DNA of 64,000 bases. It comes from an uncultured archaeon (GTDB lineage Archaea > Thermoplasmatota > Penumbrarchaeia > JASLWR01). This document shows, one piece after another, positions 1-64,000 of the stretch; positions within the stretch are counted from its first letter, which is position 1, and the number at the start of each line of letters is the position of its first letter. The stretch lies in NCBI GenBank assembly GCA_964430885.1, contig CAYSHM010000009.1, positions 1-64,000 of the forward strand. Reading direction: 5' to 3'. The notes beneath the pieces were generated by a model. That model was not told the origin of the DNA, did not search any database, and saw only the letters and a program-made list of their open reading frames with translations. A program made the position numbers and the translations under genes.

Positions 1-1739
1 TCATCCAATAGGGGTGCACGGATAGAGAATTCACCATCACTGAAGAGAAAATAATATGTGTGATTACCTAAGCCAAGTGAAGTTGAATAAGTATATGTAA
101 CACCCTTATCGAAATCATCCTCACTTGTATTTAGTTCAAATCCTACTCCATCAATAAACACCTGGGCAATTTCAGGTATGTCGTTTTCTCCATCTGAATA
201 TTCTATACTGTAAGTGAATATTGTATCTCTATTCCCTTCATAGGGATTAAGGTTGGGATTATCCAATGAAGGGGCATGATTTGCCAATATAACATTAGGA
301 CCGTATATATATCCTACAGCAGGGCATCTTACCTCGCTCATTCCATCGCTGAATGAAAAAAAGTAAGTATGGTTACCCGGAGGTAAAAGCGTCTTATAAG
401 TGTAGACTGACCCATCATCATATGTTGAATCCGATGAAGACATCAGATATCCAGTTCCATCAATGAATACCTTTCCATTAATGGCCGGATCGTTTTCCAG
501 ATCAGTGTAGGTGATATTAAAATTGAAATCCGTCTCAGAGTTCCCCTCTTCAGGCCAATGGGTCGGCGTAGATAGAATTGGAATAGAATTTACTTGAGGC
601 CCACTCCAATTTCCAGATGTTGGCATTCTGATAAGTTTTCCTCCTACAGCAAAAATAAAATAATACTCATGCATACCTGCAGTCAAGTTAGTTGAAAATG
701 AATAGGTCACACCTGATTTCCAACCTGAGGTGGATTCGGTTTCCATATCAAAGGCTATCCCATCTATTACGACCTCATGGCGTGTTGGAGATACATCTTC
801 CCTATAACTGTATTCCAAAGTATAGTTGAAAAGTGTTTCTGTATCGCCGGACATCGGTTCGAGATTCCCGTCTGTGAGTTCAGGCATTATTATTGGACGG
901 ATGTATTGATGAGTATGGTTGTGATTTACATTAGAATGCCCACCAGGATAGTCGGTCCAAATCTCTGCGTTAGTAGCCCCAAATATATGATGCTTATACA
1001 TTAGATGTGGGCCATAAGTCCCGTGAGCGGCATTAAAATCTGCAACCAAATTCAGAAGCATAGCATCCAAACCGTAAAATTTAGGATCATTCTGCATAAA
1101 TGAATTGCAGGAGCTATGGGTACCGCATGTGTTGTGAAACCATCTAACACCATTTGGCATTTCCACTAGATAAGTATCTACCTGTCCACCTGTACTTTCA
1201 TGGGCTGCTCCAAAGGCGGTAACAGTTACACCTAAAACTGAAATCGACCTGTTTTGCCCCATTGTTGGATTTAGCCGATGGACCTTGCTTGCATTCAATC
1301 CCCTAGATATCATATCGTTATAAACAGGGCTGTTCCCAATAACATGAGCGCCTGTGTTGTTTGCGACCAAGTAAGTGGTATCAGCGTCATAATGTGTCAT
1401 ATGACCATGGGATTCAGTAATTATTATATCTGCCTTATTTACTGTTGCAGGATCCCAATTGCATCCGGCGGCAGGAAATGCTTCAATGAAAATGTCAAGT
1501 GTTCCATCGTCTACTCGAAAGGCTGTTGAACCAGCAAATCCTCCAGTTCCGTCTGCCTGGAGAAAAGTAAAATTCAAATCAGGTTGTTCATCAGTTCTTA
1601 GTCTGTTGTTCTTGACTTCAAACTCTCTATAGCAATTTATGTGATTTCCGTTTTCCCCACAGTAAAATATTGGAATTGAAGAAAATGATAATATCAATAT
1701 AACTACAATACTCAAAACTCTTCTCAAAAATATCACCAT
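1..1739 (-). CDS. Secreted protein: metallo-beta-lactamase-like domain plus at least 3 tandem ~95-aa Ig-like repeats (runs off the window start)
   Basis: Not in the ORF track because its stop lies outside the window. Hand translation from ATG 1739 is open to position 3: signal peptide MVIFLRRVLSIVVILILSFSS, motif ESHGHMTH, then repeats P..G...T.F....Y.D.END.....V.IDG....M...G..Y...L..G.H.Y.F.FSDG. Confidence 0.85.
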   Translation of the reverse strand, partial: MVIFLRRVLSIVVILILSFSSIPIFYCGENGNHINCYREFEVKNNRLRTDEQPDLNFTFLQADGTGGFAGSTAFRVDDGTLDIFIEAFPAAGCNWDPATVNKADIIITESHGHMTHYDADTTYLVANNTGAHVIGNSPVYNDMISRGLNASKVHRLNPTMGQNRSISVLGVTVTAFGAAHESTGGQVDTYLVEMPNGVRWFHNTCGTHSSCNSFMQNDPKFYGLDAMLLNLVADFNAAHGTYGPHLMYKHHIFGATNAEIWTDYPGGHSNVNHNHTHQYIRPIIMPELTDGNLEPMSGDTETLFNYTLEYSYREDVSPTRHEVVIDGIAFDMETESTSGWKSGVTYSFSTNLTAGMHEYYFIFAVGGKLIRMPTSGNWSGPQVNSIPILSTPTHWPEEGNSETDFNFNITYTDLENDPAINGKVFIDGTGYLMSSSDSTYDDGSVYTYKTLLPPGNHTYFFSFSDGMSEVRCPAVGYIYGPNVILANHAPSLDNPNLNPYEGNRDTIFTYSIEYSDGENDIPEIAQVFIDGVGFELNTSEDDFDKGVTYTYSTSLGLGNHTYYFLFSDGEFSIRAPLLD

Positions 1740-2012
1740 TTTACTATTACAGTGTTATTAGTGTAAAAATATTAGCCTTTGATTCCTGCCTCTATTTATT
1801 AATACTATTATAGTAACTGGTCGAATTAGGGGCAATCAAATTTATTATGGTTGGAGTCGTATCGCTGGCTATTTAAAACTCTACTATCTGATATAGCGGC
1901 GTTAATAAGAAGCCATGATTAGGTTATTTCACTTCAAAATATGCTCCAAAAGGAATATAGACCTAAAGGACAAATTTTTTAATAAAATCTCCATAGGGAG
2001 ATTATTGATAAC

Positions 2013-2590
2013 ATGGATGCAAGAAAACATCTTAATACCACAGCATCATTTCTCATATTGTTCACTTTGGCAGTGGCGTTAATCCCTGTAGAATTCATTC
2101 AGCAGAATAAGTTAGATGTTGAAGATAAAAGAGAATTGATAACTGAATGAGACAAAACCAGGTCAACTACTATTTGGTAGGTTAATTCCACTCAATATAT
2201 TGAGGAAACCTTCACGGTTGGAATAGATGAGACCCTCATCATAGAACCGGCGGTACATTGGTTGCAGGAACCGTGGACGCTTCCAATGTGGATAAGAGAG
2301 AATTGGATTATTGGATCTATTATAAGCTGGATGACGGTGATTGGACCCAGGTGTCAGGTATACATGATTGGCGGCTTGTAGTTGATGCTGGAGAACTGAA
2401 AGCAGGAGTGCCCACACTCTTGATCCGCATGGAGGATGGATTGACAGACCTTGAGACCTCAATTTACCTGATTGTAGTTGATGAAAGAGGTAACGAAGAT
2501 AATGAAAGTCCAGGATTTGGATTGATAATATTATCTCTATCAATTTTTATACGTATGTTGGTTTTCCTAAACAAAAGGAAGACCGCCTGA
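2013..2590 (+). pseudogene. Degraded PGF-CTERM-type surface protein gene
   Basis: ATG 2013 gives a signal-like N-terminus, then in-frame TGA (2148-2150) and TAG, then ETLIIEP. A different frame (2258-2590) ends in SPGFGLIILSLSIFIRMLVFLNKRK (PGF + TM + basic tail). Confidence 0.55.
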
Positions 2591-3574
2591 TCAGATCAGG
2601 TTAGGGAAATAAGGATAGAGAAAGAGGAATGCCGCTCCGATTACAGCAATGAATGCTCCTATGATGCCTCTTCTATTCACTTTTTCCTTGTATAGTAACC
2701 ATACATATGGGATTATAAAGATGGGCATCAAGGCCATAAGGGTCGAAGCAATACCTGCAGCGATTTTTGTAATAGCTACCATTGAGAGCCAAACACCAAT
2801 AAAGGGGCCCGTAAAGGCACCAGCGGCAACTCTTTTTATTGACTTGGAATCCTTAATAGCTTTAATCACGCCAGACATTTTTCCGGTAAATATTACTACA
2901 AAAAGTATGAATGCACAAGCGATCAACATTCTAATATATGTTGCAGAGAGTGAATCAAGACAGTCCTCTCCTCCTCCGGCGAATAATCCGTATTTTGCAA
3001 CAACATATCCCAATCCCTGCCCAAGGGCCCCCCCCATACCTAGCATTATACCAAAGAATTTCTTTCTCGGGGTCAATTTATTTGTTTTTTTTTCACTCTC
3101 TGTTTCCTGTTCAAGTACTACTATGAATACTCCCGTAAGTGTCAATGCAATTCCTAAAAGGACCCATATTCCTAAATACTCATCGAGTATGATGAATCCG
3201 AAAATAGTTGAGAATATGGGTGCTGTGGACATCATGAGGACCCCTTTTCTGGGTCCTAAAATCACCAAAGTTCCGAAATATCCGAAATCCCCTAGTGCCA
3301 ATCCGATGATCCCGCTGAGGCCTAAATATTTCCAGTGAACGAACTCCTTTGAAGGTATTATGGTCTGGTAGATTACTAGATGAGCTGCGGTCAAGAAGAA
3401 AACTGCGATGACAATTCTGATGGTGTTCACATTCAGAGCACCGATACGTTTTCCCGCCGAGGCAAAAAGAACGGAGCAGGTCGTCCAAAGCACTGCTGTT
3501 ATTACCGCAGCCCCAGCACCGATGATGTTGGAGTCCATTGAATTCATTGGATTACAAGACTGGTAGCATATCAA
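2591..3574 (-). CDS. DMT/EamA family transporter
   Basis: About 10 hydrophobic helices in two EamA-like halves (LSGIIGLALGD...LG; GPFIGVWLSM...GIASTL...P). Confidence 0.9.
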   Translation of the reverse strand: MICYQSCNPMNSMDSNIIGAGAAVITAVLWTTCSVLFASAGKRIGALNVNTIRIVIAVFFLTAAHLVIYQTIIPSKEFVHWKYLGLSGIIGLALGDFGYFGTLVILGPRKGVLMMSTAPIFSTIFGFIILDEYLGIWVLLGIALTLTGVFIVVLEQETESEKKTNKLTPRKKFFGIMLGMGGALGQGLGYVVAKYGLFAGGGEDCLDSLSATYIRMLIACAFILFVVIFTGKMSGVIKAIKDSKSIKRVAAGAFTGPFIGVWLSMVAITKIAAGIASTLMALMPIFIIPYVWLLYKEKVNRRGIIGAFIAVIGAAFLFLYPYFPNLI

Positions 3575-3692
3575 TTTTGTTGAACTTTTTTCACCTGGGG
3601 TGTATTAATGTTCTTATTATTTGTTTTACTCAGCCGCCAATAATTATATAGTTACTGCTGAATAGGTAGTTGGGCTCTGAGAGGGTGAAAAA

Positions 3693-4553
3693 TTGATTGA
3701 TGATGATGATTTTTTTATAGAAACTTCTATTAGAAGAAATGATGGAAGAAAAAGAGATGAAATCAGACCCATAACGATTGTTCCAGGTAAGGTAAGACAG
3801 GTGAGGGGTTCAGCATACATTGAATGGGGAAACAACAAAATAATTGCTACTGTAACCGGACCTCAAAGAATTCATGATTATAGGTCCCGGAACAATTCAA
3901 GAGCCATAGTGGTATGTAAAATGAAAATGGCCCCTTTTGCCTTTGAAATGGATGCACTGAAAAACGGTGGGTCTAGCTCCATTTCAGAATCAAAGGAGAA
4001 CATAGCTATCATAGCCAATACCATGTCTGACACCTTCTCTGATGTTATATTGACGGAAAAATATCCCCGAACCTCCATTGATATTGCTATTGAAGTACTG
4101 CAGGCAGGAGCCGGATTGATGTCTGCTTCAATTACCGCATCCAGTGTTGCTCTGATCGATGCTGGAATACCGGTGAAGGATCTTGTATCTGCTTGTACAT
4201 TAGGTACAAAGGACGGGAAAATCCTTATTGACATAGGTCCTGAGGAATTGAAAAGTGTTGATTCATTGGTTAATTTAGGATTAATGCCAAGGACCTGTGA
4301 GTATGTTTTCATGGATGGGGCCGGTAAGATAAACCAAGATATTATCTTGGATATTCTGGATTGGGGAACAAGAGCATGTGAATCTGTGGCGCGGATTCAG
4401 AGGAGATCGTTTATTGATGGAGGTCCCATCAACGAGACGATGGAGTTTAATAATGGAACAGACGCCGATCTCTCGGAAACGATGATGATCCAAAGAACTC
4501 TCAGTGACAAAGAAGAACTGCTGAAGGATATTGATGACCTTATGGAGGAATGA
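3693..4553 (+). CDS. rrp41: Divergent exosome subunit Rrp41-like RNase PH-fold protein, active site degenerate
   Basis: RxDGRKRDEIRPI, GSAYIEWGNNKIIATVTGP, YPRTSIDI.IEVLQA, ALIDAGIP.KDLV; catalytic motifs replaced (see findings). Confidence 0.85.
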   Translation: MIDDDDFFIETSIRRNDGRKRDEIRPITIVPGKVRQVRGSAYIEWGNNKIIATVTGPQRIHDYRSRNNSRAIVVCKMKMAPFAFEMDALKNGGSSSISESKENIAIIANTMSDTFSDVILTEKYPRTSIDIAIEVLQAGAGLMSASITASSVALIDAGIPVKDLVSACTLGTKDGKILIDIGPEELKSVDSLVNLGLMPRTCEYVFMDGAGKINQDIILDILDWGTRACESVARIQRRSFIDGGPINETMEFNNGTDADLSETMMIQRTLSDKEELLKDIDDLMEE

Positions 4554-5329
4554 CCATGGAGGATATTTTAATTGATTTGAATAGGGAGTTCTATAAAGAT
4601 CTTGCCCACAAAGGGTTGAGGATGGACGGCCGGTCAACGGACCAACACAGGGAGATATGGTTGAGAACCGGAGTAATAACGACCGCCAATGGATCAGCAA
4701 GATTGAGGTTGGGTGAGACCGACGTTCTGACCTGCATAAGATACAATAGGGAAAAAATCCTCGATAAAAAAAATAACGATATATCTGTAGCAGTAACCAT
4801 CCGATTTCAATCAGGTATTTCAAATAATAAGGATTGGCCTTTCAATCAAGCTCATCTGAATGATTTGGCTTATTCCCTAAAAGGTGTCTTGTCGAATTCG
4901 GGATTCATGGATATCTCTGGGCTTCAAGGGCCAGCTGTTGATGAGATGTTGGTCTTCAATGTGGATATAATTATCTTGGATCATAATGGTAATATCCCAG
5001 ATGCTGTGGGATTAAGCGCATTGGCCGCTTTGGGAAATGCCAGTTTAACTGAAGATGATGGGGTCTTCGGCTATACTAAGAATAAAATCAATTTGATGGG
5101 TATGCCCATTCCCTTCAGCTTTGCCAAAATAGGTGACCTTATGATTTTGGACCCGGATATGAAGGAAGAGCTCACTGCAGGTGGGATCGTCACATTCTGG
5201 CTGGACCCTGGTAGAATGATGCATGCTGTTAATAAGTTCGGAAAAGGCCGGTATTCCCGGGATTTTTTTTTAAATGCTTTAAATATAGCTGCTGATAAAA
5301 TTCCGGAAATATATGCATTATTCCCCTGA
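4550..5329 (+). CDS. rrp42: Divergent exosome subunit Rrp42-like RNase PH-fold protein
   Basis: GLRMDGR, ANGSARLRLGET, ILDHNGNIPDA...ALAAL, LDP...EE; ATGA overlap with the rrp41-like gene. Confidence 0.85.
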   Translation: MTMEDILIDLNREFYKDLAHKGLRMDGRSTDQHREIWLRTGVITTANGSARLRLGETDVLTCIRYNREKILDKKNNDISVAVTIRFQSGISNNKDWPFNQAHLNDLAYSLKGVLSNSGFMDISGLQGPAVDEMLVFNVDIIILDHNGNIPDAVGLSALAALGNASLTEDDGVFGYTKNKINLMGMPIPFSFAKIGDLMILDPDMKEELTAGGIVTFWLDPGRMMHAVNKFGKGRYSRDFFLNALNIAADKIPEIYALFP

Positions 5330-5355
5330 CCTGCCGCAATCCGAGAACATTCCTC

Positions 5356-6048
5356 TCATCTAGGGCTGCTTTCTTCAATTTTTTTGGCAATGCCGTTTTC
5401 AATAGTGGACCTATGCAAATGGATGAATGCCAAAGCAGAAAGCAGTGTCGAAAGGCCGAATCCAAAGGAGAATATACCTGCAAAACACATTGCCTTTGCC
5501 TCCTTTAACTTATCCCTTTTCAAACCTATGATCCCCAGTATCTGAAATGTTGTTGATATGGTAAATATAAAAATGAATATCCCGCAGAGATCTGGCAGAT
5601 TATCTGCATTGAAACTGCCGTGATTAGTTTCTCCAATCCCCTTTTCCATACCTAGAAGTATGTCGTATGATCTATCATCGTGGTTCAGAAGATTTCTGGT
5701 TGTTGTGTGATAGGTCAGGTTCTTCATCCCGTCGGCCCTTACCGTAATAACCGTATTGCCGGGGTCGATATCCTCAAGAAAGACCTTTCCATCCTTGTCA
5801 GTATAACCGGAATATTGCCAATTATCTATTTCGATTACTACCTCGGCTCCTTCAACAGGACCACCTTCGGAGGTAACGGTGCATTGAATATCCACAGGAT
5901 TGCCAATTTTATCCACATTGCTGAGAAAAATAATTCCTGTGAAAAGGAACATAAATGAAAACATCACCGATCCAACCATGAACCTTCGGGCTCTTTCCCT
6001 TTCCCTCCTAGCCCTATTTCTGAGGTTTTTAGGATCCGGCAGATGCAT
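5356..6048 (-). CDS. Membrane protein with carboxypeptidase-regulatory-like beta-sandwich domain
   Basis: N-terminal TM, PVEGAEV...TDKDG motif, two C-terminal TMs. Confidence 0.7.
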   Translation of the reverse strand: MHLPDPKNLRNRARRERERARRFMVGSVMFSFMFLFTGIIFLSNVDKIGNPVDIQCTVTSEGGPVEGAEVVIEIDNWQYSGYTDKDGKVFLEDIDPGNTVITVRADGMKNLTYHTTTRNLLNHDDRSYDILLGMEKGIGETNHGSFNADNLPDLCGIFIFIFTISTTFQILGIIGLKRDKLKEAKAMCFAGIFSFGFGLSTLLSALAFIHLHRSTIENGIAKKIEESSPR

Positions 6049-6083
6049 GATTTAATCCCTTCAAAATTGATTTACCTCTATCT

Positions 6084-6725
6084 TTACAGAAGGAGCAGTT
6101 CCCCGATATCATTCAGGAAATGGTCAGGATTAGCTCTCTCGTAATTATGGAAATGAGGTCTGACCAACTGAGCAGTATGGGTTCCCGCTCTTTTACCGGC
6201 TATCACATCCAGTTCACTGTCCCCTATCATTATTGCCCTATCTGGTGAAACATTCATTTGATTCAGTACTTCTATAATTCCGTGGGGTTCCGGTTTTGAT
6301 GTTGCTTCCTTGTACCGGGTTGCATATATTTTATTGAAATGATCCAACAGTCCGACATACTCCAATTCGTCCCTAGCCACACTTTCAGGGGTATTGCTTA
6401 CAAGTGCTATCTCACCGGGGAGCTCCTTAATTTTTACCGCATCAGGATATGCCCGCAATGTCCCGTCAATGAACAGTTCTTTCCTCACCAGACGATCTTC
6501 CACCTCCAATCTCTTCCAATAGTCCAAAGGCTCCTTGATGCCCAAACTCTTCAAGTATTCATTTGATTTCTCAAAGGGCAATTTCAGGGAGGTATAGAGG
6601 TCGTCGTCCGGAGGCAGGAAAACTCCGAACTCTTCATAGACCTTCCTCTGGATGCTGCGGAACCACGCGATATCCTTTATATCTATCAATGTGCCATCTA
6701 GGTCAAAAATATAGGCATCGAACAT
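6084..6725 (-). CDS. HAD-superfamily hydrolase (phosphoglycolate phosphatase-like)
   Basis: FDLDGTL, VSN, KPEP, IGDSELDV motifs I-IV. Confidence 0.92.
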   Translation of the reverse strand: MFDAYIFDLDGTLIDIKDIAWFRSIQRKVYEEFGVFLPPDDDLYTSLKLPFEKSNEYLKSLGIKEPLDYWKRLEVEDRLVRKELFIDGTLRAYPDAVKIKELPGEIALVSNTPESVARDELEYVGLLDHFNKIYATRYKEATSKPEPHGIIEVLNQMNVSPDRAIMIGDSELDVIAGKRAGTHTAQLVRPHFHNYERANPDHFLNDIGELLLL

Positions 6726-6827
6726 AGTTCTGGAAAAGGATAAGCAGATATTTTAATCTTGTTCCATGATATTTTCAAGTGATGTAAACAGTCTTTTTAC
6801 TCTGTGAAGCCATCACTGATCGGGAAT

Positions 6828-7703
6828 CTATGCCGGATATACAATATGATTTGACCTTGATGATGTGAGGTGATTGATATCAAAATAAATTTTTCCATCT
6901 TCACCTAGACTCTCTTCGATCAAGGCAGTTACAAGCTCCCGATTATCCCTGCGAGTGAAAATACTGTCCAAAAAGGGACCGGTATTGCCGAAAATATAGG
7001 CAGTTCCGTCACCTTTCTTGACCTTGTAAGCCAGGGCGACCGGTCCGTGCAGATCCTTTCCTATCCCATCCATGACTCCGTTATCATTGAGATCAACAAA
7101 GGATTTGCTGGCAATATAAGGACGATCCCCCGGAGGTCGTACAACCCATATGGGTGATGTTGCCAGTATTCTGTGGGTTTCCAATTGGGAATCCTCAGTC
7201 ATGTTCAAAGCCAAGGGCTGGTTGAACATTATGTTCATCTCTTCAGTGAAGTAATTGGTAGTAGATATTATAAATGATGTGTTGAAATCGTATTCGCTGT
7301 CCTGTACCATATGGTCATAATAAAATATACCAAACCTGGATGCCAGCTCCCCTGCGGAAGCAGCATTGTCAGATGCCAAAACTAGTGTTCCTCCCTTCTC
7401 TACGTATTCAACCAGGGCCAAACGTTCGTTGACAGTGGGTGCGGTATCCAAACCTATCTTGAATATCATGGTATTACCAATATCCGGTAAGGAAGATGAA
7501 TGGGATGTGTTTGACAGATACTTAAAATCCTGCGGAGTATCCTCGTCCAGGAATTTCTGACACTTGGAAAGGTCCTTCCAGCCATTGATCGTATCTGGAT
7601 TTTTCCCTTTTTCAGTACACCCCATGGTGAATACCATTGAGAAAATAATAATTAGAAGCATAACTATCTCTAAAGGGGTTCTGAAGGACGGCATCTGAAT
7701 CAA
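6828..7703 (-). CDS. Probable lipoprotein, DUF4350/GATase-like fold
   Basis: Signal peptide ending TMGC; LVEYVEKGGTLVLASD and G.G..YIFG....F....DN patterns. Confidence 0.6.
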   Translation of the reverse strand: MIQMPSFRTPLEIVMLLIIIFSMVFTMGCTEKGKNPDTINGWKDLSKCQKFLDEDTPQDFKYLSNTSHSSSLPDIGNTMIFKIGLDTAPTVNERLALVEYVEKGGTLVLASDNAASAGELASRFGIFYYDHMVQDSEYDFNTSFIISTTNYFTEEMNIMFNQPLALNMTEDSQLETHRILATSPIWVVRPPGDRPYIASKSFVDLNDNGVMDGIGKDLHGPVALAYKVKKGDGTAYIFGNTGPFLDSIFTRRDNRELVTALIEESLGEDGKIYFDINHLTSSRSNHIVYPA

Positions 7704-7990
7704 TCCAAAATTTTATAAACGCAGTTTGAAAAACCAATAAGACATCACTAAGATATGTATAATAATATGTATCTCTCAGAATATATAATTTGTAGTCAGG
7801 TAAATCCAAAGGGATAATTTGACTTAGATACGTTGATTTTTTTTTAGGGGTGGAATAATCCTAACAGCAATGATTATCGTGCAAAGCTCAATTGCCACCA
7901 AAGGAAATATATACTTACTTTGAAATGACTGGTTTTGCCTGATTATTATTTTCTCGATGCTGGATGAAGTAAATAAATAGGGAGTTCATT

Positions 7991-8542
7991 ATGGATACAA
8001 AGATCTACATCACACCGGATGAACTATTGGATCAATCTTTTGCTCTGGCCAATATGATTTGGGATGATGGATTTTATCCTGATTTCCTGGTTGGCCTATG
8101 GCGCGGAGGAACACCTCCGGGAATCGCTATTCAGGAGTTCTTTGCTTACAAGGGAATGAATGTATATCATACGGCAATAAAGACCCAGTCGTACACTGGA
8201 ATAATGTCCTCGGGGCCAGTTTCCATCAAGGGAATTGACCATGTTATAGAAACAATCAATAGTGAGGATAATCTGCTCCTTGTGGATGATGTTTTTGATT
8301 CAGGAAAAACAATGGAAGCCGTAGTTGATACTATCAAAAGCAAGGCCCGAAAGAATGCTCCGACTATCCGTATAGCGGTAGTTTATTACAAACCCAAGCA
8401 CAACGAATCCAACCTGGTACCTGATTATTATGTGGTGGAGAATAACTCATGGCTGATTTTCCCCCACGAACTCCAGGGCCTCACGAAGGAAGAAATATAT
8501 CTGAAGGAACCTGATGTGGCTAAATACCTTTTTGAAGATTAG
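7991..8542 (+). CDS. Purine phosphoribosyltransferase (HPRT/XGPRT-like)
   Basis: LWRGG, PRPP motif LLLVDDVFDSGKT, PDYY...WLIFPHE. Confidence 0.9.
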   Translation: MDTKIYITPDELLDQSFALANMIWDDGFYPDFLVGLWRGGTPPGIAIQEFFAYKGMNVYHTAIKTQSYTGIMSSGPVSIKGIDHVIETINSEDNLLLVDDVFDSGKTMEAVVDTIKSKARKNAPTIRIAVVYYKPKHNESNLVPDYYVVENNSWLIFPHELQGLTKEEIYLKEPDVAKYLFED

Positions 8543-8569
8543 TGGTCCAACACAAATAGTTGGAAAGGG

Positions 8570-9460
8570 TTAGAGAAGTTCGTCCATTAATGACATTGTG
8601 TGATATTCCTTCTGCTCTTTACCGCATTTCACCGCTATCAATTCTGCCAATATGGCAACTGCGATCTCTCCTGGTGTCTGGGCTCCGATATCCAATCCGA
8701 TGGGGGAATGGATCTTGTTAAGTTTTTCCTCATTAGCCCCCAGTGAAAGGCATTTTTCAATATTCTTCCTCACCTTTATCCGGGATCCGATCATTCCCAC
8801 ATATCGAATGTTATCCCAGTTTTTTTCCAGGATTGTCTGCAGTACCTCCAGATCGTGAATGTGCTGATGGGTAACTATTATGAAATAGGCCGCCGAATTG
8901 AGTTCAAGAGATCGAATGGATTCGACATAGTTGCCGAGCAGCACCTCCGCTTCAGGGAATAGCTCGGCCTGTGCGAACTCGGCACGGTTGTCTAATATTA
9001 CAATATCCAGGTCCAATTCCCCCAGAATCCTGTAGAGCGATCTCGCGATATGCCCCGCTCCCGCTATGAAAATCCTGCCCCTGGGATAATGGCATTGAAT
9101 AAATACGCTCATATCTCCCCCGCATATCATACCGGTGTCTTCATGGGTTTCAGATTTGATTTCATTGTCATCATCCGACCCTATAGGTGCTCCATCAATA
9201 ACACTACCAAGGGAATACTCCAGAAGAGCGGATTCTTCCCGGTAATTAAGCATATCCCTGGACTTTGTAATGACCTGTTTTTCTATGCTTCCACCGCCTA
9301 TTGAACCGTGTATATTGCCGTTTATCTCTATGATCATGGTACTGCCGGTCTTCCGGGGCGTGGAATCTGATGTTTTGACCACTGTAGCATGGGCAAATGC
9401 AGTGCCCTTTTCCCTCAATCGGTTCATTTCTTTTACCAGGTGCATCCTTACCACTTTCAA
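8570..9460 (-). CDS. xdhC: XdhC/CoxI family molybdoenzyme maturation factor
   Basis: STPR..G..M, GSIGGGSIE, ICGG, GAGHIA, VTHQH..D, YVGMIGS, PIGLDIGA.TP.EIA. Confidence 0.9.
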   Translation of the reverse strand: MKVVRMHLVKEMNRLREKGTAFAHATVVKTSDSTPRKTGSTMIIEINGNIHGSIGGGSIEKQVITKSRDMLNYREESALLEYSLGSVIDGAPIGSDDDNEIKSETHEDTGMICGGDMSVFIQCHYPRGRIFIAGAGHIARSLYRILGELDLDIVILDNRAEFAQAELFPEAEVLLGNYVESIRSLELNSAAYFIIVTHQHIHDLEVLQTILEKNWDNIRYVGMIGSRIKVRKNIEKCLSLGANEEKLNKIHSPIGLDIGAQTPGEIAVAILAELIAVKCGKEQKEYHTMSLMDELL

Positions 9461-9492
9461 TATTATTCTGCTGATTAATTACTGCCTTTCAA

Positions 9493-9551
9493 GTGCTCAG
9501 TTCGCCCGTCTGTCATCATTATTCAGTTTTTTGTAATTTTCATCATTGCAC
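9493..9551 (-). ncRNA. Box C/D methylation guide sRNA
   Basis: Minus strand reads GTGC-A-ATGATGA(C)-AAATTACAAAAAA-CTGA(D')-ATA-ATGATGA(C')-CAGACGGGCGAA-CTGA(D)-GCAC: four consensus boxes, 13- and 12-nt spacers, terminal stem. Confidence 0.9.
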
Positions 9552-9723
9552 CATAAAAGATAGTCTATTTTATCTTAATAACAGGCATAATCCTATCACG
9601 TATAAATGTCGTTTCGAAAAATGTGTGCTCCTGAAGAATTTGGTGATAAGGACATCTTCATTTTTTAACTGCCTCCATTCCATTAGTGTTCTCAAGCTCC
9701 AAAAGTCAATAGATTTTTAGTCC

Positions 9724-11835
9724 TCAGACAAGAAGCATGTTGGCAATAATAATTGAAAGTGAAAAAGTGAAAAGCGTTATAGGCAGGGCTTTAACAAAGG
9801 TGACCTTGAGCTCCACTCGGTCATTTCCATATTTGATATTGGTACAGAAATAGAGTATTACCAGAACAGTGAGGATTAGATAGATGCCTATTATCAGACA
9901 GAATATCTCAGGGGCTATTACTGCAGCCCCCTCACCGAATCCCTGCCCGAAATTGAACGGCCCGATATCGGGAACATCTGCGGAAGAGTTGCCCATTCCT
10001 CCGATGCTGCCTATTCCTGACAGGCTTTCGGACAGCATCTGATATAGTGCGGTGGTGATGCCCATTATTATAGGTCCGAATATGGATCCGGTTGTCATCA
10101 TCATTCCTCTTACCGAGGACAGATTGTTGTCGATCTCATCCTCCACATTCTTCATCTGTCTAAGATATTGAGATATCTTGATTATGGTCGCTCCAGCTAC
10201 AGCGGGATCCTTTTTGATGGAATCCACCACTGTCCTCATGGATGCCTTGATGGTTCTTGAAGGATGGTTCTTTAATAGACCCTGGCTTCCGAAAAGGGCA
10301 TGTTTCAGCTGACTCCTTACAACCTGAAGGTTATAGAATATCTGTTTCAGAAGCCCACTGATGAAGGTATCCTCCATGCTTCGAGCTGTGCTGGATAGGG
10401 AATCTTCGAAAGCCTTTCCTTCGGCAATCCTGCTTCCGAGATGATAGAGTGCATCGGGAAATTCCTTTTCCATTTGGATTATCCTGTCCCTCTTCTTCTT
10501 CTGGTGACGGGAAGTAGAATGTGAATAGTAAATTATTGCAAGGCCGAAACCTATGATTATGGGCAGTGGACTTATTGATCTGAGCAGCGGGTCAGTGCTG
10601 TCATCTACGGATACCATACCTAGTATTCCCAATACGAGTCCGGTGAGAAATATTAGCACTGATACCGTTATGATTGCCTTCTTTTTAGCGGTTGAAAGTG
10701 GATTTGGGATATCGGGCGGTGTGGAGGTTCCCGGTCTATTGCCCAGGATGTGGTAAGCATACATGAGTGTTGTTCCAGGGAAAACCACATCCATTACAAG
10801 TACGATGGTGGGGACTGAATTGCTGCCTACCTGAAGAAGTGGCAGCATGGCTCCTATGATCATGGGAAGAAGTATACCCAGAGAGAAGAGGACCATTGTC
10901 GGGGCGGTCAGTGAATTGGCAAATCCCAGCATCTGCCTTCTAGTACCCTCAAGAATTATATCATTAGCGGTATCAAGAGCTCTCTCAATTCCTTCCTTTG
11001 TCTTCTCAATGGCTGAATTCCTGACACTGTAAAGTGCTCTTTTAAATTCCTCGTTGAATCTGCCACAGAAGCTGGCAAAGTCCAAAAACGAGCGCTCAAT
11101 GCTGTCGAATTCTCTGATATATACATTCCAGAGGATCTTTTTAAGCTGGGTCGCCAGGGGTTCATCCACATTGTCAGAAGCAAATTCGACTGCGGTGTTA
11201 AGGGATGGGTTCAAAGCCATTGACATTGACATGTAATTAATAACCTCAGGTAGTCTGCCTAGGGTTTTGACCTGAAGCCTATGTGCCTTTCTGTACGGGT
11301 ATCGCGAAACAAGTGCAGATAATATCGGAGGAAGGAGAAGGGTTATTCCTCCTATCAGAACGATCATAAATAGGCTAGGAACATCACCTAGCATAATGAA
11401 TATCACAATAATAATAGCATCCATGACCGCCAGAGCTAGATATGAAAATATGAGTATGAATGTGGCAAATACACTCACTTGGAAGGGTTCGAGGTCGTAG
11501 CGGAGGTATTTAAGGCAGAAGTTTAATTCGTGGTTCTGGTATTCCAGTTTTGTCTTGGCGAACATTTCCCTTTCGAGATTATATTCATTCTCATGGTCCC
11601 AGTAGCGTTCATTATCCTTCTTGAACCTCTTCTTCATTTCCTTGAAGTTGGACTCGGCCTTTTCATATCTTTTTTTCGCCTTATCGAGTACTGCCTTGCG
11701 CTCCTCCTCGTACTCCATCTTTTTTTTGGCCTTGTCCTCCACCATTATCTTTGTAGCTAGATTACACCCGTCAGTGAACCAGTCCACCTGGTAAAAATCC
11801 CTGCGTCCAGTGAATCTTTCTATACCGCTAGGCAT
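9724..11835 (-). CDS. Type IV pilus/T2SS inner-membrane platform protein (T2SS-F/TadC-like, duplicated domain)
   Basis: Two T2SSF-like units (LPEVINYM...SL..AVEFA; EFPDALYHLG...EG..FE) with TM blocks; overlaps the ATPase gene. Confidence 0.82.
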   Translation of the reverse strand: MPSGIERFTGRRDFYQVDWFTDGCNLATKIMVEDKAKKKMEYEEERKAVLDKAKKRYEKAESNFKEMKKRFKKDNERYWDHENEYNLEREMFAKTKLEYQNHELNFCLKYLRYDLEPFQVSVFATFILIFSYLALAVMDAIIIVIFIMLGDVPSLFMIVLIGGITLLLPPILSALVSRYPYRKAHRLQVKTLGRLPEVINYMSMSMALNPSLNTAVEFASDNVDEPLATQLKKILWNVYIREFDSIERSFLDFASFCGRFNEEFKRALYSVRNSAIEKTKEGIERALDTANDIILEGTRRQMLGFANSLTAPTMVLFSLGILLPMIIGAMLPLLQVGSNSVPTIVLVMDVVFPGTTLMYAYHILGNRPGTSTPPDIPNPLSTAKKKAIITVSVLIFLTGLVLGILGMVSVDDSTDPLLRSISPLPIIIGFGLAIIYYSHSTSRHQKKKRDRIIQMEKEFPDALYHLGSRIAEGKAFEDSLSSTARSMEDTFISGLLKQIFYNLQVVRSQLKHALFGSQGLLKNHPSRTIKASMRTVVDSIKKDPAVAGATIIKISQYLRQMKNVEDEIDNNLSSVRGMMMTTGSIFGPIIMGITTALYQMLSESLSGIGSIGGMGNSSADVPDIGPFNFGQGFGEGAAVIAPEIFCLIIGIYLILTVLVILYFCTNIKYGNDRVELKVTFVKALPITLFTFSLSIIIANMLLV

Positions 11836-13738
11836 GTATCACGCGCCTCTTGTAGATATTGTACCACTCGTCATATAGTGTGTCGTAGTTAATTCTACTG
11901 AATTTACGATAATGCTCCTCCACAACATTCCAGAATATATCGCTGGCTTGTGAGCTGGCATTAACTCCCAAAAGTTTGGGCATATTGAAATGATGGGAAT
12001 CCTTTACTAGGGTCTCCTTTATCATTGCCCTTATCCTGATATTCTCCTCAAGCTCCTCCACAGTTGTCCCCCAATTGTCCGCTATGTTCCTGAGAAGGGC
12101 GGAGTTTGGTCCCAGAGCTTCAGTGGGCATAAGCTTGTCGGTGTTTGGATCGTATGTCATCAGATCAGCAAACATCTGCTCCTCATTGAGGTTCAGGTCC
12201 TTCTTCACTTCGGTGATCTGGGTTACCCTTTTTATGGATTCCTGTATACCGCTGGGCCTTGTCAATCCAGCTACCACCACCACATCCGTTGCGCTGAAGG
12301 ATTCCCTGTTGATTTTCAGGTCATATACTATTCGCTCGTATACACCTCGGGCGGAATTGGCATGGATCGTACCTAGGACAGAACTGCCTGCGGTTCCGGC
12401 CCTCATAGCCTCGTAAAGGGTCTGGGCTTCCTCACCTCTGACCTCACCCATAACTATTGCAGATTCTCCGAGACGTAATGATACCTTCAGAGCATCAGTG
12501 GTGGATGCATCCCCCATTGATCCCAGAGATGACTGAACATACAGGGATTGAACCTTGTAGCCCAGATCCTGCATCTTCAGGACTGGCAATTCCAAGGTAT
12601 CCTCAATGGTCAGAATTCGCTGGCTCTTGGGGAATTCTAGGAGTATCGCACCTAAGAGCGAGGTCTTGCCCGCACCCCTGCTTCCGGTCACCAAAACGGT
12701 ATTCTGGGAGTCTATCAGGAACCAAAGAAGACCGGCGCCTAGAGGCGTTAGGCTTCCTACATCAATGAGCCGTGCTAGGGTCCAGGGGTCCATTGCATGT
12801 TTCCTTAAAGCGAAAGCCGTTCCCTGAGGGCTGATGGGGTTCCCCACAACTGTCACCCTGGTATCATAGGAATCCAGATCGCATTCCAGAACCGGATTTG
12901 CCTCTGAAAAAGGCCTTCCGCTGTCGTATCTGAACCTTGAAAGAAGGCTTTCTACATCATTGGTTGAGAGAATAACATTTGTTCGGCAGTTCCCCGGGAA
13001 GGCCGAACTGCCTATCTTTCCAAGGGTAACATATATTTGATTATCTGGAGCGGGAGCATCAATGTAGACATCGTGAATGTTGGGGTCCTTCAAGATGATC
13101 TCCAGTATACCCATACCTGCGGTATAGCGCGCAAGAATCTTTGCAAGGGACTGTATCTGGCTTGAGGCTCTGCCCTTGTCGAAACTTATATTATGCAGGT
13201 TTGCCAGTTCATATAGGTGATACTCCGCATATTTCTGGACATAATCCTTGGCCTGCTCAATATTTGACAGCTGTATATTAGGCGGTATCTCCTCTGTCAG
13301 GCTCTTTCTAGCGATCTCCAGCAATCTTAGGAACCTGTGGTCAAGATCGTATTCTGGAGGAGAGATGAAGTAATATCCCTCTGTCTCGTTCTTCAATCTA
13401 TGGATGCTCACCTTTGCATCCAGTATCTGATATGATATGACCTCCTGGGCATTGGCTGGGACCTTGGGTACCAGCCAGGAGGATGAAAAATGCGGTTTTA
13501 TACGCCTGTTCATACTGAATATGCGGTATAAGCCGTTCTTCAAGCTATCGGTTTGGGTCTGGTTTTCGAAATTAGCGAACCTCCTCTGAAGTTCCTGCCC
13601 CATTCGAACAACATCCTGACTGGATTTGAGTTCGCCATCTTTATCAGAGCCTTTAAGGACCCATTTTGACGGTTTTTTTTCGGCATTGCTTAAGGTCAAA
13701 GCGTTAGAATTGACGCCTTGATAATTATTATAGGACAT
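11828..13738 (-). CDS. Type II/IV secretion ATPase (VirB11/TadA/FlaI family)
   Basis: Walker A GSRGAGKTS, Asp box TIEDTLEL, Walker B VMGEVRG, His box GTIH; AGGAG upstream. Confidence 0.93.
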   Translation of the reverse strand: MSYNNYQGVNSNALTLSNAEKKPSKWVLKGSDKDGELKSSQDVVRMGQELQRRFANFENQTQTDSLKNGLYRIFSMNRRIKPHFSSSWLVPKVPANAQEVISYQILDAKVSIHRLKNETEGYYFISPPEYDLDHRFLRLLEIARKSLTEEIPPNIQLSNIEQAKDYVQKYAEYHLYELANLHNISFDKGRASSQIQSLAKILARYTAGMGILEIILKDPNIHDVYIDAPAPDNQIYVTLGKIGSSAFPGNCRTNVILSTNDVESLLSRFRYDSGRPFSEANPVLECDLDSYDTRVTVVGNPISPQGTAFALRKHAMDPWTLARLIDVGSLTPLGAGLLWFLIDSQNTVLVTGSRGAGKTSLLGAILLEFPKSQRILTIEDTLELPVLKMQDLGYKVQSLYVQSSLGSMGDASTTDALKVSLRLGESAIVMGEVRGEEAQTLYEAMRAGTAGSSVLGTIHANSARGVYERIVYDLKINRESFSATDVVVVAGLTRPSGIQESIKRVTQITEVKKDLNLNEEQMFADLMTYDPNTDKLMPTEALGPNSALLRNIADNWGTTVEELEENIRIRAMIKETLVKDSHHFNMPKLLGVNASSQASDIFWNVVEEHYRKFSRINYDTLYDEWYNIYKRRVIHA

Positions 13739-13829
13739 GAATCATTCTCTCCTTTCATTGTTTGAGGATGTTTTACTATTGCTGAGTAGTATTTTCAACA
13801 GATTTGAAATGTTCCTTTTCTCAGAAGTA

Positions 13830-14435
13830 TCATTCACTTCGATAAATAATCTTGTACGCCCCTTCAAGTATGAACCTGACGAGATCATCGAATTTGGAAA
13901 ACACCTCATTCAGGTTTTCCATTGTAGTGTATCTGCAGGTATTACAGAACTCGGCCTTTGACTGAAAGGAGTGTACATCACCCATAGTTTTCTTCATTCG
14001 GTTGTAAAAGGAATCCATATCGGTCATGAAAGCCTTATCGAGCTTTGGAAACACCCGCTTTGGATGAATTTGACATGTGATGCAGGGTATTTTTTTCTTG
14101 AACTTCGGATGATAATGTTTGAACTGGGCTTGGGGTTTTCTTACTGAAAAATTCTGGATCTTAGTTGAGAAATCCTTCATTTTCTTGATGAGGTCCACTG
14201 AATCCCCGAAGTACATGGTATCTAGATAATGGGACATGTTGAGATAATCTATCATATAGGTTTCAGATAGGATCTTCATGATCCCGCTGAAGCAAGCAGA
14301 GTTGGCAATGGAATAATTAAGATCGCAGTCCTTGCAGTTAATTACCATTTTCTGCTTTTTTCCTTCCCATTCAACATAATAATCACAGGTCCTGGGGCTC
14401 GATCCGTTTTTTTTCTTCTTGTTTTTTGAGGACAT
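13830..14435 (-). CDS. Cys-rich protein co-oriented with the pilus ATPase
   Basis: 201 aa with CKDC, CITC, CNTC and two further Cys; first gene of the operon. Confidence 0.7.
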   Translation of the reverse strand: MSSKNKKKKNGSSPRTCDYYVEWEGKKQKMVINCKDCDLNYSIANSACFSGIMKILSETYMIDYLNMSHYLDTMYFGDSVDLIKKMKDFSTKIQNFSVRKPQAQFKHYHPKFKKKIPCITCQIHPKRVFPKLDKAFMTDMDSFYNRMKKTMGDVHSFQSKAEFCNTCRYTTMENLNEVFSKFDDLVRFILEGAYKIIYRSE

Positions 14436-14949
14436 CAGAATAACCCACCGTTGTCAATCTGTTAAACGGTCTTGATTTCTGTTTCTGCTCTTGCTATTTA
14501 CCGCCGTTTAGATAAATGGTAATATGCAGGTTAGTGAATGGTAATTTTTTTCAGGATGCAGTTATTGAATAGTTTCAATTGCTATAAACAATAAAGGGTT
14601 TTCAGTAAGGTGGAGATGTGCAGTCTTTTTTGGATTATTAAAGGCTTATTTTGTTCAGATATTGTAATCCAGTTATTTATTTACCGATTATTCAAGAACC
14701 AAGATGATTAATGTGATTATGTCCATACTATATAATCATTATTATAAAAGATAATGTGTTTCCTCTTTGTAGCGTGGCAGTCATAATTTTTACTGTTTAA
14801 AACAAGCTCTTCACCTTTCAATTATTTAAAAAATACAATAGTTTTATATCGATTAAAGGAAATATCAAATTATATTACAAAATTTACATTTGCCCCTTCA
14901 TGCCAATCAGTATTTCTGAAATAAGCATCAAAATTGGCTTGAGGGTCCT

Positions 14950-16671
14950 ATGATGATCGATCAACAGGAAGGCGTCAATATGGAAAGATATTTCATTAAC
15001 AAGAAGGTAATCCGTTTTCTGGGAATTTCCCTCATTGCGGTCCTGGCAGTGGTTTTGATCTCTTTATTTCTAGATAATGCTGAGGCCGATCCTGCACTGT
15101 CCTGGACTGGTGAGCGTGGATTTATCGGGGACGGGGTCCACCCTCAAACTGGATTGGTAAATGGCACCTTCGATTTCAGAATACTTTACAGGGATGGGGA
15201 CAACATGACCCCTGACTATGTATCTCTGTTCCTCAGACCAACGGGTGGCGCCTGGACGAACCATTCCCTCACATCAGTGGCAAATGATAATTTCTATACA
15301 AGAGGCGTGATATTCAGCAAGCAAATATCCCTTTCTACAGCTGGCAGTTATCAATATTATTTCATATCTGGATATAACAACACTGAAGAAGTTAGAATGC
15401 CGTCCTCCTCGGGCGTTTATATGGAAGAACCCCTTCTCAATACACCACCAGTTCTTCAGGGAGGTATTGATAAGGAATACGGTATTGAGAGCAGTACCTT
15501 CCGCTATACCGCTACCTTCTACGATGCGGATAATAACCCTGTTGACCCAAAGCACGGATTTTTATTCATAGACGGGACCTCCTATCCCATGCTGGAATCC
15601 GATATGGGTGACAATGACACTGTGGATGGGAAGGAATATTATTATGAGATGGATATGCTGGACATCGGAGTTCACGAATTCTATTTTCAGTTCAAGGATT
15701 CCTTTGGAACAATGGCAGAGACAAATCTTACTTTTCTTCCCAAGATATATGACGGATGGCCGGATCTACTCGTCAGATCTCAGGATATTTCTTTCCATAA
15801 GGATCCAGGTACCGGGAATCTCCAGATTAATGCTACCGTACATAACATAGGTATGGGATCTGCGTATGATATTCCTGTTGTAATATGGATGAATGATCCC
15901 GATGATACACTCGGTGAGATACCGGTCCCAAATAACTATGGGAATCATTCATATCACATATCATATCTCCCGAAGAATCAGGGGGAATCCTTTGTTTGGC
16001 TCACGGATATAGTCTATAATGATACCCAATACAACACTGTTTATGTGACCGTAGATATGGATTACAGGGAGGATTCCAACCCGTATCATCCATTTGCCGA
16101 GGCTAAACCTATGGGCGATGATATGCCTGAACTGGTTGATTATTCCGATCCCGATACAAACAACAAAGCTTACAACATCTATTCCTTCGGACCGGATATT
16201 GAGATCAGAAAATCCGAGGTTCTCCCAGTGTCAGTCATTTTGGGAAGAAAGGTAACCTTCATTGCTACCATTCGTAATGTTGGGAATGATATAGTTCCTC
16301 TGGGGAGCGAGGTTATGGTCAATTTCACGTTGATAAGTCCTGATGGGAATGAAATGGATGCCGGAACCAAAACCTATTCCATTTGGGGTGGAATGATGCC
16401 CGGAGCCCCCTTCCAAGCTGAAATGCAGCATGAGTTCGGATCGGGATTGGAAAATAGAGGACAGTGGCGCCTGATAGTCAATGCTACCGTTAATGCGACC
16501 CAAGGAGTTGAATTGAATCTGATTAATAATATTGTGGATGTACCTCTGGACGTGGTAAGGGTGGATAGGGAAGCGGTTACACCTTCATTCAACCCCTCAA
16601 TAGTTGTAATGGTATTGGGTATTTTGGTCTGTTCGCATCTGCTCATAATTATTCAGAAGAGGAGACGATAG
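14950..16671 (+). CDS. Cell-surface protein: two Ig-like repeats, CARDB-like domains, C-terminal anchor
   Basis: Signal/TM, PDL.V...ATVHNIG and ATIRNVG...E.N..NN CARDB-like motifs, C-terminal PSF-TM-KRRR. Confidence 0.8.
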   Translation: MMIDQQEGVNMERYFINKKVIRFLGISLIAVLAVVLISLFLDNAEADPALSWTGERGFIGDGVHPQTGLVNGTFDFRILYRDGDNMTPDYVSLFLRPTGGAWTNHSLTSVANDNFYTRGVIFSKQISLSTAGSYQYYFISGYNNTEEVRMPSSSGVYMEEPLLNTPPVLQGGIDKEYGIESSTFRYTATFYDADNNPVDPKHGFLFIDGTSYPMLESDMGDNDTVDGKEYYYEMDMLDIGVHEFYFQFKDSFGTMAETNLTFLPKIYDGWPDLLVRSQDISFHKDPGTGNLQINATVHNIGMGSAYDIPVVIWMNDPDDTLGEIPVPNNYGNHSYHISYLPKNQGESFVWLTDIVYNDTQYNTVYVTVDMDYREDSNPYHPFAEAKPMGDDMPELVDYSDPDTNNKAYNIYSFGPDIEIRKSEVLPVSVILGRKVTFIATIRNVGNDIVPLGSEVMVNFTLISPDGNEMDAGTKTYSIWGGMMPGAPFQAEMQHEFGSGLENRGQWRLIVNATVNATQGVELNLINNIVDVPLDVVRVDREAVTPSFNPSIVVMVLGILVCSHLLIIIQKRRR

Positions 16672-16783
16672 GGAATAGAATTATGGATCGACATTTTTCG
16701 TCACTTTCCGAAATTGAATAAGATATTTTTTTGAAAAATTACCGTAGAACAGTATAGGTTGAATTCCGTTTGAAACGATCAGG

Positions 16784-17143
16784 ATGATATGCATGCAGGA
16801 CCTTATAAAAGAAGCACTTAAGGAGTTTTCCATAGCTATAAATGAAACACCCGACCTACAAGAATATATGAAGGACAAAGTGAGGAGAGTTCAGATCAAT
16901 CTACTTGAGAACGAGATGGTCCAGCATATCTACAGTATAACCGTGGAGGGTTCAAAGGTACATCCTATGGAAGAGAAGGCCTTTGAGGTTAGACCCGATA
17001 TAAGCATCACCTCCACAGAGGAGGATCTGACATCTATCCTAAAAAAGGAGCTGTCGCCCATCAAGGCCTATGCAACCGGAAGATTAAAAATAAGGGCGCC
17101 TCTGCTGGATATGCTTCTACTGAGAAAGATGCTTAGCGGCTAA
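16784..17143 (+). CDS. SCP2 sterol-carrier-like lipid-binding domain protein
   Basis: PDISIT....L..IL..ELSPIKAYATGRLKI signature. Confidence 0.82.
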   Translation: MICMQDLIKEALKEFSIAINETPDLQEYMKDKVRRVQINLLENEMVQHIYSITVEGSKVHPMEEKAFEVRPDISITSTEEDLTSILKKELSPIKAYATGRLKIRAPLLDMLLLRKMLSG

Positions 17144-17245
17144 GTCCTAACTGAACTTGATTTTTCAGGTGTTAAAGTTAAATTGGCGCCATCATAAGGG
17201 CAGAAATATCCTCCAAATGGATATTGGAAAAATTTAATTGAGTGC

Positions 17246-17262
17246 ATTTTGTTAAACAAAAT
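17246..17262. promoter_or_regulatory. Palindrome upstream of the ArsR-like regulator (possible operator)
   Basis: ATTTTGTT-A-AACAAAAT perfect 8-bp inverted repeat next to TATA-like TTTATTAA; AT-rich context lowers its significance. Confidence 0.3.
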
Positions 17263-17320
17263 CATATTTTAAATAAAATTTATTAAGCAATACCGGTAAG
17301 TACAGGTAAAAAACCTTTTT

Positions 17321-17830
17321 GTGACTTCTATGAGCAGAGTAAAGATTATCAGCGAAGTAAGTGAATTGGTACCACTGCTACTATCGCTTTGCGGACCGGT
17401 CAAGTGGGAAATCCTCAACACCCTCATGAAGGATTGGTGTACAGAGGAGGATATTGTTACTGCTCACGGCGAGGAAGCCAAGGACATTCTCACCTTTCTT
17501 GAAAAACATAAACTGGTGGAGACAATGTGGCAGCCAGGACTGGATCTGAGACGAACCAAAGCCTTCAGAGCCTATTACAACAATGTCCATATCAATGTAG
17601 CCTGCACCTTGGAAGAGTTCTCCCAGACACTGAGCGTAGCCATGTTATCCGATGAGGATTTCAAAGCAGTGGAAGAGAGGATAGTGGATATGGTTGGTGA
17701 TCAGGGAATGTATTTTGGGGATGTTCTTGATGAAATCGGCGGTTTTACCAGCATAGAGTTCAAGAGCATGATCAAACGGTCCACTCTGCTGGAATACAGG
17801 GGTCACAGAGTAAGAAGGATTCAGAAATGA
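17321..17830 (+). CDS. Archaeal ArsR-like winged-helix protein
   Basis: SELVPLL...W.T..DI....G...L.FLEK.KLVET.W...K.F..YY..VHIN pattern resembles the euryarchaeal ArsR-type family. Confidence 0.7.
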   Translation: MTSMSRVKIISEVSELVPLLLSLCGPVKWEILNTLMKDWCTEEDIVTAHGEEAKDILTFLEKHKLVETMWQPGLDLRRTKAFRAYYNNVHINVACTLEEFSQTLSVAMLSDEDFKAVEERIVDMVGDQGMYFGDVLDEIGGFTSIEFKSMIKRSTLLEYRGHRVRRIQK

Positions 17831-18040
17831 TGAACTTCATCGATTATTTTCCTAAATTTCAACCTTTATATTGAATACCGAATCAATTTGATTTTGTAAA
17901 TATGCAGTTCTATCGTTATGAAAAATATCCTGCTGTCAATGCAGAAAGGGATTTTTTTTCAACACAACAGGAGAGAAAAAATTTCGATCTTGGATTTAAT
18001 ATTATATACCCTTGAAGTCCCGGTGAAAGGAGAAATTGCT

Positions 18041-18601
18041 TTGATTGAAGTATTAAGGATAGGTCATAGACCTGGTCGGGATAAAAGGGTGACAACTCAT
18101 GTTGCTCTGGTTGCCAGAGCATTTGGAGCGGGCGGAATATATATTCCAGGGGGCGATGATAAATTAAAAAGAACACTGCAGACGGTCGTGGATAGATTCG
18201 GGGGTGAATTCAATATTGATATCCGCCGTCCAGCCAAATCCCTGTTTGCAGACTATAAAGGTCTAAAAGTTCACTTAACTATGTACGGTTCTGAATTATT
18301 GTCATCGATAGAAAAAATAAAGAATACTGTCCAGTTCGCCAGCCGGGATGAAATGGATACTGATGGGGATATTCTGATCATTGTAGGTGCGGAAAAGGTG
18401 CCTAGGTATGTTTATGACATGTCTGATTTCAATGTGTCGGTGGGTAATCAGCCCCATAGTGAGATAGCAGCTTTGGCAGTTTTTTTAGACCGGCTGACCA
18501 AGGGCGGGTGGCTGGAGATGAGGTTTCAGGGTGAAGTGGAGATAATACCGGATGAACGGGGAAAAAACGTAGTGGATTCAAGGTATGATCAAATAGGTTA
18601 G
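18041..18601 (+). CDS. trm56: tRNA (cytidine56-2'-O)-methyltransferase aTrm56
   Basis: IEVLRIGHRPGRDKRVTTHVALVARAFGA, HLTMYG, VGAEKVP, NQPHSEIAALAVFLDRL; TTG 18041 after AGGAG preferred to the ORF-track start 17918. Confidence 0.95.
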   Translation: MIEVLRIGHRPGRDKRVTTHVALVARAFGAGGIYIPGGDDKLKRTLQTVVDRFGGEFNIDIRRPAKSLFADYKGLKVHLTMYGSELLSSIEKIKNTVQFASRDEMDTDGDILIIVGAEKVPRYVYDMSDFNVSVGNQPHSEIAALAVFLDRLTKGGWLEMRFQGEVEIIPDERGKNVVDSRYDQIG

Positions 18602-18764
18602 ATTAATGATTTAACGCCGATTAACGAATTTAAGCAAACATGAGAGCCGCTTTCCGATGGCTGTGGTTTTCTTTAATAATAAGCCAGAATTCCACTTCAT
18701 TATACATCAAAGAAGATGTCAGGCTTTAGTGTTCACAGTTAAGTAAAATATCAACCGGAGTAGA

Positions 18765-19325
18765 ATGAATATGACTAACGGAATTTTAAGCTTTGATGAG
18801 TGTATCCAGATGCTTATCAAGGAAAAAATAGACAATGACGTAATAATCCATTCCCAAATGGTCGAACGCTTGTCCAGAAGGATAGGGGAAGCAATAACCC
18901 AGAATAAGGATAATCTGATAAAGATTAATATCGGTATTATGCGCATGGGTGCACTTCTCCATGATATCGGAAGAGCTAGGACCCACGAGATCGCACATGT
19001 GCTTGAAGGAGTGAATATTGCCCGAAAATCTCGTTTTCCTCCGGAAGTGATACACATAATTGAAATGCACGTGGGATCAGGGCTCACCGAAAAAGAGGCT
19101 GAGGAATTGGGACTTGAGAAGAAGAGGTATTTCCCTCAATCAATGGAAGCGAAAATAGTATCCTATGCTGACAATGTGATCTCAGGGGATAGACGGATAG
19201 ATATTAGAAGGGCGAAGGCTAGGTATCTTAAGAAGGGATTGAATAATGCCGCGGAAAGACTTCAGGAGGCCCATGACTATCTATCTGGTATAGCAGGCAA
19301 GAACCTTGACCGCATTAGAATTTGA
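18765..19325 (+). CDS. HD-domain phosphohydrolase (HDIG, TIGR00295-like)
   Basis: H...V, LLHDIGRA.TH...H...G, IE.H.G.G, E.KIV.YADN. Confidence 0.88.
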   Translation: MNMTNGILSFDECIQMLIKEKIDNDVIIHSQMVERLSRRIGEAITQNKDNLIKINIGIMRMGALLHDIGRARTHEIAHVLEGVNIARKSRFPPEVIHIIEMHVGSGLTEKEAEELGLEKKRYFPQSMEAKIVSYADNVISGDRRIDIRRAKARYLKKGLNNAAERLQEAHDYLSGIAGKNLDRIRI

Positions 19326-19378
19326 TTATCATACATTAGGATTCCATGCAATATCAACCAACTTAGAAGATGAAGATA

Positions 19379-19874
19379 ATGCCTCAGCCCGATAAGATTA
19401 TGATTCTATATGAGGACCGCGATTACTCGGTTTTCAACTGTGTGGGGTAACTTACAGATGGTCGATTGTTCATGGCGTACGTCACTGGTGCTTCTCCAAT
19501 AGATGAAACCACTGGATCCCCGGAATTTCTCAATCCTTCGGCCCCTACTTGGATGGAGCGCAAGCGTTGGTATGGAGTTATCCATATATTCAAAGAGGAT
19601 GGTCCACATCAGGAGGCCCATACGCTGCTTGGGGGGTACAACAGCAGATGCTCAAAGGGATGCCTGTGATCTAGCTTTCTCTCTCACCAACCAGAAATTA
19701 AGCGAGTTCGGACCATTCGCCTTTCAGTCGATCAGTATAAAACCGTTCAGGGTGGAACGCGATGGATACCTCTTTGCATTGGAGTATGAGAAATCTGATG
19801 ACGGAGAATGGGCGTTGCTTTGGCCCAATGATATTATGTTCCATCCCTCCTCGGATGGTAAATACTCCACCTGA
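19379..19874 (+). pseudogene. Disrupted hypothetical gene (premature stop plus frameshift)
   Basis: ATG 19379 MPQPDKI..., TAA at 19448-19450, continues in frame (FMAYV...KRWYGVIHIF), then switches frame near the G6 run 19631-19636 into GTTAD...IKPF...WPNDIMF...DGKYST. Confidence 0.6.
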
Positions 19875-19964
19875 TCAATTTATTTGGGATAATTTCCATG
19901 GGCATTAGAATAATATAGCTCTAATGAAATCATCTTAGACAAACCAAGTAGGTCGTGTGATAAA

Positions 19965-20663
19965 ATGAAAGGTGAAGATAAAAGGGATAGATGGGTAAAA
20001 TGGCTGGGACATGCGGCATTTCATATCCGTATTGATGATGTGAATCTGGTTTTCGATCCATGGATACACGGCAATCCATCAGCACCCATTGAGAATTATA
20101 GAGAGCTGAAATCAGCTGACCTAGTTCTGGTGAGTCACGATCATAGGGACCACGGTCTGGTGGATGGTGCAAGGATATCCCGAAGTACCGGTGCCCCTTT
20201 GGTAGCAGTATTTGAACTTGCCAATAGAGCCAAGGACCAGGGGGCCGAAAATATACTGCCAGGAAATGTAGGCGGTATTATAAAGCATGATGGCATGGAA
20301 ATAATGTTCACCAAAGCCTATCATTCATGCGGTGTGGGAACTCCCTGCGGTTTCATGGTAAAGGTGAAGGATACGGTGGTATACCATGCTGGAGATACAT
20401 CATTATTCATGGATATGGAGCTGTACGGCCAGAGATGGGATGTTGATCTTGCCCTTCTGCCAATAGGATCGACCTATACAATGGACCCATATGATGCAGC
20501 TCGAGCAGTATCTTTTCTTAATCCCAAGGTAGCGGTGCCCATGCATTACAATACTTTTCCAGCAGTTAAACAGGATCCTGGGGAATTCAGAAAATGGATC
20601 AAGAAAATGGAACTAGATACTCAGGTAATGATCTTGGAACCGGGATTAGATGTGCGGTTCTAA
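19965..20663 (+). CDS. UPF0173 metal-dependent hydrolase (MBL fold)
   Basis: WLGHA, DPW..GNP, SHDHRDH, YHAGDT, LPIG, PMHYNTF. Confidence 0.92.
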   Translation: MKGEDKRDRWVKWLGHAAFHIRIDDVNLVFDPWIHGNPSAPIENYRELKSADLVLVSHDHRDHGLVDGARISRSTGAPLVAVFELANRAKDQGAENILPGNVGGIIKHDGMEIMFTKAYHSCGVGTPCGFMVKVKDTVVYHAGDTSLFMDMELYGQRWDVDLALLPIGSTYTMDPYDAARAVSFLNPKVAVPMHYNTFPAVKQDPGEFRKWIKKMELDTQVMILEPGLDVRF

Positions 20664-20726
20664 AGCCAATAATTGCCCGTGAAATCGCAAGAAGAAGTAC
20701 ATCTGAATTGTTTGCTTTTTTTAAAT

Positions 20727-21212
20727 TTAATCATTGTTATTCTTATCGGGGTTATCCTTGCCGCCCATACAATGATCGCATTTCTCCCTTTCTCCTGTTT
20801 TACAGAAGTGTCTGAAATGTGATAACCATCTAGGTTCGTCAGGTCCTTCTTTGGCAAACTCCATGAACTTCTCTAGTCTGATCATGGTTTCCTGGCTTAT
20901 ATGATGTTCAAGTATACATGCATCTTCATCCGCTAATTTATTGTCAACACCAATAAGTTTAAGAAAACCTGCAATCGTTGCATGTCTTCCCATGAGTTCC
21001 TTTGCCGCCTTTACTCCCTTTTCGGTGAGTTTTGCACCTTGGAAAATCCTGTAATCCACCTGACCGTTCTCTTTTAGTTTCTGTAGCATCTCGGTTACAG
21101 TGGGAGGTTTCACATCCATCATTTCAGCAATGGCTCCTGTTCTGGCAACGCCTTCATCTTTCTCCAAGGCATAAATGACCTCGATGTACTTTTCTGCGGT
21201 CTTTCTTTTCAT
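20727..21212 (-). CDS. DtxR/MntR family metal-dependent repressor
   Basis: EKYIE.IY, HTH IAEMMDVKPPTVTEMLQKL, RH, DAC.LEHHIS. Confidence 0.93.
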   Translation of the reverse strand: MKRKTAEKYIEVIYALEKDEGVARTGAIAEMMDVKPPTVTEMLQKLKENGQVDYRIFQGAKLTEKGVKAAKELMGRHATIAGFLKLIGVDNKLADEDACILEHHISQETMIRLEKFMEFAKEGPDEPRWLSHFRHFCKTGEREKCDHCMGGKDNPDKNNND

Positions 21213-21268
21213 CTTTTACCACCAAGTCGATTTATTGGTCCAATCCCACTTTCATTTATTCCTAATAA

Positions 21269-22987
21269 TTATATCCCGAGCAGAGTGAATCTGAGCAGCC
21301 CTCCCACCAAGAGAGCGGTGAGTACCATTATTCCCGATGCCTTAAGCATGTCCTTACCCCCAAGTTCCTTTAGAAGTACTGCAAATGTTGCCACACATGG
21401 GAAATAAATGGTAAGTATCACACTGGCAATAACAAGCTGCATTGCGCTGAGATCGAGGGATATCAGCATACCCACAGCGAGGTCCTTTCTGAGAAAGCCT
21501 ATTAACAAAGCGGGCGTGGCCTCTCCTGGAAGTCCCAACCAGAACCCCATAAAGGGGGATAGTGTGTCTGCCAAAAGGTCCAATATACCTAATGAATAAA
21601 AAACATTTATTATCAGCACCCCTAAGAACATGAATGGCACCGCTTCAGTAAGAAACCACTTCACTCTCATCCAGGTCTTCTTCAAGATTACCTTTATAGG
21701 AGGCCGGCGATATGGAGGCACTTCAAGGAAAATCTCCGGACTTTCACCCTTGATAAATCTGTTAAGTATCAATCCTGCACCGAGATATATTGAGATAAGA
21801 ATCAGGAATACCAGGAAGATATAGCCCAAACCATACCTGCCCAGAATTCCGAATATCAGTGCCGTCTGGGCCATGCATGGTACGGAAATGGATAGAAGGG
21901 TCGCCGCTATGAACCGCTGTTTTCTTGTAACAAGATTTCTAGTTGCCAGAGCGCCGGGAACATTGCATCCCACTCCCAGAAAGACAGAGATGATGCCATG
22001 GCCGTGCATTCCAAGCTTATGGAATATATTATCCGCTAAGGTAGACATCCTTGGAAGATAGCCTGTATCCTCCAGTATTGCCAGCATAAAATAGAACGAA
22101 GCAATATAGGGCATCACCATGCCAACGGGCATATATAAACCAGTTGTTAGCATCCCCATGGATTGTGTATAGTCGATCTCTCCATCGATCAGTTTCCCTA
22201 TGAGCATGTCGTGTATGAATCTATGTTCCTCAATAACGTAGCTTAGCTCCATAAGAGGTGAGGTGAGCAGATCGAAAAGGGGATTCATAGCGTAATTGAT
22301 CAAACCTTCACCTATTATCCTGACAAGCCAGAATGTAAGGATAATGACCAATATTGAAATAGGTATTCCGGTAATTGGTTTGATGGTTGCCTCGGATATC
22401 CGATCTTTAAGGGTGTGGTGCCTGTGGGTCAATATCTGTACATTGGATACAATCTCACCAATTCTTTTCCACCGCCCGCTATCGTTCTTTTTCCATTTTA
22501 CAATCGCAGGCCTGCAGTCTGCTAGGTTTTCAACCACTTGGCTAATCCCACTGCCTGTGAGGGCAACAGTGGGTATGACCTTTATTCCAAGAAACTTTGA
22601 TAGTTCCGCAACATCAATATCAATTCCCTGATGTTTGGTCTCATCCCACATGTTCAGGGCAACCAGCTGGGGCTTTCCCATTTCCAGGAGCTGCAGACAG
22701 AGATATAGGTTCCTCTCTAGATTTGTTGCATCCAGAACATTAAGAATGATGTCGGCTTTTTTCAGTATTTTAATCGACACCTCTTCGGCCCGATTGGTAG
22801 GTTCCAGTGAATATGTTCCTGGGGCGTCTATCACCTGATATTTTTCCTTTCCCAAACTCATATGTCCTCTGGAAAAATCAATGGTGGTTCCCGGATAGTT
22901 AGAGGCCAAGACATCGGCTCCCGTCAATCTGGAAAAAACCACACTTTTCCCAACATTGGGATTACCCATAAGTACAATTTTCTTCAT
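21269..22987 (-). CDS. feoB: Ferrous iron transporter FeoB
   Basis: GNPNVGKS, NYPGTT, DAPGTYSL, NMWDE, LEDTGYLPR, GCNVP, YFPCVAT. Confidence 0.96.
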   Translation of the reverse strand: MKKIVLMGNPNVGKSVVFSRLTGADVLASNYPGTTIDFSRGHMSLGKEKYQVIDAPGTYSLEPTNRAEEVSIKILKKADIILNVLDATNLERNLYLCLQLLEMGKPQLVALNMWDETKHQGIDIDVAELSKFLGIKVIPTVALTGSGISQVVENLADCRPAIVKWKKNDSGRWKRIGEIVSNVQILTHRHHTLKDRISEATIKPITGIPISILVIILTFWLVRIIGEGLINYAMNPLFDLLTSPLMELSYVIEEHRFIHDMLIGKLIDGEIDYTQSMGMLTTGLYMPVGMVMPYIASFYFMLAILEDTGYLPRMSTLADNIFHKLGMHGHGIISVFLGVGCNVPGALATRNLVTRKQRFIAATLLSISVPCMAQTALIFGILGRYGLGYIFLVFLILISIYLGAGLILNRFIKGESPEIFLEVPPYRRPPIKVILKKTWMRVKWFLTEAVPFMFLGVLIINVFYSLGILDLLADTLSPFMGFWLGLPGEATPALLIGFLRKDLAVGMLISLDLSAMQLVIASVILTIYFPCVATFAVLLKELGGKDMLKASGIMVLTALLVGGLLRFTLLGI

Positions 22988-22989
22988 AA

Positions 22990-23214
22990 TTAGACAACCT
23001 CGACCACAATCTTTCTGGCCATGTGTCTTCCAAGGGTGATCGACCGGCCGTCAACCTGAACAACGATGGGACCACCAAAGGGTTGGCGAGCGAGAATTTT
23101 AATGACTTTACCCTCTCTGAGGCCTATGCATCTAAGCTTACGCTGGAATATCGGTCCACCTTTCAGCATCCTTACGGTAGCGTCCATTTTCTCCTTTAAA
23201 GCAGACATCCTCAA
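22990..23214 (-). CDS. feoA: FeoA
   Basis: L..IGLREG..I...PFGGPIVV......LGR..A..I; directly upstream of feoB. Confidence 0.92.
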   Translation of the reverse strand: MRMSALKEKMDATVRMLKGGPIFQRKLRCIGLREGKVIKILARQPFGGPIVVQVDGRSITLGRHMARKIVVEVV

Positions 23215-23231
23215 TTGTAAACCTCTCTTTT

Positions 23232-23262
23232 TTAGGTGAACCTAACATTTAGGTGGGCCTAG
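23232..23262. promoter_or_regulatory. Tandem DtxR-family operator boxes upstream of feoA-feoB-dtxR
   Basis: TTAGGTGAACCTAA (23232-23245) and TTAGGTGGGCCTAG (23249-23262) fit TTAGG-N4-CCTAA and lie between a TATA-like element (~23279-23285, minus strand) and the feoA start. Confidence 0.8.
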
Positions 23263-23521
23263 AAATCTCTTGTACAGTATTTATCAATATCGGCATTTTT
23301 ATACTGGTTCACCAATATCATTAATATTCAGTATCTCTTCTTCAGCTGTAAACAATACCTACATGGACATTGTTAGACGTGGTCCTTTGTCCGACACAAT
23401 GTCCGAGAGATTATTGGGGTAGATGGAAATTCTGTTTCCATTTCGCTAGAACGCAAGCGGTTTCCATGATGCCTTGAACAATTTGCATTGCATTGATAAA
23501 TGAACAATTAACCAACGGGGG

Positions 23522-24250
23522 TTGCTATCTAACATGAGACACGGGAATTATCTATACTATGACCTTCGAAAGAATTGTCGAAGGTATTACCAAAGCGTAG
23601 GGTCCCTAATATCACGTATGGAATCAGGCATTCAGAAGGGGAATGATCTATCTTTGGATAAAAACACTCGATCACTCATGATGAAGTGGCTTGAGCAATT
23701 TACCTTTGTGCTCAGGCAGCTGGATAATATTCAGGAGAGAATTATTCCCGTTCTGGAAGCTGACCTGAAGTATGAGTTCAGGGAATCCATGCTGGTTGCA
23801 TGTTCTCTTATTCAATCCAGTGTAAAAAGCCCCTTTGTGGAAATCAAAACCCATCTGGAGATCAATGGTGATAAAACCTTGAAAGAGGAGGACTTCAGCA
23901 ACATCTTTTCCATAGGGGCTACATCGGAGGTTTTGGCGCTTATAGGGGATGCAGTGCTGGACCTGGCGGTAGCGCAATACTTATGGAAGGATTATCCTGA
24001 AGTAGGACTTCTAACCAAGAGAAGAGCCGACCTGGTCTGCAACGAGAACCTCGCCCGCCTTTGTGAGAAATGGGACCTTTATGAGAACCGTATACATTTC
24101 GACCAGATGCCACCTTCCACTAATCGGACCCTGAATCATATCAAGGGTGGTCTTGTGGAAGCGGTATTTGGGGTGGTCTATTTAGAGGGAGGTCTGTCTC
24201 CAGTCCTCAACCAGGTTCCTCTCCTGGTGAACATTGCAGTAAAAGATTGA
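23522..24250 (+). CDS. RNase III catalytic-domain protein without dsRBD (Mini-III-like) with N-terminal extension
   Basis: EVLALIGDAVLDL, LT.RRA.LV.NENLA, VEAVFGVVYLEGG. Confidence 0.82.
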   Translation: MLSNMRHGNYLYYDLRKNCRRYYQSVGSLISRMESGIQKGNDLSLDKNTRSLMMKWLEQFTFVLRQLDNIQERIIPVLEADLKYEFRESMLVACSLIQSSVKSPFVEIKTHLEINGDKTLKEEDFSNIFSIGATSEVLALIGDAVLDLAVAQYLWKDYPEVGLLTKRRADLVCNENLARLCEKWDLYENRIHFDQMPPSTNRTLNHIKGGLVEAVFGVVYLEGGLSPVLNQVPLLVNIAVKD

Positions 24251-24445
24251 TGTTAAAATGGAAGCTGTTTCCATGCGAACTTAAAGTCTACTGGTTTCCA
24301 TAATACCAAGGTATAATAATAGAAAAGAATTTATTTAATCCATGCATAGAAGTAATGACCGAATCTTGGACCTACGGATAGGAAGAGAACATACATACTA
24401 GTAAAATTTCCTCCGAATGAAACCCTGAAAAAACGGTGTTGTTTT

Positions 24446-27400
24446 ATGAAACAAAAAATAATGATAATTCTTACCGCTTTAATCCTTCTAAGTGTCAATC
24501 TGTTTTTTGCCACTCCCCACCAGGATGATGATTGCCGTGATATAAGCATAATTAAGCCCAATGATGCATATGAACCAAATGTTGGCCATGAATTGTTTTT
24601 AGATGATGTCCACACCAGGTCCAATAATGGCTATTTATACCGCAATAGGGCAGCTGGAAGAGTGGATGTTGAGACCCTGAAGGAGATAGTTGGGATATGG
24701 CAGCCAGGAGTAGATTACAATCCCAAGTTCGATGGTTTTGGCACAGGTTTGAAACCGCCCAGGGAGAGCGAATGGGAGGAAATGATCGGTTCCGCAGGGT
24801 TAGTAACGGATGTCATAGCACTTGAAGGTACTCGGGCCAACGTCACCAGTTTGGATATGATGACAGAAAAATATTTTCCGCCCATAGGCAGTCAGGGTTA
24901 CGAGGCTTCATGCACCGCATGGTCGACAACCTATTATCACAAGACCTATATTGAGGCGAGAGAGCATGATTGGGACCTGAGCGGGGCAAGCTGGGTAGGC
25001 GGTCACACCGGTCAGCCTACACCTATAAATTACCAGGATAAAATTATGAGTCCCGAGTTCGTATATCATCAGATAAATGAGGGGGAGGATGGCGGTTCGT
25101 GGATGGATGATGCTTATAATCTCATGGCAAAGGTTGGAACCTCCAGCTGGGAGAAAATGCCCTATTCATGCTATGATCATACAAGCTGGCCCACTGAGGA
25201 AGCATGGAGAGAAGCTCCCCTATACAGAGGAGATGAAACCATTGGTGTATCTGAAGGTTGGAACTGGCTTTGGGTAGAGAATGAAACAGGGGTTGAGAAC
25301 TTAAGAAACCTTCTTATCAGCCGCATTCCGGTATCAATATCTATTGATGCAGGGCAATTTAACACATTGGGTCAGATGAACGATACCTGGACCCTTGATA
25401 CATATGGAAATCCCAACCGGAATCATGCCCAAACTGTTGTTGGATTCGATGATGAGAGATGGTATGACGAGAACGGTTCTGCCACCCAGGGAGCGTTCAA
25501 GATAGTTAATTCCTGGGGCCCGGGAAGGCAGGATAGTGTTTATTGGATATCCTATGAATCCTTCAAGAGGGATGTGAACTATGTTGGTTTCATGTATGAC
25601 AAGGTGAATTATAATCCTGAGACCCTGGCGGTGTTCCAGATATCCCACAGTAAGAGAGGGGAGTGCAATATCTCCTTTGGAGTCGGCAATATTTCAAATC
25701 CCAACGGTACAAAGAACTACAAGGTTGAACACTTTGATGGCGGCCCAGTTCCCTTTCCCAACCATGTAATGGCAGTTGATATCACCGAGTTCAAGAACAA
25801 TGTTACGGAGATCAATGGTTCTCACTTCTTCCTGAATGTGACTGATATTGAAACAGGTACTACTGGAAGTATTCAATCCTTTTGGGTTGAACATTATACT
25901 GATTATATCAATAATTCACTCTATGTGGGTGCGCCATCAGATGATCCTGTGGTGAACACAATCCAAAATACTCCGGTCTATGCGGAGCTGGACCTCGTTG
26001 ACGATGCAGCCCCCGAGGCGGATGCTGGTGAGGATCAGACTATTGAGAACAATACAATGGTGCAGTTCGATGGGACGGGTTCTTTTGATTACTCAGGGAT
26101 CACCAATTACACCTGGGACTTCATCTATGACGGAAATCCAATTACATTATACGGCCCGGATCCCCAGTTCCAATTCAACATGTATGGGAGCTTCCTTGTG
26201 AACTTGAATGTGACGGATCCCTGGAATCATTGGGATATGGATAATCTCACAGTTTTTGTGGAGGATATAACTCCTCCCTCGGCAGATGCCGGAGAGGACC
26301 AATGGGTTGAACCGGGGGATCTGGTTACCTTCGATGGAAGCGGAAGCTCGGATAACGTGGCTGTGGGAAATTATACCTGGACATTCACCTATGACGGCAA
26401 TCCTCAAACCCTGTATGAGGCCGGACCTTCATTCCAGTTCGATCTGCCGGGGATCTACACAGTCACTGTAGTGGTGGAGGATACCAGTACCAATACAGAT
26501 ACGGATACTGTAACCGTTTGGGTCAACGATTCGGTTCTGCCTGCAGCAGATGCAGGAATTGATCAATTAGTTGATCAGTGGGACCTGGTAAATTTTGATG
26601 GGTCGGGCAGTTCCGATAATGTTGGAATAGCTTCCTATGAATGGACCTTTAATGATGGAGGAGGCCAAACCCTTAATGGTGTGATGCCTGTTTATGATTT
26701 CAACAATGCAGGATTTTTTGCGGTCACGCTTAACATTACTGACCTTTTTGGTAACTGGGATGAAGATGTGGTGAATATCACAGTTCTAGATATTGAATTG
26801 CCGCAGTTCGGGTCTGAATGGCATGATGATCTAGAAACTGAAAACCCAGCGCTTCTGTCTATTAATATAACAGATAATGTGGATGTAGACAAGGTATTTC
26901 TGAACCTGTCATGGAATAACGGTACATGGTTTTCCTATCCCGTGACCAATTACACACTGGATTCATGGGAGATAACCTTGATGCCTCCTATGAATGCAAC
27001 AACTCTTGAATATTTCTTCCGAGCTAACGATACATCTGATAATTGGAATATCTCCACAGCTACCCTTATAGGTGTTTCAGATCACACCTCCCCTGATTTC
27101 GGTCAATTTTGGCATGGACCCCTGACCACAGGAGAATCGTTTTTGTTATCCATAAATATCACGGATAACATAGGAATTGACACTGTTACCCTCAATATTT
27201 CTTTGGATGGCGGGACGGTCATGAGCTGGCAGGTAGCTAACAATACCAATGATTCATGGACAATCATAATCAACCTTCCTGAGAATGCCCTGACAGTTGA
27301 TTGCATTTTCATTGCTCAGGACATCTCCGGTAATAAAAACACATCGGCCCAGCAGAATTTTCTGGTTATAGATAACGACAACCCTGTTTTCGGCGGTTCA

Positions 27401-30400
27401 TGGCACAGCGTCCCAACTACAGGAGATGTTGCTCATTTCAGTGTGAACATAACTGACAATATTGATGTGGACATTGTTGCCTTCGAATTCACCTATGACA
27501 ACAACACCTATCAGACCTGGCCGGTAACAAACAACACAGGCCCGTCATATGAAATATCCATTATGATCTATCCGGGAGCACAGTTCATCAATTTCAGATT
27601 CTGGGTCAATGACACATCCAACAATGCACTTTATCAGGCCCACACCTATTTGCTAGTTGCTGACAACGATCTGCCCATATTTAGCGGACTGAGCTATTCA
27701 CCGCCCACAACTGGTGATAATTGGGTCCTTGGTGTCACAGTTTCGGATAATGTGGTCTTGGATTCTCTTCTGCTGTTCTTCACTCTGGATGGAAATGACC
27801 AGAAGGTTTGGGATATCAATAACGAAACCCAGCCGGATGTTTGGAGGATAACGGTGTCCATCCCCTGGAATTCAACCCATTTGGAGTTCTATATCCGAGC
27901 TGAGGATTCAACCGGAAACATGAATCAGAGCCAAAATGTTTCTCTTGGGGTGCTGGACAATGATGTGCCTTTGATGACCTCCCTGAGCTTTCTGCCCCTG
28001 ACAACTGGCGATATTACCAATTTCAGTATTGATATAGTTGACAATATACTGATTGATGCAGTGATGTTCAACTTCTCCTTCAATAACGACTCAGGTCACA
28101 CTTGGCAGGTATTGAACAGCACAATGGATACATGGAGCATAGAAATATCAATTCCTGATGACGGGGAGTATATGGAATACCAGTTTTGGGTAAATGATAC
28201 TTCCGGAAATGGTAATCAGACTCCATTGGCGGGCTCTTTCATATTGGATAATGACGCTCCAATGGCCGATGCCGGTGAAGATGTGATAATTGACCAGCAC
28301 CAGCATGCCTTGCTTCAATCTATTGGTTCCACAGATAATATAGGCATATCCAATTTAACATGGAGTTTCATGTATGATGGCTTGACTAGATTTGTATACG
28401 GTAATGATTCATCCTATTTATTCGACATATCGGGTAGTTACGTGATTTGGCTGAATGTAACTGATGGCAGTGGTAACTGGGATATGGATAATTTAACCCT
28501 GCTGGTTATGGATATAACCCCGCCTACGGTCACTGCGGGTATCGATATTCAGATCGATCAGCACGAGCTTGTGGAATTGAACGCAAGCGCTTGTAGTGAT
28601 AACGGAGTGATAAGCAGCTATGTTTGGACCATAACCCGAAATACTGTAAGAGGGAATTTCGTCAGGGATGCTGATCCGGTGATTCTTCTTGGAAGGATAA
28701 CCCATTTCGTATTTCACGACGCAGGGGCCTTCACGGTCAATCTGACCATTACCGATCAGGAAGGAAATAGTGCCAGTGATAATTTCTATGCCGAGGTAAG
28801 GGACACAACCGCCCCTGCAGCCTGGGCCGGTCCAGATATGATAGTTGACGAGGGAACCACCATAGAGCTTGATGGGACCCTGAGCACCGATAATGTTGCA
28901 ATATCAAATTATACCTGGCAAATTCATCATCCCCTGGAGATCAGGACCCTATACTATACGATGATTCCCTTCCTCTTTACATATGTGGGGGAATACAATA
29001 TCACCTTGAACGTAAGCGATGAAATGGGGAATTGGGATACCGATATGATGACTGTGATCGTGAATGATATAAGCTATCCTGTTGCCCATGCAGGAGAAAA
29101 TATTGCAGTTGATCAGGGAGAGCAATTTGTACTTAACGCATCAGAATCAAGTGATAATTACAATATTGTGAACTATACCTGGACCGTTGCGGGTAAATCA
29201 TATTACGAGCCGGTTGTGGAAATTTCCATCACCGATCCCGGAGTATATACGGCCCATCTCAGAGTTAAGGATGAAGTTGGTCATTCATCGGATGATACCA
29301 TTATTATTACCGTTCTTGATATTACGCCCCCAGTGGCGCGAATAACTCTCGAAGAGATTGTATATCCCGAAGATAAGGTTATAGTAATAGAAATGGGCCA
29401 TATCCAAGAGATTCATTTTGACGGACTGAAAAGTTCAGATAATGTCGGAATTGTCAATTTCACCTGGAGCATAGAAAATTTGACCTTATACTCTTCGAAA
29501 CTCACCTGGTCACTGAACAGTTCAGGTCTCATTAGGATAGACCTTTTGGTATTTGACCTTCGGGGCAATAAGGCCAATGCCACCCTTTTCGTGGATGTAG
29601 TGGACTTTATTCGCCCGGTTGCAGACGGAGGTCCTGATAGGCAGGCATATACTGGAGAAACAATAAAACTGAATGCAACCGCCAGTTATGATAATCAGGA
29701 AATAGTGGAATATGTATGGAGCTTCTGGTATCAGGGTGAACAGGTCATACTTGAAGGTCCCATCCATGAACTGTCCTTTGATCAGGAAGGGGATTATCTT
29801 ATCACTCTGAATGTAACAGATTCATTTGGAAATCACATGTCTGACAATGTCAAGGTTACGGTCAAGGAAGAACCCGAGTCTCCCTCCACTCCTGGTGATG
29901 ATGATTCGGATATAAATACGGATGATTCGTCATCTGATTCATTATCGGATCATTGCTGGTTTATTGGTGTTATAGTATTGATAATTCTGATCATTATAAT
30001 ACTTGTCATAGTGATGATTAACCGGCGGAAAAAGGAAGTGGATATACATGAGAAATCCTCCGAAGATGAAGATGACTCAGGGGATGAGAATGATGAAGTA
30101 TTGGAAGAACTTCTGTCTGACGGCAAGGATGAGGGAATTGGCAAGGATGGCGATAGTGCTGAAGAATCGTATTTGGATGATGAAGAAGATTATTATCTCC
30201 AAGAGGACGAATACCTTGATGATGAATATGACGAAGGCATAGTTGTGGATTTTGACGAAGAATACGGAGACGATGGATTCGATTCTGATAGTGATGACGA
30301 CATTGAAGGTGAAGAAAGTGATATTTTCGGGTATGATGACGAAGACGACTCCGAGGATGAAGGTGATAATTATTACGGAAGGGACGATGCCGAAGATATT

Positions 30401-30745
30401 ACTGAAGATTCCTTTGATAGATCATATTTGAATGATGGATTCGATTCTGAAATTGAAGATGCTGGGCTTGATGATGATGGTGAAGATTCCGCAGATATGT
30501 CCTGGGATGATTCAGGCAGCGAGGATAATGAGGAGATAGATGCAGGGTTCGCTTATTCTTCGTCATCAGAGGGAGGTTCTGGGAGATATGCTAATTATCC
30601 CGGGGTTGAGATCGAGTTTGACGATAGCCGTTATGTAGCAGCCGATGAGGAGGGCCTTGAGTTATCCTATGAATGTCCGGGCTGTGGCTCGATGGTCAAT
30701 TTCGGCGGGGCTGAATGTCCTTATTGCGGGTCAGGCTTCAACTGA
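24446..30745 (+). CDS. Membrane-anchored C1A (papain-like) cysteine peptidase with PKD/Ig repeats, acidic tail and zinc ribbon
   Basis: QGYEASCTAWS, NHAQTVVG, IVNSWG; many P.ADAG.D...FDGS.S.DN..I..Y.W PKD units; TM; D/E-rich tail; CPGC-x10-CPYC. Confidence 0.92.
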   Translation: MKQKIMIILTALILLSVNLFFATPHQDDDCRDISIIKPNDAYEPNVGHELFLDDVHTRSNNGYLYRNRAAGRVDVETLKEIVGIWQPGVDYNPKFDGFGTGLKPPRESEWEEMIGSAGLVTDVIALEGTRANVTSLDMMTEKYFPPIGSQGYEASCTAWSTTYYHKTYIEAREHDWDLSGASWVGGHTGQPTPINYQDKIMSPEFVYHQINEGEDGGSWMDDAYNLMAKVGTSSWEKMPYSCYDHTSWPTEEAWREAPLYRGDETIGVSEGWNWLWVENETGVENLRNLLISRIPVSISIDAGQFNTLGQMNDTWTLDTYGNPNRNHAQTVVGFDDERWYDENGSATQGAFKIVNSWGPGRQDSVYWISYESFKRDVNYVGFMYDKVNYNPETLAVFQISHSKRGECNISFGVGNISNPNGTKNYKVEHFDGGPVPFPNHVMAVDITEFKNNVTEINGSHFFLNVTDIETGTTGSIQSFWVEHYTDYINNSLYVGAPSDDPVVNTIQNTPVYAELDLVDDAAPEADAGEDQTIENNTMVQFDGTGSFDYSGITNYTWDFIYDGNPITLYGPDPQFQFNMYGSFLVNLNVTDPWNHWDMDNLTVFVEDITPPSADAGEDQWVEPGDLVTFDGSGSSDNVAVGNYTWTFTYDGNPQTLYEAGPSFQFDLPGIYTVTVVVEDTSTNTDTDTVTVWVNDSVLPAADAGIDQLVDQWDLVNFDGSGSSDNVGIASYEWTFNDGGGQTLNGVMPVYDFNNAGFFAVTLNITDLFGNWDEDVVNITVLDIELPQFGSEWHDDLETENPALLSINITDNVDVDKVFLNLSWNNGTWFSYPVTNYTLDSWEITLMPPMNATTLEYFFRANDTSDNWNISTATLIGVSDHTSPDFGQFWHGPLTTGESFLLSINITDNIGIDTVTLNISLDGGTVMSWQVANNTNDSWTIIINLPENALTVDCIFIAQDISGNKNTSAQQNFLVIDNDNPVFGGSWHSVPTTGDVAHFSVNITDNIDVDIVAFEFTYDNNTYQTWPVTNNTGPSYEISIMIYPGAQFINFRFWVNDTSNNALYQAHTYLLVADNDLPIFSGLSYSPPTTGDNWVLGVTVSDNVVLDSLLLFFTLDGNDQKVWDINNETQPDVWRITVSIPWNSTHLEFYIRAEDSTGNMNQSQNVSLGVLDNDVPLMTSLSFLPLTTGDITNFSIDIVDNILIDAVMFNFSFNNDSGHTWQVLNSTMDTWSIEISIPDDGEYMEYQFWVNDTSGNGNQTPLAGSFILDNDAPMADAGEDVIIDQHQHALLQSIGSTDNIGISNLTWSFMYDGLTRFVYGNDSSYLFDISGSYVIWLNVTDGSGNWDMDNLTLLVMDITPPTVTAGIDIQIDQHELVELNASACSDNGVISSYVWTITRNTVRGNFVRDADPVILLGRITHFVFHDAGAFTVNLTITDQEGNSASDNFYAEVRDTTAPAAWAGPDMIVDEGTTIELDGTLSTDNVAISNYTWQIHHPLEIRTLYYTMIPFLFTYVGEYNITLNVSDEMGNWDTDMMTVIVNDISYPVAHAGENIAVDQGEQFVLNASESSDNYNIVNYTWTVAGKSYYEPVVEISITDPGVYTAHLRVKDEVGHSSDDTIIITVLDITPPVARITLEEIVYPEDKVIVIEMGHIQEIHFDGLKSSDNVGIVNFTWSIENLTLYSSKLTWSLNSSGLIRIDLLVFDLRGNKANATLFVDVVDFIRPVADGGPDRQAYTGETIKLNATASYDNQEIVEYVWSFWYQGEQVILEGPIHELSFDQEGDYLITLNVTDSFGNHMSDNVKVTVKEEPESPSTPGDDDSDINTDDSSSDSLSDHCWFIGVIVLIILIIIILVIVMINRRKKEVDIHEKSSEDEDDSGDENDEVLEELLSDGKDEGIGKDGDSAEESYLDDEEDYYLQEDEYLDDEYDEGIVVDFDEEYGDDGFDSDSDDDIEGEESDIFGYDDEDDSEDEGDNYYGRDDAEDITEDSFDRSYLNDGFDSEIEDAGLDDDGEDSADMSWDDSGSEDNEEIDAGFAYSSSSEGGSGRYANYPGVEIEFDDSRYVAADEEGLELSYECPGCGSMVNFGGAECPYCGSGFN

Positions 30746-30802
30746 TTGAATAAGAGATGCTCTTAATTATCTAAGCTGAATAGCAAACCAAGCAGTTCAT
30801 GA

Positions 30803-32482
30803 CTATTTCTTCCTGCTCTGAACATACTTGGTCAGGTTTCCATATCCCATGGCTTCAGGCATGACGTCGGTCTCCACACTGTAGCTCATTGGTGTTGATA
30901 TCACAATGTCCTCGTTCTCAAAGGTCTCTAGAATGCTCTGTATCAGCTGGGATTTCACTACCCGCATGGCCCTTGGAGTTTCAACATAAAACCTAAGTTC
31001 CACCATCACATCAGAGGGTCCGAACTCCCGGAGTACCACTTGGGGCAACCTTGGTTTTTCCTGAACATCCGGATGTCCGTTAGCCAATCTTTCAAGTGCT
31101 TCCATTGCCTTCTTGACATTTTTCCAGTAGGGAACCAACCCTACTCTGATTCTAACTCTAAGGGACGGTTCGGTTATATGTGAGAAATTGGCAAGATAGT
31201 TTTCAGTTATCATCTTGTTAGGTATTGTAAGGATTACACCGTCGGTAGAGCGGACCTTTGTACTTCTCAATCCGATGTGCAGGACATCACCCCAGCTGCT
31301 GTAGAGTTTACCAATCTTCTGGGGTAAAAGGATCCTGTCACCTATCTTGAAGGACTGGTCAAGCAGAAGATGGATACCAGAGAATATATTTGAAAGTGAG
31401 TCCTGGGCGGCAAAGGCTACGAGAATACCCACTACACCCATGCTAGTGATGAAAATAGTAATATCGAACCCCACCTGTGCAAGGATTGCAAAGAACCCAA
31501 TTACGAATATTATTGCAGAACCCATTTTCTTTGTCATTGGCAGCAGCATATTGGATACGCCGGGTTCGTTCATCTTCTTTGATACACTGATACCCACTTG
31601 AACCAGGGCCGAAAGTATTTTCACCAAAGCGTACATCGCCAGAATAATGAATAGAATATTGTAACAGATCTGAAGCCAATTCAGAAGCTTTGAGGGAATA
31701 TCCAGAAGTTTAAGGGATGATACGACTCCATATAGAACCAGTATGAATAGGAGAGGAAGGCGTATTGCCTTTACAATAATATCATCAACCTTCATTTTGG
31801 TCTTTCCTGTAATGCCTTTTACCACATATTTCAGGAATAGAATTACAATGAGAAAGATAAGAACCCAAATGGTTACCGACATCAGGAAATCTCCTATCTG
31901 GTTATCCAGGGGTGTAGGTAGCGGATTTTCAAGCAAGCCGAAGATAAGCACTTCATGCTCTCTATTGACAATCACGCTTTTCTGAACATTTATCATATCC
32001 CCACCTGAACTGGCGCTGAAAAGTACTGAAATCTTCTGTTCTATTGGAGCTTCTTCAGAGAGTGGTGTAGCTTTAATTGTAACAACAGTAGAGTTGGCGT
32101 TTCCAGGTCCCAGTTCGAACTCTGCTGGTACATCCATTTCCACCAGCCATTCCTTGTCAGTTTCCATGATGATGATCCGAATGTTCATGCTGATATTGTT
32201 CTTATTGATAAGTTCCCATCTGAAATCTGCTTCCTCATCCACATCAACAGTCTTCTTAGAAGTTTCCTTATCCTCGATCTCCAGGTCTTTTTCCGAAAGA
32301 GCCGAGGCGAATGGTATGTGAAGAATAGCTCCTATTACTGCCATTAATATGGTAATGGTCATGATGCTGAGTGCCAACATCTTTACTGAAATGATCTTTC
32401 CTTTCTCACTCATAATTATCACCCGGGTAAGTACAGGTCCCATGGGTCTGCTTCTAATTATAGACCAATAAATCATGGTCAT
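30803..32482 (-). CDS. mscS: MscS family mechanosensitive channel with N-terminal Ig-like extension
   Basis: FAAQDSLSNIFSG, FKIGDRI, G.V..IGLRSTK......IPN; true start may be ATG 32413. Confidence 0.9.
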   Translation of the reverse strand: MTMIYWSIIRSRPMGPVLTRVIIMSEKGKIISVKMLALSIMTITILMAVIGAILHIPFASALSEKDLEIEDKETSKKTVDVDEEADFRWELINKNNISMNIRIIIMETDKEWLVEMDVPAEFELGPGNANSTVVTIKATPLSEEAPIEQKISVLFSASSGGDMINVQKSVIVNREHEVLIFGLLENPLPTPLDNQIGDFLMSVTIWVLIFLIVILFLKYVVKGITGKTKMKVDDIIVKAIRLPLLFILVLYGVVSSLKLLDIPSKLLNWLQICYNILFIILAMYALVKILSALVQVGISVSKKMNEPGVSNMLLPMTKKMGSAIIFVIGFFAILAQVGFDITIFITSMGVVGILVAFAAQDSLSNIFSGIHLLLDQSFKIGDRILLPQKIGKLYSSWGDVLHIGLRSTKVRSTDGVILTIPNKMITENYLANFSHITEPSLRVRIRVGLVPYWKNVKKAMEALERLANGHPDVQEKPRLPQVVLREFGPSDVMVELRFYVETPRAMRVVKSQLIQSILETFENEDIVISTPMSYSVETDVMPEAMGYGNLTKYVQSRKK

Positions 32483-32499
32483 TTAGAATTAAGATCAAG

Positions 32500-32571
32500 A
32501 GCCACCGGCGGGAATTGAACCCGCGACCGTCTGATTACGAATCAGACGCTATACCGCTAAGCCACGGTGGC
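32500..32571 (-). tRNA. tRNA-Thr(CGT), no intron, CCA not encoded
   Basis: GCCACCG acceptor stem, anticodon arm TCTGA-TTCGTAA-TCAGA, T arm GCGGG-TTCAATT-CCCGC. Confidence 0.96.
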
Positions 32572-32631
32572 TTCTTATGGAATTAAACCACCCCATTAGA
32601 TTCCCACACGATAAATATTTTTTCTATATTT

Positions 32632-34320
32632 TTATAACTCGACATCCACGAATTTGAAACTTTCCACATCGAAGAGGCCCCTGTCCGATAACTTGAGTTT
32701 AGGGATCACCAGAAGAGCAAGAAAACTGAGGGTTATTATTGGGGAGGCCAAGCAGCATCCCATCTTCCCGAGCTGTGAGCGAATTCCGTTCAGGTTACTT
32801 GTCACCTCTCGGCATGGTCTAGTGCTCATCAGACCGGCCACTGGCAGAGGCAGATATATGGATGATATTTTCGATGCACCATTATGTAGCGTTTCAGAGT
32901 TATTCCTGACACATATTCCTCCATTTTCCTTTATCATGTTTATGGCCTGGTACATGGTTTTTCTATCGGTTCCAACACAAATGATGTTATGGCTGTCATG
33001 GGCTATAGTACTGCTGAGGGCTCCATTTCTGAACCCGAAACCCTTTACAAATCCCATACCGATATTTTTCCCTTCATGCCGGTCTACCACGGACAGATAC
33101 AGGATGTCATTATCAGTATCCGCTAGTATTTCTCCATTTTTCACTTTCGCCCTGGCGATGTATTTTTCAGTTATCAGTTCTCCGTCCTGAACCTCAATTA
33201 CCCTGACCCGGGATTCCTTCTCTTCATTCTTCCTTGATCCGATGACAAGCATCTCAGGACTGATATCATGTGTTCTACATTGATGATCCAGCGGTAATGG
33301 ATCGCTATTCCAGTTGATATTTCTACCGTAAACCTGCTCCCCTCCAATATAGCTCTCCATTACTCGAAATGATTGGAGGTCCCTGACCGCAACTATATCT
33401 GCAAGACGCCCCGGTTCCAGAGCTCCTGCATTGATCCCGTAATGTTCGCATGGGACTATTGTCACACTTCGCAGGGCGGAAGCCAGGTCAGCTCCCTGTT
33501 CAACCAGATCCCTCAGATGGCTGTCCAGATGCCCTTTCATCAGGTCCCCGGGATGCCTGTCGTCAGAAACGGTCATCACATCAAAACTGCTGTAGATGTC
33601 TATGAGGGAAGATAGGTTTTTGGCAGCCGATCCCTGTCTTACTTGGATGGTCATTCCCAGTTTGGCCTTTTCCATTGCCTCGGTGATCCTGCTGCATTCG
33701 TGATCTGTGGAGATTCCCGCCGAAATATAAACGCCCAGATCTTCCCCTGTCAACAGGGGCGCATGTCCGTCTATGGGTTTCCCCAAATCTCTTGCAGCCT
33801 CAATTTTTGCCATTACCTCGGGATCTTTATTGAGGACTCCGGGGTAGTTCATCATCTCTCCTAGTGCCACATATGCATCGCTCTCGAGCAGTTTCTTAAT
33901 ATCATCTGATCCAATCCTTCCCCTTGAGGTCTCGAAATTCGTGGCGGGAACGCATGAGGGGACGGTCCAATGAAACCTGAGAGGAGTTCGTCCGGCATCC
34001 TCTCTCATATAGGCCATCCCCTCCAAGCCCATGACGTTTGCTATTTCGTGGGGATCGGCAACAACACCGGTTGTACCATAAGGCAATACTGTCTCAGCAA
34101 ACCTGCTTGGTGTCAGCATGGATGATTCGATGTGGATATGCCCGTCCACAAATCCAGGGAGCAGGAATGGGCCATTCATTCCTTCTGTTCCCCCTGCGGT
34201 CAGTTCGACTGCCTTATCCGTACGTTCGATACTTTGGATAAGTCCTACCTGGGTCCGGATTATGCCAGGGTAGACCTTCCGGCGGATTACATCGACGATA
34301 TTTCCCGCAAGTTCTTTCAT
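32632..34320 (-). CDS. ade: Adenine deaminase
   Basis: PGFVDGHIHIESS, DPHEIANV.G, GEMMNYPGV, DGHAP, TDHE, SDD, AHDSHN; ATG 34320 overlaps the upstream stop. Confidence 0.95.
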   Translation of the reverse strand: MKELAGNIVDVIRRKVYPGIIRTQVGLIQSIERTDKAVELTAGGTEGMNGPFLLPGFVDGHIHIESSMLTPSRFAETVLPYGTTGVVADPHEIANVMGLEGMAYMREDAGRTPLRFHWTVPSCVPATNFETSRGRIGSDDIKKLLESDAYVALGEMMNYPGVLNKDPEVMAKIEAARDLGKPIDGHAPLLTGEDLGVYISAGISTDHECSRITEAMEKAKLGMTIQVRQGSAAKNLSSLIDIYSSFDVMTVSDDRHPGDLMKGHLDSHLRDLVEQGADLASALRSVTIVPCEHYGINAGALEPGRLADIVAVRDLQSFRVMESYIGGEQVYGRNINWNSDPLPLDHQCRTHDISPEMLVIGSRKNEEKESRVRVIEVQDGELITEKYIARAKVKNGEILADTDNDILYLSVVDRHEGKNIGMGFVKGFGFRNGALSSTIAHDSHNIICVGTDRKTMYQAINMIKENGGICVRNNSETLHNGASKISSIYLPLPVAGLMSTRPCREVTSNLNGIRSQLGKMGCCLASPIITLSFLALLVIPKLKLSDRGLFDVESFKFVDVEL

Positions 34321-35597
34321 ATTTCCGCCACCTTTTCTTTGAACCACTTTCCAACGATGCGGTTAAAATCGGAGATTACTTTTTGAGCTCCGGTTACCTT
34401 CCTGTTCTTCATAACAATTCTACCGTTTATTATCGAATCTCTTATCATACCTGGAGCCCCGCTGTAAACAATATGGGAAGTGAGAGGATTCCAGGCGGGC
34501 TGCATGCATTCATGGCCAATATCTATCAGAAGGATGTCCGCCTTTTTCCCCGCCTCTATTTTGCCGGCATTAAGCCCTAATGCTTCCGCACCATTTTCCG
34601 TAGCGCATTTATAGACATATGCTGCATCCCCCTTTTGAGGATCATCATATCTGGATTTGGTACCGATGGCCGCGAATTTCATAGTATCCAGCATTGATAA
34701 GGAGTTATTGGATGCAGGTCCGTCAGTACCTAATGTTACATTCAATCCATTTCTTCTCATACTGGACATGTCCATATGATTTCCCACTGCAAGTTTCATA
34801 TTGGAAATGGGATTATGGGATACACTGACTCCCTGTTGCTCCATAATTTCCATATCCCTCTCATCCGCCCAGACACAGTGGGCCGCGATCAATTTAGGAT
34901 TCAAAAGGTTCAACCGGTTCAGAGTGTCTATCAAATCATCGCTGGTTTCTTTTTTATGATTGATCTTTTCATTCTTTGTTTCCATGAGGTGAAAATGTAT
35001 TGGGATGTCCATTTCCAAAGCTTTCTTTCCGCACCAAGACAAGATCTCCTGGGAACAGGTATATACGGCGTGGGGGCAGAGGGCGGCTCTCACAAGCTCC
35101 CCCATTTCCTCAATGCTTTCCAGTGTTTTATCCGCTCTCGCGATTCCCGCTTCCATAGTTTCGGGGGATACTTTGTCCATAAAGACGGGACCGGTATAGA
35201 CCCGAATGCCCATATCCTCTGCAGCTCTTGCCACTTCCAAGGGGTGGAAGTACATATCCATGAAACAGGTAGTTCCGGAACGTATCATCTCGAGACAGGC
35301 TAGCTTTGATGAATTATAAACAATCTTCTTTGTAAGTTTTCCCTCCATTGGCCATATGCGGCGAGTGAGCCAGGTGTTCAGGTCCAGATCATCCGCCCAG
35401 CCCCGGAATACGGTCATAGAGGAATGGGTATGAGTATTGATAAACCCGGGTATTGCCGCAGTTCCAGTACCATCCAGTTCAGTATCAGCCTTGAACTCAA
35501 CCTTGCCAATATACTTGATATCCGATCCTTCAATATAAATGTCCACGTGCTTGTTATTATGCAGGGTGTTCCTGATAACAATAGACATGATGATCAC
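34317..35597 (-). CDS. mtaD: MTA/SAH (5'-deoxyadenosine) deaminase, amidohydrolase family
   Basis: PGFINTHTH, EMIRSGTT, PHAVYT, HLMET, HNP.SNMKL, LGTDG.ASN; operon context. Confidence 0.85.
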   Translation of the reverse strand: MIIMSIVIRNTLHNNKHVDIYIEGSDIKYIGKVEFKADTELDGTGTAAIPGFINTHTHSSMTVFRGWADDLDLNTWLTRRIWPMEGKLTKKIVYNSSKLACLEMIRSGTTCFMDMYFHPLEVARAAEDMGIRVYTGPVFMDKVSPETMEAGIARADKTLESIEEMGELVRAALCPHAVYTCSQEILSWCGKKALEMDIPIHFHLMETKNEKINHKKETSDDLIDTLNRLNLLNPKLIAAHCVWADERDMEIMEQQGVSVSHNPISNMKLAVGNHMDMSSMRRNGLNVTLGTDGPASNNSLSMLDTMKFAAIGTKSRYDDPQKGDAAYVYKCATENGAEALGLNAGKIEAGKKADILLIDIGHECMQPAWNPLTSHIVYSGAPGMIRDSIINGRIVMKNRKVTGAQKVISDFNRIVGKWFKEKVAEI

Positions 35598-35600
35598 CTC

Positions 35601-36308
35601 TCAATCCATGCATTTCAGAAGGTTGACTATTTTTCGGGCTATTTTTATACTGTCCTCGGTACCGTGTTTGATAGTATCCAGGGTCAGCTCATCAGAGATC
35701 ACACCATTTGCGTAATTGTCCACAAAACAAACTGGACAATACTCCAACCCTGTTTCCAGGCATAGAGTTGACTCATTGGCCATGGTCATACCAATTATGT
35801 CGGCAATATTCCTGTAGAAATTCACCTCGGCCTTTGTCTCCAGCCTAGGCCCTTTTGTTTGAATGTAGACCCCCCGCTGTTTCACCTTCACCCCTTTTTC
35901 CCGCAGCTTTGATATAACCCGATCCCTGAAAGGGGATATGAGAGAGGGGGTGATATGTTTTCTTTCAGGAACATTTAGACTTATAATTGACCCAAGATTG
36001 ATATAATCGTGGGGGATCAGAACGGAGCCCAAACCAATTCCCATATTGAGTGAGCCAACAGAATAAATGCCTACAGCATTTTTAATTCCCAATTTCAGGA
36101 GAGCAGTGATATTTCCCTTATGGTTGATTATCTGGGGGAGTATATTCCCATTTATACCATGTCTGGGCAGAAATAAAGCATCATCACTTTCGACATATTC
36201 GATCATACCATAGATGGTCCTCAGTTCTTTCTTTTCAATATCAACGCGACCACCGAAGGGCTGAATGGTACCAGTGATGAAGGCTATTTTGCTCATAATG
36301 CTCACCAA
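35601..36308 (-). CDS. MTAP/PNP family nucleoside phosphorylase (methylthioinosine phosphorylase-like)
   Basis: PRHG, N..AL..LG, SVGSL, GPRLET.AE, GMT, DNYANG. Confidence 0.88.
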   Translation of the reverse strand: MVSIMSKIAFITGTIQPFGGRVDIEKKELRTIYGMIEYVESDDALFLPRHGINGNILPQIINHKGNITALLKLGIKNAVGIYSVGSLNMGIGLGSVLIPHDYINLGSIISLNVPERKHITPSLISPFRDRVISKLREKGVKVKQRGVYIQTKGPRLETKAEVNFYRNIADIIGMTMANESTLCLETGLEYCPVCFVDNYANGVISDELTLDTIKHGTEDSIKIARKIVNLLKCMD

Positions 36309-36497
36309 TCCTTCCGTATTCAGGGAAAAATGAAAATTTTATCAGTATTGAATTGAATTAATATTCAATATATAAAATAATTCATTCAATGGTGATTATG
36401 AAGAAGTTACCACCGTCAGGGAACCTTTTTATATCTCAATGACGTTGCTTTTTCATATAATCCCATTAGTTTGCATGATGCTTTTACCAGTTAGTAT

Positions 36498-37685
36498 TTG
36501 GTTTGCATATTAATCATAGATATTGTCATTAAGTTCATTAAAGGGAGTTATGGCTTGAAAAGATTTACAAGGTTCTTCACGGTGATGCTTCTTCTGCTTT
36601 TCAGTGGATTGATGTTTTTCACGATCTATTTCGGAAAGGTCTCAGTAGGGGGAGCCATCAAATCCTCACTCTATTACGCTCTTGTGATAATGGGTGTGCC
36701 GGTTACCTTCAGGTATTTTCCCCGTACAATGTCCAGAATGAAGGATAAATTTTGGTTCTTCGGACTGCTCATAGCGGTTTTCATTTTATACGGATTGTCC
36801 ATAGTTCCAACTCTGCTCTATGCTGAACTCGAAAAAAGCGTGAATATAGGAACGCTACTTATAGCCATATCCCTATTGGCTACTAAATATATGATTCTGA
36901 ATCTTCTACTTTCCTTTTCCATAGCCTATTTCATATATGCCTTCACAGCTACCTACGCACCGGTAATCCTGAACAATCTGGTGGGATTGACTAAAAGGGG
37001 GTATGGGAAAGAGGGTTTTTTCAAATGGGGATGGATAAGATTTGCAGTGCTGGGTTGGATCTTCAACATTCCAGGGTTCATAGACACCCATCGGCTGCAT
37101 CTTCGCATCGGTTCAACCAAGGTAAATATGGGCAAGAAACTGCTGGCGCTTCTCCCAATAGAGGTATTTTTAGCTTCTCTTCTGGTCTTGTATATAGGAT
37201 TGAATCCCTTCCTGCCCCCTGATCTTTCCAGAGTAATACTTATTGATGTTTCATTGAACATTGCTTCCCTTATACCGATAGTTGTGTTTCCTGTTTACAT
37301 ACTTTATATGCTGAAACCTTTCATCCCCACGGATGAGGAAAGTAAAAGGGGTTTCTGGGTACACAAGGGAATGAAGAACAGACTTACGGGACTAATGATC
37401 ACCGTTACCACTATCCTACTGATTCTGCGTCTGGCTTTTGAGCGCCTTTCATCATCAATTTTCATACTGGCGGGTCTGAAATTGCTGATAGCCATACCGG
37501 GTCTCCTTCTTTCAACGATAATATTTATTCTGGTATTTGAGAGGATGATCCTGTTCCATACAACCTATAACTTCAGAAGGGGCAAGGGCGGGGACAGTTC
37601 ATTCCTCGGGGAGACCGAACGTATTTTCAAGGAATGGATCAGTGGTCCAAAAAAGAAAAATAAGATTAAGGATAAAAATGAATGA
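36498..37685 (+). CDS. Polytopic membrane protein, function unknown
   Basis: 395-aa ORF with about 8-9 hydrophobic segments. Confidence 0.7.
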   Translation: MVCILIIDIVIKFIKGSYGLKRFTRFFTVMLLLLFSGLMFFTIYFGKVSVGGAIKSSLYYALVIMGVPVTFRYFPRTMSRMKDKFWFFGLLIAVFILYGLSIVPTLLYAELEKSVNIGTLLIAISLLATKYMILNLLLSFSIAYFIYAFTATYAPVILNNLVGLTKRGYGKEGFFKWGWIRFAVLGWIFNIPGFIDTHRLHLRIGSTKVNMGKKLLALLPIEVFLASLLVLYIGLNPFLPPDLSRVILIDVSLNIASLIPIVVFPVYILYMLKPFIPTDEESKRGFWVHKGMKNRLTGLMITVTTILLILRLAFERLSSSIFILAGLKLLIAIPGLLLSTIIFILVFERMILFHTTYNFRRGKGGDSSFLGETERIFKEWISGPKKKNKIKDKNE

Positions 37686-37698
37686 TCGGTATTGAATT

Positions 37699-37731
37699 GG
37701 GCTTTTGGAATGAAATTTGCCCAAAAGACCC
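37699..37731. terminator. Hairpin between convergent genes
   Basis: GGGCTTTTGG...CCAAAAGACCC inverted repeat. Confidence 0.3.
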
Positions 37732-37769
37732 TTTCACATGATTGAAATGATGAACTGTTATTGTATTCA

Positions 37770-38270
37770 TCAGCGTTTTCTGACAATTCCTATCGAAGCG
37801 AACAAAATACCTATAGCAACAAGTCCAACTGCAAGAAAGACAGTAGCGCATGCTCCATCGCTTCCCCCTTCTCCAACTTCAACCTCGAAATTATCGGTCC
37901 AAACCTTCGCACCCGTAGAGTTAGAAACGGTTAGATTGAATAAATATTTTCCATCTATCACCGATTCATCAGGTTCAAAAATTAGTTTTAGAAGTCTCTC
38001 CTCTCCAACCACATCCAATGTAGCTTTGCTCTGGGAATTGTCCTTCAAGGAGAATCCGGTCTTGTTGGTCCAAGTGAGAGTGAACTCACCAGCCTCGGAG
38101 TTGTTTTCGATGCTGACCCAAACGGAGACCTCTACATCAGCGCCAATGTCGTATGTACGAACCTTTTCATTTTTGGTCACAGTCACACCCTGCGCGGCGC
38201 CCAGGAATATTGTTGCGAGCATTATCACAAATAATACCGTCATAGTTTTGCTTGCTTTCATATATATCAC
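37770..38270 (-). CDS. Small secreted Ig-like protein with C-terminal TM anchor
   Basis: Signal peptide, beta-rich core, TM followed by RKR. Confidence 0.7.
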   Translation of the reverse strand: MIYMKASKTMTVLFVIMLATIFLGAAQGVTVTKNEKVRTYDIGADVEVSVWVSIENNSEAGEFTLTWTNKTGFSLKDNSQSKATLDVVGEERLLKLIFEPDESVIDGKYLFNLTVSNSTGAKVWTDNFEVEVGEGGSDGACATVFLAVGLVAIGILFASIGIVRKR

Positions 38271-38434
38271 GTCTTTATGTATTATTCAATAATTTAAGCG
38301 ATTGATTAAACTGGTGTGAAATTGCCATTCAGCACCACTGGTAAATAGCCCTTCCGTTATTATATATACTTTGTCCGTCTACTTAAAAGAACTGCGCTGC
38401 AGGGTGCCGAATACACCTGAAATACATATGGGTC

Positions 38435-39223
38435 TCATCGGATAATGTCGATATCATCACCCACCATCAATGACATTGAGTCCTCGGCGGCTATGGTTCT
38501 GATTCCAGTTTTTACCTTGATCCAGTTCGCTTCTGCACTGGGGTCCTGGTTCAGGGTCTTTAATCCAAAATGTGTAAGGATGGCCAATTCCGGCTGGACT
38601 TGGCTCACGAGTTCGGCAGTATCCTCTGTGGACAGGTGCATCTTGATCCTTGCCCCCCTAGGTCTGGTTGTGCTCAAGATCAGAACTCTGCAGTTTCTGT
38701 AGATGTCCTTCATTTGCGGGAAAAATTCCGTATCGCTGATATAACCGATGCTGCCGTCGTTTGACCTGAATATGAAACCTACACTAGTGGGGTCTGAGTG
38801 AACCGATTTTGTAGCTTCGATCAGAAGCTCCCCCACCTTGTATTTACTCTCGGCCTTGGCTTCCATGACCTTCAGGAGCTTTTTTCTATAGTAACTTGGG
38901 ATCATAGGACCTGACCCGTTGATTCCTTTCAGAGTTGTAGGGCTAGCCAAAACCATACCGCTTTTTCTGGTGGAACCCTTGGTCATGGCCTCGCAAAGAA
39001 TTGCTGCGTCGTTTGAATGGTCTATATGGCAGTGTGATACCAGAACTGCATCCAGATTTATGGCATCGATATTTTCCTGATGAAGTCTTACCAAAGAACC
39101 GGGCCCAGGATCGATCACGACTTCGGTATCATTATAAGATAGGTAGATGCCTCCTGTTGAGCGGGTCTGAAAAATGGTGGCGAATCGGCCGCCGCATGTA
39201 CCTAAAAATTTTATATAGACCAT
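38435..39223 (-). CDS. MBL-fold metallo-hydrolase
   Basis: FLGT.GGR, IDPGPG, SHCHIDH, H, SDTE, HLS, THFG. Confidence 0.9.
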   Translation of the reverse strand: MVYIKFLGTCGGRFATIFQTRSTGGIYLSYNDTEVVIDPGPGSLVRLHQENIDAINLDAVLVSHCHIDHSNDAAILCEAMTKGSTRKSGMVLASPTTLKGINGSGPMIPSYYRKKLLKVMEAKAESKYKVGELLIEATKSVHSDPTSVGFIFRSNDGSIGYISDTEFFPQMKDIYRNCRVLILSTTRPRGARIKMHLSTEDTAELVSQVQPELAILTHFGLKTLNQDPSAEANWIKVKTGIRTIAAEDSMSLMVGDDIDIIR

Positions 39224-39483
39224 ATGGTGCAGTCTCCGTGTTGCGCGACCCCCTTAAACGTCAATTATTTGTTATTAAATCTTTGGCACAATTAACCGCA
39301 GGAATAGAGGTATAGCCATACACACCATATTCTAACCTTGGGCAGATTTTTATTTTTTGATGTATATAGCATTGGAGAGGTATAGATTTATAAGGGTAGT
39401 CAACTAATCCACCATCGATTCATGAGCTATTCAGAATCAGATATGATCATTATCTTGTTTAACTATTACAATCCGAGGGGTAA

Positions 39484-39819
39484 TTGATGGTGCAGGGAGA
39501 ACTAAAAAGGATAAAAAAGGCGGAAATAAAGGCAGAGGATAGGGTGGATGGTCTCAGAAAAAAGATCGAGATGGAGTTACCTGAATTAAAGGCCAAGTTG
39601 GTCAAGGATAAGGAATTGGAACTGGATGAAAAACGCAGGGAGCTGATATCGCGCAACAGGATCAAGAAGAGGTCCATTGACCGTATGGCCGAGGATATTA
39701 TCTCTTCCGGCAAGTCCGATTCAAAAAGGATTCAGGATAGAGTTCATAGAAATGTGGATGAGGTTAGCGAGTGGGTTTTCAGAAAACTGCTTTCCGACCT
39801 GGAAGATAATTCAGACTGA
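39484..39819 (+). CDS. atpH: A-type ATP synthase subunit H (G/H stator)
   Basis: Charged helical 111 aa (L.RIKKAE..AE); first gene before subunit I. Confidence 0.7.
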   Translation: MMVQGELKRIKKAEIKAEDRVDGLRKKIEMELPELKAKLVKDKELELDEKRRELISRNRIKKRSIDRMAEDIISSGKSDSKRIQDRVHRNVDEVSEWVFRKLLSDLEDNSD

Positions 39820-39892
39820 TTATTCCCTATAATATTTGGATCACTGAAATCAAACATACGGAGTTCAAAGTGAAAATGCGAGGAGTGGTAAA

Positions 39893-41914
39893 ATGCTTTT
39901 TCCCCGAAAGATGCTCAAAGCCAATATCATTGTTCATAAGAGCATTCTCTCTGGAGTGTTGGACTCTCTGGAGAAAACAGGGATAATGCAGATAGACCCC
40001 CTCGAGACTAATCTAGATGAAAAGACAAACAATGTTCTCAGGTCAATGGACCATCCTTTGGAATTAAAGGATCTGGCAGAGATGGAGATACGCCTGGAAC
40101 GCTTATGTGATATATTCAACTGTTATTTCCCGGAAAAGACCAGTATGATGGATGATATAAGATCAGCCTCGAAACCCCTTAAAAGAATTGAACCTTTTGA
40201 ATTCCATGATCTGATTTCCAGAACCCAGCGTCACCTATCAGTTTGGGAGGATAAGGTTCTAGCCCTGAACCAAGGGTACCTGGAATGCACGGAGGAATTG
40301 AAGACTCTAGCCGAGCGTAAAAAACAGCTTGAACTGCTACTCCCAGTTGATATTTCCCTTGATCTATTGGCCGAGGGCCCTTATACTTTTGTAAAGGTTG
40401 GAACCACACCTGATCCCTCTCATCTATATGAATCCATGAAGAATATAGCACTGGCCATCGTTAAGGTTTATCCAACCGGTCTTCCTGATACTCCCCATGT
40501 TGCAGTAGTTGCGGGTCTTCATGAAGTAATGGATGAGACAGTATCAGCACTGAGAGGGAAATTGTTCAACGAGCTTCAATTGAGGGATAATTCAGGTAGC
40601 CCGTCTCAATTAATAAAGGAAATTGAACGGTCTGAACTATCAGCCCATGCCTCCAGGGATGAGGCGTTGGAGGAGTTAAAGGGAATTCGCAACAAATACC
40701 TTAAAAAAACCCTTATCATGCTGGAATTGATCTCAGTTGAGAGAATGAAATTTGAAATGCATTCCAGTTTTGGAAAGACTGAACATACCATAGTGATATC
40801 CGGGTGGGTCGAGGAAAGGAAGCGCTCCGCATTGGAACGGATGCTCTCAAAATACAGGGAATTGTTCTTGGATCTTCAGGAACCTGACCTTAAGAAGGAT
40901 AATCCACCTTCCTCACTTGCACATTCTAAATATATCCGACCCTTCGAATCGCTGGTTACGGCATTCTCGCCTCCCAAATACAACGATCTTGATCCCACAC
41001 CTTTTGTAGGGATGCTTTTCATTCTTTTTGCAGGTCTTATGCTGGGCGATGCAGGATACGGAGCTATGATACTTATAGCATCTTTTTGGCTTGGCAGCAA
41101 GGTCAAAAAAGGATTCATGGCCGATATGGCCTATATGGGGAAGCTCTTCGGATCTGTGACCCTGTTGATGGGCCTTTTCACCGGTTCGGTATTCGGTGAT
41201 CTGATTCCCCGGTTATTCTACGGGGATCCTTTGAAACCGCTCTATACAATACCGGGTCTGGATTTCCTGCCCTACGATGCCCTTAGGAATCCCATGCCTC
41301 TTTTCCTATTCTCCCTGGGTGTGGGTATGGTAGCTATATACATGTCGGTTATTGTATCCTTTGTTACCCATGTGAAACAGGGTGATTATAGAAAGATGCT
41401 TTTCGAGGACATTGCCCTGCTGATGATGATACCCTCCCTTTCAGCACTTGCTGCTCAGCTCGTGGGAATGACCACGCTGCCTGACCTCATATTTCATCTG
41501 TCAGCAGCAGCCTTAATTTCCTCCATATTACTATTGGTTATAGCAAACAAGAGCATGCCCCTCTTAGCCCTTTTTGAGATAACCGGGTTTATAGGTGACC
41601 TCCTGTCATTTGCTAGGATCCTAGCCCTTGGACTGGCCACTGTGGCTTTGGCCATGACCTGGAACATAATGGCTGAACTTCTATTGCCTGATTGGGCGAA
41701 CATTGGTATGGGGATAATAAGAATAATACTGGTAATAGTGCTTCTTATAGCGCTGAACCTATTCAATTTTGCATTCCAAGCTTTGGGTGCATGCATCCAT
41801 TCATTAAGGCTCCAGTATATTGAGTTCTTCAACCGCTGTTATACAGGGGGCGGGAGGTTTTTCCAGCCCTTCAAGGCAGTGCGGATGTATACCACTCTAG
41901 AAAAGGATGAATAA
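39893..41914 (+). CDS. atpI: A/V-type ATP synthase subunit I (a)
   Basis: GWV, PP, P.Y...DPT, GLMLGDAGYG, LSFARILALGLA, IHSLRLQYIEFF...YTGGG. Confidence 0.95.
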   Translation: MLFPRKMLKANIIVHKSILSGVLDSLEKTGIMQIDPLETNLDEKTNNVLRSMDHPLELKDLAEMEIRLERLCDIFNCYFPEKTSMMDDIRSASKPLKRIEPFEFHDLISRTQRHLSVWEDKVLALNQGYLECTEELKTLAERKKQLELLLPVDISLDLLAEGPYTFVKVGTTPDPSHLYESMKNIALAIVKVYPTGLPDTPHVAVVAGLHEVMDETVSALRGKLFNELQLRDNSGSPSQLIKEIERSELSAHASRDEALEELKGIRNKYLKKTLIMLELISVERMKFEMHSSFGKTEHTIVISGWVEERKRSALERMLSKYRELFLDLQEPDLKKDNPPSSLAHSKYIRPFESLVTAFSPPKYNDLDPTPFVGMLFILFAGLMLGDAGYGAMILIASFWLGSKVKKGFMADMAYMGKLFGSVTLLMGLFTGSVFGDLIPRLFYGDPLKPLYTIPGLDFLPYDALRNPMPLFLFSLGVGMVAIYMSVIVSFVTHVKQGDYRKMLFEDIALLMMIPSLSALAAQLVGMTTLPDLIFHLSAAALISSILLLVIANKSMPLLALFEITGFIGDLLSFARILALGLATVALAMTWNIMAELLLPDWANIGMGIIRIILVIVLLIALNLFNFAFQALGACIHSLRLQYIEFFNRCYTGGGRFFQPFKAVRMYTTLEKDE

Positions 41915-41960
41915 CAAATATTGTAAGATACAGGTCAAACATTATAAAAATCGAGGTGAA

Positions 41961-42728
41961 ATGATGAAGAAATGGATGAGAAAATATCTCTTGGGTGCAT
42001 GCATGGTCGCTCTGGTATTCCTGCTTTTTTCAGGCTCGGCTATTGGAGAAGTGGATGCCGACGGAGATGGAATGGACGATGAATGGGAATCCAGTATAAT
42101 AAGGGCGAACGGATTGAACATGACCGTTGCCCAGTTCAGCAAGGATGCGGACCCGGATAATGACGGCGCTACCAATATCGAGGAGTACGAGAAAAGGACC
42201 GATCCCTATGATGGAACGGACTATCTGAAATCCACAAATTACGCTGCCAACGAGAAGGTCAATATTCTGATACTTCTGGGTGCTGCCTTATGTATTGGCA
42301 TACCCGGAATCCTTTCAGCCTTTGGTCTATATATCGCAGGAGTGTCTGCGGTAGGGATGACCACGGAACATACGGACAGGTTCGGAAAGGGGCTTATACT
42401 GCAGGCTCTTCCAATGACCCAGGGTGTTTACGGTCTGGTTTTCGCCATATTCATACTAATGGGTGCCGGTTTCATAGGAACACCTGATTCCAATCTGCTG
42501 GCCAATGTAAATGTAGGATGGGGCGCAGTTATGATCGGTGTTACAATATCCCTTACGGCAGTATCTGCCATACCCCAGGGATTGGTTGCTGGTGCAAGCG
42601 CCAGCGGAGTAGGCCGTAATCCTGATGTGTTCGGAAAGAGCGTGGTTTATTCAGTAATGCCGGAAACCATGGCAGTGTTCGGTTTCCTTATTGCACTTTT
42701 CATGACCATGGGTGTTGGACTGCTTTAG
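41961..42728 (+). CDS. atpK: A/V-type ATP synthase subunit K (c), 4-TM Na+-type, with N-terminal signal peptide and Ca-binding repeat
   Basis: LPMTQGVYG, SAIPQG, MPETMAVFG; GAGGTG before ATG 41961; N-terminal DADGDGMDDEWE...DPDNDGATNIEEY..TDP. Confidence 0.9.
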   Translation: MMKKWMRKYLLGACMVALVFLLFSGSAIGEVDADGDGMDDEWESSIIRANGLNMTVAQFSKDADPDNDGATNIEEYEKRTDPYDGTDYLKSTNYAANEKVNILILLGAALCIGIPGILSAFGLYIAGVSAVGMTTEHTDRFGKGLILQALPMTQGVYGLVFAIFILMGAGFIGTPDSNLLANVNVGWGAVMIGVTISLTAVSAIPQGLVAGASASGVGRNPDVFGKSVVYSVMPETMAVFGFLIALFMTMGVGLL

Positions 42729-42733
42729 TGGAT

Positions 42734-42817
42734 CAAAGGAATCCCTTCCGGAATATCATTTCAAAGCTGCCAAAAGTTCCTGCCAGGCCTTTGGAATGAA
42801 TCCCAGAGGTTCCTTTG
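42734..42817 (+). other. Long imperfect stem-loop in the atpK-atpE spacer
   Basis: CAAAGGAATC pairs with GGTTCCTTTG and TCATTTCAAAG pairs with CTTTGGAATGA, each with one G-U pair. Confidence 0.6.
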
Positions 42818-42898
42818 GCTAGCAGATAATCCATTGGTAGTCAATGAGCATGGTAAACCGAAATGAGATTATATAAATCCAACAATATGGGTGGTAAA

Positions 42899-43474
42899 AT
42901 GTCGCTTGAGAATATAATTGAGAAGATCAATAGCAAGAGGGACGAGGAAATCAGAGAACTGAAGAATAAAAGAGAGAGAGAGATTTCAGTTTTTTCAGAG
43001 GAGTTGGAGGAAAAGGCGGAAAAAGACTTGATGAATCTGATTCAGGAATATGATGGAGATATAGAGATATTTAAGAACCTCAGGATATCCCAGGCAAAAA
43101 GGCAGGTCAAGCAGAGTGACCTTGAAACCAAGGAGAAACTCATCAATGAAACCCTTGAAAAGGTCAGGAAGGATCTAGAAGAGTTCAAGGGACCGAGATA
43201 TGAGAGTATACTGAAAAAGCTGGTAAAGGAGGGGAAAGAGATACTGGATACCCATTGCATCCTTATCCCGTCAAGAAAGGAGGATATTCCTTTCCTTGAA
43301 TCCCTTGATGCCGGCAGCGTATCAAATGAGATAATCCATGGGTCAGGTGGATTGATAATGGTGTCTCTTGAAGGTGACCTCAAGCTTAACCGAACCTTCG
43401 ATTTCTTCATGGAGAAAAAGAGGGATGAGCTCAGGCATATGATCGCACATGAGCTCTTTAAAAATGATGTATAA
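42899..43474 (+). CDS. atpE: A-type ATP synthase subunit E
   Basis: MSLENIIEKI, long helix, GGLI....G....N.TF. Confidence 0.9.
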   Translation: MSLENIIEKINSKRDEEIRELKNKREREISVFSEELEEKAEKDLMNLIQEYDGDIEIFKNLRISQAKRQVKQSDLETKEKLINETLEKVRKDLEEFKGPRYESILKKLVKEGKEILDTHCILIPSRKEDIPFLESLDAGSVSNEIIHGSGGLIMVSLEGDLKLNRTFDFFMEKKRDELRHMIAHELFKNDV

Positions 43475-43569
43475 ATGATGTCGGATCTATTCTGGATCAA
43501 TATTGAAAGTAAAGAGGATTTATTGAATTATTTCATGGGAATAACCCGATAAAAAGAGAGTGACAGGAT

Positions 43570-44745
43570 ATGTGGATTGATACAATAGCCAGCTATGATA
43601 TGACCACCATAATACTTATAGGGGTACTTGCAGTGGTGTTTCTGGCTACCATCATTTATCTTGCCGCAAAGGTGCCTCTAGTCTGGACAATTGCCCGGTT
43701 CGGTTATTCCAATGCGATATATAATTCAAGGATAAACCGGTTTGTCCAGAAGATATATCTATTGGGTCTCCTTGAAACAGCTGACATATCCGAAGCTTCA
43801 AATTATATATCATCGGTCAACAGCAGGGATTTTCCGGTCAAATCGGCGGATTCTCCGGAAGATATCGAAAGGCTGCTAGTTGAAAAACTTCATCAGAGAT
43901 ATTCGGAAGCTGTTGCCCTCTGCCCTAAATCCCTCAAATCGGTTCTGGATGCAAATCTCATCAAGTATGAGAATCAGGCTTTGAAATCCATATTCACCTC
44001 GTATTTCAAAGCTCAGGATAAAGAGGGAGGAACCCGTGCTTCCCATTATGAAAAGGTACCGCCCATAGGGAATCTATCTGAGGGAGTTATCAAGGATATG
44101 CTTAACGCTGAAACATTGAAGGATCTAATAGATCTCATACCCCGGGAGGATATTAGAGAACAATTAAATAACCGTAAACCAGAGCATTTTCATGATGCTG
44201 AGATGATTCTCGATAATTATTACCTTAATAATCTAACTGTGAGAATTAAAAAGGCCCCTTCGCCCCTGAGAAAGGAACTGACCGATCTTCAAATGGTCAA
44301 CGTGGACCTTCATAATATGAGAGCCTTGATGAGAATGGTCAGAACCTCAGTTGACCCAAAATACCGGAAAAAGATTTATTCATTTCATCTAGGTAAGAAT
44401 CTTGGCCGGACTACAATTGACCAACTAATTAATGCAGAGGATATGGCGAATTTCATAGAGGCACTCAAGGATACCCCATACGGTCCCATGTTCAGAAGTG
44501 TTTACTCCGAATTCCAGAAGGACCGCAGAACCTCTGTATTTGAACTGGAACTTGACCGATTCTGGATAAAATATATCGAAAATTTTGCATTAAGGACCAA
44601 CACCACGGTAGGCCCCATTATCAGGTATCTTCTCGAACTCGAATATGAGGTCAGGAACATAAATTCAGTATTGAAAGGATTGGAACTTCCAGGGGGCAAG
44701 GAATTGGCTAGACAGGTAATTATCTGTTCGGAGGGTGATCTATGA
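43570..44745 (+). CDS. atpC: A-type ATP synthase subunit C, with N-terminal hydrophobic helix
   Basis: YSNA, P.G.L, D..N...R, L.DTPYG, FELELD, E.EVRNI. Confidence 0.88.
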   Translation: MWIDTIASYDMTTIILIGVLAVVFLATIIYLAAKVPLVWTIARFGYSNAIYNSRINRFVQKIYLLGLLETADISEASNYISSVNSRDFPVKSADSPEDIERLLVEKLHQRYSEAVALCPKSLKSVLDANLIKYENQALKSIFTSYFKAQDKEGGTRASHYEKVPPIGNLSEGVIKDMLNAETLKDLIDLIPREDIREQLNNRKPEHFHDAEMILDNYYLNNLTVRIKKAPSPLRKELTDLQMVNVDLHNMRALMRMVRTSVDPKYRKKIYSFHLGKNLGRTTIDQLINAEDMANFIEALKDTPYGPMFRSVYSEFQKDRRTSVFELELDRFWIKYIENFALRTNTTVGPIIRYLLELEYEVRNINSVLKGLELPGGKELARQVIICSEGDL

Positions 44746-45086
44746 ACATAGGGGTTATTGGCGATCGTCATACCGTGGAGGCTTTTCGTCTGATAGGCGT
44801 CAGCAGAGGCTGTATTTTGAGAGACCCTGGGGATGATGCAGCCGTGAAGGCATTGGGCGGTAGGTTTGATGAACTGACCAAAGAAGGAGCTGTAGCTGTA
44901 ATATTGATAACTGAAACGGCACGCAGGCTAATATCTGAAAGGATCGATTACTATTCAAAATTCAAACCTCTTTTCCCATTGATAATTTCCATCCCAGACA
45001 TATCCGGCGAGGATACCGAAGTTGATCATCTGTCCAGACTTATAGAAAGAGCAGTGGGTATCAGCCTCGAAAATGTGGATCAATAA
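44742..45086 (+). CDS. atpF: A-type ATP synthase subunit F
   Basis: IGVIGD..TV.AFRL.G, ILITE, P.I..IP, I.RAVG. Confidence 0.92.
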   Translation: MNIGVIGDRHTVEAFRLIGVSRGCILRDPGDDAAVKALGGRFDELTKEGAVAVILITETARRLISERIDYYSKFKPLFPLIISIPDISGEDTEVDHLSRLIERAVGISLENVDQ

Positions 45087-45092
45087 GGATGA

Positions 45093-46607
45093 TCAAGATC
45101 TGCTTCCTTTCAGGTATTTCACCAAGGCAATGACGATCACAAGGCACATCAATGAACTGATTATTCCTATTCTCAATATCAGTCCTCTTCCGATTTCTTG
45201 ATCGGGATTACCTATATTGTTCTCATCAGTGTTGTTATCCTCTGCTTCCAATCCCAGTTCTATCGACCTCATGTCCGTGTTCACCCAGTTTTCACCCTGG
45301 GAATTGATGCTGAATCGGTAGTATAGCTTATCCCTATCCTTCGGAATCAGAACGGTCCTTGAATATGATCTTGTTCCATTCAGGGATAGATTTACATGAG
45401 GGCCGGAATCAAACCAATATTCCAGATGTACATTGATATTCTGGGGACGATCCCCTGTTGAATTGGCGATGCCTATCCTGAATGTCAGGTTTTCTCCGTG
45501 ATCAGCTTTTATGGGGGTAAGGTCGAAAAGCGAAAGATCTAGAACAGGGTCTATAAGATCCAACATATCCATTATCACGTCAACGCTGTAATGGTCTGAA
45601 CCTGTATCAGCTGATGGAGTGTCCCCGGCAGTGGAAGATATCAGTCGGTCCTCCAGTACGGAGTTAATAATTATGAAATCTATCCTGGAAATGAAATCAG
45701 GATTCTTATGCCCGTAGGTGAATCCGTAATTATCAGGGTTTAGGTACCGGTAAACGTCAGTGAAGTAATGAACCTCAGATGAGTACTGGCCATAGTATGA
45801 ATCTCCTGGCTGAACGATCATGGTCATTGGTCCGTAACCCAAACCTTCTTCCGGTTCGGGCATATCCTCATCCTCCGGGGAGTAGCAGTTCAGATCACCC
45901 AGAAGCATAATTGGTACATCCCCCAGTCCATCCATGAAATTGATTATACCCTCCATCTCCCATTCCCTCTGCCATTCATTCCAGTATCCCGACATGGCCT
46001 TAAGATGAACACCTAAGAGATGGATCTCCATATTATTTATCTCAACAGCACAGTGCATGAAGGAGTGCATCATATCATAGGAACTTCCGTCATCCAGTTT
46101 GACCACCGATACCTGCTCGAAATAGGTTATTGGAAATCTCGAAAGAACCGCTGAACCGCCTGATGAATAATCAACGCCTTGAACACAGCGGGATTCATAG
46201 GGATCTTCCCTGTAGAAATGATCATTGAAATGTGAGGTATAGCTCTCAAGTTCCTCATTGTCATTGTTGTCCCAATCCCCCGTTTCGATACATACCAGGA
46301 TATCGGGATTCTCTTCCTTTACAACATCCTTCCAGGTGGGGTCCCATCCGCTGTCTCCGATGTTGTAGGTCATGATCTTGACCTCGTTGTCAACAACACC
46401 ATTCCGTTCTGAAACTTGGCCAGTCAAATCGATTTTTTCCTTTTTCGATAGAACAACTGAATTATTGTGATAGTTAACACCAGAATTAAAAATAAGCATG
46501 AGTATCAAAGCTGTAAACAACGAAGGCAGGATCACAGCACCTAGATTCTTCCGACCTCGTCGGTGAGATATAACCATAACATGTCTAGAGGAGCGGAAAG
46601 GCATCAT
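45093..46607 (-). CDS. Exported, membrane-anchored endonuclease/exonuclease/phosphatase (EEP) family protein
   Basis: IMTYNI, PDIL...E, LSRFPI, VHL, GDLN, RIDFI, SDH; N- and C-terminal TMs. Confidence 0.88.
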   Translation of the reverse strand: MMPFRSSRHVMVISHRRGRKNLGAVILPSLFTALILMLIFNSGVNYHNNSVVLSKKEKIDLTGQVSERNGVVDNEVKIMTYNIGDSGWDPTWKDVVKEENPDILVCIETGDWDNNDNEELESYTSHFNDHFYREDPYESRCVQGVDYSSGGSAVLSRFPITYFEQVSVVKLDDGSSYDMMHSFMHCAVEINNMEIHLLGVHLKAMSGYWNEWQREWEMEGIINFMDGLGDVPIMLLGDLNCYSPEDEDMPEPEEGLGYGPMTMIVQPGDSYYGQYSSEVHYFTDVYRYLNPDNYGFTYGHKNPDFISRIDFIIINSVLEDRLISSTAGDTPSADTGSDHYSVDVIMDMLDLIDPVLDLSLFDLTPIKADHGENLTFRIGIANSTGDRPQNINVHLEYWFDSGPHVNLSLNGTRSYSRTVLIPKDRDKLYYRFSINSQGENWVNTDMRSIELGLEAEDNNTDENNIGNPDQEIGRGLILRIGIISSLMCLVIVIALVKYLKGSRS

Positions 46608-46777
46608 ACCAATAGTTGTAGAGAGTAGGGCTTATATTTACCAGTATAGCTGCCAGTTTATCAAAAAAAACCACTTTGTGAAATTCTTCTGTCATGTGAG
46701 AGACCTAAGAAGAAAAATGAGAAATTCCTAGGAAACCATATTATATATATTTCACGTTCAGGCCCTTTGGTGATAGC

Positions 46778-48028
46778 GTGGTGGTAAACCTAGACCGACT
46801 GTACTCCGACAGGGTAAGAAACCTAAAAGCCTCTGATATCAGGGAACTTCTCAAGCTCACAGATATTCCCGGAATGATATCTTTGGCCGGAGGTCTGCCG
46901 AATCCCAAGGCCTTTCCCGTGGAGATCATCAGTGAGTGTCTGGACAAGGTTTTCAAGAATGACATTCATTCCGCCTTACAGTACGGTGCCTCGGAGGGTT
47001 ATCCCAAATTAAGAAAAGTTCTTGCCGAAAGGATGATATCCAAGAAGAAGGTCCAGTGCTGCAAAGATGATGTACTAATAACAAATGGAAGCCAGCAGGT
47101 GCTGCATCTTCTCTCCCTCATTCTCCTGAACAAGGGCGACACCTTCATAGCAGGCTCTCCGACCTACTTGGCCGCTATACAGGTCTTCCATTCCTTCGGG
47201 GCCAAATGCGAACCTATACCCGTAGAGGAGGACGGCATGGACCTTGATTCTCTGAGAAGGAATATACGCCGGCTTTACAGACTTGATATCCACCCCAAGT
47301 TCATCTACACGGTTCCTACCTTCCAGAATCCTTCAGGGGTTACCATGTCCGCCGAGAAGAGAAAGGCTCTTTTAGATCTTGCATCAGAGTACGATCTGCT
47401 TATAATCGAGGATGATCCATACGGCGAACTGAGATTTGAAGGCGATCTTGCACCGCCCATCAAATCCCTTGACAAGGTGGGGCGAGTTGTTTACATGAGC
47501 ACATTCTCCAAGATCCTCGCACCGGGATTCCGGCTTGGCTGGACCGTGGCTCACAAGGATATCCTCAACAAGCTGGTCCTTACTAAACAGGGTGCCGACC
47601 TATGCACAAACACCTTCAGCCAATACGTGGCCCACGAATACATTGCAGGAGGGTACCTTGACAAGCACATCGAGAACATCAGGGACATGTACAAACGAAA
47701 ACGGGATGTCATGCTGGAAGCTCTGGAAGAACATTTCCCCGAGGACGTCACATGGACCCGTCCCAATGGAGGGATGTTCCTGTGGGTAACACTTCCCAAG
47801 CATATCAACGCCCGTAACATGTTCAGCAAGGCCTTGAAGAAAAAGGTCGCTTTCGTTGTGGGCGACACATTTTTCCCGGACGGCAGCGGGACCAATACAA
47901 TGAGGCTTAACTTCTCATTTTCTTCAGACGAGATAATAAAGGAAGGAGTTAAGAGACTTTCTGAGGTAATCAAGGAAGAGATTGAGCAGTCCGACGAGAT
48001 GATGGAACCCTTGGCCGAAGGGGTTTAG
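46778..48028 (+). CDS. PLP-dependent aminotransferase class I (LysN/Aro8-like)
   Basis: ISLAGGLP, LQYG, GSQQ, FQNPSG, EDDPY, STFSKILAPG.RLGW, MRLNFS. Confidence 0.93.
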   Translation: MVVNLDRLYSDRVRNLKASDIRELLKLTDIPGMISLAGGLPNPKAFPVEIISECLDKVFKNDIHSALQYGASEGYPKLRKVLAERMISKKKVQCCKDDVLITNGSQQVLHLLSLILLNKGDTFIAGSPTYLAAIQVFHSFGAKCEPIPVEEDGMDLDSLRRNIRRLYRLDIHPKFIYTVPTFQNPSGVTMSAEKRKALLDLASEYDLLIIEDDPYGELRFEGDLAPPIKSLDKVGRVVYMSTFSKILAPGFRLGWTVAHKDILNKLVLTKQGADLCTNTFSQYVAHEYIAGGYLDKHIENIRDMYKRKRDVMLEALEEHFPEDVTWTRPNGGMFLWVTLPKHINARNMFSKALKKKVAFVVGDTFFPDGSGTNTMRLNFSFSSDEIIKEGVKRLSEVIKEEIEQSDEMMEPLAEGV

Positions 48029-48159
48029 GATCGGACATCTGATTTTCGGTTAGTTCTTTTTACATTACCGAATTTAGATATTCTTCATTTTTCAGGTTTC
48101 TGGCAAATTATATATACGCATACTCCAATAGTTCATTTGCTATTCGTTATTTTAGAGGT

Positions 48160-51100
48160 GTGTATATGCGTAATTTAATGTCATTGTTAGTTGTGAGTCT
48201 ATTTCTGTTCACGTCTTTTATGAATGTGTCGTTCACGTCGGATGTGGGCGGTTATCTGGAAAGCGAATCGGAAGAAATCACCCGTGCCGGCCCTCAGGTC
48301 CATGAGAGTGAACATGGCGGCTGGTGGCTGCAGGATGATGACGAGGATTTTGAGGGCGGTGAGTTCGAGGATGCTGAGATCGGTGATAATGTGGTTCAGG
48401 CGGTCAGGGAAGCATTGCCATTGAGTGATTGGGAATGGGAAGGAGTTAATTTAAATTTGAATCCAGGCCCTAGAAGGGGACATGCAATGGCTTATGATAT
48501 TGAAAATAAAAAAGTAGTATTATTTGGAGGTAAGTATTCAGATTCCCAGGGACAGCATTATTACCCTAATACATGGGTCTTTGATGTGGCAACCAATCAA
48601 TGGAACCAAATAGGGTCTGGACCGGGAGAGCGCGAAGGCCATTCTATGGTATATGATGAATATAATAGGCGAGTACTTCTTTTTGGTGGTGTAAAATGGC
48701 AAAGTCCAAATCCAATATATTATGGTGATACCTGGTTTTATGATACAGAAAATAATACTTGGGATTTAGTATCTGATAGTGGTCTTCCTGCTAGACGTTA
48801 TCATTCAATGGCTTACGATAGGATTAATCAAAAGATAGTAGTATATGGAGGTGATGGGGAGGTTCCTAATTGTGGATTTAAAACTTGCATTTTCATGTGC
48901 AGAGATAAAACATGGTTTCAAGTACCTGAGGATGGACCGGTTTATACTACTACTGGTGATATTGCTTTTGATAATAACTTAAATAAAATAGTATTATATG
49001 GAGCCCATGATGGAACTTGGCTTTTTAACACCAATAACAATATGTGGCAGGAATTTCAAAATATAGGTTCTTTTGGAACCATGGAGCATTATTCATGTAT
49101 TTATGATGAAAAAAGTCAAAAAACTGTGATATATGGGGGTTCTAAGAACAATCAACCAGATTTAAGCTCCGAAACCTGGACATTGAATAGTAGTGGGTGG
49201 ATAAAAGGAATATCTGGTCCTGTTGGCAGAAATCAACACGATATGGTCTATGACAGCCATAATCATAAATCAATATTATTCGGCGGATACGCCCAAGATT
49301 ATCTTTCCGATACCTGGACCCTCACAACCTCCCAAATAGTCCCCGAAGCCACTTATACCTCCCCTTCCATCTCTCTCCCATTAAACCAGCAGTGGGACGA
49401 GCTCAACATCAACGCCACCGAGCCCGACAATACCAAGCTCACCGTCTCCGTAATGAACGCGGACACAGGGCTCTACATACCAGATTACCGCGACATGGAG
49501 CCAAGGGAAGTGGACCTCTCGGGGTTGGATGCGGCCAATATAAAACTCCGCTGTCACCTGGAGAGTAGTGGTGATATATCACCTGAATTGGATTCCTGGA
49601 AGGTCACCTGGAAACCTAAAGTCGTAGAACCCGTTTATCTAGGTGGAATTCCTTCGGCCTTGTATGTCACAGAAGATACACCCCAGGATAACATTCTAAA
49701 CCTTTCAGAGTACTTCGGAGAAGGACGCAGGTCTAATACCAGAAGTACAGGGCTCGATTATTCATTTGCTTCCATATCAAATACCGACAATATCACTTTA
49801 TTGATCGATGAAGATCATATTGACGTGATCTATCTTGAGGACAACTGGACCGGCAAGACCGATGTAGTTGTTGAATGCGAGAATACTGAAGGTACAACTG
49901 TGCAGTCTCCCCGATTCAGCATTATTGTCCAGGGTGTGAACGATCCCCCAGCGTGGCGCTTGCCTCTTCCTCCTATAATCATGGACGAGGGTTTCCAGTT
50001 CAAATCCGCTTTCAAAGTCGATGATTACATTCTTGACGCTGAAGAAGACATGATGGATATAACAGCCAGCTGTGACAATCCCGATGTATCCGTAGTGGTG
50101 GACCCTGAAACTCGTATCATTATAACTCCCAAAGAGGATTTCTACGGTTTGGCAAATGTTACAGTCGCAGTCAAGGAGACCTATGACCCTTCTAATAAAA
50201 TACAACAATCGGTTTCCCTAATAGTCAATTCAGTTAACGATGATCCGGTAATAGAGTTACTCACTCCGGGTGATAACGCAGTGTTCAATGATGTCAATGT
50301 TACCCTAAGCTGGATGGGGTCGGATATTGAAACCCCCATTGATCAGCTGACCTATGATGTATTTTTGGGAAATGATTTAGATCCGGCCATACACTCTAGG
50401 GGAATAAAAAATACTTCGATTCTGCTGAGCAGCCTATCAGATAAAAGTACATACAGATGGAAGGTTGCAGTATGGGATACCCAGGGGAAAATGGTTTCTT
50501 CGCCGGTCAGGACCTTCAGGATAGACACGGATTCTGACCCACTGCCGGGCAGTTCAGGAGAAGGTTTGAAGTTCACTGTGGAAGTAACCGGTGAAGAAGT
50601 ATCGGTAGCTCAGGGTAATACTACCTCATTCAATGTGAAGGTTACCAATGATGATTCAATGGATTTAACCCTGGGAGTTCTGGCGGCTGGCATGACTGCA
50701 CCCTATGTAGATGTGGATAATATTCTGACCCTGGAAAAAGAAAAGAGCAAGGATCTGACTGTTTTGATCAGCCCAGGTTATAGTGTAAAGCCTGGAGACT
50801 ACGATCTGGTGCTTCTATTCATATCACCCGATGGAGTTAAATGCGTCACTATTCCCATCGATATATTGAAGGGTACGGATCCATCTGATACAACTGGTAA
50901 TGACGATGAGGAAGATGATGATTCCGAACCCAAAGATCAGAATACCGAGGAACCTGCAACAAAGACATCTTCATCTGTGAATGATACGCTGTTCTACATG
51001 ATAATAGCAGTTCTTGTACTCGTACTGATACTTCTGGCAATAGGCTTCCTGATCACCTACCGGAAGACCGAGCAGCTGCAGACCGAAATTGATCAGAAAC

Positions 51101-51480
51101 GGGAACAATCTCCAGAAACACAAAAGGAATCGCCCCCTGAGGTGGTAGAAACCGAGATGTACTATCCTGAGAACAATAAGGCATTTACCCCTCAGCCCCG
51201 AATGGATCAATCCGGAGCTGACTATAATATGCCGGGATCCTTTCCTCCAGGTGACTACCCGCCTGTAAACCAGCATATTGATGTTCAGCTCCCAGGTCTT
51301 CCTCCTGAAAGGGAATCACTTCCTGAAATGACTCAAGCATCGTCTAAGGAAGTCGTTCAGACTCAGCCTCCGACGCCAGCCGGTCCCGAGGTTCAGCTGC
51401 CTCAATCGGTCCAAACCCCAATTCCTTCGGAGGATATGAAGATGCTTCCCCAGAAGGTAACTCCGCCGCCGCCACCCTGA
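48160..51480 (+). CDS. Surface protein: Kelch-type propeller, cadherin/FN3/Ig-like domains, TM, Pro-rich tail
   Basis: Repeats P..R.GH.M.YD......LFGG......TW; VNDPP/VNDDP linkers; TM; Pro-rich C-terminus. Confidence 0.85.
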   Translation: MYMRNLMSLLVVSLFLFTSFMNVSFTSDVGGYLESESEEITRAGPQVHESEHGGWWLQDDDEDFEGGEFEDAEIGDNVVQAVREALPLSDWEWEGVNLNLNPGPRRGHAMAYDIENKKVVLFGGKYSDSQGQHYYPNTWVFDVATNQWNQIGSGPGEREGHSMVYDEYNRRVLLFGGVKWQSPNPIYYGDTWFYDTENNTWDLVSDSGLPARRYHSMAYDRINQKIVVYGGDGEVPNCGFKTCIFMCRDKTWFQVPEDGPVYTTTGDIAFDNNLNKIVLYGAHDGTWLFNTNNNMWQEFQNIGSFGTMEHYSCIYDEKSQKTVIYGGSKNNQPDLSSETWTLNSSGWIKGISGPVGRNQHDMVYDSHNHKSILFGGYAQDYLSDTWTLTTSQIVPEATYTSPSISLPLNQQWDELNINATEPDNTKLTVSVMNADTGLYIPDYRDMEPREVDLSGLDAANIKLRCHLESSGDISPELDSWKVTWKPKVVEPVYLGGIPSALYVTEDTPQDNILNLSEYFGEGRRSNTRSTGLDYSFASISNTDNITLLIDEDHIDVIYLEDNWTGKTDVVVECENTEGTTVQSPRFSIIVQGVNDPPAWRLPLPPIIMDEGFQFKSAFKVDDYILDAEEDMMDITASCDNPDVSVVVDPETRIIITPKEDFYGLANVTVAVKETYDPSNKIQQSVSLIVNSVNDDPVIELLTPGDNAVFNDVNVTLSWMGSDIETPIDQLTYDVFLGNDLDPAIHSRGIKNTSILLSSLSDKSTYRWKVAVWDTQGKMVSSPVRTFRIDTDSDPLPGSSGEGLKFTVEVTGEEVSVAQGNTTSFNVKVTNDDSMDLTLGVLAAGMTAPYVDVDNILTLEKEKSKDLTVLISPGYSVKPGDYDLVLLFISPDGVKCVTIPIDILKGTDPSDTTGNDDEEDDDSEPKDQNTEEPATKTSSSVNDTLFYMIIAVLVLVLILLAIGFLITYRKTEQLQTEIDQKREQSPETQKESPPEVVETEMYYPENNKAFTPQPRMDQSGADYNMPGSFPPGDYPPVNQHIDVQLPGLPPERESLPEMTQASSKEVVQTQPPTPAGPEVQLPQSVQTPIPSEDMKMLPQKVTPPPPP

Positions 51481-51550
51481 TGTAGTATATACTGCATTAT
51501 TTAATAGCAAACAGTAATAAATAATCAAATCCCGTATCCTAGTCGATACA

Positions 51551-53083
51551 ATGACCAACAAATACGATATTGCGGTGATCGGCGGAGGCATGGGCGGACT
51601 TACAGCTGCTGCATTCCTGGCCAAGCACGGGAAGAAGGTTGTAGTTCTGGAAAAGCACAGGGTCCCCGGCGGATACTGTACCGATTACCGGCGGGGGCGG
51701 TACAAGATAGACAGTGCGGTCCATTACCTGGGTGACCCGAAGGAATTCTCCTGGATTCTGAGATCCCTGGGGGTTGAAAAAAAGGTAAAAATGGCCCCAA
51801 TGGACCCGGACGGTTTCGATGTTTATAAATTTCCCGATTTAGAGTTCAGGGTTCCCGCTTCCATAGACGGTTTCTGCGATAGATTAATGGAGTATTTTCC
51901 CAAAGAAAAAAAGGCCATAAAGAAGCACAGGAAGATACTTAAGAAGTTCAAGTCAATGTCCTCTGACATGCAGAAGAACCGAACCGCATTTTTCCTGAAA
52001 TTCCCATTCAAGTACACTGCATTGCTACCATATCTGAAAAAGAGTCTTGGTCATTATCTTGATAAGTTGACTTCGGATAAAAAATTTAAAGCAGTCCTGT
52101 CGGCCCAATGGGGTATTCACGGGACGCCGTCTCACGATCTGCCTTTATTCATGGCAATAGGGGGTTTTGTTCACTATATGGACGGTGCATGGTATCCCAG
52201 CGGGGGGACGGGTACCCTCAGCAGGGCCATAACCGAGGGTCTGAAGAAGCATAAGGGTGAGCTGAAGCTGAAATGGGAAGTTGAAAAGATCACCGGCTCG
52301 CCGGGGAAAGGATATGTTGTCAAGGGATGCACCGGAGAGAAAATAGGTGCTGATAAGATCATCATGGCAATGGATCTGTGGAAGGGTGCTGATGATGTGC
52401 TGGAACATGGTATTTTGAAGAAAAAGACCATTGACAGGATCTCACGAGTCCTGCCTTCCGACCCCATGATACATCTGCATGTTGGCTTGAAAGAAATCCC
52501 TGAAGAATGGAAGTGGAAGAGCTGCAATATCTGGCTCCACAGGGAATACGATTTCAGAAAGCTCTACCGGAACATGGAGAATAGTATGATTCCCAAGAAT
52601 TTCAGCGCCTTCTGTTCCCTGGGCTATATGAAGGATCCTGATTCTTCCAAGGACGGGAAATACGGTCCTGTACTCAGTATACTGACACCCTCCCATAGAA
52701 AACATTTCAGGAAGTTCATGAATATGGACCTGAGGACCAACGGCAAGAGAACCAAGGAATATCTGAAAGTGAAGGAAAAATGCCGGGATATATTAATGGA
52801 GGGAGCGGAGGAACTTTTCCCAGGTATTCAAAGTGCCGCGGATTATATTGAGATTGCTACACCATTTACACAGTACCGATATACATATTCCAATATGGGC
52901 GGGAGTTACGCTTACGCCCGGAACATGGCCAATTGGTATCTCGGAAGGCCACCTTGGTACAACCCGGCCAAAAATCTCTGGTGGACCGGTGCCAATGGTG
53001 GTTTCCACGGGGTGATAGGTTCAATGCGCACAGGAATGGATACTGCAGGTATGATACTTGGGAAGAATGTAAGAAAGTTGTAG
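51551..53083 (+). CDS. FAD-dependent oxidoreductase, phytoene desaturase/CrtI-like family
   Basis: YD.AVIGGGMGGL..A..LA......LEKH..PGG, YP.GG, ATP.T..RY, G...G. Confidence 0.85.
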   Translation: MTNKYDIAVIGGGMGGLTAAAFLAKHGKKVVVLEKHRVPGGYCTDYRRGRYKIDSAVHYLGDPKEFSWILRSLGVEKKVKMAPMDPDGFDVYKFPDLEFRVPASIDGFCDRLMEYFPKEKKAIKKHRKILKKFKSMSSDMQKNRTAFFLKFPFKYTALLPYLKKSLGHYLDKLTSDKKFKAVLSAQWGIHGTPSHDLPLFMAIGGFVHYMDGAWYPSGGTGTLSRAITEGLKKHKGELKLKWEVEKITGSPGKGYVVKGCTGEKIGADKIIMAMDLWKGADDVLEHGILKKKTIDRISRVLPSDPMIHLHVGLKEIPEEWKWKSCNIWLHREYDFRKLYRNMENSMIPKNFSAFCSLGYMKDPDSSKDGKYGPVLSILTPSHRKHFRKFMNMDLRTNGKRTKEYLKVKEKCRDILMEGAEELFPGIQSAADYIEIATPFTQYRYTYSNMGGSYAYARNMANWYLGRPPWYNPAKNLWWTGANGGFHGVIGSMRTGMDTAGMILGKNVRKL

Positions 53084-53214
53084 GTGTATCTTGTTTGACC
53101 ATTTTCAGCCATCATCAATTAATACACTTCACACAATTATTATTCAAGAATACATAAATATTAGAATTTATTCCAAATGATAGTATTTTTCATCCTAAAA
53201 AATCATATGGTGAT

Positions 53215-54039
53215 TTGATGCAGGTGATGGGTCTTGTAACACTGATAATCTTCTTGATATTGGTCGCTTTGGTTTATATAATCCGGGGGTTTGCCAGGTC
53301 CTATGGATTTAAGAAGGAGCACCTCCCGACAATGAATACTCAGAAATGCTATGTTCATAATAACTCACCATCGGTTGATAGCTGTGCCTGGTGTGGAAAT
53401 TACTACTGTTCAGACTGCTCCACCATGATAAATGAAAAATGGAACACCTCCCGATCTTCCACCAGCGGGAAAGTTAGAACAACCACTACAACCACCTATA
53501 CTCAGGGAAAAGTAATTTGCAGTCTTTGCGATCTATGGTTCAAGGAACCAAAGAAGAAGTTAGGTCCTAATGGGCATTCTGTATCTGGAGGGAAGCCGCC
53601 TGGTGACCAGCGGGCAGTTTTGAATAAAGCCAATCTTTCCGAAGAGGGAGAAAAGAACTTATTTGAGTTAAGGGATATCTCACTCCATTACTGGTGGTTC
53701 AATGATCCCCGTGGCATGAGAATTCCCAAGAATTTCACGGTTGTGGCTATTGTAATTACTGTCATTCTAGGAGCAATTAATTATTTTGAGGGTGGATTTG
53801 ACCAGTTAACTCTTGTTTATCAGGATCCCCGTCTTATGTGGCCTACACTTATTTTCCAGGCAGCCCTTGTATTGTGGACAGGGTTAGTTTTCATCCATTA
53901 TATGAAAAAGATATCTTTAATGAGAAAAAGGTGGAATGCTGTAAGGATTTTTATGGGCCAGGACCAGATTGAGTTTAAGCCCATGTTCCTTTTCAATGAG
54001 CCAAATCCCAATGAGACGGTGGATAAGAAGGTAGATTAA
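53215..54039 (+). CDS. Membrane protein with B-box-like zinc finger
   Basis: TM, CYVH-x7-CAWC-x4-CSDC...CSLC, two C-terminal TMs. Confidence 0.65.
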   Translation: MMQVMGLVTLIIFLILVALVYIIRGFARSYGFKKEHLPTMNTQKCYVHNNSPSVDSCAWCGNYYCSDCSTMINEKWNTSRSSTSGKVRTTTTTTYTQGKVICSLCDLWFKEPKKKLGPNGHSVSGGKPPGDQRAVLNKANLSEEGEKNLFELRDISLHYWWFNDPRGMRIPKNFTVVAIVITVILGAINYFEGGFDQLTLVYQDPRLMWPTLIFQAALVLWTGLVFIHYMKKISLMRKRWNAVRIFMGQDQIEFKPMFLFNEPNPNETVDKKVD

Positions 54040-54206
54040 TAAAAGGAAAAAATGATGAGTTGGAATCCTCAACCAGAGTATATTTAAGTTGAGGAAGATT
54101 CAGATTATGCCAATAACTTATTACCATCAAAAAGGCTCTGGAAGGAGCACTAGGTTTACCATTACTAGGAGCAGAAAGTAAGAATGAAGAAGATCTAAAT
54201 TCAGAC

Positions 54207-57200
54207 CTACTTCATTCTCCTTATAAACTCCTCTGTGCTAAGGTTTCCTTCAAGATACTTCTTTCTTAGGTCGTTGATGTCACCTACAATATCTGAAGAC
54301 ATCTCCGTATCAAGGGACTGCAGAGTATATCCGACCCCGTAAACCGTCAGTTCCTTGTTGGTTTTGCTGTAGAGATGTTTCTTGGCCTTGGACTTGAACA
54401 CCAGAACCAGTATGAACAAGATTACACATAGAACGGCAAAGACGATCAGGATCGTCATCTTATCCTCTTCGAGTATGTCCGACACCGATGTGATCTCCAC
54501 TTTCTCAGACCCTGCCTTGATTGTTTCCTGACTGGACCACATATCCTTTGTAGCAAAGGTATAATTGTAGTCACCGGATTTCAGGTCTTTGACCACGACC
54601 TCATAATATCTTCCGTCATAGAGGCTGGGAAGGACAAAATCGATATTGTCACCGTAATATTCTTCATTTGTCTTCTCAAGGGCGGTCATCTCGAATTCCT
54701 TTCCGCCGATCCTGAGCTTCACATATTCAGGTTCGTCCTTGTCACCGTCTGCAACATAAATCCTGAACACGTCTCCGCGATTGGGATTGTATTCATACTC
54801 GGGATATACCTTGTCATTGTAAGCGTCGGGATTGGTATCAGCTTTCACACCCTCCTTGGTCCTTTCCTTGAAGTAGGCGGGATTGTTCTGAGATACGTAT
54901 AATGTGTTACCATCCTTGAACCTACCTGTAGCGAGTTCCAGCTGAATACTGTTGTAGTTGGATTTCCAGGAGTCATCGCATCTCAGGTCCTGGCCTTTTC
55001 CTATACATAATGTATACCAATCGAAGGGCAGATCGCTGAACATGAAATATCCTGAATCGTCAGTTGTTGTGGATTCACGGAAAATTGGTTCACTTCTGCT
55101 CACAATTACCAAATTGGGAACACCTAGATAAAGATCCACAACGAGATTATTTAGAGAACTAGTGCCACTCACAGTTCCGGATATCCTTCCTTTGGTGGGT
55201 TCCTCGCCCACTATAATGTCAAATTGCTTTGTTACGGTTGTATATCCAGAATATGTTGCTGTGAATACTATAATTGTGATCTGGTCATTGGTGGGCTGGA
55301 CGGTTATCTCGACTCTTCCATTTCCATCAGTAGCGTAGCTTCCGTAGGTGCCGGTAGACACAGTTATGGTAACGCCGGAAAGTTTCTCGGATGTCTCGTT
55401 GTCCGTCACGGTCACTATCACTCTGTTCTCCTGATGCATATATATCTCATCACCACCGTCAATCTCCATCTCCAGGATTCCAGGGTACATATCTATTGTC
55501 ATGAAAGTGTAGGCCTTGTTGATGTTGAAGGTCTTTATGACCCCCTTGTAGTCGCCGTGGGTTACCGTCAGGGTATAGGAGCCGTAATTAAGCTGCTGTT
55601 CAAGCAGATACCATCCATTCCCTGAATCGTAATATATATAATAATTGGTATTCTGTTCAAGGTTGTATTTCAACTGGACCGTTGCGTCGGAAACACTGTT
55701 GTTAGTTCCGCCTTCTATGAGCAATAGTTTGAATCCAGGTTTAGTCATGCTGACGTTTATAATCAGATCTGCATCACTTACGGTTACTCGCACCTCGTAA
55801 GGCAAGTAGGTTCCGTAGGGATTGCCAACTTCCCAGTTGATGTGGGTTATGTTCAATATGTAGTCACCGTTCTCAATGTTATAGAATCTCCAATAATAAC
55901 CATAAGCTCCAGTGTAGAACTCATAATAGTTATCATACAGCTGGGTTGCACTATCCACAAGGGCGTTTGAAAGAGCGGTTGTGTCCTCGGGATCTATTGA
56001 CAGTTTGTTCAGTGAGTAAAGTTTTACATAGAACTGACCGCTGGATGTGAATGGATTGCCGGTAGCATTGTCATACATCAGGACTATGAACCTTTTATTT
56101 GTCAAGGTAAGGTTCTTCCAGACCCACTGGTCGGCATATATCCTCACACCAATTGACATTGTAGCATAATCCTGGTGAGTAATGATAAGAGTATAATTAC
56201 CAATGAGGATAGGGCTGAGTCCATATGTGTAATAACCGTTCCAATTCCCTAGAGTAATTGATTGGTTATCCATGTTCTGTCTTATCAGCGTAAGTGTGGC
56301 GCTTTCGGTTATGGTGTTATTGTCCTCGTCCTTAAGTGCAACTAGAATTCCTCCGGTTTTTCTATTAATATAACCGTGAACCTGGCTTGCCTGACTTTCC
56401 TGAATTATCGCCTGGGTTGAGAATGGAATATAATCCTCAAGGGAGAATCGAACAGTATACATTCCGGTTGGAATATTTGCAAATTCATAATATCCATCGT
56501 TATTGGATCTTGTACTGAGGCCAGTCCCTACTATGTCAACATTAGCATTTCTTACTATATGGGATTGGTCATCGTATACATATCCGTTCAGTGATCCGTA
56601 GGTGGGTGTCAACATTATATCCAGATCCTTATTCTGCCCCTCTTCCATTGTGATCATGGTCGAGAAGGGCGCATATCCGTTGTGATTCACCTGGATCCAG
56701 ATAGTTTGTTTTGGCATTCCGCTGGTCATATAGTCTCCGGAATCATCCGATAGGAAAGCTCCCCACTGCTCAGTCTGTCCCTCGTTCCAAATCTGTATCG
56801 GGACATTGGAAATCGGGTTGCTTGTGAAGTTATTCAGAACAGTACCGCCTATTGTACCAGCCACCAGAAAAGTAGTGGTATCCTGGGGGAGGAATTCTAT
56901 CCTCAGGTAATAGGGATGGGCCATATCGTAACCCAATCCGCTTTCGACCATAATGATATATTCACCGGGGATACCTCCAGGTATGGTGAACATCTCTTGC
57001 CCTGTTGAACCATAGTTGTATTTATCTCCGCACTTGTAATAGGTGCTGTCAGGACCGTAGACCTCATAATGGTAGTATATGCCTTGGACGAAATTTGGTG
57101 TTGTTACATATATGTCAAGCGTTCCAACATAGCTGTCATCGAAGGAGAATGTATAGTAGTCCCTATCGCCCTGATGTTCAATTGTTCCATACATCTCACC

Positions 57201-58784
57201 AAGGTGATATGCCCTGCCGTCACCCGGCTCCAGCATGGTGATGTTCTCGGAAAGGTCTGGCTCGTTATTGTCTCCAATTCCTGCATGCTCCTCTTCAGTG
57301 GGCAGATTGTTTCCCGGAGTAAAACTGAAATGAAGTCTGTATGCTTCCGCTCTTATCACCGGATTTCCCACTCCAACTCCCATCACCCGTATGTAATATA
57401 GGGCAGGTCTTACCGCTAGAAGAGTTTCGGTATATTCACCGGCGGTTCCCTGATTGGATACGTTGAGGAAATCACTGGCAGGTCTGTCTGTTCGGAATAT
57501 GGTATACCAGTAAGTAGGATTTACCGCAAGTGTATTTGGAGTGTCAAAGAAGAATTCAAGTTCACCTAGAACCGCACCGGGAAGACTGATATTGTACCAG
57601 TCCTGGTCAGTTTCGCTGTCCAAAGTACCCTTTGCAGTTCCATTATATACCCCGCCGCCGACATTTGATAATTGAACGGTAGTAGCGCTGTCCATAAGAT
57701 CATTCTGCTCAACTGGTTCCTCAAGTTCCGATTCAAGCTGAACGTTTGGATCGGCATACATTTCCGGTGTGAAATTGAGATAGATCCTGTAAGGTTCGAA
57801 AGCAGAGTAGCTGGTTAAGGTCTCATCGAAAACCTCCATTAGGTAATTACCTGGGGGAAGCATGCTACCGCTGATAAGTGTGGCTCCTGCAGCACCGCTG
57901 TCCTCTCCGGACAGCATTATGTCCTCGGCATTTGTCCCGGAGGGCTGAGGTCCGTATAATTTTAAATCATATGTATGACCATTATGAGTTCCCGTTATGT
58001 CCTTGTAGAATGTTTCGAACTGTATATTCACCCGTCCACCAGTAGGTGCTGATAGGTTGATGAGGTACCAGTCGTGATCTGTATCTGAACGAACGGTTCC
58101 AAAGAACTCCACCTCTTTAAGCTCAGTTCCAGTAAGGTTCATCGGAGTAGCGTCAATGGCTTCGTCATTGGGTTGGTTCTTGTCTAGTATTTCAGATTCC
58201 ACCAGCATGTCTCCGTCGGCTGTAAAAGTGAAATTGAATTGGTAATCGTCAGGAGTCACTACGGTAGTGCCCTGGGTCACCTTCACCCGAACATAGTAGA
58301 ATCCAGGTCCTGCTGCCCAGCAAGTTTTCATGGTTGCGAGATTGTTGTTCTGCCCCTGGTCGCTACCGTATACATACTGTTTGGATGCGGTATCGTCATT
58401 TGCTTCATAGACCGTGAATTCATAGTCTGGATTAACCGAGACGTTGAATGGTGCTGTAAGACTCACGTTGATGATGCCTGGATCACTGCCTCCTACAGTT
58501 ATCTTGAACCAGTCCACATCCGCTTCTGCAGATAGGCTTCCGTTCACCAGTAAGGGATCCCCGGGAGTTCCAGCATTGAATTCATCAGCAGTTCCACTGA
58601 GGTCGTTCCCTTCACTTTCCACCTCCTGCCCTCTTACGCCAAGTCTTTTAACTGTATCTGTAAGTTTCAACTTCTTCATTTCACTGCTGCTGCTAGTCAG
58701 GTTGATCACTGCAGAGAATCCCGAAAAAAGCATCAAGAATATAACTGCTACTGAAAATAACCTTATTGTGTTGTTTCCCTTCAT
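54207..58784 (-). CDS. Large surface protein: 4 PPC-like repeats, carboxypeptidase-regulatory/PEGA-like sandwiches, TM anchor
   Basis: Four units E.E..N...A.....G....D.DW/YY; signal peptide; C-terminal TM with short tail. Confidence 0.82.
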   Translation of the reverse strand: MKGNNTIRLFSVAVIFLMLFSGFSAVINLTSSSSEMKKLKLTDTVKRLGVRGQEVESEGNDLSGTADEFNAGTPGDPLLVNGSLSAEADVDWFKITVGGSDPGIINVSLTAPFNVSVNPDYEFTVYEANDDTASKQYVYGSDQGQNNNLATMKTCWAAGPGFYYVRVKVTQGTTVVTPDDYQFNFTFTADGDMLVESEILDKNQPNDEAIDATPMNLTGTELKEVEFFGTVRSDTDHDWYLINLSAPTGGRVNIQFETFYKDITGTHNGHTYDLKLYGPQPSGTNAEDIMLSGEDSGAAGATLISGSMLPPGNYLMEVFDETLTSYSAFEPYRIYLNFTPEMYADPNVQLESELEEPVEQNDLMDSATTVQLSNVGGGVYNGTAKGTLDSETDQDWYNISLPGAVLGELEFFFDTPNTLAVNPTYWYTIFRTDRPASDFLNVSNQGTAGEYTETLLAVRPALYYIRVMGVGVGNPVIRAEAYRLHFSFTPGNNLPTEEEHAGIGDNNEPDLSENITMLEPGDGRAYHLGEMYGTIEHQGDRDYYTFSFDDSYVGTLDIYVTTPNFVQGIYYHYEVYGPDSTYYKCGDKYNYGSTGQEMFTIPGGIPGEYIIMVESGLGYDMAHPYYLRIEFLPQDTTTFLVAGTIGGTVLNNFTSNPISNVPIQIWNEGQTEQWGAFLSDDSGDYMTSGMPKQTIWIQVNHNGYAPFSTMITMEEGQNKDLDIMLTPTYGSLNGYVYDDQSHIVRNANVDIVGTGLSTRSNNDGYYEFANIPTGMYTVRFSLEDYIPFSTQAIIQESQASQVHGYINRKTGGILVALKDEDNNTITESATLTLIRQNMDNQSITLGNWNGYYTYGLSPILIGNYTLIITHQDYATMSIGVRIYADQWVWKNLTLTNKRFIVLMYDNATGNPFTSSGQFYVKLYSLNKLSIDPEDTTALSNALVDSATQLYDNYYEFYTGAYGYYWRFYNIENGDYILNITHINWEVGNPYGTYLPYEVRVTVSDADLIINVSMTKPGFKLLLIEGGTNNSVSDATVQLKYNLEQNTNYYIYYDSGNGWYLLEQQLNYGSYTLTVTHGDYKGVIKTFNINKAYTFMTIDMYPGILEMEIDGGDEIYMHQENRVIVTVTDNETSEKLSGVTITVSTGTYGSYATDGNGRVEITVQPTNDQITIIVFTATYSGYTTVTKQFDIIVGEEPTKGRISGTVSGTSSLNNLVVDLYLGVPNLVIVSRSEPIFRESTTTDDSGYFMFSDLPFDWYTLCIGKGQDLRCDDSWKSNYNSIQLELATGRFKDGNTLYVSQNNPAYFKERTKEGVKADTNPDAYNDKVYPEYEYNPNRGDVFRIYVADGDKDEPEYVKLRIGGKEFEMTALEKTNEEYYGDNIDFVLPSLYDGRYYEVVVKDLKSGDYNYTFATKDMWSSQETIKAGSEKVEITSVSDILEEDKMTILIVFAVLCVILFILVLVFKSKAKKHLYSKTNKELTVYGVGYTLQSLDTEMSSDIVGDINDLRKKYLEGNLSTEEFIRRMK

Positions 58785-60071
58785 TTATAACCCCTCCATA
58801 TCTAGATCAATATCATCCAACCATTCGTCATCCTTCTTTTCAGGCTCCGGAGCTGGCGGTGCTCCTACATTGGATCGAACCATTACCGAATCCTCTATCT
58901 CCACATCCCCTCCACCTGCTACGTTAGAACGCTGCATGGTAGTCCCCTTTATGGTGGTCTTTCCGCCACTACCGCCAGCTGGAGGCGGTGCACCTGGTAC
59001 TCCTCCTCCGCCAGATCCGATCTTGGACCTCTGGATAACTGAATCGCTTATGTGTGTGGACTGGTCCTGTATTAGACTGCCTATATTGATCTGAGTCTCT
59101 GTGCTCTTATCAGGTTTGTTGACTGTTATCCAATCCTGTCTCTTATAATTGAATCGATTACGCTGTTCATCGAAGAATACAGTTAGTATTTCAGCTGGAA
59201 TTCTTCCAGCCTCGCTGGCTCTTAGACCAATTGTAACGGTTTCCTCTTCTCCAGCAGGTAAAACCCTTATGGGATCGATAGTACTGACGTCCATTGGCCC
59301 CTTGATCTCAACATGAATGTTGACAATAGAAACATCGGACCTATTAACAACACGGAGTCGAACCTGATCCCAGCTTTTGTACTCGACCTCTTCCTCTATG
59401 ATGTCAAGGAATACTTCCGGTGTGTTTTCAGCAGTCACTCCAGTGAAACCACCAGCCATGCCGGAGCTCTGTTTTCCTGATGGGTCAAGAACTGTGATCC
59501 ATTCATCGAGATAGGTTGGTATGTGCCTGTTGTCCATCTTGCTGTAGGCATCCACGGTAATTCTTATCTGGTTATCGCCTGCATTTTCAAACAATCCTAC
59601 GGCTTTCACGGTAATATCATCCTTAGGCCCAAGCATGGATATGGTATCTATGTCCGTATTCACCTCAATATTGCCGTCGAATTCAATATTGATATCCTTG
59701 GCAGCAACATTCCCTCTATTCTTGATAGCTATCTCGAACTTTCGTTGTCTTCCTGCGACAAATATGTTGTTAAGGTTAGCATCAACAACAATATCAGGCA
59801 TGCTCTTACCGACTTTGCTTTCGGCTGCCATGAGCGCCTGATCCGATAGTCTCTTTGCCTCATCATAGTTCATCTTCTCAAAGATACTATCAGCCTGGCG
59901 TATCAACTCGTTAGATTCATCGAAGTTCAATCCAAATGAGGAATACTGGCTTAAATAAGAAGCAGCCTTGTTGTAGGAATCAAAGGCTTTCTCGAATCTC
60001 TCCTCCCGGGTATTGAAATCATGTTCCACGGCCTTGAGAATGTCCAAGGCTTTCTTGTAATTCTTGTTCAA
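58785..60071 (-). CDS. Coiled-coil plus two Ig/CARDB-like domains plus DSVxQRS repeats
   Basis: Helical N-terminus, IKNRGNVAAKDI and VVNRS..I.NI.V units, three IxDSVxxRS-like repeats; TTG start overlaps the upstream stop. Confidence 0.75.
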   Translation of the reverse strand: MNKNYKKALDILKAVEHDFNTREERFEKAFDSYNKAASYLSQYSSFGLNFDESNELIRQADSIFEKMNYDEAKRLSDQALMAAESKVGKSMPDIVVDANLNNIFVAGRQRKFEIAIKNRGNVAAKDINIEFDGNIEVNTDIDTISMLGPKDDITVKAVGLFENAGDNQIRITVDAYSKMDNRHIPTYLDEWITVLDPSGKQSSGMAGGFTGVTAENTPEVFLDIIEEEVEYKSWDQVRLRVVNRSDVSIVNIHVEIKGPMDVSTIDPIRVLPAGEEETVTIGLRASEAGRIPAEILTVFFDEQRNRFNYKRQDWITVNKPDKSTETQINIGSLIQDQSTHISDSVIQRSKIGSGGGGVPGAPPPAGGSGGKTTIKGTTMQRSNVAGGGDVEIEDSVMVRSNVGAPPAPEPEKKDDEWLDDIDLDMEGL

Positions 60072-61450
60072 CTGCTCACCCCCTTCAGGAGTTTCTTGGC
60101 TTTTTCAATCCTCTCCTCCAGATCATCGGTGATAAGCTTGTAGCTGGCCTTGGACCCAATTCTGTTCTCAAGCTCTTCCATGATCTTCTTAGCGGATTCG
60201 AAGTTTTCCACAGTTTCATTTCCATCGTTATAGGCGCTTCTAGCTTTTTCCCTCGCTTGATCGTAAACGCCCTTTGAAAAATAATCTTTAGCGCTGTCGT
60301 AATTGGCCACTGAATTCTTATCTTTGGCCCCAAGTTTGTTCATCTTGTCTATTATATCGCTGGTCTTGTCAAGGAATTCCTTGGCTGTTGTGAACCTGTC
60401 CCTCAACTCTGTAGCATCTCTCTTAAGGTTAACGGCTTTGTCCTTGGCTTTGCCGAGATCGCCACTGTCCAGTATTTTCTCAAGTTTATTGATGGATGCC
60501 TCAAGTTCAGTTACCTTTGCATTTTCATTCTTGAGTGATTTTATTGTGCCGAATACCTCTACGATCTCCTTTGTGCTGGAATCCACCTTGGAAAAATATG
60601 ATTTCAAAGCATCATATATGGTTTGGAATGCCTCTTCCATCCTGTTCATTGCCCTATCATAACCCATACCTGTGAAGCTCCCTCCCCTTTTGGCCTTTTT
60701 CGCTTCAGTAAATTTATCATCAATGAGTTTCAGGTCTGCATTTTTGAATTCCTTTTTGACCTTGTTTCTCAGCTCCTTGAGCCTTTTGAAATCAACTGCA
60801 ATAGATTTTCTCCTAGATGTGATAGGTCTGATGAAATAGAATATTGCCATAATGACCACTATCACCAAAGGACCCACCCATGCAAAGGAAATCCCCGCAT
60901 CATTCATGAACACATATGACGCGACTGCAAGGGTCCAGGTGAGTGTACCTGAAAAGAGAGTGTGGAAGAATCCGGCCCCTGAACCGCGGTTGGTAAGTCC
61001 CAGGAAGGTCAGAAGTCCTCCCAAAAGAAAGATCATCTGGAAAAATCCTTCAGCATTGCCAAGGAGCGCGGCATTGTGAATAAGCCCGGTCTTTATCTCG
61101 TCAATTCCCTTTTCAGCTCCGATTATCATGGGACCGCAGAAGAAGATAAGACTTGCCATTGTCAGGATTATTACCCATCCTTTGGTGGCCTCCCTACTAC
61201 TCCGCTTTGATATTCTCTGGACCAGAAAGAATAGTCCGATGATGGTTCCAAGAATTATCAAGGTCTCGATAATTCCGATCATGAACATCCAGCCAGTAGG
61301 CCTTAGTTTGTCCATCAAGGTACCGTGGTTCCCAGTCACAAAAACTCCGAATGCTGTATAGGCGAACATAACAGCTAACCCACCGGCAATTATTGCCCAG
61401 AATAGAGTGCTTATTCCCCATTTAGATCTAAGATAGTTCACATGAATCAT
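60068..61450 (-). CDS. Multi-TM membrane protein with long C-terminal coiled-coil
   Basis: About 6 TMs followed by ~250 aa of helical K/E/A-rich sequence. Confidence 0.75.
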   Translation of the reverse strand: MIHVNYLRSKWGISTLFWAIIAGGLAVMFAYTAFGVFVTGNHGTLMDKLRPTGWMFMIGIIETLIILGTIIGLFFLVQRISKRSSREATKGWVIILTMASLIFFCGPMIIGAEKGIDEIKTGLIHNAALLGNAEGFFQMIFLLGGLLTFLGLTNRGSGAGFFHTLFSGTLTWTLAVASYVFMNDAGISFAWVGPLVIVVIMAIFYFIRPITSRRKSIAVDFKRLKELRNKVKKEFKNADLKLIDDKFTEAKKAKRGGSFTGMGYDRAMNRMEEAFQTIYDALKSYFSKVDSSTKEIVEVFGTIKSLKNENAKVTELEASINKLEKILDSGDLGKAKDKAVNLKRDATELRDRFTTAKEFLDKTSDIIDKMNKLGAKDKNSVANYDSAKDYFSKGVYDQAREKARSAYNDGNETVENFESAKKIMEELENRIGSKASYKLITDDLEERIEKAKKLLKGVSS

Positions 61451-61673
61451 GCTAATTCTTCCCTGTTTTTTTCAAGAATAATTCAGATATGAAATAATGT
61501 AGAAACAAGGACAAGTATTTTTATTTTGCTTTTGTTTTCAAATGCCTGTTGAATTCACTGGTGAATTTAAAAAATTAAAAATTTGGTGGTTTTTCCTTCA
61601 AAATCCCGCTTTTGAGGTTTTAATTGCCGTTCAATATTGAATAATCAATCATAATTCGCCAATGGTAATTCCT

Positions 61674-62702
61674 CTAGAAAGTAAGTATCTCATAATCCCA
61701 TAGTATACTGTCACCGTTCTTGAGGATGAATTTGTCCGCTCCTACCATTGGGAGTTCCTCGTTCACCCAGAATTGCCAGTACTTACCTCCATCGCCATTG
61801 ATGTCAGGTCCTATTGAGTCCACAAGGGATGAATCGAATGATTCATAATAAGTATAGTTAAATTTCAGGTTGTTCCGGCGGCAGACATCCTTCAGTACGA
61901 CAAATGCATTATTTTTCTCCATGTTGACAATATAGAAATCGGTTATCTCCCAATCATCACCTTTGAGGGTGATCTTAACGGATGATGAGTCAGGGTTCTC
62001 TGGCCACATTTCGCTCCTCTCTGGAACCCTGGCAGTAGTGCCTGTGAAAGATACAATGCATATTACTAGGGTTACTGCCACGACTAAGGCCTTCCGTGGG
62101 ATCGCAAATCTTTTCAGCTCGACAAACCCGACCTTGTTCTTGTACAGATATACCGCTGGCAGACCGATCAATATGAAGGTGAGGGCGCCGGAAACTGCAT
62201 GATATATCATGAATGGAAGTCCCGCAGCGAACACTGCTCTGAGATATCCCAATGTATGAGGATAAAGAAGGTACCACCATCCGATATTGGTCCAGACATC
62301 GTAGATCAGGGAAAGTCCAACGCCTATGCCTCCCACAATTGCAAATTCTTTGACTCCAAGTTTCTTAATCCATCCATCGATATTTTTCCGATTGAGTATG
62401 TTAATCAAGGCCATTATGGCAAAACCGGAATAGGTGAAGAGCACTATCCGGTTCATATCGCTCCCGATAAAAATCGGGTTTCCTATAAGAAGGTCGCTGA
62501 TTACCATGCAGATAAGGGGAATGAACCAGGAAATGGAGGGAATAAGGAGCATAGCTCCAATGAATGTTACCACCATTATCAGTTCGAAATTGGGGAATGG
62601 CTGAAGATTGTAATCAACCAGTAAAAAGCGCCCTAAACTGCCGATTATTATCAATATTAGAAGTAATATGCCTCGCTTGACGGTCAAATCCTTGTTCATC
62701 AT
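61674..62702 (-). CDS. ECF S-component-like membrane protein fused to a DUF4430 (transcobalamin-like) domain
   Basis: R......PNF, P..M.ISD..IG, TN...W...YP.TL..L.....GLPF; C-terminal VDSIG...G..YWQFWVN......GA....L..GD.I.W. Confidence 0.72.
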   Translation of the reverse strand: MMNKDLTVKRGILLLILIIIGSLGRFLLVDYNLQPFPNFELIMVVTFIGAMLLIPSISWFIPLICMVISDLLIGNPIFIGSDMNRIVLFTYSGFAIMALINILNRKNIDGWIKKLGVKEFAIVGGIGVGLSLIYDVWTNIGWWYLLYPHTLGYLRAVFAAGLPFMIYHAVSGALTFILIGLPAVYLYKNKVGFVELKRFAIPRKALVVAVTLVICIVSFTGTTARVPERSEMWPENPDSSSVKITLKGDDWEITDFYIVNMEKNNAFVVLKDVCRRNNLKFNYTYYESFDSSLVDSIGPDINGDGGKYWQFWVNEELPMVGADKFILKNGDSILWDYEILTF

Positions 62703-62854
62703 TCACACCCTTTTTCCATAGATTGTCAAAATTTTTGAATCAATAAAGGTAATGTTCCAGTGTCATCAAAGGGAACTATTGTCCTGTATATATATTATTT
62801 TCTTTCCTGAATACAGCATATAGAACTGGAAATAATGGCCAATAAACTATTTGT

Positions 62855-63475
62855 CTACCAATATCTTTCCTCTTTCCAGGGGTCTCCGTGCATATGATAA
62901 CCATTCCTCTCCCAGAATCCTGCTCGATCTTTCTCCATGAATTCGATCCCTGTCACCCATTTGGCGCTCTTCCAGAAATACAATCTAGGAACTACAAGCC
63001 TTACTGGAGCTCCATGGGGTGCATTAAGCGCCTTTCCGTTATGTGAAAACGCCAACAGGACATCTTCTTGAAAAAGATCAACCAATGGTATATTGGTAGT
63101 GAAATTCTCATGAGCATGGATCATTGCATATTTTGCTTTGGTGGATATCTTTACAAGATCCTTTATGGTCAGGGAACTGACCCCTTCCCAGTAATTATCC
63201 AGTAAAGACCATGTTGTTACACAGTGTATATCGGAAAACACTCTGGTCCTTGGCAGCTGGAAAAAATCCTTTTTGGTCAGTACAACCTCCCTATCCACAA
63301 GTCCGAATATCCTGAATGTCCATTTCGTATCAAGCCGGGGTATCCTGCCGTGGTGAAGGACTGGCCAATTATCAGCTAGATGCTGACCGGGCGGGATGCG
63401 GTTGGACCTTTTAGTGTCAGGACTAATGATAGTTCTCATTTTTTCCACCGGGTCAGTGTGAATGCTAAAATCCAT
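62855..63475 (-). CDS. Sulfite-oxidase-family molybdopterin oxidoreductase (YuiH/MsrP-like catalytic domain)
   Basis: R.PPGQ, DIHCVT.WS, WEGV, HG.P.RLVVP.LY.WKSAKW, GFWERNGYH. Confidence 0.92.
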   Translation of the reverse strand: MDFSIHTDPVEKMRTIISPDTKRSNRIPPGQHLADNWPVLHHGRIPRLDTKWTFRIFGLVDREVVLTKKDFFQLPRTRVFSDIHCVTTWSLLDNYWEGVSSLTIKDLVKISTKAKYAMIHAHENFTTNIPLVDLFQEDVLLAFSHNGKALNAPHGAPVRLVVPRLYFWKSAKWVTGIEFMEKDRAGFWERNGYHMHGDPWKEERYW

Positions 63476-63509
63476 ACTATGGTTATTGAATTAGCACTAC
63501 AGGATATGA

Positions 63510-63998
63510 TTATTTTTGCTCAGAGTCATGGGTGGATAAAGTCTGGTTACTGTAATCGGGATTAGCTCCAGAGGGCGGAGCGGCTGAAGTTGGAGAAGCT
63601 GGAGCGAATGCTCCTGTGGTGCCTAGTCCCGCTTTCAATGCAGCCTGTTTCTGTTTTTGCTTTGATATTATCATGAAACCGACCATAAGTAAGGTGAATC
63701 CAATGACGCATCCGCCTATCATTGCCGGCATGGCCCATGAATCACGGGTGTAAGGAGTAGTGATGTAGATCTGAGCATTTTGGGTAGCCCTGACGTTATA
63801 TGATCCCTTGCTGGGTGCATGAAAGGAACCGTATTTCACCCATTCTTCATATTCCGTCTCGTACCAATAATCCGATTCCATTATGCCTATCTCCTCATTC
63901 GTGGAAGTGGTAATGGTAACGGTTCCGGGTTCGTTGCTCTCAATTATATCGTATTCACCGTATTTGTTAACATACCATATCTGGTATTTCCCCTCGTC
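63510..63998 (-). CDS. Membrane-anchored hypothetical protein (5' end outside the window)
   Basis: Frame stays open from the window end (DEGKYQIWY...) into the ORF-track ORF; one TM and a P/A/S-rich tail. Confidence 0.7.
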   Translation of the reverse strand, partial: DEGKYQIWYVNKYGEYDIIESNEPGTVTITTSTNEEIGIMESDYWYETEYEEWVKYGSFHAPSKGSYNVRATQNAQIYITTPYTRDSWAMPAMIGGCVIGFTLLMVGFMIISKQKQKQAALKAGLGTTGAFAPASPTSAAPPSGANPDYSNQTLSTHDSEQK

Positions 63999-64000
63999 AA

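What the first reader, a model, noticed from the sequence alone, without database searches (positions are those of the whole stretch)
3693..5329. Orphan Rrp41/Rrp42 pair with catalytic and RNA-binding residues erased: candidate inert or repurposed exosome-like ring
Seen: two intact, ATGA-coupled RNase PH-fold ORFs between an EamA transporter and a convergent membrane gene, with no rrp4, csl4, proteasome or ribosomal-protein neighbours. Compared from memory with Sulfolobus Rrp41, the ungapped motifs change as follows: phosphate site LQADAGSR becomes LQAGAGLM; DLNETEDMWGEADMPIAMMP becomes DIGPEELKSVDSLVNLGLMP (both catalytic Asp, D182/D188, to Leu); the SRRE arginine pair is replaced by a G/S-rich loop. 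In the Rrp42-like partner ELARVVDRSLR becomes DLAYSLKGVLS, losing all three RNA-contacting Arg. Fold motifs (DGR, GSA, DAGIP, LD..GN..DA) are kept. Established: archaeal Rrp41 is normally phosphorolytically active and encoded in a conserved superoperon, whereas the yeast/human core is inert. Inference: a second hexamer that neither cleaves nor threads RNA, acting as a scaffold, as an inhibitor of the canonical exosome, or as a ring for another ligand.
Basis: partly seen in the sequence, partly recalled or inferred. Interest (0 to 1): 0.88.

Follow-up and report, generated by a model that had tools for sequence, protein, structure and literature searches.

The report
Catalytically dead archaeal exosome ring
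This marine archaeon's only exosome-core genes have lost every residue needed to cut RNA yet remain intact alongside normal cap-protein genes, resembling the inert exosome core of animals and fungi, in a lineage that also carries bacterial-type RNA-degrading enzymes.

Summary
Window 3693-4553 and 4550-5329 encode two intact, overlapping RNase PH-fold proteins that are Rrp41- and Rrp42-like. They have lost the phosphate ligands, both Mg-binding Asp and the active-site Arg residues.

The interpretation needs correcting. This is not a second ring. It is the only Rrp41/Rrp42 pair in the genome (91.6% complete), and the slot after rrp4 in the psmA-SBDS-rrp4 operon is assembled and empty. Rrp4 and Csl4 lie elsewhere and pass NCBIfam equivalog cut-offs, whereas the ring genes fall far below theirs.

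The genome also encodes a bacterial-type PNPase with its Asp pair kept, a true RNase PH and an RNase R-like protein. PNPase is almost specific to this class: 32 of the 33 PNPase genomes among 401 sampled from the phylum belong to it. In the class of 37 genomes, 10 have a canonical Rrp41, 3 a degenerate one and 24 none.

The same-family genome G002 has an orthologous, also degenerate and also relocated pair. The ring genes evolve about seven times faster than the median but cannot have drifted neutrally.

Best reading (0.5): a phosphorolytically dead exosome core kept as the platform for the Rrp4/Csl4 cap. Main rival: a relic close to loss.

The parts
3644..3650 (+). TATA-like element (TTATATA), 43-49 nt upstream of the start codon
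   Evidence: Read directly. This is a consensus resemblance only; function is inferred, not shown.
3681..3688 (+). Shine-Dalgarno-like GAGGGTGA, 4 nt before the TTG start
   Evidence: Read directly; inference.
3693..4553 (+). Rrp41-like gene (286 aa, TTG start), RNase PH fold, catalytically dead
   Evidence: ORF. Pfam RNase_PH 95.3 bits plus RNase_PH_C. NCBIfam Rrp41 172 bits against a cut-off of 318.7. AF2 model pLDDT 83.7; best Foldseek hits are archaeal Rrp41 chains with target-normalised TM-scores of 0.85-0.92.
3954..4001 (+). Residues 88-103: G/S-rich loop with a 6-7 residue insertion where canonical Rrp41 has RKRPGPDRRS. The Arg pair, including the phosphate/RNA ligand, is absent.
   Evidence: Model pLDDT is 62-63 here.
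4101..4121 (+). Residues 137-143 (QAGAGLM): former phosphate-binding loop with T/S changed to L142 and R changed to M143
   Evidence: Residue roles come from PMC3539426 passages and PMC11201974 section 3.2.
4242..4268 (+). Residues 184-192 (EELKSVDSL): both Mg-coordinating Asp replaced by Leu (L186, L192)
   Evidence: Roles of D182/D188 come from PMC3539426 passages.
4544..4549 (+). GGAGGA Shine-Dalgarno-like element for the second gene, inside the end of the first
   Evidence: Read. Its spacing fits the ATG at 4556 better than the one at 4550, and one source calls the product 257 aa.
4550..5329 (+). Rrp42-like gene (259 or 257 aa), RNase PH fold, extremely diverged
   Evidence: ORF. Pfam hits. 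NCBIfam Rrp42 109.8 bits against a cut-off of 280. AF2 pLDDT 82.5, pTM 0.85. Best non-self hit among 1.84 billion representatives is 30% identity, 111.6 bits.
4862..4894 (+). Residues 105-115 (DLAYSLKGVLS): helix whose three conserved Arg are now Y108, G112 and S115
   Evidence: and the P. abyssi alignment.

Best explanation
These two genes are the organism's only exosome-core genes. They descend vertically from the rrp41-rrp42 pair and moved out of the psmA-SBDS-rrp4 operon before this genus split from that of G002.

The Rrp41-like subunit cannot bind phosphate or the catalytic Mg ion, so the ring can neither degrade RNA phosphorolytically nor add tails. Those activities are available from a bacterial-type PNPase, an RNase PH and an RNase R-like enzyme encoded elsewhere in the genome.

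The ring is nevertheless kept under selection. The most likely reason is that three Rrp41-like/Rrp42-like dimers still form the platform on which the well-conserved Rrp4 and Csl4 S1/KH cap proteins assemble. That would give a non-catalytic RNA-binding complex, an archaeal counterpart of the inert eukaryotic Exo9.

Shown: the identity of the genes, loss of the residues, uniqueness in the genome, orthology with G002, accelerated but non-neutral evolution, and conserved caps.

Inferred: ring assembly, cap docking and any role in RNA handling.
For: (1) Sole copy. The Rrp41 and Rrp42 models find only this pair plus PNPase and RNase PH cross-hits in G000. The post-rrp4 slot on C13 is assembled and holds a leucyl-tRNA synthetase-like ORF (by its N-terminal sequence; not scanned).

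(2) Dead active site. R99, S138 and R139 (phosphate) and D182 and D188 (Mg; D182A abolishes activity) are the S. solfataricus determinants named in PMC3539426 passages. None of the five side chains is present here.

(3) Caps conserved. NCBIfam scores for G000 are Rrp4 223.3 (cut-off 200) and Csl4 148.8 (cut-off 90), against Rrp41 172 (318.7) and Rrp42 109.8 (280). The pattern is the same in G002 and G007. Of columns at least 90% identical in canonical sequences, G000 keeps 36 of 41 in Rrp4 (canonical rows keep 35-41), but only 50 of 91 in Rrp41 (83-91) and 33 of 68 in Rrp42 (61-68).

(4) Caps and ring go together in the class. The ECR1_N domain is found in 12 of the 13 Rrp41-bearing genomes; the 13th, G027, has an Rrp4 visible by phmmer. 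It is found in only 2 of the 24 ring-less genomes, one of those being a 55-aa frame. So in this class the caps are not usually kept without a ring.

(5) Orthology and age. G000 and G002 group in the Rrp41 tree with support 88/92. Both have the operon cut after rrp4 and the same HAD-ABC ATPase-csl4 synteny. Both lack both Asp.

(6) Not neutral drift. About 5% of non-synonymous single-base changes are nonsense. In 300 neutral simulations per gene only 4.7% and 6.3% stayed open at 20% amino-acid divergence, and none at 45%. The real proteins are 61% and 71% different from the G002 orthologues.

(7) Replacement enzymes intact. PNPase scores 810 bits (cut-off 471), and Asp residues align with E. 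coli D486 and D492. RNase PH scores 326.8 bits (cut-off 141.5).

(8) Fold kept. AF2 gives pLDDT 83.7 and 82.5.
Against: Nothing here shows expression or assembly.

Within family f1 the ring has already disappeared from genus g2 (G001, G003). G003 retains only a 55-aa ECR1_N frame, so loss is under way close to G000.

G000 is the most degenerate case seen. Its Rrp42-like protein scores 76 bits against a canonical query, where all 14 other Rrp42 rows score 207-347. No protein in two very large databases exceeds 42% identity for Rrp41-like or 30% for Rrp42-like.

Residues aligned to three of the four Rrp41:Rrp42 salt bridges reported for T. acidophilum are changed on at least one side: K104 to N109, R110 to Y108, R225 to H225 (PMC11201974 passages). 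The dimer interface may therefore be remodelled or weakened.

The first gene starts with TTG.

G008 keeps a Csl4-like gene without any ring, so caps can persist alone at least for a time.

All the genomes are metagenome assemblies. Kin are not independent, and the 24 ring-less genomes reflect perhaps four or more loss events, not 24.
Confidence: 0.5

Rival explanations
1. Late-stage relic. The ring lost its job when PNPase, RNase PH and the RNase R-like enzyme took over. It is now dispensable or nearly so and is on the way to the deletion already seen in most of the class. The open frames only reflect that selection was lifted recently.
For: 24 of 37 class genomes have no Rrp41, including the sister genus g2 in the same family. 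G000 has the weakest ring scores of all. End branch is 3.42 against a median of 0.5. The start codon is TTG. The simulation allows the last 5-10% of amino-acid divergence to be neutral, with 47-50% and 19-26% of runs staying open.
Against: Most of the 61-71% divergence cannot be neutral. The dead state is shared with G002 across a split as deep as 64% SBDS identity, so dead rings have been kept for a long time. Rrp4 and Csl4, which are lost with the ring in 22 of 24 ring-less genomes, are still at equivalog level here. The overlap and the ribosome-binding-site-like signals are intact.
Confidence: 0.27
2. Repurposed ring. The hexamer has acquired a new ligand or partner unrelated to the Rrp4/Csl4 cap, for example another nucleic acid, a nucleotide, or a docking role for PNPase or the RNase R-like enzyme. 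This would explain the fast, directional change.
For: Acceleration is ring-specific: Rrp41 identity between G000 and G002 is 39% and Rrp42 29%, against 69% and 61% for a canonical pair at the same SBDS distance. A new G/S-rich insertion and an acidic C-terminal tail are present. G000 and G002 share a few derived residues at otherwise conserved columns, L to I, N to K, S to A, R to S and E to D.
Against: No new domain is present. The shared derived residues are few and mostly conservative. The RNase R-like protein has no PIN domain by Pfam, and the same protein type occurs in ring-less G003. Gene neighbours give no functional hint.
Confidence: 0.12
3. Still an active ribonuclease or tailing enzyme that uses other residues.
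For: An acidic residue (D190) sits two positions before L192, and E184 and E185 are kept.
Against: Canonical sequences also have acidic residues at those positions in addition to the two Asp. All three phosphate side chains are missing. D182A alone abolishes activity in S. solfataricus (PMC3539426 passages).
Confidence: 0.04
4. One reading: a second, inert hexamer that coexists with and modulates a canonical exosome.
For: None was found. The genome is 91.6% complete, so a missing contig cannot be formally excluded.
Against: No other Rrp41/Rrp42 exists in the assembly. The canonical slot is assembled and empty. The same arrangement is seen in G002.
Confidence: 0.02

Closest known systems
Archaeal exosome core Rrp41/Rrp42 (S. 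solfataricus, P. abyssi, T. acidophilum; PDB 2je6, 2pnz, 8xie)
   Same: The two-gene coupled arrangement is the same. The RNase PH fold is the same, with Foldseek target-normalised TM-scores of 0.85-0.92. Rrp4 and Csl4 partners are encoded in the genome.
   Different: All five active-site side chains are lost and the Rrp42 Arg trio is lost. Scores are roughly half (Rrp41) and under half (Rrp42) of the equivalog cut-offs. The pair has moved out of the superoperon.
Eukaryotic Exo9 of yeast and human (inert core acting as hub for Rrp44/Dis3 and Rrp6)
   Same: A phosphorolytically dead RNase PH ring is kept together with S1/KH cap proteins in a cell that has an RNase II/R-family enzyme. The field's view, that the archaeal core is active and inactivation happened within eukaryotes, comes from passages of bioRxiv 10.64898/2026.03.16.711897.
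   Different: There are only two ring paralogues, not six. There is no sign that the RNase R-like protein docks on the ring: Pfam finds no PIN domain, and the same protein occurs in ring-less relatives. A PNPase is also present.
Exosome-less archaea that rely on RNase R (halophiles, some methanogens)
   Same: Bacterial-type 3'-5' exoribonucleases stand in for exosome activity (PMC7144898 passages).
   Different: Here the ring and caps are still encoded. The class also carries PNPase, which the papers I found do not mention for archaea.
Bacterial PNPase and RNase PH
   Same: The fold family is the same. The genome's own PNPase and RNase PH pass equivalog cut-offs.
   Different: The window's genes are not these. 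They score 41-53 bits against the PNPase and RNase PH models.

Membership tests
RNase PH-like fold superfamily (Pfam PF01138 + PF03725) | Both domains detected above the gathering score | tested here: met
   95.3 and 21.3 bits for the first protein, 48.9 and 27.9 bits for the second. The models fold confidently.
Archaeal Rrp41 (NCBIfam TIGR02065 equivalog) | Score at or above the curated cut-off of 318.7 bits | tested here: not met
   172 bits. The canonical control G012 scores 368.3.
Archaeal Rrp41 | Phosphate-binding side chains (S. solfataricus R99, S138, R139) | tested here: not met
   Replaced by S96 (or I97 in the alternative alignment), L142 and M143.
Archaeal Rrp41 | Mg-coordinating Asp pair (S. 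solfataricus D182, D188) | tested here: not met
   Replaced by L186 and L192 in ungapped alignment.
Archaeal Rrp41 | Closest to Rrp41 among RNase PH-like families, and orthologous by tree and synteny | tested here: met
   Best family and best PDB hits are Rrp41. It is sister to the Rrp41 of same-family genome G002 with support 88/92.
Archaeal Rrp41/Rrp42 | Position in the psmA-SBDS-rrp4-rrp41-rrp42 superoperon | tested here: not met
   The pair lies on C9 between an EamA transporter and a membrane protein, while rrp4 lies on C13 followed by a leucyl-tRNA synthetase-like ORF (by its N-terminal sequence; not scanned). Ten of the 12 relatives' loci inspected have rrp4 immediately upstream of rrp41; G002 does not, and in G005 the two are about 370 bp apart.
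Archaeal Rrp42 (NCBIfam NF003282 equivalog) | Score at or above the curated cut-off of 280 bits | tested here: not met
   109.8 bits. G012 scores 328.3.
Archaeal Rrp42 | Three conserved Arg in the ELARVVDRGIRES helix facing the active site | tested here: not met
   Replaced by Y108, G112 and S115. Their role as RNA contacts is recalled knowledge, not read in a paper here.
Archaeal nine-subunit exosome | Rrp4 and Csl4 cap proteins encoded | tested here: met
   Rrp4 223.3 bits (cut-off 200) and Csl4 148.8 bits (cut-off 90).
Archaeal nine-subunit exosome | Hexamer assembly and cap docking | not testable with these tools
   The one complex job gave no verdict. No multimer of the ring could be run.
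Eukaryote-type inert Exo9 hub | Inactive ring plus a hydrolytic RNase II/R-family nuclease anchored to it | tested here: inconclusive
   The ring is inactive by sequence. A 986-aa RNB-domain protein exists, but Pfam finds no PIN domain, and the same protein type is present in ring-less G003. Binding was not tested.

The most novel reading that the evidence does not exclude
A lineage of Thermoplasmatota-related archaea has independently replayed the step thought to have happened only inside eukaryotes. Its exosome core lost phosphorolysis and survives as an inert Exo9-like hub that captures RNA through the Rrp4/Csl4 cap. It then hands the RNA to separately encoded nucleases acquired from bacteria (RNase R-like and/or PNPase). 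Degenerate cores in three genomes (G000, G002, G007), from at least two separate inactivations, would mark this as a repeatable evolutionary route once a second 3'-5' exonuclease is present.
Probability: 0.12. Interest if true: 0.85.

Novelty: new variant of a known kind. Interest (0 to 1): 0.64.

Why it matters
Every archaeal exosome studied so far is an active, processive phosphorylase. Loss of core activity is treated as a eukaryotic event (passages of bioRxiv 10.64898/2026.03.16.711897; PMC7144898).

A natural archaeal core that has lost all catalytic residues but keeps its cap proteins would give a simple two-paralogue system for asking what an exosome ring is good for once it no longer cuts RNA. 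It would also bear on whether redundancy with another exonuclease is what permits that loss.

The surrounding pattern is also new as far as my searches reach. An archaeal class carries bacterial-type PNPase almost universally, and its exosome is found in all states: canonical, dead and absent. That makes the order of events testable by comparative genomics and biochemistry.

Tried and rejected
Complex prediction. Rrp41-like + Rrp42-like + Rrp4, with Rrp4 as partner, returned 'no answer': score 0.80, but the control with the Rrp42-like chain replaced scored 0.74. I do not use it as evidence for or against binding.

RNA evidence. No RNA holder is listed, so nothing can be said about expression.

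Population variation. Four DNA runs of one marine study were laid as contigs and are identical to the window with no variant letters, so pN/pS could not be computed. Two of the runs may be the source of the assembly.

dN/dS. It was not computed, because the nearest orthologue is only 39% and 29% identical and therefore saturated. No closer relative turned up in the 5.8-billion-protein search, in the 1.84-billion-representative search, or in the exact-cluster look-up, whose second members appear to differ only in the called start.

Genome-contig scan with the Rrp41-like protein. Nothing was confirmed.

EXOSC1 (PF10447) search. It found nothing in any of five genomes, including the canonical control G012, so it is uninformative. 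ECR1_N was used instead.

An early pattern that dissolved. In five genomes the RNB nuclease was present only in the three dead-core genomes. The class-wide search showed RNB in 26 of 37 genomes: 3 of 3 dead-core, 4 of 10 canonical and 19 of 24 ring-less. It is therefore not specific to dead cores.

Weak Rrp41 scores elsewhere in the phylum (G072, G073, G089). These proved to be a gene split into two adjacent frames (two cases) or cut by a contig end (one case), not degenerate sequences. The remaining sub-cut-off genomes have E-values of about 1e-89 to 1e-98, and I did not inspect them.

Salt-bridge mapping from the T. acidophilum structure paper. The position aligned to E101 depends on where the insertion is placed: MAFFT keeps a Glu (E99), while HMMER puts I106 there. 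K245 lies beyond the alignment. I use only the three robust changes, and only as a caution.

Taxon name. Best protein hits carry source names such as Thermoplasmata or Thermoplasmatota archaeon. No tool named the class, so I leave it unnamed.

Supplementary files of papers were not consulted and could hold residue lists, for example the Rrp4-Rrp41 interface.
Full report
**What is in the window**

Two ORFs on the + strand, 3693-4553 (286 aa, TTG start) and 4550-5329 (259 aa), overlap by ATGA. A Shine-Dalgarno-like GAGGGTGA lies 4 nt before the TTG, and a TATA-like TTATATA about 45 nt upstream. A GGAGGA precedes the second gene, which may start at the ATG at 4556; one source calls its product 257 aa.

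The neighbours are a divergent EamA transporter, a convergent membrane protein with a CarboxypepD_reg domain, and then a HAD hydrolase.

Both products carry the Pfam RNase_PH and RNase_PH_C domains. Their best NCBIfam families are Rrp41 (172 bits) and Rrp42 (109.8 bits), far below the equivalog cut-offs of 318.7 and 280. AlphaFold2 models are confident: pLDDT 83.7 and 82.5, pTM 0.79 and 0.85.

**The active site is gone**

According to passages of PMC3539426, S. solfataricus Rrp41 binds phosphate through the side chains of R99, S138 and R139. D182 and D188 hold the Mg ion, D182A abolishes activity, and Mg is needed for both degradation and tailing. PMC11201974 section 3.2 equates S138 with T137 of T. 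acidophilum Rrp41.

In the ungapped phmmer alignment to the T. acidophilum chain and in MAFFT alignments, T137/R138 align with L142/M143, and the Asp pair aligns with L186/L192. The Arg pair falls in a G/S-rich loop with a 6-7 residue insertion. No Arg exists between residues 71 and 125, so this loss does not depend on the alignment.

In the Rrp42-like protein the three Arg of the conserved helix are Y108, G112 and S115.

I took columns that are at least 90% identical among canonical sequences and counted how many the window proteins keep:

| Protein | Window protein keeps | Canonical rows keep |
|---|---|---|
| Rrp41 | 50 of 91 | 83-91 |
| Rrp42 | 33 of 68 | 61-68 |

A possible two-residue register shift near FMDGAG could restore two or three of the Rrp41 columns.

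**It is the only ring, and the caps exist**

The genome G000 has 3.13 Mb in 44 contigs and is 91.6% complete; the window is C9:1-64000. It has no other Rrp41 or Rrp42. The family models otherwise hit only a 767-aa PNPase on C1 and a 250-aa RNase PH on C38, next to a ribosomal protein S24e-like ORF (by its sequence; not scanned).

The ECR1_N domain finds two proteins:
- Rrp4 (236 aa) on C13. It sits directly after a proteasome subunit-like ORF and an SBDS homologue (the latter confirmed by phmmer) and directly before a leucyl-tRNA synthetase-like ORF (proteasome and LeuRS labels are from reading the sequences; not scanned). The canonical slot for rrp41-rrp42 is therefore assembled and empty.
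- Csl4 (193 aa, with a zinc ribbon) on C11.

Both pass the equivalog cut-offs, Rrp4 with 223.3 against 200 and Csl4 with 148.8 against 90. Rrp4 keeps 36 of 41 conserved columns, within the canonical range of 35-41.

**The lineage setting**

The collection holds 37 species genomes of this class.

| Feature | Count |
|---|---|
| Rrp41 over the cut-off (327-382 bits) | 10 of 37 class genomes |
| Full-length Rrp41 below the cut-off | 3 of 37: G002 253, G007 199, G000 172 bits |
| No Rrp41 | 24 of 37 |
| PNPase | 32 of 37 class genomes |
| PNPase in the 401-genome phylum sample | 33, of which 32 belong to this class |
| No Rrp41 match at E 1e-35 in the phylum sample | 32, of which 24 belong to this class |
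| RNB (RNase II/R) domain protein | 26 of 37: 3 of 3 dead-core, 4 of 10 canonical, 19 of 24 ring-less |

The single-contig genome G012 carries PNPase and a canonical Rrp41 on one contig, so PNPase is not a binning artefact. The three other weak Rrp41 scorers in the phylum sample are split or truncated genes, not degenerate ones.

G000's replacement enzymes look intact. Its PNPase scores 810 bits, and Asp residues align with positions 486 and 492 of a chain that has the same coordinates and score as the E. coli entries (D486 and D492 are named). Its RNase PH scores 326.8 against a cut-off of 141.5.

**Caps follow the ring**

ECR1_N proteins occur in 12 of the 13 Rrp41-bearing genomes. The 13th, G027, has an Rrp4 seen by phmmer. 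They occur in only 2 of the 24 ring-less genomes: G003 with a 55-aa frame and G008 with a 206-aa frame. These genomes are kin, so the number of independent events is much smaller, perhaps four losses.

All three degenerate-ring genomes keep Rrp4 and Csl4 at equivalog level while their ring genes fail.

**Orthology and tempo**

In a 17-row maximum-likelihood tree of Rrp41, G000 groups with same-family G002 (support 88/92, not starred). End branches are 3.42 for G000 and 1.46 for G002, against a median of 0.5. G007 (3.46) sits elsewhere, which points to a separate inactivation.

G002 also has the operon cut after rrp4, a separate rrp41-rrp42 pair, and the same HAD-ABC ATPase-csl4 synteny. It has lost both Asp and the Arg pair.

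Pairwise identities at equal SBDS distance:

| Protein | G000 vs G002 | Canonical pair G012 vs G006 |
|---|---|---|
| SBDS | 64% | 65% |
| Rrp4 | 52% | 60% |
| Rrp41 | 39% | 69% |
| Rrp42 | 29% | 61% |

The acceleration is therefore specific to the ring.

It is not neutral decay. About 5% of non-synonymous single-base changes in these genes are nonsense. In 300 neutral simulations per gene, only 4.7% and 6.3% stayed open at 20% amino-acid divergence, under 1% at 30%, and none at 45%. Only the most recent 5-10% of the divergence could be neutral.

**How isolated it is**

The best non-self hit to the Rrp41-like protein among 5.8 billion proteins is 42% identical and canonical. The best hit to the Rrp42-like protein among 1.84 billion representatives is 30% identical at 111.6 bits. 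All nine top hits aligned keep at least two of the three Arg (seven keep all three).

**Reading**

The identity of the genes, the loss of catalytic capacity, their uniqueness in the genome and their vertical origin are well supported.

The function is inferred. Caps are normally lost with the ring in this class, yet here they are conserved at normal levels, and the ring ORFs have been held open through very large divergence. The most economical explanation is that the ring still serves as the assembly platform for the Rrp4/Csl4 cap. RNA cleavage and tailing would be left to PNPase, RNase PH and the RNase R-like enzyme. I put this at about 0.5.

The main rival, at about 0.27, is a relic just before loss. 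In its favour, the sister genus has already lost the ring, G000 is the most degenerate case, several dimer salt-bridge residues are changed, and the start codon is TTG.

**Literature**

I read passages of the following:
- PMC7144898: most archaea have a phosphorolytic exosome; the exceptions are halophiles and some methanogens with RNase R.
- bioRxiv 10.64898/2026.03.16.711897: the archaeal Exo9 is an active processive RNase, and the loss of activity is placed within eukaryotes.
- PMC3539426.
- PMC11201974.

Of PMC5735172, on the plant exosome, I saw only the abstract start in a search listing.

Five full-text searches returned no paper describing an archaeal PNPase or a catalytically dead archaeal exosome core. 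This covers only the held library, and supplements were closed.

Noticed in passing
G000 contig C1 (L002 520-2823); class-wide: A bacterial-type PNPase (767 aa, with KH and S1 domains, 810 bits) is present in 32 of the 37 genomes of this archaeal class. Outside the class it occurs in only 1 of 364 other genomes in the phylum sample. The papers I found do not mention PNPase in archaea.
   Followed up: partly
G000 contig C1 (L068 511-3471, minus strand), about 15 kb from the PNPase gene: A 986-aa RNB-domain protein, RNase R-like at 342.9 bits and below the equivalog cut-off. Its first ~400 residues have no Pfam match, and an insertion splits the RNB domain. The same split type occurs in G002, G003 and G005.
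   Followed up: partly
G003:C7:57644-57733 and G008:C159:4770-4874: Two ring-less genomes still hold an ECR1_N match. In G003 it lies in a 55-aa open frame, possibly a remnant of rrp4 or csl4. In G008 it lies in a 206-aa Csl4-like frame kept without any Rrp41.
   Followed up: no
G007 (L049 726-2945): A third degenerate core, with both Asp lost and the DGR motif of Rrp41 missing, that still sits in the intact SBDS-rrp4-rrp41-rrp42 operon. Inactivation therefore does not require relocation.
   Followed up: partly
G089:C19:8284-8975 and G072:C56:444-1067: Otherwise canonical Rrp41 genes read as two adjacent frames. This is either a frameshift or an assembly error.
   Followed up: no
window 3-1739 (minus strand): A 579-aa ORF that runs off the window start, with a signal-like N-terminus, no Pfam hit and what look like three internal repeats of about 90 residues in its C-terminal half.
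   Followed up: no
window 9724-13738 (minus strand): Overlapping genes for a 636-aa T2SSE-family ATPase and a 703-aa polytopic membrane protein without Pfam hit. They look like an archaeal type IV pilus or archaellum assembly pair.
   Followed up: no
window 8570-9460 (minus strand) and 7991-8542 (plus strand): An XdhC-family accessory protein and a phosphoribosyltransferase. Both are ordinary genes with no visible link to the exosome pair.
   Followed up: no

What the first reader, a model, noticed from the sequence alone, without database searches (positions are those of the whole stretch)
41961..42290. ATP synthase c-subunit fused to a signal peptide and an exported Ca2+-binding DxDxDG repeat
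Seen: atpK starts with a signal-peptide-like segment (MKKWMRKYLLGACMVALVFLLFSGSAIG), then EVDADGDGMDDEWE...DADPDNDGATNIEEYEKRTDP, in frame with the 4-TM proteolipid. Established: DxDGDG..D.WE / DxDxDG..N..EY...TDP is the bacterial thrombospondin-type-3-like Ca-binding repeat typical of surface proteins, and c-subunits normally have little extramembrane mass. Inference: every rotor subunit would display an acidic Ca2+-binding domain on the outer face, forming a crown that could plug or stabilise the ring, gather cations or regulate rotation.
Basis: partly seen in the sequence, partly recalled or inferred. Interest (0 to 1): 0.75.

Follow-up and report, generated by a model that had tools for sequence, protein, structure and literature searches.

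The report
ATP synthase rotor with exported calcium-loop collar
The only rotor-ring gene of this marine archaeon's ATP synthase also encodes an export signal and a small acidic module predicted to bind calcium, so the spinning membrane ring probably carries a protein collar on its outer face, a design I found described in no paper.

Summary
atpK (41961-42728, +) encodes 255 aa. It starts with a signal-peptide-like segment (residues 1-29). Next comes a 57-aa acidic module with two DxDxDG loop-helix motifs and one N-glycosylation sequon, then a short helical stalk. The rest is a four-helix c subunit like Enterococcus hirae NtpK, with one Na+-type ion site. It is the only c-subunit gene in this 92%-complete genome and lies between atpI and atpE.

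The fusion is not an assembly artefact. 31 of 41 related genomes carry it, and atpI lies upstream in 19 of 19 relatives' loci checked. The putative Ca2+-ligand positions are invariant in 47 homologs that share only about 40% identity. No in-frame start codon could give an intact subunit without the module.

The same module precedes the membrane anchor in 13 of 22 other surface-protein ORFs of this genome. Other lineages have c subunits with a signal peptide plus an acidic linker, or plus a PKD domain.

Signal-peptide cleavage, Ca2+ binding, collar formation and function remain inferred. I favour a structural cap on the ring.

This scan reached the same reading on three other genomes. Eight full-text searches found no published report.

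The parts
39893..41914 (+). atpI (subunit I/a, 673 aa), directly upstream
   Evidence: PF01496 V_ATPase_I, 70.1 bits. An atpI homolog lies upstream of atpK in 19 of 19 relatives' loci.
41953..41959 (+). Shine-Dalgarno-like GAGGTGA before the start codon
   Evidence: Read from the sequence.
41961..42728 (+). atpK: pre-protein of 255 aa plus stop codon. It is the only c-subunit gene found in the genome.
   Evidence: The PF00137 search of the own genome gave two matches, both inside this ORF.
41961..42047 (+). Signal-peptide-like segment, residues 1-29. It has a basic n-region (MMKKWMRK), 21 uncharged residues and ends in A-I-G before E30.
   Evidence: In 47 homologs the uncharged run is 19-33 residues (median 24). 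It ends in small-x-small in 29 of 47, or within 2 residues of the end in 40 of 47. AF2 models helix 2-24. Cleavage is inferred, not shown.
42048..42218 (+). Exported acidic module, residues 30-86: one bacterial-TSP3-type unit made of two loop-helix motifs
   Evidence: pLDDT is 91.4 when folded alone and about 90 in the full model. Residues 30-99 hold 19 D/E against 6 K/R. A profile of the module matches 22 other ORFs of the genome, and two of the three scanned pass Pfam TSP3_bac.
42054..42089 (+). Putative Ca2+ loop 1, residues 32-43 (DADGDGMDDEWE)
   Evidence: D34, D36, D40, W42 and E43 are invariant and D32 is at least 90% conserved in 47 homologs. Helix 40-49 follows.
42117..42125 (+). N-x-T sequon N53-M-T55 between the two loops
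   Evidence: At least one sequon lies in the module of 43 of 47 homologs. Glycosylation is inferred.
42150..42185 (+). Putative Ca2+ loop 2, residues 64-75 (DPDNDGATNIEE)
   Evidence: D64, D66, D68, G69, N72 and E75 are invariant in 47 homologs. Helix 72-77 follows.
42219..42257 (+). Stalk, residues 87-99: an outward helical extension of TM1
   Evidence: The AF2 helix 87-136 is continuous.
42258..42725 (+). Four-helix c-subunit core, like NtpK
   Evidence: Foldseek best hit is 2bl2_A: TM-score 0.89 normalised to the target, rmsd 1.6 over 156 columns, 31% identity. phmmer E 6.3e-15.
42408..42422 (+). TM2 motif L150-P-M-T153-Q154
   Evidence: It aligns with NtpK L61, T64 and Q65. P151, M152, T153 and Q154 are invariant. 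The role of the NtpK residues as Na+ ligands is recalled.
42576..42578 (+). Q206 in TM3
   Evidence: It aligns with NtpK Q110 and is invariant.
42663..42668 (+). E235-T236 in TM4, the single ion-binding carboxylate
   Evidence: It aligns with NtpK E139-T140 and is invariant. TM2 has M152 at the equivalent place, so there is one site per four helices.
42863..43474 (+). atpE
   Evidence: PF01991, 65.5 bits.
43570..44745 (+). atpC (subunit C/d)
   Evidence: PF01992, 142.7 bits.
44742..45086 (+). atpF; the gene cluster ends here
   Evidence: PF01990, 52.5 bits. The two ATP-synt_ab (A/B-type) genes lie on another contig, C15.

Best explanation
atpK encodes a pre-protein. A Sec-type signal peptide (residues 1-29) drives export of a 57-residue, strongly acidic module (residues 30-86). 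The module is built from two TSP3/EF-loop-type DxDxDG loop-helix motifs, each expected to hold one Ca2+, with an N-glycosylation sequon between them. A short helical stalk joins it to an NtpK-like four-helix c subunit that has one Na+-type ion site.

This is the only c-subunit gene, so every protomer of the A-type ATP synthase rotor carries the module. After insertion, and probably after signal-peptidase cleavage, the ring bears a rotating, Ca2+-loaded and probably glycosylated acidic collar on its extracellular rim.

The organism uses the same module as the membrane-proximal element of its type-I surface proteins. I therefore read it as a self-contained structural pedestal or cap. It would stabilise and shield the outer mouth of the ring in Ca2+-rich seawater. 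It would be neither a static tether (which would stop rotation) nor a Ca2+ switch.

Shown: the architecture, its conservation, the sole-copy status, the gene context and the fold of the core.
Inferred: cleavage, metal binding, glycosylation, collar geometry and the structural role.
For: - Architecture and start codon.
- Two PF00137 hairpins, and no other c-subunit gene in the genome.
- Core fold equals E. hirae NtpK (2bl2_A, TM-score 0.89, rmsd 1.6). The five NtpK ion-site positions align with invariant residues.
- Module conservation: 11 invariant positions, falling at loop positions 1 (second loop), 3, 5, 6 (second loop), 9 and 12 plus W42, in 47 homologs of about 40% identity.
- The module folds confidently: pLDDT 91.4 alone and 90.2 for the whole protein.
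- Spread: in 31 of 41 related genomes (own included) the best match starts at or before residue 32. About 70 database homologs of 233-280 aa come from NCBI, JGI, ENA and Logan assemblies.
- Synteny: atpI lies upstream in 19 of 19 loci. atpE was detected downstream in 9 of 19 at E<=1e-5.
- Signal-peptide features. Positive-inside census.
- The module is TSP3_bac by profile links.
- Juxtamembrane use: in 13 of 22 other module-bearing ORFs a TM-like segment starts 15-47 residues after the last unit. In atpK the gap is 15 residues.
- Independent ectodomain fusions to c subunits exist elsewhere. P0171 has a signal peptide, a PKD domain and four hairpins, and P0090 has a PKD domain and two hairpins. 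P0207, P0236 and P0146 have a signal peptide plus about 100 unassigned residues.
- Contigs of a third sample cover both junctions without differences.
Against: - No experiment or proteomic datum shows the mature N terminus, metal binding or glycan.
- This protein alone does not reach Pfam's TSP3_bac cut-off (12.4 against 25 bits).
- The module's model matches no solved fold, so Ca2+ binding rests on motif logic.
- Sister families of the same class (G005, G006, G010, G014) have only a signal peptide plus an acidic, non-repeat linker. One (G008) has neither. The module is therefore dispensable for an A-type rotor.
- The uncharged N-terminal run (median 24 residues) is long enough to stay in the membrane as a helix.
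- The genome is a 91.6%-complete assembly, so a second c-subunit gene could be missing from it.
Confidence: 0.6

Rival explanations
1. The N-terminal hydrophobic segment is not cleaved. It stays as a fifth transmembrane helix, comparable to the extra N-terminal helix of eukaryotic subunit c''. The Ca2+-loop module would then be an extracellular loop between helix 0 and TM1. About ten extra helices would have to sit inside the ring, because the outer face must meet subunit a.
For: The uncharged run is 19-33 residues (median 24) in 47 homologs, long enough to span a membrane. AF2 models residues 2-24 as a helix with pLDDT 86-90. Foldseek lists c'' chains among the best matches (6vq6_b, E 3.0e-05), although about 160 alignment columns out of 255 query residues is about the size of the core, not the whole protein.
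Against: The run ends in small-x-small directly before the first acidic residue in 29 of 47 homologs, and within two residues in 40 of 47. The n-region is basic. This is the classic signal-peptidase I layout. Sequence conservation in the segment is low, as expected for a removed leader.
Confidence: 0.2
2. The whole extension (signal peptide plus acidic module) is only a biogenesis aid. It helps translocate the N tail and insert TM1 in the N-out orientation, and it is trimmed off, so the mature rotor is ordinary.
For: Related lineages carry a signal peptide with only a short acidic tail or linker and no repeats. Of 118 homologs, 68 have the module, 35 have a signal peptide plus linker, 13 are plain and 2 are partial. 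Acidic N tails are known to favour translocation (recalled). No mature protein has been observed.
Against: A disposable leader would not keep 11 invariant loop positions, a sequon in 43 of 47 homologs and a confidently folded structure. Folded PKD domains have been fused to c subunits independently. No processing motif is conserved between families in the stalk.
Confidence: 0.13
3. The collar is functional in ion handling. A ring of strongly acidic modules concentrates Na+ or H+ near the outer half-channel of subunit a, or Ca2+ occupancy tunes rotation.
For: The module's net charge is -10 to -21 in 47 homologs. It sits on the side from which coupling ions enter during synthesis (topology is inferred). 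All five Na+-site positions are conserved.
Against: Bound Ca2+ would neutralise part of the charge. Seawater Ca2+ (about 10 mM, recalled) would keep the sites full, leaving nothing to sense. The same module sits next to the membrane anchor of 13 unrelated surface proteins, which points to a generic structural role.
Confidence: 0.1
4. Artefact: a wrong start codon, or an assembly chimera joining a surface-protein 5' end to atpK.
For: None found.
Against: In frame, there is no ATG, GTG or TTG between codon 54 and codon 128, and codon 128 lies inside TM1. The same architecture occurs in 31 of 41 related genomes and in assemblies from four sources. Contigs of a third sample cover 41832-42097 and 42193-42343 with no differences.
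Confidence: 0.02

Closest known systems
Enterococcus hirae NtpK, the K subunit of the Na+ V-type ATPase (K10 ring, PDB 2BL2)
   Same: Four-helix duplicated hairpin with one ion site. Best structural match (TM-score 0.89, rmsd 1.6, 31% identity) and best sequence match (E 6.3e-15). L61, T64, Q65, Q110 and E139 align with conserved residues.
   Different: In the PDB alignment the 156-residue NtpK chain begins within about 15 residues of TM1. It has no signal peptide or exported domain. Here 99 residues precede the core.
Eukaryotic V-ATPase luminal cap: ATP6AP1/Ac45, ATP6AP2 and yeast Voa1 inside and over the c ring (recalled from cryo-EM work; entries such as 6vq6 and 6wlw appear)
   Same: It works like this: glycosylated protein mass sits on the non-cytoplasmic face of a V/A-type c ring and rotates with it.
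   Different: Those are separate single-pass proteins, present once per ring, and unrelated in sequence. Here the mass is fused to every protomer and is a Ca2+-loop module. This is an analogy only; no homology was tested or claimed.
Eukaryotic subunit c'' (Vma16 / ATP6V0B)
   Same: A c-type subunit with an extra N-terminal hydrophobic segment. It is listed among the fold and sequence matches.
   Different: In c'' the extra helix is retained and joins TM1 directly. Here the segment looks like a cleavable signal peptide and is separated from TM1 by a folded 57-residue module.
Bacterial TSP3 repeat (Pfam PF18884) of surface proteins
   Same: Has the D-x-D-x-D-G...D/N..E loops. 12 of 47 homologs match at E<=0.01. 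Tandem-array proteins of the same genome that match the module's profile pass the cut-off.
   Different: It is known in long arrays in secreted or surface proteins. Here a single two-loop unit is fused to a rotary-motor subunit. This protein alone is below the Pfam cut-off.
Mitochondrial subunit c precursors with cleavable presequences (for example the T. brucei isoforms, PMC3542316, seen in a search listing only)
   Same: A c subunit is made as a precursor with a removable N-terminal targeting peptide.
   Different: Those carry a matrix-targeting presequence with no folded domain left on the mature protein. The M. mazei AtpK N terminus is unprocessed apart from Met excision and acetylation (PMC4350412, passage read).

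Membership tests
V/A-type ATP synthase c (K) subunit, four-helix NtpK type (Pfam PF00137 x2) | Two ATP-synt_C hairpins above the curated cut-off | tested here: met
   85.9 bits against 24, with two stretches. The own-genome search gave 54.6 and 51.0 bits. 47 of 47 homologs match.
V/A-type ATP synthase c (K) subunit, four-helix NtpK type (Pfam PF00137 x2) | Fold of a solved K subunit | tested here: met
   2bl2_A: TM-score 0.89 (normalised to the target), rmsd 1.6, 156 columns.
V/A-type ATP synthase c (K) subunit, four-helix NtpK type (Pfam PF00137 x2) | Ion-binding carboxylate in the last helix, plus the Na+-site partners | tested here: met
   E235, T236, Q206, T153, Q154 and L150 align with NtpK E139, T140, Q110, T64, Q65 and L61. 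All but L150 are invariant. Ion specificity itself was not tested.
V/A-type ATP synthase c (K) subunit, four-helix NtpK type (Pfam PF00137 x2) | Gene sits in an A/V-ATPase cluster between subunits I and E | tested here: met
   atpI lies upstream in 19 of 19 relatives' loci.
V/A-type ATP synthase c (K) subunit, four-helix NtpK type (Pfam PF00137 x2) | Assembles into a rotating ring | not testable with these tools
   Needs purification or a structure.
Bacterial TSP3 repeat (PF18884) | Pfam score at or above the gathering cut-off (25 bits) | tested here: inconclusive
   This protein scores 12.4 bits, E 0.15. 12 of 47 homologs match at E<=0.01, best 3e-06. Own-genome proteins hit by the module's profile score 68.5 and 30.5 bits, and a third shows no TSP3_bac match. 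A single short unit can hardly reach the cut-off.
Bacterial TSP3 repeat (PF18884) | D-x-D-x-D-G loop with acidic or amide residues at positions 9 and 12 | tested here: met
   There are two such loops. Positions 3, 5, 9 and 12 are invariant in both, positions 1 and 6 are also invariant in the second, and D32 (position 1 of the first) is at least 90% conserved.
Bacterial TSP3 repeat (PF18884) | Binds Ca2+ | not testable with these tools
   Needs ITC, a 45Ca overlay or a structure.
Sec-type signal peptide cleaved by signal peptidase I | Basic n-region, hydrophobic h-region, small-x-small c-region | tested here: met
   the n-region is basic in nearly all homologs. The uncharged run is 19-33 residues. 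Small-x-small lies at its end in 29 of 47, or within two residues in 40 of 47.
Sec-type signal peptide cleaved by signal peptidase I | Actual cleavage | not testable with these tools
   No signal-peptide predictor or proteomic data were at hand.
Canonical EF-hand (PF00036, helix-loop-helix) | Pfam match and an entering helix before the loop | tested here: not met
   E 0.27, with no stretch passing. The model has no helix before loop 1 (residues 25-39 are coil). Only the loop plus the exiting helix resemble an EF-hand.
Eukaryotic subunit c'' type (five helices) | Retained N-terminal transmembrane helix | not testable with these tools
   This depends on whether the signal peptide is cleaved. About 160 alignment columns out of 255 query residues for c'' chains is about the size of the core, not the whole protein.

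The most novel reading that the evidence does not exclude
A whole class of Thermoplasmatota runs ATP synthases whose rotor ring carries a fused, Ca2+-loaded glycoprotein collar. Other archaeal lineages have fused PKD or other domains to multi-hairpin c subunits. Together they would form an unrecognised class of ectodomain-bearing rotor rings. That would be a prokaryotic solution, evolved independently, to capping the non-cytoplasmic face of the c ring, as ATP6AP1/Voa1 do in eukaryotic V-ATPases. The collar could also set ring assembly or stoichiometry. If the signal peptide is retained, the ring would in addition have a third, inner circle of helices.
Probability: 0.3. Interest if true: 0.85.

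Novelty: new variant of a known kind. Interest (0 to 1): 0.7.

Why it matters
Rotor c subunits are textbook examples of minimal hairpin proteins with almost no mass outside the membrane. The known variation is in hairpin number, in ion sites and in one extra helix (c''). A folded exported domain on every protomer of a prokaryotic ring would be a new structural element of a rotary motor.

It raises testable questions:
- How does a ring with about ten ectodomains assemble and turn beneath the cell envelope?
- Does the collar set stoichiometry or stability?
- Is it an analogue of the eukaryotic luminal cap?

The finding also shows that these archaea use a single TSP3 unit as a general juxtamembrane element. 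It matters for annotation too. Sources that name these proteins at all call them hypothetical proteins or plain subunit K.

Tried and rejected
- Complex prediction of four copies of the module alone (residues 30-92, with alignment) gave no support: score 0.02 against a mark of 0.42, and the controls were not run. This is no evidence either way on whether the modules touch.
- Fold searches with the module's own model found nothing. Foldseek against the PDB had a best E of 7.5. VIA-align against about 48,000 chains had a best Z of 2.2. No thrombospondin, dockerin or EF-hand chain was listed, which does not exclude them.
- A profile of the alignment against PDB sequences gave only non-significant EF-loop proteins outside the c-subunit family: lanmodulin E 0.067, an EF-hand protein E 0.082, a biofilm-associated surface protein E 0.19 and calcineurin B E 1.2.
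- The word-based search for longer fused forms (448-2000 aa) found none. The exhaustive representative search later did find longer ectodomain-bearing forms, so one search was a false negative.
- Alignment A2 misplaced the tail of the cut-out module, so I replaced it with A3.
- The first tree used a faulty regular expression to label N termini. I replaced it with HMM-based labels. On that tree a single clade of the module-bearing forms is not rejected (AU p 0.68), but the backbone is unresolved, so I claim no order of events.
- The RNA-library contig (X4, 42054-42252, one difference) is only a weak hint of transcription. Parts without cover in X3 and X4 mean nothing.
- Eight literature searches found no report of a signal peptide or exported domain on a prokaryotic c/K subunit.
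- The Pelobacter genome paper and the MALDI paper proved irrelevant.
- The 2026 preprint on rotary ATPase evolution has no occurrence of 'signal peptide' or 'extension'. Its supplements could not be seen.
- My recollection that the Clostridium paradoxum c subunit has a processed leader could not be checked in the held library.

Full report
**What is there**

The window holds an A-type ATP synthase gene cluster on the + strand:
- a small unassigned ORF (39484-39819, possibly atpH; no significant Pfam match)
- atpI (39893-41914)
- the gene in question (ORF 41907-42728)
- atpE (42863-43474)
- atpC (43570-44745)
- atpF (44742-45086)

The cluster ends there. A minus-strand gene for an endonuclease/exonuclease/phosphatase-family protein follows. 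The two ATP-synt_ab (A/B-type) genes lie on another contig.

The likely start of atpK is the ATG at 41961, one base after GAGGTGA. Database gene calls use the next ATG (P0002, 254 aa). The 255-aa product has four parts:
- a signal-peptide-like segment (residues 1-29)
- an acidic stretch (residues 30-99, 19 D/E against 6 K/R) that holds DADGDGMDDEWE and DPDNDGATNIEE
- two ATP-synt_C hairpins

**Is it real?**

- The genome (44 contigs, 91.6% complete) has no other PF00137 match.
- In frame, no ATG, GTG or TTG lies between codon 54 and codon 128, and codon 128 is inside TM1. An intact four-helix subunit cannot be made without the second repeat, and an exported one cannot be made without the signal segment.
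- A search of 5.8 billion proteins gave about 70 homologs of 233-280 aa with the same layout, from NCBI, JGI, ENA and Logan assemblies. Where they are named, they are named as Thermoplasmatota.
- In 41 related genomes (own included), the best match begins at or before query residue 32 in 31 genomes. That covers all 4 of the own family and 23 of 24 of the largest family. Seven genomes have the core only. Three have no full match, and one of those is a 62%-complete genome.
- atpI lies directly upstream in 19 of 19 relatives' loci. atpE was detected downstream in 9 of 19 at E<=1e-5.
- Contigs of two runs that may be the source span the whole stretch. Small contigs of a third sample cover 41832-42097 and 42193-42343, which hold both junctions, without differences. 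One contig of an RNA library covers 42054-42252.

A chimera or a wrong start is excluded for practical purposes.

**The core**

AlphaFold2 with the 47-sequence alignment gives mean pLDDT 90.2. The best solved match is the E. hirae K subunit: 2bl2_A, TM-score 0.89 normalised to the target, rmsd 1.6 over 156 columns, 31% identity, and phmmer E 6.3e-15.

In that alignment NtpK L61, T64, Q65, Q110 and E139 face L150, T153, Q154, Q206 and E235. All but L150 are invariant in the family. That those NtpK residues ligate Na+ is recalled from the 2BL2 work. TM2 carries M152 where a second carboxylate would be, so there is one site per four helices.

K/R counts are 2 and 2 in the TM1-2 and TM3-4 loops and 0 in the TM2-3 loop. 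This fits the N-out topology known for V/A-type c subunits.

**The extension**

In 47 homologs that share about 40% identity with the window's protein, D34, D36, D40, W42, E43, D64, D66, D68, G69, N72 and E75 are invariant, and D32 is at least 90% conserved. These positions are 1, 3, 5, (6), 9 and 12 of two 12-residue loops. In the model each loop runs into a helix (residues 40-49 and 72-77). This is the geometry of an EF-type loop with its exiting helix, and of TSP type-3 repeats.

Further properties of the module:
- Its net charge is -10 to -21, and 43 of 47 homologs have an N-x-S/T sequon in it.
- Folded alone it reaches pLDDT 91.4.
- TM1 is modelled as one helix from residue 87, so it projects about 13 residues beyond the membrane.
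- Pfam TSP3_bac is below threshold for this protein. It is matched by 12 of 47 homologs.
- A profile of the module finds 22 other ORFs in the genome, with 64 further units, often in tandem arrays. Of three such ORFs scanned, two pass the TSP3_bac cut-off (68.5 and 30.5 bits) and one shows no Pfam TSP3 match.

The signal segment is typical. It has a basic n-region and an uncharged run of 19-33 residues. The run ends in small-x-small directly before the first charged residue (usually D or E) in 29 of 47, or within two residues in 40 of 47.

**New context**

In 13 of the 22 other module-bearing ORFs, a strongly hydrophobic segment begins 15-47 residues after the last unit, and most of these ORFs also have an N-terminal signal-like segment. 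In this organism the unit is therefore the usual membrane-proximal element of type-I surface proteins. atpK has the same order: signal, unit, 15 residues, membrane helix.

This suggests how the fusion arose. It also argues that the unit does something generic next to the membrane. A static tether to the envelope would stop the rotor, so I favour a self-contained Ca2+-stiffened, glycosylated pedestal.

**Wider family**

Of 118 homologs classified with the module's HMM, 68 carry the unit (one of them twice), 35 have a signal-like segment plus an acidic non-repeat linker, 13 are plain and 2 are partial. On a tree of the core the backbone is unresolved. A single clade of the module-bearing forms is not rejected (AU p 0.68).

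Sister families of the same class have the signal plus linker (G005, G006, G010, G014). One family is plain (G008). A genome of another class has a short signal plus an acidic tail (G037).

The exhaustive search of 1.84 billion representatives was dominated by giant TSP3-array proteins. It also brought c subunits with other ectodomains:
- P0171: signal, PKD domain, four hairpins
- P0090: partial; PKD domain, two hairpins
- P0207, P0236 and P0146: signal, about 100 unassigned and sequon-rich residues, four to six hairpins

Exported domains on V/A-type c subunits have thus arisen more than once. This weighs against the view that the extension is a throw-away leader.

**Mechanism, with its status**

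Shown:
- Every c protomer is synthesised with the extension.
- The extension is under strong purifying selection at the loop positions.
- The core is an NtpK-type subunit.

Inferred:
- Sec export and signal-peptidase cleavage after G29
- two Ca2+ per protomer
- a glycan at N53
- a ring of such modules on the outer rim. If the ring had ten protomers as in E. hirae, which is unknown here, that would be about 70 kDa and 20 Ca2+ sites.

I commit to a structural role (assembly, stability and shielding of the ring's outer mouth) at roughly 35-40%. I give about 60% to the broader claim that the mature ring bears the module.

Rivals are a retained fifth helix (0.2, compatible with a collar), a trimmed biogenesis aid (0.13), an ion antenna or Ca2+ regulator (0.1) and an artefact (0.02).

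**Comparison and novelty**

The protein is a member of the V/A-type K-subunit family; all testable features are met. It works, if my reading holds, like the luminal cap that ATP6AP1/ATP6AP2/Voa1 form on eukaryotic c rings, but it is not related to them.

Eight full-text searches found no description of such a subunit. I read the following passages:
- M. mazei AtpK has an unprocessed N terminus (PMC4350412).
- A Marine Group II study examined AtpK only for the Na+ motif (10.1101/349548).
- A 2026 preprint on rotary ATPase evolution has no occurrence of the terms 'signal peptide' or 'extension'.

Supplements were closed and subscription journals are not held, so absence from print is not proven.

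Three earlier notes of this scan (e1-5507046, e1-5622800, e1-2783656) reached the same reading on other genomes. They are AI notes, not independent evidence. New here are the juxtamembrane use of the unit, the other ectodomain fusions and the test of the start codon.

Noticed in passing
own genome, 22 ORFs outside the window region (for example G000:C3:49274-52090, G000:C22:33513-36482); list: The two-loop TSP3 unit occurs 64 more times in 22 other ORFs of 197-4502 aa. In 13 of them a TM-like segment starts 15-47 residues after the last unit. The unit is therefore a general juxtamembrane element of this archaeon's type-I surface proteins.
   Followed up: partly
database proteins P0171, P0090, P0207, P0236, P0146: Some c subunits carry other exported N-terminal domains. 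P0171 and P0090 have a PKD domain (PF00801/PF18911) ahead of four or two hairpins. P0207, P0236 and P0146 have a signal peptide plus about 100 unassigned, sequon-rich residues ahead of four to six hairpins.
   Followed up: partly
database proteins P0071-P0095 and P0105-P0121; loci L026-L029, L031: Several other lineages have V/A-type c subunits with a signal-peptide-like N terminus followed only by an acidic low-complexity linker. One long-branch group of 225-236 aa comes from ENA assemblies. Signal peptides on K subunits seem widespread and unremarked.
   Followed up: partly
window 39484-45086 and own genome contig C15:67336-69677: The A-ATPase genes are split. The cluster from the possible atpH through I, K, E, C and F lies in the window and ends at a convergent gene for an EEP-family protein. 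The two ATP-synt_ab (A/B-type) genes are on another contig.
   Followed up: partly
window 42408-42422, 42576-42578, 42663-42668: All five positions that align with the E. hirae NtpK Na+ site are conserved, which suggests a Na+-coupled enzyme with one site per four helices. The ligand roles are recalled, and ion specificity was not tested.
   Followed up: partly
database proteins P0122 (1042 aa), P0127 (784 aa), P0183 (1139 aa): These are very long multi-hairpin c subunits. P0122 has 12 ATP-synt_C stretches in Pfam. P0127 and P0183 show 7 and 10 matched stretches to the profile. They recall the many-hairpin subunit of Methanopyrus (recalled).
   Followed up: no
window 24446-30745 (+), 48160-51480 (+), 54207-58784 (-): Large putative surface proteins flank the cluster: a 2099-aa protein with many PKD domains, a 1106-aa Kelch-repeat protein and a 1525-aa protein with CarboxypepD_reg and PEGA domains.
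   Followed up: no
alignment A3 profile positions 27-83 against PDB 6mi5_X: Outside the c subunits, the best PDB sequence match of the family profile is lanmodulin, a lanthanide-binding EF-loop protein, at a non-significant E of 0.067. The second loop has Pro at loop position 2, as I recall for lanmodulin. Probably coincidence.
   Followed up: no
database protein P0021 (280 aa); G020:C40:10242-11102: A few homologs carry two TSP3 units ahead of the c-subunit core (P0021). G020 shows two adjacent module matches in one 293-aa frame.
   Followed up: no
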